The notes under the pieces: generated by a model
What the model was told of the DNA's origin: nothing
The model's input: the letters and a program-made list of their open reading frames with translations, nothing else
Databases searched by the model: none
Position numbers and translations under genes: made by a program
Assembly: GCA_009914755.4 (NCBI GenBank)
Contig: CP086569.2
Location: 40,672,001-40,736,000, forward strand
Reading direction: 5' to 3'
Length of the DNA stretch: 64,000 nucleotides
DNA from: the human T2T-CHM13v2.0 reference genome, Homo sapiens
Shown: positions 1 through 64,000 of the stretch, piece after piece
Layout of the letters: each line of letters opens with the position of its first letter
Position numbering within the stretch: position 1 is the first letter of the stretch

Positions 1-3000
1 TGGAATAGAATGGAACGAAATTTCAAGGAATGGAATCAAACTGAATGGAATCAAATCAATGGAATCTAATCAAATGGAATGGAAAGGAATTGAATGGAGT
101 AGATTGGATTGGATGGGATTGGAATGAAATGTACTGGAAAGGACTCGAATTTCATGAAACGGAATGGAATGAATTGGAACGGAATGGACTCGAATGGAAT
201 GGAATGTCATGGAATGGCATCAAATGGAATGGCATCAAACGGAATGGAATCGAATGCAATGGAATGCTATGGAATGGAATGGAATGCATTGGAATGGAAT
301 GTCCTCTAATGGAATGGATTCGAGTGGAATGGAATCGAATATAATGGAGTCGAATGAAATGGAATTGAAAGGAATGGGATCGAATAGAATGGAATATACT
401 GAAATGTAATGTAATGAACTCGAATATAATTGACTGGAATGGAATGTACATGAATGGAATGTAATCGAATGGAAAGTAATCCAATGGAATAGAATCTAAT
501 GCAATATAACCGACTCAGATAGAGTAGAATGTAATGGAATGGAGTGCAGTGCAATGGAATGGAATGGAATTGAATGCAATGGAATGGAATGGAATGGAAT
601 GGAATGGAATGGAATGGAATGGAATGGGATGGAATGGTATGGAATGGATAGTAATGGACTGGAGTGAAATGGACTGGAAAGGAATGGACTCAAATTGAAA
701 GGGCTCGAAAGGAATGGAGTCAAATGGAATGGTCTGGAATGGAATGAACACGAGTGTAATGCAATCCAATAGAATGGAAACGAATGACATGGAATATAAA
801 GAAATGGAATCGAAGAGAATGGAAACAAATGGAATGGAATTGAATGGAATGGAATTGAATGGAATGGGAACGAATGGAGTGAAATTGTATGCAGTAGAAG
901 GGAATAGAATGGAATGCAAGCGAAAGGAAAGGAATGGATTGGAATGGAATGGAATTCATTGGAATGGAAGGGAATGTAGTGTAATGGACAGGCCTGGAAT
1001 AAAGTGGAATGCTACGGTCTCGAATGGAATAAAAATGTATGGAATGGAATGCAATGAAACGGAATCGAATGTCATAGAATGTAATGGAATGCAACAAAAT
1101 GGAATCCAAAATCATTGACTGGAAAGGCTGGGTGTCGAAAGGAATTGACTCCAATGGAATGGAATCGAATGGAATGGAAGTGAATAGAATGGAACTAAAT
1201 CGAATGGAATGGAATTGATAGGAACGGAATGGAAAGGAATGCAATGATTTGGCATGGAATGGAATCGAATGGCATCGAATGGAATGGAATGGAATGCAAT
1301 GGAATGGAATGTATTAGAATGTAATGAACTTTAATGGAATGTACTCGAATGGATTCGACTGGAATGGAATGTTCTGGAAGTGAATGGACTCCAATGGAAT
1401 GGATTCAAAGGAATGGAATCGTACGGAATGGAATCTAATGGAATGGAATTAAATGGAAATGAATCAAATTGAATAGCACGGAATTGAATTGAATGGAATC
1501 GAATGCAATGGAATCTAATGAAACGGAAAGGAAAGGAATGCAATGGAATGGAATGGGCTGGAATGGAAAGGAATCGAAACGAATGGAATGGAATCGAACT
1601 GAAGAGACTGGAATGGAATGCACTGGAATGGAAGGGAGTGTAATGGAAGGTTCTCGAAAAAAATGGAATCGAATGGAATGGAATTGAATGGAACGGAATA
1701 GAGTCGAATGGAATTGAATGGAATGGAATGGACTAGAGTGAAATGGAATCGAACCACAAGGAATGGAGAGGAATAGAATGGTCTCGAATTGAATGGAATC
1801 GTATGGAATGGCATCAAACGGAATGGAATGGACAGCCACGGAATGGAATGCACTCGAATGCAATGGAGTCGAAACTAATGGACTGGAATAGAATGGACTC
1901 GACTGGTACGGACTCCAATGGAAGGGAATCGAATGGAAGGGAATCGAACGGAATGGACTCGAAGGGAAAAGACTGCAATGGAAAGGTCTCGAATGGAATG
2001 GAAATTAATGGAATGGAATGGAATCGAATGAAATGGAGTCAAAAGGAATGGAATCGAATGGCAAGAAATCGAATGTAATGGAATCGCAAGGAATTGATGT
2101 GAGCGGAACGGAATGGAATGGAATCCAAAGGAATGGAATAGAATGGAATGGAATCGAATGGAAAGGACTCGAATGGAAATCACTGGAATAGAATGCAATT
2201 TAATAAAATAGGATCAAATGTAATGGAATGGAATGGAAAGGAATCGAAACGAAAGGAATGGAGACAGATGGAATGGAATAGAACAGAGAGCAATGGTATA
2301 GAATGGAATGGAATCATCTGGAATGGAATTGAATGGAATGGAATAATATGAAATGGAATGGAATGGAATGGAATGGAATGCCCTTGAATTAAATGGACTG
2401 GAATGGAATGGACTCGAACAGAGTGGAATGGAAAGTGTTGAGATAGAATGGAATGGACTCGTTTGGAATGGTCTAGTATGCAATGCAATCGACTGGCAGG
2501 GAATCAAAAGGAATGTAATCGAATGGATTGGACTGGAATGCAATGGACTCGAATAGATTGCAAACGGAATGCAAAGGAATGGAATGGAATAGTATGGAAT
2601 GGAATGGAAAGGAATGGAGTGGAATAGACTAGAGTGGAATGGAATGGACTGGAAAGCAATGGACTGGAATGGAACTTTCTTGAATGGACTGGAATCAAAC
2701 GGAATGGAATGCAATGCAATCAAATGGCATGGAATAAAATAGAATGAAAGAGAATCAAATGGAATTGAATCGAATGGAATCGAATGGATTGGAAAGGAAT
2801 AGAATGGAATGGAATGGAATGGACTAGAATGGAATGGATTCGAATGGAAGGCAAAGGAATGGAATCTATTGGAATGGACTGTAATGGAATGGAATGGAAG
2901 GGATTGGAATGGACTCGAATGGAATGGACTGCAATAGAAAGGATTCGAATGGAATGAAAAAGAATTGAATGGAATAGAACAGAATGGAATCAAATCGAAT

Positions 3001-3553
3001 GAAATGGAATGGAATAGAAAGGAATGGAATGAAATGGAATGGAAAGGATTCGAATGGAATGCAATCGAATGGAATGGAATCGAACGGAATGGAATAAAAT
3101 GGAAGAAAACTGGCAAGAAATGGAATCGAAATGAATGGAGTGTTATGGAACGGACTCAAAAGGAATTGAATGTAATAGAATGGAGTGGAGTGGACTCGAA
3201 TATAATGGACTGGAATGGAATGAAATCACATGGAATGGGAACGAATGGAATGGAATGGAAAGGAATGGAATCGAATGGAAAGGAATCGAATGGAAGGGAA
3301 TGAAATTGAATCAACAGGAATGGAAGGGAATAGAATAGACGGTAATGGAATGGACTCGAATAGAATGGACACGAATGCTCAAATTGAATGGACTCGAATG
3401 GAATGGAAACGAAAGGAATGTCATCGAATGGAATTGAATCGATTGGAATGAAATCGCATAGAATGGAGTGGAATCAAATGGAATTGAATCGAAAGGAAAG
3501 GAAGCGAATGGACTGAAATGAAATGGAATGGAATTGAATGGAAAGTAATGCAA
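1..3553 (+). repeat. DYZ1: DYZ1-type HSat3 higher-order repeat copy 1 (3553 bp)
   Basis: Position 1 (tggaatagaatggaacgaaatttca) realigns at 3554, 7133, 10662 and 14206. The pure (GGAAT)9 tract lies at 581-625. Confidence 0.8.
581..625 (+). repeat. perfect (GGAAT)9 microsatellite-like tract inside HOR copy 1
   Basis: Nine uninterrupted ggaat units are followed by gggat. Confidence 0.9.
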
Positions 3554-6500
3554 TGGAATAGAATGGAACGAAATTTCACGGAATGGAATCAAACTGAATG
3601 GAATCAAATCAATGGAATCTAATCAAATGGAATGGAAAGGAATTGAATGGAGTAGATTGGATTGGATGGGATTGGAATGAAATGTACTGGAAAGGACTCG
3701 AATTTCATGAAACGGAATGGAATGAATTGGAACGGAATGGACTCGAATGGAATGGAATGTCATGGAATGGCATCAAATGGAATGGCATCAAATGGAATGG
3801 AATCGAATGCAATGGAATGCTATGGAATGGAATGGAATGCATTGGAATGGAATGTCCTCTAATGGAATGGATTCGAGTGGAATGGAATCGAATATAATGG
3901 AGTCGAATGAAATGGAATTGAAAGGAATGGGATCGAATAGAATGGAATATACTGAAATGTAATGTAATGAACTCGAATATAATTGACTGGAATGGAATGT
4001 ACATGAATGGAATGTAATCGAATGGAAAGTAATCCAATGGAATAGAATCTAATGCAATAAAACCGACTCAGATAGAGTAGAATGTAATGGAATGGAGTGC
4101 AGTGCAATGGAATGGAATGGAATTGAATGCAATGGAATGGAATGGAATGGAATGGAATGGAATGGAATGGAATGGAATGGAATGGAATGGGATGGAATGG
4201 TATGGAATGGATAGTAATGGACTGGAGTGAAATGGACTGGAAAGGAATGGACTCAAATTGAAAGGGCTCGAAAGGAATGGAGTCAAATGGAATGGTCTGG
4301 AATGGAATGAACACGAGTGTAATGCAATCCAATAGAATGGAAACGAATGACATGGAATATAAAGAAATGGAATCGAAGAGAATGGAAACAAATGGAATGG
4401 AATTGAATGGAATGGAATTGAATGGAATGGGAACGAATGGAGTGAAATTGTATGCAGTAGAAGGGAATAGAATGGAATGCAAGCGAAAGGAAAGGAATGG
4501 ATTGGAATGGAATGGAATTCATTGGAATGGAAGGGAATGTAGTGTAATGGACAGGCCTGGAATAAAGTGGAATGCTACGGTCTCGAATGGAATAAAAATG
4601 TATGGAATGGAATGCAATGAAACGGAATCGAATGTCATAGAATGTAATGGAATGCAAAAAAATGGAATCCAAAATCATTGACTGGAAAGGCTGGGTGTCG
4701 AAAGGAATTGACTCCAATGGAATGGAATCGAATGGAATGGAAGTGAATAGAATCGAACTAAATCGAATGGAATGGAATTGATAGGAACGGAATGGAAAGG
4801 AATGCAATGATTTGGCATGGAATGGAATCGAATGGCATCGAATGGAATGGAATGGAATGCAATGGAATGGAATGTATTAGAATGTAATGAACTTTAATGG
4901 AATGTACTCGAATGGATTCGACTGGAATGGAATGTTCTGGAAGTGAATGGACTCCAATGGAATGGATTCCAAAGGAATGGAATCGTACGGAATGGAATCT
5001 AATGGAATGGAATTAAATGGAAATGAATCAAATTGAATAGCACGGAATTGAATTGAATGGAATCGAATGCAATGGAATCTAATGAAACGGAAAGGAAAGG
5101 AATGCAATGGAATGGAATGGGCTGGAATGGAAAGGAATCGAAACGAATGGAATGGAATCGAACTGAAGAGACTGGAATGGAATGCACTGGAATGGAAGGG
5201 AGTGTAATGGAAGGTTCTCGAAAAAAATGGAATCGAATGGAATGGAATTGAATGGAACGGAATAGAGTCGAATGGAATTGAATGGAATGGAATGGACTAG
5301 AGTGAAATGGAATCGAACCACAAGGAATGGACAGGAATAGAATGGTCTCGAATTGAATGGAATCGTATGGAATGGCATCAAACGGAATGGAATGGACAGC
5401 CACGGAATGGAATGCACTCGAATGCAATGGAGTCGAAACTAATGGACTGGAATAGAATGGACTCGACTGGTACGGACTCCAATGGAAGGGAATCGAATGG
5501 AAGGGAATCGAACGGAATGGACTCGAAGGGAAAAGACTGCAATGGAAAGGTCTCGAATGGAATGGAAATTAATGGAATGGAATGGAATCGAATGAAATGG
5601 AGTCAAAAGGAATGGAATCGAATGGCAAGAAATCGAATGTAATGGAATCGCAAGGAATTGATGTGAACGGAAGGGAATGGAATGGAATCCAAAGGAATGG
5701 AATAGAATGGAATGGAATCGAATGGAAAGGACTCGAATGGAAATCACTGGAATAGAATGCAATTTAATAAAATAGGATCAAATGTAATGGAATGGAATGG
5801 AAAGGAATCGAAACGAAAGGAATGGAGACAGATGGAATGGAATAGAACAGAGAGCAATGGTATAGAATCGAATGGAATCATCTGGAATGGAATTGAATGG
5901 AATGGAATAATATGAAATGGAATGGAATGGAATGGAATGGAATGCCCTTGAATTAAATGGACTGGAATGGAATGGACTCGAACAGAGTGGAATGGAAAGT
6001 GTTGAGATAGAATGGAATGGACTCGTTTGGAATGGTCTAGTATGCAATGCAATCGACTGGCAGGGAATCAAAAGGAATGTAATCGAATGGATTGGACTGG
6101 AATGCAATGGACTTGAAGAGATTGCAAACGGAATGCAAAGGAATGGAATGGAATAGTATGGAATGGAATGGAAAGGAATGGAGTGGAATAGACTAGAGTG
6201 GAATGGAATGGACTGGAAAGCAATGGACTGGAATGGAACTTTCTTGAATGGACTGGAATCAAACGGAATGGAATGCAATGCAATCAAATGGCATGGAATA
6301 AAATAGAATGAAAGAGAATCAAATGGAATTGAATCGAATGGAATCGAATGGATTGGAAAGGAATAGAATGGAATGGAATGGAATTGACTCAAATGGAATG
6401 GACTAGAATGGAATGGATTCGAATGGAAGGCAAAGGAATGGAATCTATTGGAATGTACTGTAATGGAATGGAATGGAAGGGATTGGAATGGACTCGAATG

Positions 6501-7132
6501 GAATGGACTGCAATAGAAAGGATTCGAATGGAATGAAAAAGAATTGAATGGAATAGAACAGAATGGAATCAAATCGAATGAAATGGAATGGAATAGAAAG
6601 GAATGGAATGAAATGGAATGGAAAGGATTCGAATGGAATGCAATCGAATGGAATGGAATCGAACGGAATGGAATAAAATGGAAGAAAACTGGCAAGAAAT
6701 GGAATCGAAATGAATGGAGTGTTATGGAACGGACTCAAAAGGAATTGAATGTAATAGAATGGAGTGGAGTGGACTCGAATATAATGGACTGGAATGGAAT
6801 GAAATCACATGGAATGGGAACGAATGGAATGGAAGGGAAAGGAATGGAATCGAATGGAAAGGAATCGAATGGAAGGGAATGAAATTGAATCAACAGGAAT
6901 GGAAGGGAATAGAATAGACGGTAATGGAATGGACTCGAATTGAATGGACACGAATGCTCAAATTGAATGGACTCGAATGGAATGGAAACGAAAGGAATGT
7001 CATCGAATGGAATTGAATCGATTGGAATGAAATCGCATAGAATGGAGTGGAATCAAATGGAATTGAATCGAAAGGAAAGGAAGCGAATGGACTGAAATGA
7101 AATGGAATGGAATTGAATGGAAAGTAATGCAA
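3554..7132 (+). repeat. DYZ1: DYZ1-type HSat3 higher-order repeat copy 2 (3579 bp)
   Basis: Copy 2 is near-identical to copy 1, with only a few substitutions by eye. It is longer because the pure (GGAAT) tract has 11 units (4134-4188) instead of 9, plus other small indels. Confidence 0.8.
4134..4188 (+). repeat. perfect (GGAAT)11 tract inside HOR copy 2 (slippage variant of 581-625)
   Basis: Eleven uninterrupted ggaat units account for +10 bp relative to copy 1 at the homologous site. Confidence 0.9.
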
Positions 7133-10100
7133 TGGAATAGAATGGAACGAAATTTCACGGAATGGAATCAAACTGAATGGAATCAAATCAATGGAATCTA
7201 ATCAAATGGAATGGAAAGGAATTGAATGGAGTAGATTGGATTGGATGGGATTGGAATGAAATGTACTGGAAAGGACTCGAATTTCATGAAACGGAATGGA
7301 ATGAATTGGAACGGAATGGACTCGAATGGAATGGAATGTCATGGAATGGCATCAAATGGAATGGAATCGAATGCGATGGAATGCTATGGAATGGAATGGA
7401 ATGCATTGGAATGGAATGTCCTCTAATGGAATGTATTCGAGTGGAATGGAATCGAATATAATGGAGTCTAATGAAATGGAATTGAAAGGAATGGGACCGA
7501 ATACAATGGAATATACTGGAATGTAATGTAATGAACTCGAATGTAATTGACTGGAATGGAATGTACATGAATGGAATGTAATCGAATGGAAAGTAATCCA
7601 ATGGAATAGAATCTAATGCAATAAAATCGACTCAGATAGAGTAGAATGTAATGGAAAGGAGTGCAGTGCAATGGAATGGAATGGAATGGAATGCAATGGA
7701 ATGCAATGGAATGGAATGGAATGGGATGGAATGGTGTGGAATGGATAGTAATGGACTGGAGTGAAATGGACTGGAAAGGAATGGACTCAAATTGAAAGGG
7801 CTCGAAAGGAATGGAGTCAAATGGAATGGTCTGGAATGGAATGAACACGAATGTAATGCAATCCAATAGAATGGAATCGAATGGCATGGAATATAAAGAA
7901 ATGGAATCGAAGAGAATGGAAACAAATGGAATGGAATTGAATGGAATGGAATTGAATGGAATGGGAACGAATGGAGTGAAATTGTATGCAGTAGAAGAGA
8001 ATAGAATGGAATGCAAGCGAAAGGAAAGGAATGGATTGGAATGGAATGGAATTCATTGGAATGGAAGGGAATGTAGTGTAATGGACAGGCCTGGAATAAA
8101 GTGGAATGCTACGGTCTCGAATGGAATAAAAATGTATGGAATGGAATGCAATGAAACGGAATCGAATGTCATAGAATGTAATGGAATGCAACAAAATGGA
8201 ATCCAAAATCATTGACTGGAAAGGCTGGGTGTCGAAAGGAATTGACTCCAATGGAATGGAATCGAATGGAATGGAAGTGAATAGAATCGAACTAAATCGA
8301 ATGGAATGGAATTGATAGGAACGGAATGGAAAGGAATGCAATGATTTGGCATGGAATGGAATCGAATGGCATCGAATGGAATGGAATGGAATGCAATGGA
8401 ATGGAATGTATTAGAATGTAATTAACTTTAATGGTATGTACTCGAATGGATTCGACTGGAATGGAATGTTCTGGAAGTGAATGGATTCCAATGGAATGGA
8501 TTCAAAAGGAATGGAATCGTACGGAATGGAATCTAATGGAATGGAATTAAATGGAAATGAATCAAATTGAATAGCACGGAATTGAATTGAATGGAATCGA
8601 ATGCAATGGAATCTAATGAAACGGAAAGGAAAGGAATGGAATGGAATGGAATGGGCTGGAATGGAAAGGAATCGAAACGAATGGAATGGAATCGAACTGA
8701 AGAGACTGGAATGGAATGCACTGGAATGGAAGGGAGTGTAATGGAAGGTTCTCGAAAAAAATGGAATCGAATGGAATGGAATTGAATGGAACGGAATAGA
8801 GTCGAATGGAATTGAATGGAATGGAATGGACTAGAGTGAAATGGAATCGAACCACAAGGAATGGACAGGAATAGAATGGTCTCGAATTGAATGGAATCGT
8901 ATGGAATGGCATCAAACGGAATGGAATGGACAGCCACGGAATGGAATGCACTCGAATGCAATGGAGTCGAAACTAATGGACTGGAATAGAATGGACTCGA
9001 CTGGTACGGACTCCAATGGAATGGAATCGAATGGAAGGGAATCGAACGGAATGGACTCGAAGGGAAAAGACTGCAATGGAAAGGTCTCGAATGGAATGGA
9101 AATTAATGGAATGGAATGGAATCGAATGAAATGGAGTCAAAAGGAATGGAATCGAATGGCAAGAAATCGAATGTAATGGAATCGCCAGGAATTGATGTGA
9201 ACGGAACGGAATGGAATGGAATCCAAAGGAATGGAATAGAATGGAATGGAATCGAATGGAAAGGACTCGAATGGAAATCACTCGAATAGAATGCAATTTA
9301 ATAAAATAGGATCAAATGTAATGGAATGGAATGGAAAGGAATCGAAACGAAAGGAATGGAGACAGATGGAATGGAATGGAACAGAGAGCAATGGTATAGA
9401 ATGGAATGGAATCATCTGGAATGGAATTGAATGGAATGGAATAACATGAAATGGACTGGAATGGAATGGAATGCCCTTGAATTAAATGGACTGGAATGGA
9501 ATGGACTCGAACAGAGTGGAATGGAAAGTGTTGAAATAGAATGGAATGGACTGGTTTGGAATGGTCTAGTATGCAATGCAATCGACTGGCAGGGAATCAA
9601 AAGGAATGTAAACGAATGGATTGGACTGGAACGCAATGGACTCGAATAGATTGGAAACGGAATGCAAAGGAATGGAATGGAATAGTATGGAATGGAATGG
9701 AAAGGAATGGAGTGGAATAGACTAGAGTGGAATGGAATGGACTCGAAAGCAATGGACTGGAATGGAACTTTCTTGAATGGACTGGAATCAAACGGAATGG
9801 AATGCAATGCAATCAAATGGCATGGAATAAAATAGAATGAAAGAGAATCAAATGGAATTGAATCGAATGGAATCGAATGGATTGGAAAGGAATAGAATGG
9901 AATGGAATGGAATTGACTCAAATGGAATGGACTAGAATGGAATGGATTCGAATGGAAGGCAAAGGAATGGAATCTATTGGAATGGACTGTAATGGAATGG
10001 AATGGAAGGGATTGGAATGGACTCGAATGGAATGGACTGCAATAGAAAGGATTCGAATGGAATGAAAAAGAATTGAATGGAATAGAACAGAATGGAATCA

Positions 10101-10661
10101 AATCGAATGAAATGGAATGGAATAGAAAGGAATGGAATGAAATGGAATGGAAAGGATTCGAATGGAATGCAATCGAATGGAATGGAATCGAACGCAATGG
10201 AATAAAATGGAAGAAAACTGGCAAGAAATGGAATCGAAATGAATGGAGTGTTATGGAACGGACTCAAAAGGAATTGAATGTAATAGAATGGAGTGGAGTG
10301 GACTCGAATATAATGGACTGGAATGGAATGAAATCACATGGAATGGGAACGAATGGAATGGAATGGAAAGGAATGGAATCGAATGGAAAGGAATCGAATG
10401 GAAGGGAATGAAATTGAATCAACAGGAATGGAAGGGAATAGAATAGACGGTAATGGAATGGACTCGAATAGAATGGACACGAATGCTCAAATTGAATGGA
10501 CTCGAATGGAATGGAAACGAAAGGAATGTCATCGAATGGAATTGAATCGATTGGAATGAAATCGCATAGAATGGAGTGGAATCAAATGGAATTGAATCGA
10601 AAGGAAAGGAAGCGAATGGACTGAAATGAAATGGAATGGAATTGAATGGAAAGTTATGTAA
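7133..10661 (+). repeat. DYZ1: DYZ1-type HSat3 higher-order repeat copy 3 (3529 bp)
   Basis: Same HOR as copies 1 and 2. The pure-pentamer region is rearranged (7669-7730, interrupted by gcaat units), and the copy is shorter by ~25-50 bp. Confidence 0.8.
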
Positions 10662-13600
10662 TGGAATAGAATGGAACGAAATTTGACGGAATGCAATCAA
10701 ACTGAATGGAATCAAATCAATGGAATCAAATCAAATGGAATGGAAAGGAATTGAATGGAGTAGATTGGATTGGATGGGATTGGAATGAAATGTACTGGAA
10801 AGGACTCGAATTTCATGAAACGGAATGGAATGAATTGGAACGGAATGGACTCGAATGGAATGGAATGTCATGGAATGGCATCAAATGGAATGGCATCAAA
10901 TAGAATGGAATCGAATGCAATGGAGTGCTATGGAATGGAATGGAATGCATTGGAATGGAATGTCCTCTAATGGAATGGATTCGAGTGGAATGGAATCGAA
11001 TATAATGGAGTCGAATGAAATGGAATTGAAAGGAATGGGATCGAATACAATGGAATATACTGGAATGTAATGTAATGAACTCGAATGTAATTGACTGGAA
11101 TGGAATGTACATGAATGGAATGTAATTTAATGGAAAGTAATCCAATGGAATAGAATCTAATGCAATAAAATCGACTCAGATAGAGTAGAATGTAATGGAA
11201 TGGAGTGCAGTGCAATGGAATGGAATGGAATGGAATGCAATGGAATGGAATGGAATGGAATGGAATGGGATGGAATGGGATGGAATGGATAGTAATGGAC
11301 TGGAGTGAAATGGACTGGAAAGGAATGGACTCAAATTGAAAGGGCTCGAAAGGAATGGAGTCAAATGGAATGGTCTGGAATGGAATGAACACGAATGTAA
11401 TGCAATCCAATAGAATGGAATCGAATGGCATGGAATATAAAGAAATGGAATCGAAGAGAATGGAAACAAATGGAATGGAATTGAATGGAATGGAATTGAA
11501 TGGAATGGGAACGAATGGAGTGAAATTGTATGCAGTAGAAGAGAATAGAATGGAATGCAAGCGAAAGGAAAGGAATGGATTGGAATGGAATGGAATTCAT
11601 TGGAATGGAAGGGAATGTAGTGTAATGGACAGGCCTGGAATAAAGTGGAATGCTACGGTCTCGAATGGAATAAAAATGTATGGAATGGAATGAAATGAAA
11701 CGGAATCGAATGTCATAGAATGTAATGGAATGCAACAAAATGGAATCCAAAATCATTGACTGGAAAGGCTGGGTGTCGAAAGGAATTGACTCCAATGGAA
11801 TGGAATCGAATGGAATGGAAGTGAATAGAATCGAACTAAATCGAATGGAATGGAATTGATAGGAACGGAATGGAAAGGAATGCAATGATTTGGCATGGAA
11901 TGCAATCGAATGGCATCGAATGGAATGGAATGGAATGCAATGGAATGGAATGTATTAGAATGTAATGAACTTTAATGGAATGTACTCGAATGGATTCGAC
12001 TGGAATGGAATGTTCTGGAAGTGAATGGACTCCAATGGAATGGATTCCAAAGGAATGGAATCGTACGGAATGGAATCTAATGGAATGGAATTAAATGGAA
12101 ATGAATCAAATTGAATAGCACGGAATTGAATTGAATGGAATGGAATGCAATGGAATCTAATGAAACGGAAAGGAAAGGAATGGAATGGAATGGAATGGGC
12201 TGGAATGGAAAGGAATCGAAACGAATGGAATGGAATCGAACTGAAGAGACTGGAATGGAATGCACTGGAATGGAAGGGAGTGTAATGGAAGGTTCTCGAA
12301 AAAAATGGAATCGAATGGAATGGAATTGAATGGAACGGAATAGAGTCGAATGGAATTGAATGGAATGGAATGGACTAGAGTGAAATGGAATCGAACCACA
12401 AGGAATGGACAGGAATAGAATGGTCTCGAATTGAATGGAATCGTATGGAATGGCATCAAACGGAATGGAATGGACAGCCACGGAATGGAATGCACTCGAA
12501 TGCAATGGAGTCGAAACTAATGGACTGGAATAGAATGGACTCGACTGGTACGGACTCCAATGGAATGGAATCGAATGGAAGGGAATCGAACGGAATGGAC
12601 TCGAAGGGAAAAGACTGCAATGGAAAGGTCTCGAATGGAATGGAAATTAATGGAATGGAATGGAATCGAATGAAATGGAGTCAAAAGGAATGGAATCGAA
12701 TGGCAAGAAATCGAATGTAATGGAATCGCAAGGAATTGATGTGAAAGGAACGGAATGGAATGGAATCCAAAGGAATGGAATAGAATGGAATGGAATCGAA
12801 TGGAAAGGACTCGAATGGAAATCACTCGAATAGAATGCAATTTAATAAAATAGGATCAAATGTAATGGAATGGAATGGAAAGGAATCGAAACGAAAGGAA
12901 TGGAGACAGATGGAATAGAATGGAACAGAGAGCAATGGTATAGAATGGAATGGAATCATCTGGAATGGAATTGAATGGAATGGAATAACATGAAATGGAC
13001 TGGAATGGAATGGAATGCCCTTGAATTAAATGGACTGGAATGGAATGGACTCGAACAGAGTGGAATGGAAAGTGTTGAAATAGAATGGAATGGACTGGTT
13101 TGGAATGGTCTAGTATGCAATGCAATCGACTGGCAGGGAATCAAAAGGAATGTAAACGAATGGATTGGACTGGAATGCAATGGACTCGAATAGATTGGAA
13201 ACGGAATGCAAAGGAATGGAATGGAATAGTATGGAATGGAATGGAAAGGAATGGAGTGGAATAGACTAGAGTGGAATGGAATGGACTGGAAAGCAATGGA
13301 CTGGAATGGAACTTTCTTGAATGGACTGGAATCAAACGGAATGGAATGCAATGCAATCAAATGGCATGGAATAAAATAGAATGAAAGAGAATCAAATGGA
13401 ATTGAATCGAATGGAATCGAATGGATTGGAAAGGAATAGAATGGAATGGAATGGAATTGACTCAAATGGAATGGACTAGAATGGAATGGATTCGAATGGA
13501 AGGCAAAGGAATGGAATCTATTGGAATGGACTGTAATGGAATGGAATGGAAGGGATTGGAATGGACTCGAATGGAATGGACTGCAATAGAAAGGATTCGA

Positions 13601-14205
13601 ATGGAATGAAAAAGAATTGAATGGAATAGAACAGAATGGAATCAAATCGAATGAAATGGAATGGAATAGAAAGGAATGGAATGAAATGGAATGGAAAGGA
13701 TTCGAATGGAATGCAATCGAATGGAATGTAATCGAACGCAATGGAATAAAATGGAAGAAAACTGGCAAGAAATGGAATCGAAATGAATGGAGTGTTATGG
13801 AACGGACTCAAAAGGAATTGAATGTAATAGAATGGAGTGGAGTGGACTCGAATATAATGGACTGGAATGGAATGAAATCACATGGAATGGGAACGAATGG
13901 AATGGAATGGAAAGGAATGGAATCGAATGGAAAGGAATCGAATGGAAGGGAATGAAATTGAATCAACAGGAATGGAAGGGAATAGAATAGACGGTAATGG
14001 AATGGACTCGAATAGAATGGACACGAATGCTGAAATCGAATGGACTCGAATGGAATGGAAACGAAAGGAATGTCATCGAATGGAATTGAATCGATTGGAA
14101 TGAAATCGCATAGAATGGAGTGGAATCAAATGGAATTGAATCGAAAGGAAAGGAAGCGAATGGACTGAAATGAAATGGAATGGAATTGAATGGAAAGTAA
14201 TGCAA
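10662..14205 (+). repeat. DYZ1: DYZ1-type HSat3 higher-order repeat copy 4 (3544 bp)
   Basis: Same HOR as the other copies, with a GGCC site at 11632-11635. Confidence 0.8.
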
Positions 14206-14700
14206 TGGAATAGAATGGAACGAAATTTCACGGAATGGAATCAAACTGAATGGAATCAAATCAATGGAATCAAATCAAATGGAATGGAAAGGAATTGAAT
14301 GGAGTAGATTGGATTGGATGGGATTGGAATGAAATGTACTGGAAAGGACTCGAATTTCATGAAACGGGATGGAAAGAATTGGAACGGAATGGACTCGAAT
14401 GGAATGGAATGTCATGGAATGGCATCAAATGGAATGGCATCAAATGGAATGGAATCGAATGTAATTGAGTGCTATGGAATGGAATGGAATGCATTGGAAT
14501 GGAATGTCCTCTAATGGAATGGATTCGAGTGGAATGGAATCGAATATAATGGAGTCGAATGAAATGGAATTGAAAGGAATGGGATCGAATACAATGGAAT
14601 ATACTGGAATGTAATGTAATGAACTCGAATGTAATTGACTGGAATGGAATGTACATGAATGGAATGTAATCGAATGGAAAGTAATCCAATGGAATAGAAT
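14206..14700 (+). repeat. DYZ1: DYZ1-type HSat3 higher-order repeat copy 5, truncated at HOR position ~496 by the junction with the AT-rich array
   Basis: Copy 5 aligns to copy-1 positions 1-496 and then diverges at ggaatagaatc|atatatgat. Confidence 0.8.
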
Positions 14701-14705
14701 CATAT
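14696..14705. other. abrupt junction between the HSat3 (DYZ1) array and the AT-rich 2.4-kb (DYZ2) array
   Basis: The last pentamers ...ccaatggaatagaatc are immediately followed by atatatgatatataatatatgtataatattgttttacatcctgcatc. That sequence is homologous to the start of the AT-rich segment of later units (e.g. 16346-16440). The strands share 1-3 bp (tc/atc) at the breakpoint. Confidence 0.85.
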
Positions 14706-16320
14706 ATGATATATAATATATGTATAATATTGTTTTACATCCTGCATCTTATGTTATATATATTGTATAAAATATAATAATTGATTATATATACTTTTAT
14801 AACATAATTTACATAAAATATCATAATATAATATATATTATATTATTTCATATTACATAATATATATTACATATCACCCAATATAAGTAACATACATAAT
14901 ATTATAATATAGATTATATTATGTTATATTAAATATCATATATATTATGTATCATATATTGTATAATATATATTATACATTATATAATATGTATGTTGTC
15001 TATTATGTGATATATATAACTATACATATAATTATATTATTATACGTATAACTAGATAAACATGTAATTCTACATATTTTCATTTATAATATATAGAATT
15101 ATATAATCATATATAATTATGTATATTCTATAAAAAATTATATCATTATATAAATTATAATATATAAAAATTATAATATGTACTACAAATATATATATTA
15201 TATATCATATATGATATAGTACCTTTGTTATATATCATAATACATATAAATGTGTATTATGTTATCTATAATTATATAATTTCATATATAAGCTGTATAA
15301 TATGTATTATATATTATATATGTTATGTAATATATATAGTATATATAAGATGACACAGGATAAATATTATATACTATGACATATAAGATATATGAGGTTA
15401 TATGTTTCATATAAGGCATAGCCCATAACATGTAATATATATCATATATAATTTTTTTTTAGACAGAGTCTTGTCGTGTTGCACAGGGTGGGGTACAATG
15501 GCGACATCTTTGCTCACTGCAACATCTGCCTCACGGGTCCAAGCGATTGTCCTCCCTCAGCCTCCCAGGTAGCTGGGACTACACCACACTGGGACTACAC
15601 CAGCCTCCACCATGCCTAGCTAATTTTTTGGATTTTTAGTAGTGACAGCGTTTCACTGTATTGGCCAGGATGGTCTTGATATCTTCACCTTGTGATCCCC
15701 TTGCCTTGGCCTCCAAATTTGCTGGGATTACAGGCCTGAGCCAAGATCCATATTTTTTAAAGGAAAAAAAATTTCAAAGGTACTCTGCTTGGTACAATAA
15801 TCAAATGTATAAACTGAGGAATAAAACATAACCATGAAACCTACTTATAACTGCATATGGAAAATACAGAGGATAATTTTTTAAATAACATATTTTGAAA
15901 GCCTTAACTAGTAATTTGAAGAGTTGGCATTTGAAAGGCCAGTATGAATATACCTTCAAAGCAGCAACACCGGTTCCCCATGAGAAAAAGCAAACTCAGG
16001 GAAAATAAAACCACAAAGGTTCAATCTCTTCTGACCTTTGAAAGACACAGCACAGACAGTGGTCCTTAGGACGAAGAGCAGGAGACCCCTAATTCCGTCA
16101 CCATGGCGATAGGGCATAAATATTGCTGGGTGAGGGCACAATCCACATTGTGAGGTCCAAGTGCTGCCAGGAAGACAGGAGTGCTTTTACATAGACCGAA
16201 AGGTCATTGAAGGCTCAGAGTTTTGTTTCAAGAACTGAATCCCAAGCCCACACGTTATTAGGCTGCGCTTCTTGAAACAAGTTATGAGATGGGAAAAAGG
16301 GCACCCACAAACATACGTAT
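14701..16320. repeat. DYZ2: DYZ2-type unit 1 (1620 bp), junction-proximal and truncated: lacks ~770 bp of the AT-rich segment
   Basis: 14701-14785 matches 16346-16436 of unit 2, then jumps to the homolog of ~17208 onward (aataattgat|tatatatacttttataac). Unit 1 carries many private substitutions in the Alu and in the mixed segment. Confidence 0.8.
15452..15750 (-). mobile_element. ancient Alu SINE (antisense; poly-A tail appears as 5' T-run), copy in DYZ2 unit 1
   Basis: The sequence tttttttttagacagagtcttg...gcctcccaggtagctgggactaca...ggccaggatggtcttgat...gctgggattacaggcctgagcc matches the reverse complement of the Alu consensus over ~300 bp. It shows heavy CpG decay and a 16-bp internal tandem duplication (c[at]ctgggactacacca twice). 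Confidence 0.95.
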
Positions 16321-28395
<12,075 letters not shown>

Positions 28396-30814
28396 ACATT
28401 ATGTATATAATAATATACAGTATCATATATATAATATATATAACCTATGTATAATATTGTTTTACATCCTGCATCTTATATTATATATATTGTATAAAAT
28501 ATAATAATTGATAATATATAAGTTCTATATTTATACAATATGACATATAGTATATATTATAATTTATGACATACATAATATATGTTATATATCATATATA
28601 GAATATATTATACGGTTAATATACGTATTAAATATAAATTATACATTATATATATTATACATAATATATCTGTTATATATAATACCCATTATGCATAATA
28701 TATATATTAGGTCTATGTTATATATAGTATAAAACAACATATAATAATATATAATTGTATATATAAAATGCGACATATAATATATATTATATTTTATGAC
28801 ATATGTAATATATATTATATATTATATATAATACGTTGTATGTATAATATCTATATTAAATATATATTATATGACTATGTTATTAATTACATGTCACATG
28901 TGTTATATATTATATATTTTACATAGAATATACCGGTTACATACAATATATACTATGTTACCTGTAATGTATAATTTAATACATGTAAAATAAAGAATGC
29001 AATATATTATGTATAATTTATAATATACAATATGTGGAATGTGATATATATAACATATAATATATGATATATGATATACAGTATATGATATATAACATAC
29101 AATATATGATACCTAATATATATGGTATACAATATATATTTTATGATATGTATTCTCTATGTTTTACATTCTGTTATACATAACTATTTGAAATTATATA
29201 TAACTGTATAATATTTTATGTAAATATGTAATATAATATATATAACTATATAATATATTATATATAACTATATATTATGTTATATATACTTTTATAACAT
29301 AATTTACATGAAATATCATAATATAATATATATTATATTATTTCATATTACATAATATATATTACATATCACCCAATATAAGTAACATACATAATATTAT
29401 AATATAGAATATATTATGTTATATTAAATATCATATATATCATGTATCATATATGCTATAATATATATTAAACATTATATAATATGTATGTTGTCTATTA
29501 TGTGATATATATAACTATATATATAATTATATTATTATACATATAACTAGATAAACATGTAATTCTACATATTTAGATTTATAATATATATAATTATATA
29601 ATCATATTTAATTATTTAAATTCTATAAAAAATTATATCATTATATAAATTATAATATATAATAATTATAATATGTCCTACAAATATATATATTATATAT
29701 CATATATGATATAGTACCTTTGTTATATATCATAATATATATAAATGTGTATTATGTTATCTATAATGATATAATTTCATATATAAGATGTATAATATGT
29801 ATTATATATTATATATGTTATGTAATATATATAGTATATATAAGATGACACAGGATAAATATTATATACTATGACATATAAAATATAAGAGGTTATATGT
29901 TACATATAAGGCATAGCACATAACATGTAATATATATCATCTATAATTTTTTTTTAGACAGAGTCTTGTCCTGTTGCACAGGGTGGGGTACAATGGCGCC
30001 ATCTTTGCTCATTGCAACATCTGCCTCACGGGTCCAAGCGATTGTCCTCCCTCAGCCTCCCAGGTAGCTGGGACTACACCACACTGGGACTACACCAGCT
30101 GCCACCATGCCTAGCTAATTTTTTGGATTTTAGTAGGGACAGCGTTTCACTGTATTGGCCAGGATGGTCTTGATCTCTTCACCTTGTGATCCCCTTGCCT
30201 TGGCCTCCAAATTTGCTGGGATTACAGGCCTGAGCCAAGATCCATATTTTTTAAATGCAAAAAAATTTCAAAGGTACTCTGCTTGGTACAATAATCAAAT
30301 GTATAAACTGAGGAATAAAACATAACCATGAAACCTACTTATAACTGCATATGGAAAATACAGAGGATAATTTTTTAAATAACATATTTTGAAAGCCTTA
30401 ACTAGTAATTTGAAGAGTTGGCATTTGAAAGGCCAGTATGAATATACCTTCAAAGCAGCAACACAGGTTCCCCATGAGAAAAAGCAAACTCAGGGAAAAT
30501 AAAACCACAAAGGTTCAATCTCTTCTGACCTTTGAAAGACACAGCACAGAGAGTGGTCCTTAGGACGAAGAGCAGGAGACCCCTAATTCCGTCACCATGG
30601 CGATAGGGCATAAACACTGCTGGGTGAGGGCACAATCCACATTGTGAGGTCCAACTGCTGCCAGGAAGACAGGAGTGCTTTTACATAGACCGAAAGGTCA
30701 TTGAAGGCTCAGAGTTTTGTTTCAAGAACTGAATCCCAAGCCCACACGTTATTAGGCTGCGCTTCTTAAAACAAGTTATGAGATGGGAAAAAGGGCACCC
30801 ACAAACATACGTAT
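28396..30814. repeat. DYZ2: DYZ2-type unit 7 (2419 bp), variant Y of the dimeric higher-order repeat
   Basis: Unit 7 shares tagaatatattatg, atttagatttataatatatataatt, tagtagggacagcg, aaatgcaaaaaaatttc and cacagagagtggtcc with unit 9. Confidence 0.8.
29947..30244 (-). mobile_element. ancient Alu copy in DYZ2 unit 7
   Basis: Same Alu at the same unit position. Confidence 0.95.
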
Positions 30815-33231
<2,417 letters not shown>

Positions 33232-35650
33232 ACATTATGTATATAATAATATACAGTATCATATATATAATATATATAACCTATGTATAATATTGTTTTA
33301 CATCCTGCATCTTATATTATATATATTGTATAAAATATAACAATTGATAATATATAAGTTCTATATTTATACAATATGACATATAGTATATATTATAATT
33401 TATGACATACATAATATATGTTATATATCATATATAGAATATATTATACGGTTAATATACGTATTAAATATAAATTATACATTATATATATTATATATAA
33501 TATATCTGTTATATATAATACCCATTATGCATAATATATATATTAGGTCTATGTTATATATAGTATAAAACAACATATAATAATATATAATTGTATATAT
33601 AAAATGCGACATATAATATATATTATATTTTATGACATATGTAATATATATTATATATTATATATAATACGTTGTATGTATAATATCTATATTAAATATA
33701 TATTATATGACTATGTTATTAATTACATGTCACATGTGTTATATATTATATATTTTACATAGAATATACCGGTTACATACAATATATACTATGTTACCTG
33801 TAATGTATAATTTAATACATGTAAAATAAAGAATGCAATATATTATGTATAATTTATAATATACAATATGTGGAATGTGATATATATAACATATAATATA
33901 TGATATATGATATACAGTATATGATATATAACATACAATATATGATACCTAATATATATGGTATACAATATATATTTTATGATATGTATTCTCTATGTTT
34001 TACATTCTGTTATACATAACTATTTGAAATTATATATAACTGTATAATATTTTATGTAAATATGTAATATAATATATATAACTATATAATATATTATATA
34101 TAACTATATATTATGTTATATATACTTTTATAACATAATTTACATGAAATATCATAATATAATATATATTATATTATTTCATATTACATAATATATATTA
34201 CATATCACCCAATATAAGTAACATACATAATATTATAATATAGAATATATTATGTTATATTAAATATCATATATATCATGTATCATATATGCTATAATAT
34301 ATATTAAACATTATATAATATGTATGTTGTCTATTATGTGATATATATAACTATATATATAATTATATTATTATACATATAACTAGATAAACATGTAATT
34401 CTACATATTTAGATTTATAATATATATAATTATATAATCATATTTAATTATTTAAATTCTATAAAAAATTATATCATTATATAAATTATAATATATAATA
34501 ATTATAATATGTCCTACAAATATATATATTATATATCATATATGATATAGTACCTTTGTTATATATCATAATATATATAAATGTGTATTATGTTATCTAT
34601 AATGATATAATTTCATATATAAGATGTATAATATGTATTATATATTATATATGTTATGTAATATATATAGTATATATAAGATGACACAGGATAAATATTA
34701 TATACTATGACATATAAAATATAAGAGGTTATATGTTACATATAAGGCATAGCACATAACATGTAATATATATCATCTATAATTTTTTTTTAGACAGAGT
34801 CTTGTCCTGTTGCACAGGGTGGGGTACAATGGCGCCATCTTTGCTCATTGCAACATCTGCCTCACGGGTCCAAGCGATTGTCCTCCCTCAGCCTCCCAGG
34901 TAGCTGGGACTACACCACACTGGGACTACACCAGCTGCCACCATGCCTAGCTAATTTTTTGGATTTTAGTAGGGACAGCGTTTCACTGTATTGGCCAGGA
35001 TGGTCTTGATCTCTTCACCTTGTGATCCCCTTGCCTTGGCCTCCAAATTTGCTGGGATTACAGGCCTGAGCCAAGATCCATATTTTTTAAATGCAAAAAA
35101 ATTTCAAAGGTACTCTGCTTGGTACAATAATCAAATGTATAAACTGAGGAATAAAACATAACCATGAAACCTACTTATAACTGCATATGGAAAATACAGA
35201 GGATAATTTTTTAAATAACATATTTTGAAAGCCATAACTAGTAATTTGAAGAGTTGGCATTTGAAAGGCCAGTATGAATATACCTTCAAAGCAGCAACAC
35301 AGGTTCCCCATGAGAAAAAGCAAACTCAGGGAAAATAAAACCACAAAGGTTCAATCTCTTCTGACCTTTGAAAGACACAGCACAGAGAGTGGTCCTTAGG
35401 ACGAAGAGCAGGAGACCCCTAATTCCGTCACCATGGCGATAGGGCATAAACACTGCTGGGTGAGGGCACAATCCACATTGTGAGGTCCAACTGCTGCCAG
35501 GAAGACAGGAGTGCTTTTACATAGACCGAAAGGTCATTGAAGGCTCAGAGTTTTGTTTCAAGAACTGAATCCCAAGCCCACACGTTATTAGGCTGCGCTT
35601 CTTAAAACAAGTTATGAGATGGGAAAAAGGGCACCCACAAACATACGTAT
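33232..35650. repeat. DYZ2: DYZ2-type unit 9 (2419 bp), variant Y
   Basis: See unit 7. It lies exactly 4836 bp downstream of unit 7. Confidence 0.8.
34783..35080 (-). mobile_element. ancient Alu copy in DYZ2 unit 9
   Basis: Same Alu at the same unit position. Confidence 0.95.
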
Positions 35651-40488
<4,838 letters not shown>

Positions 40489-42904
40489 ACATTATGTATA
40501 TAATAATATACAGTATCATATATATAATATATATAACCTATGTATAATATTGTTTTACATCCTGCATCTTATATTATATATATTGTGTAAAATATAATAA
40601 TTGATAATATATGTTTTATATTTATACAATATGACATATAGTATATATTATAATTTATGACATATATAATATATGTTATATATCATATATAGAATATATT
40701 ATACGGTTAATATACGTATTAAATATAAATTATACATTATATATATTATATATAATATATCTGCTATATATAATACACATTATGCATAATATATATATTA
40801 TGTCTATGTTATGTATAGTATAAAACAACATATAATAATATATAATTGTATATATAAAATGCGACATATAATATATATTATATTTTATGACATCTCTAAT
40901 ATATATTATATATTATATATAATACGTTGTATGTATAATACCTATATTAAATATATATTATAGGACTATGTTATTAATTACATGTCACATGTGTTATATA
41001 TTATATATTTTACATAGAATATACCGGTTACATACAATATATACTATGTTACCTATAATGTATAATTTATTACATGTAAAATAAAGAATGCAATATATTA
41101 TGTATAATTTATAATATACAATATGTGGAATGTGATATATATAACATATAATATATGATATATGATATACAGTATATGATATATAACATACAATATATGA
41201 TTCCTAATATATATGGTATACAATATATATTTTATGATATGTATTCTATATGTTTTATATTCTGTTATATATAACTATTTGAAATTATATATAACTGTAT
41301 AATATTTTATGTAAATATGTAATATAATATATATAACTATATAATATATTATATATAACTATATATTATGTTATATAAACTTTTATAACATAATTCACAT
41401 AAAATATCATAATATAATATATATTATATTATTTCATATTACATAATATATATTACATATCACCCAATATAACTAACATACATAATATTATAATATAGAT
41501 TATATTATGTTATATTAAATATCATATATATCATGTATCATATATTCTATAATATATATTACACATTATATAATATGTATGTTGTCTATTATGTGATATA
41601 TATAACTATATATATAATTATATTTTTATACATATAACAACATAAACATGTAATTCTACATATTTTCATTTATAATATGTAGAATTATATAATCATATAT
41701 AATTATTTATATTCTATAAAAAATTTTATCATTATATAAATTATAATATATAAAAATTATAATATGTACTACAAATATATATATTATATATCATATATGA
41801 TATACCTTTGTTATATATCATAATACATATAAATGTGTATTATGTTATCTATAATTATATAATTTCATATATAACTTGTATAATATGTATCATATATTAT
41901 ATATGTTATGTAATATATATAGTATATATAAGATGACACAGGATAAATATTATATACTATGACATATAAAATATATGAGGTTATATGTTACATATAAGGC
42001 ATAGCACATAACATGTAATATATATCATATATAATTTTTTTTTTAGACAGAATCTTGTCCTGTTGCACAGGGTGGGGTACAATGGCGCCATCTTTGCTCA
42101 CTGCAAATTCTGCCTCACGGGTCCAAGCGATTGTCCTCCCTCAGCCTCCCAGGTAGCTGGGACTACACCACACTGGGACTACACCAGCTGCCACCATGCC
42201 TAGCTAATTTTTTGGATTTTTAGTAGTGACAGCGTTTCACTGTATTGGCCAGGATGGTCTTGATCTCTTCACCTTGTGATCCCCTTGCCTTGGCCTCCAA
42301 ATTTGCTGGGATTACAGGCCTGAGCCAAGATCCATATTTTTTAAATGAAAAAAAATTTCAAAGGTACTCTGCTTGGTACAATAATCAAATGTATAAACTG
42401 AGGAATAAAACATAACCATGAAACCTACTTATAACTGCATATGGAAAATACAGAGGATAATTTTTTAAATAACATATTTTGAAAGCCTTAACTAGTAATT
42501 TGAAGAGCTGGCATTTGAAAGGCCAGTATGAATATACCTTCAAAGCAGCAACACAGGTTCCCCATGAGAAAAAGCAAACACAGGGAAAATAAAAACACAA
42601 AGGTTCAATCTCTTCTGACCTTTGAAAGACACAGCACAGACAGTGGTCCTTAGGACGAAGAGCAGGAGACCCCTAATTCCGTCACCATGGCGATAGGGCA
42701 TAAACATTGCTGGGTGAGGGCACAATCCACATTGTGAGGTCCAACTGCTGCCAGGAAGACAGGAGTGCTTTTACATAGACCGAAAGGTCATTGAAGGCTC
42801 AGAGTTTTGTTTCAAGAACTGAATCCCAAGCCCACACGTTATTAGGCTGCGCTTCTTAAAACAAGTTATGAGATGGGAAAAAGGGCACACACAAACATAC
42901 GTAT
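40489..42904. repeat. DYZ2: DYZ2-type unit 12 (2416 bp), first unit of the homogeneous distal subfamily
   Basis: Unit 12 carries gattcctaatat, aactaacatac, atttttatacatataac and caaacacagggaaaataaaaacacaaagg, all shared by every later unit. Confidence 0.8.
42035..42334 (-). mobile_element. ancient Alu copy in DYZ2 unit 12
   Basis: Same Alu at the same unit position. Confidence 0.95.
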
Positions 42905-50164
<7,260 letters not shown>

Positions 50165-50686
50165 ACATTATGTATATAATAATATACAGTATCATATATA
50201 TACTATATATAACCTATGTATAATATTGTTTTACATCCTGCATCTTATGTTATATATATTGTATAAAATATAATAATTGATAATATATAAGTTTTATAAT
50301 TATACAATATGACATATAGTATATATTATAATTTATGACATATATAATATATGTTATATATCATATATACAATATATTATACGGTTAATATACGTATTAA
50401 ATATAAATTATACATTATATATATTATATATAATATATCTGTTATATATAATACCCATTATGCATAATATATATATTATGTCTATGTTATATATAGTATA
50501 AAACAACATATAATAATATATAATTGTATATATAAAATGCGACATATAATATATATTATATTTTATAACATATGTAATATATATTATATATTATATATAA
50601 TACGTTGTATGTATAATACCTATATTAAATATATATTATATGACTATGTTATTAATTACATGTCACATGTGTTATATATTATATAT

Positions 50687-50723
50687 TTTACATAGAATAT
50701 GCCGGTTACATATTCTATGTAAA
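50687..50723. repeat. perfect inverted repeat (15-bp arms, 7-bp loop) marking the deletion junction in DYZ2 unit 16
   Basis: Arm 1 is tttacatagaatatg (50687-50701). The loop is ccggtta (50702-50708). Arm 2 is catattctatgtaaa (50709-50723), the exact reverse complement of arm 1. Arm 2 is absent from every other unit. Confidence 0.9.
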
Positions 50724-51005
50724 TCTTGTCCTGTTGCACAGGGTGGGGTACAATGGCGCCATCTTTGCTCACTGCAACTTCTGCCTCACGGGTCCAAGCG
50801 ATTGTCCTCCCTCAGCCTCCCAGGTAGCTGGGACTACACCACACTGGGACTACACCAGCTGCCACCATGCCTAGCTAATTTTTTGGATTTTTAGTAGTGA
50901 CAGCGTTTCACTGTATTGGCCAGGATGGTCTTGATCTCTTCACCTTGTGATCCCCTTGCCTTGGCCTCCAAATTTGCTGGGATTACAGGCCTGAGCCAAG
51001 ATCCA
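50724..51005 (-). mobile_element. ancient Alu copy in DYZ2 unit 16, truncated: the A-tail and ~8 adjacent bases were removed by the unit-16 deletion
   Basis: This copy starts at tcttgtcctgttgcacagg instead of tttttttttagacagaatcttg. Confidence 0.9.
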
Positions 51006-51575
51006 TATTTTTTAAATGAAAAAAAATTTCAAAGGTACTCTGCTTGGTACAATAATCAAATGTACAAACTGAGGAATAAAACATAACCATGAAACCTACT
51101 TATAACTGCATATGGAAAATACAGAGGATAATTTTTTAAATAACATATTTTGAAAGCCTTAACTAGTAATTTGAAGAGGTGGCATTTGAAAGGCCAGTAT
51201 GAATATACCTTCAAAGCAGCAACACAGGTTCCCCATGAGAAAAAGCAAACACAGGGAAAATAAAAACACAAAGGTTCAATCTCTTCTGACCTTTGAAAGA
51301 CACAGCACAGACAGTGGTCCTTAGGACGAAGAGCAGGAGACCCCTAATTCCGTCACCATGGCGATAGGGCATAAACATTGCTGGGTGAGGGCACAATCCA
51401 CATTGTGAGGTCCAAGTGCTGCCAGGAAGACAGGAGTGCTTTTACATAGACCGAAAGGTCATTGAAGGCTCAGAGTTTTGTTTCAAGAACTGAATCCCAA
51501 GCCCACACGTTATTAGGCTGCGCTTCTTAAAACAAGTTATGAGATGGGAAAAAGGGCACCCACAAACATACGTAT

Positions 51576-58835
<7,260 letters not shown>

Positions 58836-61255
58836 ACATTATGTATATAATAATATACAGTATCATATATATAATATATATAACCTATGTATAATATTGT
58901 TTTACATCCTGCATCTTATGTTATATATATTGTATAAAATATAATAATTGATAATATATAAGTTTTATAATTATACAATATGACATATAGTATATATTAT
59001 AATTTATGACATATATAATATATGTTATATATCATATATAGAATATATTATACGGTTAATATACGTATTAAATATAAATTATACATTATATATATTATAT
59101 ATAATATATCTGTTATATATAATACCCATTATGCATAATATATATATTATGTCTATGTTATATATAGTATAAAACAACATATAATAATATATAATTGTAT
59201 ATATAAAATGCGACATATAATATATATTATATTTTATAACATATGTAATATATATTATATATTATATATAATACGTTGTATGTATAATACCTATATAAAA
59301 TATATATTATATGACTATGTTATTAATTACATGTCACATGTGTTATATATTATATATTTTACATAGAATATACCGGTTACATACAATATATACTATGTTA
59401 CCTATAATGTATAATTTATTACATGTAAAATAAAGAATGCAATATATTATGTATAATTTATAATATACCATATGTGGAATGTGATATATATAACATATAA
59501 TATATGATATATGATGTACAGTATATGATATATAACATACAATATATGATTCCTAATATATATGGTATACAATATATATTTTATGATATGTATTCTATAT
59601 GTTTTATATTCTGTTATATATAACTATTTGAAATTATATATAACTGTATAATATTTTATGTAAATATGTAATATAATATATATAACTATATAATATATTA
59701 TATATAACTATATATTATGTTATATATACTTTTATAACATAATTTACATAAAATATCATAATATAATATATATTATATTATTTCATATTACATAATATAT
59801 ATTACATATCACCCAATAAAACTAACATACATAATATTATAATATACATTATATTATGTTATATTAAATATCATATATATCATGTATCATATATTCTATA
59901 ATATATATTACACATTATATAATATGCATGTTGTCTATTATGTGATATATATAACTATATATATAATTATATTTTTATACATATAACTAGATAAACATGT
60001 AATTCTACATATTTTCATTTATAATATGTAGAATTATATAATCATATATAATTATTTATATTCTATAAAAAATTTTATCACTATATAAATTATAATATAT
60101 AAAAATTATAATATGTACTACAAATATATATATTATATATCATATATGATATAGTACCTTTGTTATATATCATAATACATATAAATGTGTATTATGTTAT
60201 CTATAATTATATAATTTCATATATAAGATGTATAATATGTATCATATATTATATATGTTATGTAATATATATAGTATATATAAGATGACACAGGATAAAT
60301 ATTATATACTATGACATATAAAATATATGAGGTTATATGTTACATATAAGGCATAGCACATAACATGTAATATGTATCATATATAATTTTTTTTAAGACA
60401 GAATCTTGTCCTGTTGCACAGGGTGGGGTACAATGGCGCCATCTTTGCTCACTGCAACTTCTGCCTCACGGGTCCAAGCGATTGTCTTCCCTCAGCCTCC
60501 CAGGTAGCTGGGACTACACCACACTGGGACTACACCAGCTGCCACCATGCCTAGCTAATTTTTTGGATTTTTAGTAGTGACAGCGTTTCACTGTATTGGC
60601 CAGGATGGTCTTGATCTCTTCACCTTGTGATCCCCTTGCCTTGGCCTCCAAATTTGCTGGGATTACAGGCCTGAGCCAAGATCCATATTTTTTAAATGAA
60701 AAAAAATTTCAAAGGTACTCTGCTTGGTACAATAATCAAATGTATAAACTGAGGAATAAAACATAACCATGAAACCTACTTATAACTGCATATGGAAAAT
60801 ACAGAGGATAATTTTTTAAATAACATATTTTGAAAGCCTTAACTAGTAATTTGAAGAGTTGGCATTTGAAAGGCCAGTATGAATATACCTTCAAAGCAGC
60901 AACACAGGTTCCCCATGAGAAAAAGCAAACACAGGGAAAATAAAAACACAAAGGTTCAATCTCTTCTGACCTTTGAAAGACACAGCACAGACAGTGGTCC
61001 TTAGGACGAAGAGCAGGAGACCCCTAATTCCGTCACCATGGCGATACGGCATAAACATTGCTGGGTGAGGGCACAATCCACATTGTGAGGTCCAACTGCT
61101 GCCAGGAAGACAGGAGTGCTTTTACATAGACCGAAAGGTCATTGAAGGCTCAGAGTTTTGTTTCAAGAACTGAATCCCAAGCCCACACGTTATTAGGCTG
61201 CGCTTCTTAAAACAAGTTATGAGATGGGAAAAAGGGCACCCACAAACATACGTAT
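58836..61255. repeat. DYZ2: DYZ2-type unit 20 (2420 bp)
   Basis: Distal subfamily. Confidence 0.8.
60387..60685 (-). mobile_element. ancient Alu copy in DYZ2 unit 20
   Basis: Same Alu at the same unit position. The T-run is followed by a private aagaca variant. Confidence 0.95.
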
Positions 61256-63673
61256 ACATTATGTATATAATAATATACAGTATTATATATATAATATATA
61301 TAACCTATGTATAATATTGTTTTACATCCTGCATCTTATGTTATATATATTGTATAAAATATAATAATTGATAATATATAAGTTTTATAATTATACAATA
61401 TGACATATAGTATATATTATAATTTATGACATATATAATATATGTTATATATCATATATAGAATATATTATACGGTTAATATACGTATTAAATATAAATT
61501 ATACATTATATATATTATATATAATATATCTGTTATATATAATACCCATTATGCATAATATATATATTATGTCTATGTTATATATAGTATTAAACAACAT
61601 ATAATAATATATAATTGTATATATAAAATGCGACATATAATATATATTATATTTTATAACATATGTAATATATATTATATATTATATATAATACGTTGTA
61701 TGTATAATACCTATATTAAATATATATTATATGACTATGTTATTAATTACATGTCACATGTGTTATATATTATATATTTTACATAGAATATACCGGTTAC
61801 ATACAATATATACTATGTTACCTATAATGTATAATTTATTACATGTAAAATAAAGAATGCAATATATTATGTATAATTTATAATATACCATATGTGGAAT
61901 GTGATATATATAACATATAATATATGATATATGATGTACAGTATATGATATATAACATACAATATATGATTCCTAATATATATGGTATACAATATATATT
62001 TTATGATATGTATTCTATATGTTTTATATTCTGTTATATATAACTATTTGAAATTATATATAACAGTATAATATTTTATGTAAATATGTAATATAATATA
62101 TATAACTATATAATATATTATATATAACTATATATTATGTTATATATACTTTTATAACATAATTTACATAAAATATCATAATATAATATATATTATATTA
62201 TTTCATATTACATAATATATATTACATATCACCCAATATAACTAACATACAAAATATTATAATATACATTATATTATGTTATATTAAATATCATATATAT
62301 CATGTATCATATATTCTATAATATATATTACACATTATATAATATGCATGTTGTCTATTATGTGATATATATAACTATATATATAATTATATTTTTATAC
62401 ATATAACTAGATAAACATGTAATTCTACATATTTTCATTTATAATATGTAGAATTATATAATCATATATAATTATTTATATTCTATAAAAAATTTTATCA
62501 TTATATAAATTATAATATATAAAAATTATAATATGTACTACAAATATATATATTATATATCATATGATATAGTACCTTTGTTATATATCATAATACATAT
62601 AAATGTGTATTATGTTATCTATAATTATATAATTTCATATATAAGATGTATAATATGTATCATATATTATATATGTTATGTAATATATATAGTATATATA
62701 AGATGACACAGGATAAATATTATATACTATGACATATAAAATATATGAGGTTATATGTTACATATAAGGCATAGCACATAACATGTAATATGTATCATAT
62801 ATAATTTTTTTTTAGACAGAATCTTGTCCTGTTGCACAGGGTGGGGTACAATGGCGCCATCTTTGCTCACTGCAACTTCTGCCTCACGGGTCCAAGCGAT
62901 TGTCTTCTCTCAGCCTCCCAGGTAGCTGGGACTACACCACACTGGGACTACACCAGCTGCCACCATGCCTAGCTAATTTTTTGGATTTTTAGTAGTGACA
63001 GCGTTTCACTGTATTGGCCAGGATGGTCTTGATCTCTTCACCTTGTGATCCCCTTGCCTTGGCCTCCAAATTTGCTGGGATTACAGGCCTGAGCCAAGAT
63101 CCATATTTTTTAAATGAAAAAAAATTTCAAAGGTACTCTGCTTGGTACAATAATCAAATGTATAAACTGAGGAATAAAACATAACCATGAAACCTACTTA
63201 TAACTGCATATGGAAAATACAGAGGATAATTTTTTAAATAACATATTTTGAAAGCCTTAACTAGTAATTTGAAGAGTTGGCATTTGAAAGGCCAGTATGA
63301 ATATACCTTCAAAGCAGCAACACAGGTTCCCCATGAGAAAAAGCAAACACAGGGAAAATAAAAACACAAAGGTTCAATCTCTTCTGACCTTTGAAAGACA
63401 CAGCACAGACAGTGGTCCTTAGGACGAAGAGCAGGAGACCCCTAATTCCGTCACCATGGCGATACGGCATAAACATTGCTGGGTGAGGGCACAATCCACA
63501 TTGTGAGGTCCAACTGCTGCCAGGAAGACAGGAGTGCTTTTACATAGACCGAAAGGTCATTGAAGGCTCAGAGTTTTGTTTCAAGAACTGAATCCCAAGC
63601 CCACACGTTATTAGGCTGCGCTTCTTAAAACAAGTTATGAGATGGGAAAAAGGGCACCCACAAACATACGTAT
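61256..63673. repeat. DYZ2: DYZ2-type unit 21 (2418 bp)
   Basis: Distal subfamily. Confidence 0.8.
62805..63103 (-). mobile_element. ancient Alu copy in DYZ2 unit 21
   Basis: Same Alu at the same unit position. Confidence 0.95.
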
Positions 63674-64000
63674 ACATTATGTATATAATAATATACAGTA
63701 TCATATATATAATATATATAACCTATGTATAATATTGTTTTACATCCTGCATCTTATGTTATATATATTGTATAAAATATAATAATTGATAATATATAAG
63801 TTTTATAAGTATACAATATGACATATAGTATATATTATAATTTATGACATATATAATATATGTTATATATCATATATAGAATATATTATACGGTTAATAT
63901 ACGTATTAAATATAAATTATACATTATATATATTATATATAATATATCTGTTATATATAATACCCATTATGCATAATATATATATTATGTCTATGTTATA
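63674..64000. repeat. DYZ2: DYZ2-type unit 22 (partial, runs off window)
   Basis: The AT-rich segment begins again after cacaaacatacgtat. Confidence 0.8.

What the first reader, a model, noticed from the sequence alone, without database searches (positions are those of the whole stretch)
50640..50760. ~1-kb deletion in one DYZ2 unit whose junction is a perfect palindrome: a templated fold-back / template-switch repair scar
Unit 16 is 1411 bp. Relative to its neighbours it lacks ~1019 bp, from just after ccggttacata through the first ~17 bp of the Alu A-tail side. At the junction sits a ~10-bp insertion (ttctatgtaa) that is the exact reverse complement of the sequence 14-23 bp upstream. This produces tttacatagaatatg-ccggtta-catattctatgtaaa (15-bp arms, 7-bp loop, 50687-50723). 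The base immediately 5' of the loop is g (gccggtt), where every other unit has a (accggtt), and this change extends the palindrome by one pair. A newly templated inverted copy at a deletion breakpoint is the hallmark of replication fork template switching (FoSTeS/MMBIR-like), caught here in a recent satellite variant. It is the most mechanistically informative single feature in the window.
Basis: partly seen in the sequence, partly recalled or inferred. Interest (0 to 1): 0.5.

Follow-up and report, generated by a model that had tools for sequence, protein, structure and literature searches.

The report
Deletion scar with fold-back copied filler
One copy of a human Y-chromosome satellite repeat lost about 1 kb and was rejoined with nine bases copied backwards from the DNA next to the break, a textbook repair scar that is real but of a well-known kind.

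Summary
The window is a (GGAAT)n array followed by about 2.42-kb DYZ2/HSat1B units. The unit at 50029-51439 is 1411 bp. It lacks 1018-1020 bp of its neighbours (unit positions 685-1704). It carries a 9-bp filler, TTCTATGTA (50713-50721), found nowhere else in the window in this orientation.

The filler is the in-register reverse complement of the retained left flank. A 3-nt priming match (ATA) precedes it and a 2-nt match (AA) to the far side follows it. The result is a perfect palindrome with 15-bp arms and a 7-nt loop (50687-50723), the longest perfect hairpin in the window.

The fold-back-templated reading is supported. The specific attribution to replication-fork switching (FoSTeS/MMBIR) is not. 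The junction meets every testable criterion of the "snap-back/foldback" insertions of polymerase-theta-type end joining, and sequence alone cannot separate the two.

The private A>G at 50701 lies in the template arm, so fold-back copying cannot have produced it. It is non-random (about 0.5% by chance) but unexplained. "Recent" is not supported, because the unit has four other private substitutions. No second copy of the junction turned up. Read support could not be checked. This is an ordinary, clean example of a known mutation class.

The parts
50029..51439 (+). Short (1411-bp) DYZ2/HSat1B unit carrying the deletion
   Evidence: The anchor spacing is 1411 bp, against 2412-2422 bp for all other units. 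Both retained halves are closest to the adjacent units 15-21, at 3-8 differences.
50687..50701 (+). Left arm of the palindrome. It is ancestral sequence and served as the template for the filler. Its last base (50701) is the private A>G.
   Evidence: It is present at the homologous place in all 19 other units with A at the last position.
50701..50701 (+). Private A>G substitution that lengthens the stem from 14 to 15 bp and shortens the loop from 9 to 7 nt
   Evidence: The counts are 19 A and 1 G. The fold is -11.7 kcal/mol with G and -9.5 with A restored.
50702..50708 (+). Hairpin loop CCGGTTA (ancestral sequence)
50710..50712 (+). Priming microhomology ATA, the last retained bases of the left flank. 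It pairs with TAT at 50698-50700. With the G allele the match is 4 nt (CATA, 50709-50712).
50713..50721 (+). 9-bp filler TTCTATGTA, the reverse complement of 50689-50697
   Evidence: It is unique in this orientation in the window. Its reverse complement occurs once per unit. It is absent in either orientation from the deleted segment and from the right flank.
50722..50723 (+). Resolving microhomology AA. These are the first retained bases of the right flank and also continue the reverse-complement copy of the template.
50709..50723 (+). Right arm of the palindrome, made of 4 ancestral nt, the 9 filler nt and 2 right-flank nt
50722..50998 (-). Alu-derived part of the unit. In this copy it has lost its A-tail (T9 on the + strand) and the last 6 nt of its body.
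   Evidence: In an alignment to an AluY consensus supplied from memory, Alu positions 13-289 are present in unit 15 but only 13-272 in the short unit. The full-length right flank is shown. The DYZ2 anatomy is taken from the papers read.

Best explanation
This is a real, single, in-place deletion of about 1.02 kb within one DYZ2/HSat1B unit. It removed the distal two-thirds of the AT-rich block, plus the A-tail and last 6 nt of the Alu fragment. The ends were rejoined by a fold-back (snap-back) templated-insertion mechanism.

Shown by the sequence:
- the two breakpoints;
- no direct microhomology between them;
- a 9-nt filler that is the exact in-register reverse complement of the retained left flank;
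- a 3-nt priming match and a 2-nt resolving match.

Inferred steps:
1. A break, or a collapsed fork, in the hairpin-prone AT-rich segment left a 3' single strand ending in ...CCGGTTACATA.
2. Its last 3 nt (ATA) folded back onto TAT, 9 nt upstream.
3. A polymerase extended by 9-11 nt, copying TTTACATAGAA.
4. The hairpin melted, and the new 3' AA annealed to the AA of ...AGACAG|AATCTTG on the other end.
5. Fill-in and ligation completed the join.

The enzyme most consistent with this anatomy is polymerase theta (TMEJ / SD-MMEJ snap-back class). That assignment comes from published junction signatures and was not tested here.

The A>G at 50701 is a separate step of unknown origin. Candidates are error-prone synthesis near the junction, correction of the A.C mismatch in the hairpin, conversion from another unit, or a pre-existing variant that gave a 4-nt primer.
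For: - The unit is 1411 bp and the breakpoints are fixed.
- The filler is unique in this orientation. Its only possible template in the window is the homologous left-flank site. It is absent from the deleted segment and from the right flank.
- The anatomy is: 3-nt priming match, 9-nt loop (4 nt and 7 nt with the G allele), template 16-24 nt from the breakpoint on the retained side, 2-nt resolving match, and 0 bp of direct microhomology between the breakpoints.
- These values match the published criteria for snap-back SD-MMEJ: preferred primer repeats of 3-4 nt, less than 10 nt apart, with the insertion becoming part of a longer inverted repeat (PMC5728401).
- They also match POLQ foldback insertions: template on the retained side, peak within 20 bp, offset to leave room for a hairpin, and 2-3-bp resolving microhomology (PMC11541566).
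- Chance is unlikely: 1.4e-5 under the composition model and at most 1.6% under the most generous null.
- Both halves of the unit are nearest to their immediate neighbours, so this is an in-place deletion and not a recombinant.
- The deleted segment is 86% AT and contains a native 14-bp-arm palindrome. HSat1B is reported as enriched in inverted repeats. Together these offer a plausible source of breakage.
Against: - The total templated span (14-15 nt) is longer than the 'typically less than 10 bp' reported for POLQ templates.
- A 1-kb deletion is larger than is usual after a clean nuclease cut, although deletions induced by replication stress and dependent on POLQ are far larger.
- Nothing in the sequence identifies the polymerase or shows that a two-ended break existed.
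- The A>G is not explained by the fold-back step.
- Read-level support for the assembly could not be examined.
- No independent copy of the junction was found.
Confidence: 0.6

Rival explanations
1. This is the first reader's replicative template switch (FoSTeS/MMBIR-like). A nascent strand stalled in the AT-rich, hairpin-prone block and disengaged after ...CATA. It primed on its own upstream sequence, or on the same-sense strand across the fork, and copied 9-11 nt. It then switched again by 2-nt microhomology to a template 1 kb downstream. No two-ended break is involved.
For: - The same sequence facts apply: two switches, each with 2-3 nt of microhomology, and an inverted templated tract.
- The region is rich in inverted repeats.
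- A point change 12 nt from the breakpoint fits the error-prone synthesis reported near replicative junctions; that point rests on my own knowledge.
Against: - FoSTeS/MMBIR were proposed for multi-junction complex rearrangements (introduction). Here there is one simple deletion with a filler under 12 nt.
- Prospective experiments assign microhomology and short-templated-insertion junctions formed under replication stress mainly to POLQ end joining in mitosis (PMC11541566).
- No sequence feature here is specific to the replicative model.
Confidence: 0.25
2. The junction is an assembly or sequencing artefact. The short unit and its palindromic junction would then not exist in the donor's chromosome.
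For: [quoted passage not shown]
- No reads were available here.
- No second copy of the junction was found in any searchable collection.
Against: - Collapse in a tandem array removes whole units in register. It does not remove 1020 bp from inside one unit and add a 9-nt inverted filler.
- The unit carries four other private substitutions spread over its length, as expected of a genuine, independently evolving copy.
- The junction has an orderly anatomy of priming and resolving microhomology.
Confidence: 0.05
3. The right arm is not newly copied. It would be remodelled ancestral sequence. The ancestral unit has ATATACTATGT 15 nt to the right of CCGG, which forms a quasi-palindrome with the left arm. 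The junction would then have arisen by a 7-bp deletion, an A>T change and a separate 1-kb deletion that starts right after CTATGT.
For: - The ancestral site folds as ACATAG.a.ATATA / TATAT.a.CTATGT at -3.9 kcal/mol.
- ATATACTATGTTA is a 2-mismatch match to the right arm.
Against: - This route needs three or four independent changes that together happen to yield a perfect 14-15-bp complement. The single-copy model needs one.
- The ancestral fold is no better than shuffled sequence (z = -0.85 to -0.97).
Confidence: 0.03
4. The filler is untemplated or of unrelated origin, and its complementarity to the flank is a coincidence of low-complexity AT-rich DNA.
For: In this satellite, 6% of random AT-rich 9-mers have an inverted copy somewhere within 50 bp of a breakpoint.
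Against: - Complementarity that is in register with the breakpoint is far rarer: 0.14-1.6% under the generous null and about 1e-5 under the composition model.
- The filler contains C and G and is otherwise absent from the array in this orientation.
Confidence: 0.02

Closest known systems
Snap-back (foldback / inverse) templated insertions of synthesis-dependent MMEJ / polymerase-theta-mediated end joining (Yu & McVey 2010, PMC2943611, identified but not read; Khodaverdian et al. 2017, PMC5728401; Wilson et al. 2024, PMC11541566)
   Same: - The filler is an inverted copy of the retained flank, within 24 nt of the breakpoint.
- A 3-4-nt inverted primer repeat is separated by 7-9 nt.
- A 2-nt resolving microhomology lies on the other end.
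- The filler becomes part of a longer inverted repeat.
- The original breakpoints share no microhomology (compared).
   Different: - The templated span of 14-15 nt is above the usual span of less than 10 bp.
- The deletion is 1 kb.
- The event lies in a germline satellite array, not at an induced break.
- Enzyme dependence is unknown.
- There is an extra A>G in the template arm.
FoSTeS / MMBIR replicative template switching
   Same: Serial switches use 2-3-nt microhomologies, the inserted tract is templated, and a point change lies close to the junction.
   Different: There is only one simple deletion and one very short local template. There are no duplications, triplications or distant templates. 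Nothing shows that a replication fork rather than a break was the substrate.
Short template-switch mutations / quasi-palindrome correction (Ripley-type model as I know it; four-point model of Loytynoja & Goldman 2017, cited from my own knowledge; PMC3820800 and PMC8604942 were listed, abstracts only)
   Same: A nascent strand copies the nearby opposite arm and creates a perfect inverted repeat. The ancestral site is a weak quasi-palindrome.
   Different: In those events synthesis returns to the original template next to the point of departure, so length is nearly conserved. Here the return point is 1020 bp downstream. The one base that looks 'corrected' (A>G) sits next to the loop in the template arm, where intramolecular priming cannot reach it.
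Length variants of the DYZ2 AT-rich block (Hallast et al. 2023: the AT-rich portion is 'highly variable in length')
   Same: The deletion lies almost wholly in the AT-rich block. The boundary unit of the same array has another internal deletion, of 768 bp.
   Different: The boundary-unit deletion has a plain junction without filler. The unit-16 junction carries a templated inverted filler. No paper read here describes a 1411-bp unit.

Membership tests
DYZ2 / HSat1B satellite of human Yq12 | Tandem unit of about 2.4 kb (modal lengths 2,413 and 2,420 bp) | tested here: met
   There are 19 full-length units of 2412-2422 bp.
DYZ2 / HSat1B satellite of human Yq12 | Three-part unit: an extremely AT-rich block, a 5'-truncated diverged Alu, and a more GC-rich HSATI part | tested here: met
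   The deleted part of the AT-rich block is 86% AT. The Alu fragment covers Alu positions 13-289 at 77% identity to an AluY consensus supplied from memory. There is a sub-threshold minus-strand mir-1268 match; as far as I know, that family is Alu-derived.
DYZ2 / HSat1B satellite of human Yq12 | Arrays alternate with DYZ1 (HSat3, pentamer-derived) arrays | tested here: met
   A (GGAAT)n array at 1-14.7 kb abuts the first DYZ2 unit at about 14.70 kb.
Snap-back / foldback templated insertion (SD-MMEJ, TMEJ) | The filler is a reverse-complement copy of the retained flank close to the breakpoint (peak within about 20 bp, up to about 30 bp) | tested here: met
   The template lies 16-24 nt upstream of the left breakpoint on the retained side.
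Snap-back / foldback templated insertion (SD-MMEJ, TMEJ) | An inverted primer repeat at the 3' end, in register with the filler (3-4 nt preferred), less than 10 nt from its partner and offset enough to allow a hairpin | tested here: met
   ATA pairs with TAT across a 9-nt loop in the ancestral state. With the G allele, CATA pairs with TATG across a 7-nt loop.
Snap-back / foldback templated insertion (SD-MMEJ, TMEJ) | [quoted passage not shown] | tested here: met
   The 2-nt AA continues the template copy and is also the first two retained bases of the right flank.
Snap-back / foldback templated insertion (SD-MMEJ, TMEJ) | Net template size, including microhomologies, typically less than 10 bp | tested here: not met
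   The span here is 14 nt (3 + 9 + 2), or 15 nt with the G allele. 'Typically' describes a tendency, not a rule.
Snap-back / foldback templated insertion (SD-MMEJ, TMEJ) | Dependence on polymerase theta and on a DSB intermediate | not testable with these tools
   This requires genetics or biochemistry.
FoSTeS / MMBIR | Microhomology at each template switch | tested here: met
   The two switches have 3 nt and 2 nt.
FoSTeS / MMBIR | Complex product with several junctions or templated segments, often distant and often with copy-number gain | tested here: not met
   There is one deletion and one 9-nt local filler. The flanking units are intact and in register.
FoSTeS / MMBIR | Origin at a stalled or collapsed replication fork in S phase | not testable with these tools
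   No sequence feature discriminates this.
Short template-switch mutation / quasi-palindrome correction | The new bases are the reverse complement of adjacent sequence | tested here: met
Short template-switch mutation / quasi-palindrome correction | Synthesis returns to the original template next to the point of departure, so length is approximately conserved | tested here: not met
   The return point is 1018-1020 bp downstream.
Short template-switch mutation / quasi-palindrome correction | A pre-existing imperfect inverted repeat in the same register that is made perfect | tested here: inconclusive
   The ancestral site has a 6+5-bp imperfect hairpin, but with a different spacing (14-nt loop), and its fold is no better than shuffles.

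The most novel reading that the evidence does not exclude
On this reading the A>G at 50701 is not a coincidence. It would be the product of hairpin-directed correction of the loop-adjacent A.C mismatch, or of enhanced damage to an unpaired A. Palindromes created by repair in Y heterochromatin would then tend to perfect themselves.

A parallel case exists. The native DYZ2 palindrome (for example 48907-48943) carries an A>G difference that turns a C.A mismatch into a pair in the distal units.

If this were general, HSat1B would be a natural system in which fold-back repair and subsequent correction build long perfect palindromes de novo.
Probability: 0.08. Interest if true: 0.4.

Novelty: new member of a known kind. 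Interest (0 to 1): 0.22.

Why it matters
The junction is a clean, fully resolved natural example of a fold-back templated insertion at a kilobase deletion inside human Y heterochromatin, with the ancestral sequence preserved 19 times alongside it.

It shows that DYZ2 unit-length variation in the AT-rich block arises not only by slippage or unequal exchange but also by break repair with templated synthesis. That repair can create a stable new palindrome (-11.7 kcal/mol) in an already hairpin-prone satellite.

The junction 27-mer is a unique marker. It could be used to trace this unit, and any array expansions carrying it, across Y haplogroups.

It does not reveal a new mechanism.

Tried and rejected
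1. Independent copies of the junction. I looked up the exact protein of the 84-aa ORF that spans it. I scanned metagenome contigs for the G-bearing left arm and for the A/G-independent junction, and genome contigs for the same two patterns. All five came back empty. How much DYZ2 those collections hold is unknown, so this is weak negative evidence.
2. Viral contigs gave one hit, L001. It is an unrelated AT-rich contig with about 480 bp of ancestral-state DYZ2 attached to one end, so it is contamination or a chimera and uninformative.
3. A direct-orientation donor for the filler. There is none in the window. The best direct matches have 1 mismatch (ATATTTTATGTAA) or 2 mismatches (ATATTCTATAAAA), and the filler is absent from the deleted segment. 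Rejected.
4. Foldback from the right-hand end. There is no template in the 500 bp of right flank. Rejected.
5. A recombinant between divergent units. Both halves are nearest to the same neighbours. Rejected.
6. Simple microhomology-mediated deletion. The breakpoints share 0 bp of direct microhomology. Rejected.
7. Several templated models for the A>G were worked through by hand: intramolecular priming, cross-fork switching, and nicked-hairpin extension. Each either cannot reach a loop-adjacent base or predicts an inverted loop, which is not observed. Rejected by reasoning.
8. An array-wide bias towards hairpin-stabilising substitutions. Observed 14.9% against 14.5% expected, P = 0.47. There is no such bias.
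9. Literature. No paper read describes a 1411-bp DYZ2 unit or this junction.

Full report
**What the window is.** Tandem Repeats Finder shows a (GGAAT)n-type array at 1-14,700. After it, anchor motifs recur every 2412-2422 bp to the end of the window. Each unit has three parts: an extremely AT-rich block, a minus-strand 5'-truncated Alu fragment, and a more GC-rich part. The Alu fragment covers Alu positions 13-289 at 77% identity to an AluY consensus that I supplied from memory, and there is a sub-threshold minus-strand mir-1268 match. This is the published anatomy of human Yq12 DYZ2/HSat1B next to DYZ1/HSat3. The published modal unit lengths are 2,413 and 2,420 bp, and the AT-rich block is described as 'highly variable in length' (Rhie et al. 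and Hallast et al.).

**Checking the observation.** One interval between anchors is 1411 bp, from 50029 to 51440. In the alignment with both neighbours:
- The short unit is collinear through ...CCGGTTACATA, ending at 50712.
- It then reads TTCTATGTA (50713-50721).
- It resumes at AATCTTGTCCTGTTGCACAGG (50722 onward).
- The missing segment is unit-15 positions 685-1704, which is 1020 bp, or 1018 bp relative to unit 17. The arithmetic closes: 2422 - 1020 + 9 = 1411.
- The loss covers the distal part of the AT-rich block (86% AT), the nine-T tract that is the Alu A-tail on this strand, and 6 nt (AGACAG) of the Alu body.

The palindrome at 50687-50723 is TTTACATAGAATATG-CCGGTTA-CATATTCTATGTAAA. 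It is perfect, cannot be extended, and is the only perfect hairpin with 15-bp arms in the 64 kb. As single-stranded DNA it folds at -11.7 kcal/mol (z = -7.7). The homologous site in the neighbours folds at -3.9, and the junction with the ancestral A restored folds at -9.5.

The minor corrections are:
- the filler is 9 bp rather than 10;
- the template lies 16-24 nt upstream rather than 14-23;
- 15 nt of the Alu end are lost rather than about 17;
- 19 other units are informative rather than 20;
- four of those units differ elsewhere in the accggtt heptamer.

**Is it more than chance?** TTCTATGTA does not occur in forward orientation anywhere else in the window. It occurs 0 times among 29,640 9-mers of the AT-rich blocks. 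Its reverse complement occurs exactly once per unit, at the homologous left-flank site. The composition-model probability of that exact in-register 9-mer is about 1.4e-5.

This DNA is low-complexity, so I also used a deliberately generous null with fillers drawn from the local AT-rich 9-mer pool. An inverted copy somewhere within 50 bp then turns up in 6% of trials. A copy that continues a hairpin in register from the breakpoint turns up in only 0.14-0.18% of trials at random breakpoints, and in 1.6% at the real breakpoint. The filler is templated.

**Anatomy of the junction.**
- The last three retained bases on the left (ATA, 50710-50712) are complementary to TAT, 9 nt upstream. With the G allele this becomes CATA against TATG with a 7-nt loop.
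- The 9-nt filler continues that complementarity base for base.
- The next two bases (AA, 50722-50723) continue the copy and are also the first two bases of the right flank.
- The two ancestral breakpoints share no direct microhomology.
- The filler has no template in the deleted segment or in the right flank, in either orientation. A foldback from the right end, or a direct-copy origin, is therefore excluded.
- Both retained halves of the unit are closest to the immediately adjacent units, at 3-8 differences against 12-18 for the most distant proximal units. The deletion therefore happened in place, within one unit, and not by exchange between divergent units.

**Mechanism.** The simplest path has five steps:
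1. A 3' single strand ending in ...CCGGTTACATA is exposed.
2. It folds back on itself by 3 nt.
3. It is extended by 9-11 nt.
4. It unfolds and anneals by AA to the far end.
5. The join is completed.

The sequence relations are shown. The break, the resection and the enzyme are inferred.

This is exactly the 'snap-back' route of synthesis-dependent MMEJ. That route involves preferred inverted primer repeats of 3-4 nt, less than 10 nt apart, limited synthesis that creates a new microhomology, and an insertion that becomes part of a longer inverted repeat (PMC5728401). It is also the 'foldback (inverse)' class of POLQ templated insertions. In that class, templates lie on the retained side with a strong peak within 20 bp of the breakpoint, are offset to leave room for a hairpin, and have 2-3-bp resolving microhomology (PMC11541566). 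The junction meets every criterion I could test except one tendency: net template size is reported as typically less than 10 bp, and here it is 14-15 nt.

Two points weigh against it. Those models were proposed for multi-junction complex rearrangements. And prospective experiments now assign replication-stress deletions with microhomology and short templated fillers mainly to POLQ end joining. I therefore put end-joining snap-back ahead of a replicative switch, at roughly 0.6 against 0.25. The two models also converge if the break came from a collapsed fork in this AT-rich, inverted-repeat-rich DNA. The deleted segment itself holds a native 14-bp-arm palindrome, and HSat1B is reported as enriched for inverted repeats.

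**The A>G.** It lengthens the stem by one pair and is worth -2.2 kcal/mol. It lies in the template arm, while its partner C at 50709 is ancestral. Fold-back copying therefore cannot have written it.

Outside the filler the unit has five private substitutions in about 1400 bp. About 4 of the roughly 4200 possible substitutions would extend the palindrome, so the chance of a coincidental hit is about 0.5%. This is my own estimate from the counts. The change is thus probably connected to the event or to the hairpin, but I could not find a templated route. Intramolecular priming cannot reach a loop-adjacent base, and cross-fork or nicked-hairpin routes predict an inverted loop, which is not seen.

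The remaining options are:
- error-prone synthesis near the junction;
- repair of the A.C mismatch in a transient hairpin;
- damage to an unpaired A;
- gene conversion from an unseen G-bearing unit;
- a pre-existing G that provided a 4-nt primer.

No G-bearing unit was found in this window or in the external scans.

I tested whether the array as a whole favours hairpin-stabilising substitutions, and it does not. Of 215 biallelic sites, 14.9% stabilise the local fold by at least 1 kcal/mol, against 14.5% expected for type-matched random substitutions (P = 0.47).

**Age and artefact.** Four further private substitutions, more than most neighbours carry, argue that the unit is not especially young. 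They also argue that it is a genuine, independently evolving copy rather than an assembly collapse. A collapse would be expected to remove whole units in register and would not add an inverted filler. Read support could not be checked here, and that remains the main caveat.

**Search for the same allele elsewhere.** I ran an exact look-up of the junction-spanning 84-aa ORF. I also ran two pattern scans each of metagenome contigs and genome contigs. None found anything. One IMG/VR contig (L001) carries about 480 bp of ancestral-state DYZ2 attached to unrelated DNA, which is contamination and not informative. None of the Y-assembly papers read mentions a 1411-bp unit or this junction.

**Verdict.** The feature is real and accurately described. 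It is a tidy natural example of a known mutation class, a deletion with a fold-back templated insertion. It is more likely a polymerase-theta-type end-joining scar than a FoSTeS/MMBIR event, although sequence cannot decide between them. Its value is as a lineage marker and as an illustration that break repair contributes to DYZ2 length variation and can create new stable palindromes. It is not a new mechanism.

Noticed in passing
window 14696-16184: The first DYZ2 unit after the (GGAAT)n array begins at unit position ~160. It has its own internal 768-bp deletion in the AT-rich block (unit positions 253-1020). The junction at 14784|14785 (...aataattgat|tatatatactttt) is plain, with no filler. 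It is a second, mechanistically different deletion in the same block.
   Followed up: partly
window 48907-48943 and homologous sites (41651, 44069, 52740, 55160, 57580, 60000, 62420; imperfect at 15065, 17485, 19898, 22310, 36815, 39233, 46487 and others): There is a native palindrome in the AT-rich block, taattctacatatt-ttcatttat-aatatGtagaatta. It has perfect 14-bp arms in 8 distal units and a C.A mismatch (aatatAtag) in most proximal units. The A/G difference is of the same kind as the junction's A>G. The palindrome lies inside the segment deleted from the short unit.
   Followed up: partly
window 18605-35515: The proximal units show a period-2 (about 4.8 kb) super-repeat. Units two apart differ at 3-10 sites (u03/u05, u07/u09), while adjacent units differ at 39-55 sites. 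The distal units (from about 47.6 kb) are uniformly similar, at 14-21 differences.
   Followed up: no
window 16402-16839 and the homologous place in other units: Tandem Repeats Finder reports a ~230-bp internal duplication (1.9 copies, about 76% identity) within the AT-rich block of 9 of the units.
   Followed up: no
L001 1-480 (IMGVR_UViG_3300008541_000063): A 14.3-kb contig in the viral collection ends with about 480 bp of human DYZ2 (ancestral state) joined to unrelated AT-rich sequence. This is human-satellite contamination or an assembly chimera, as the T2T-Y paper warns for HSat1B.
   Followed up: partly
window 48268-48305 and the homologous site in every full-length unit: The ancestral sequence at the deletion's left breakpoint already forms a weak quasi-palindrome, ACATAG.a.ATATA - 14 nt - TATAT.a.CTATGT, at -3.9 kcal/mol. 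This is no better than shuffled sequence.
   Followed up: yes
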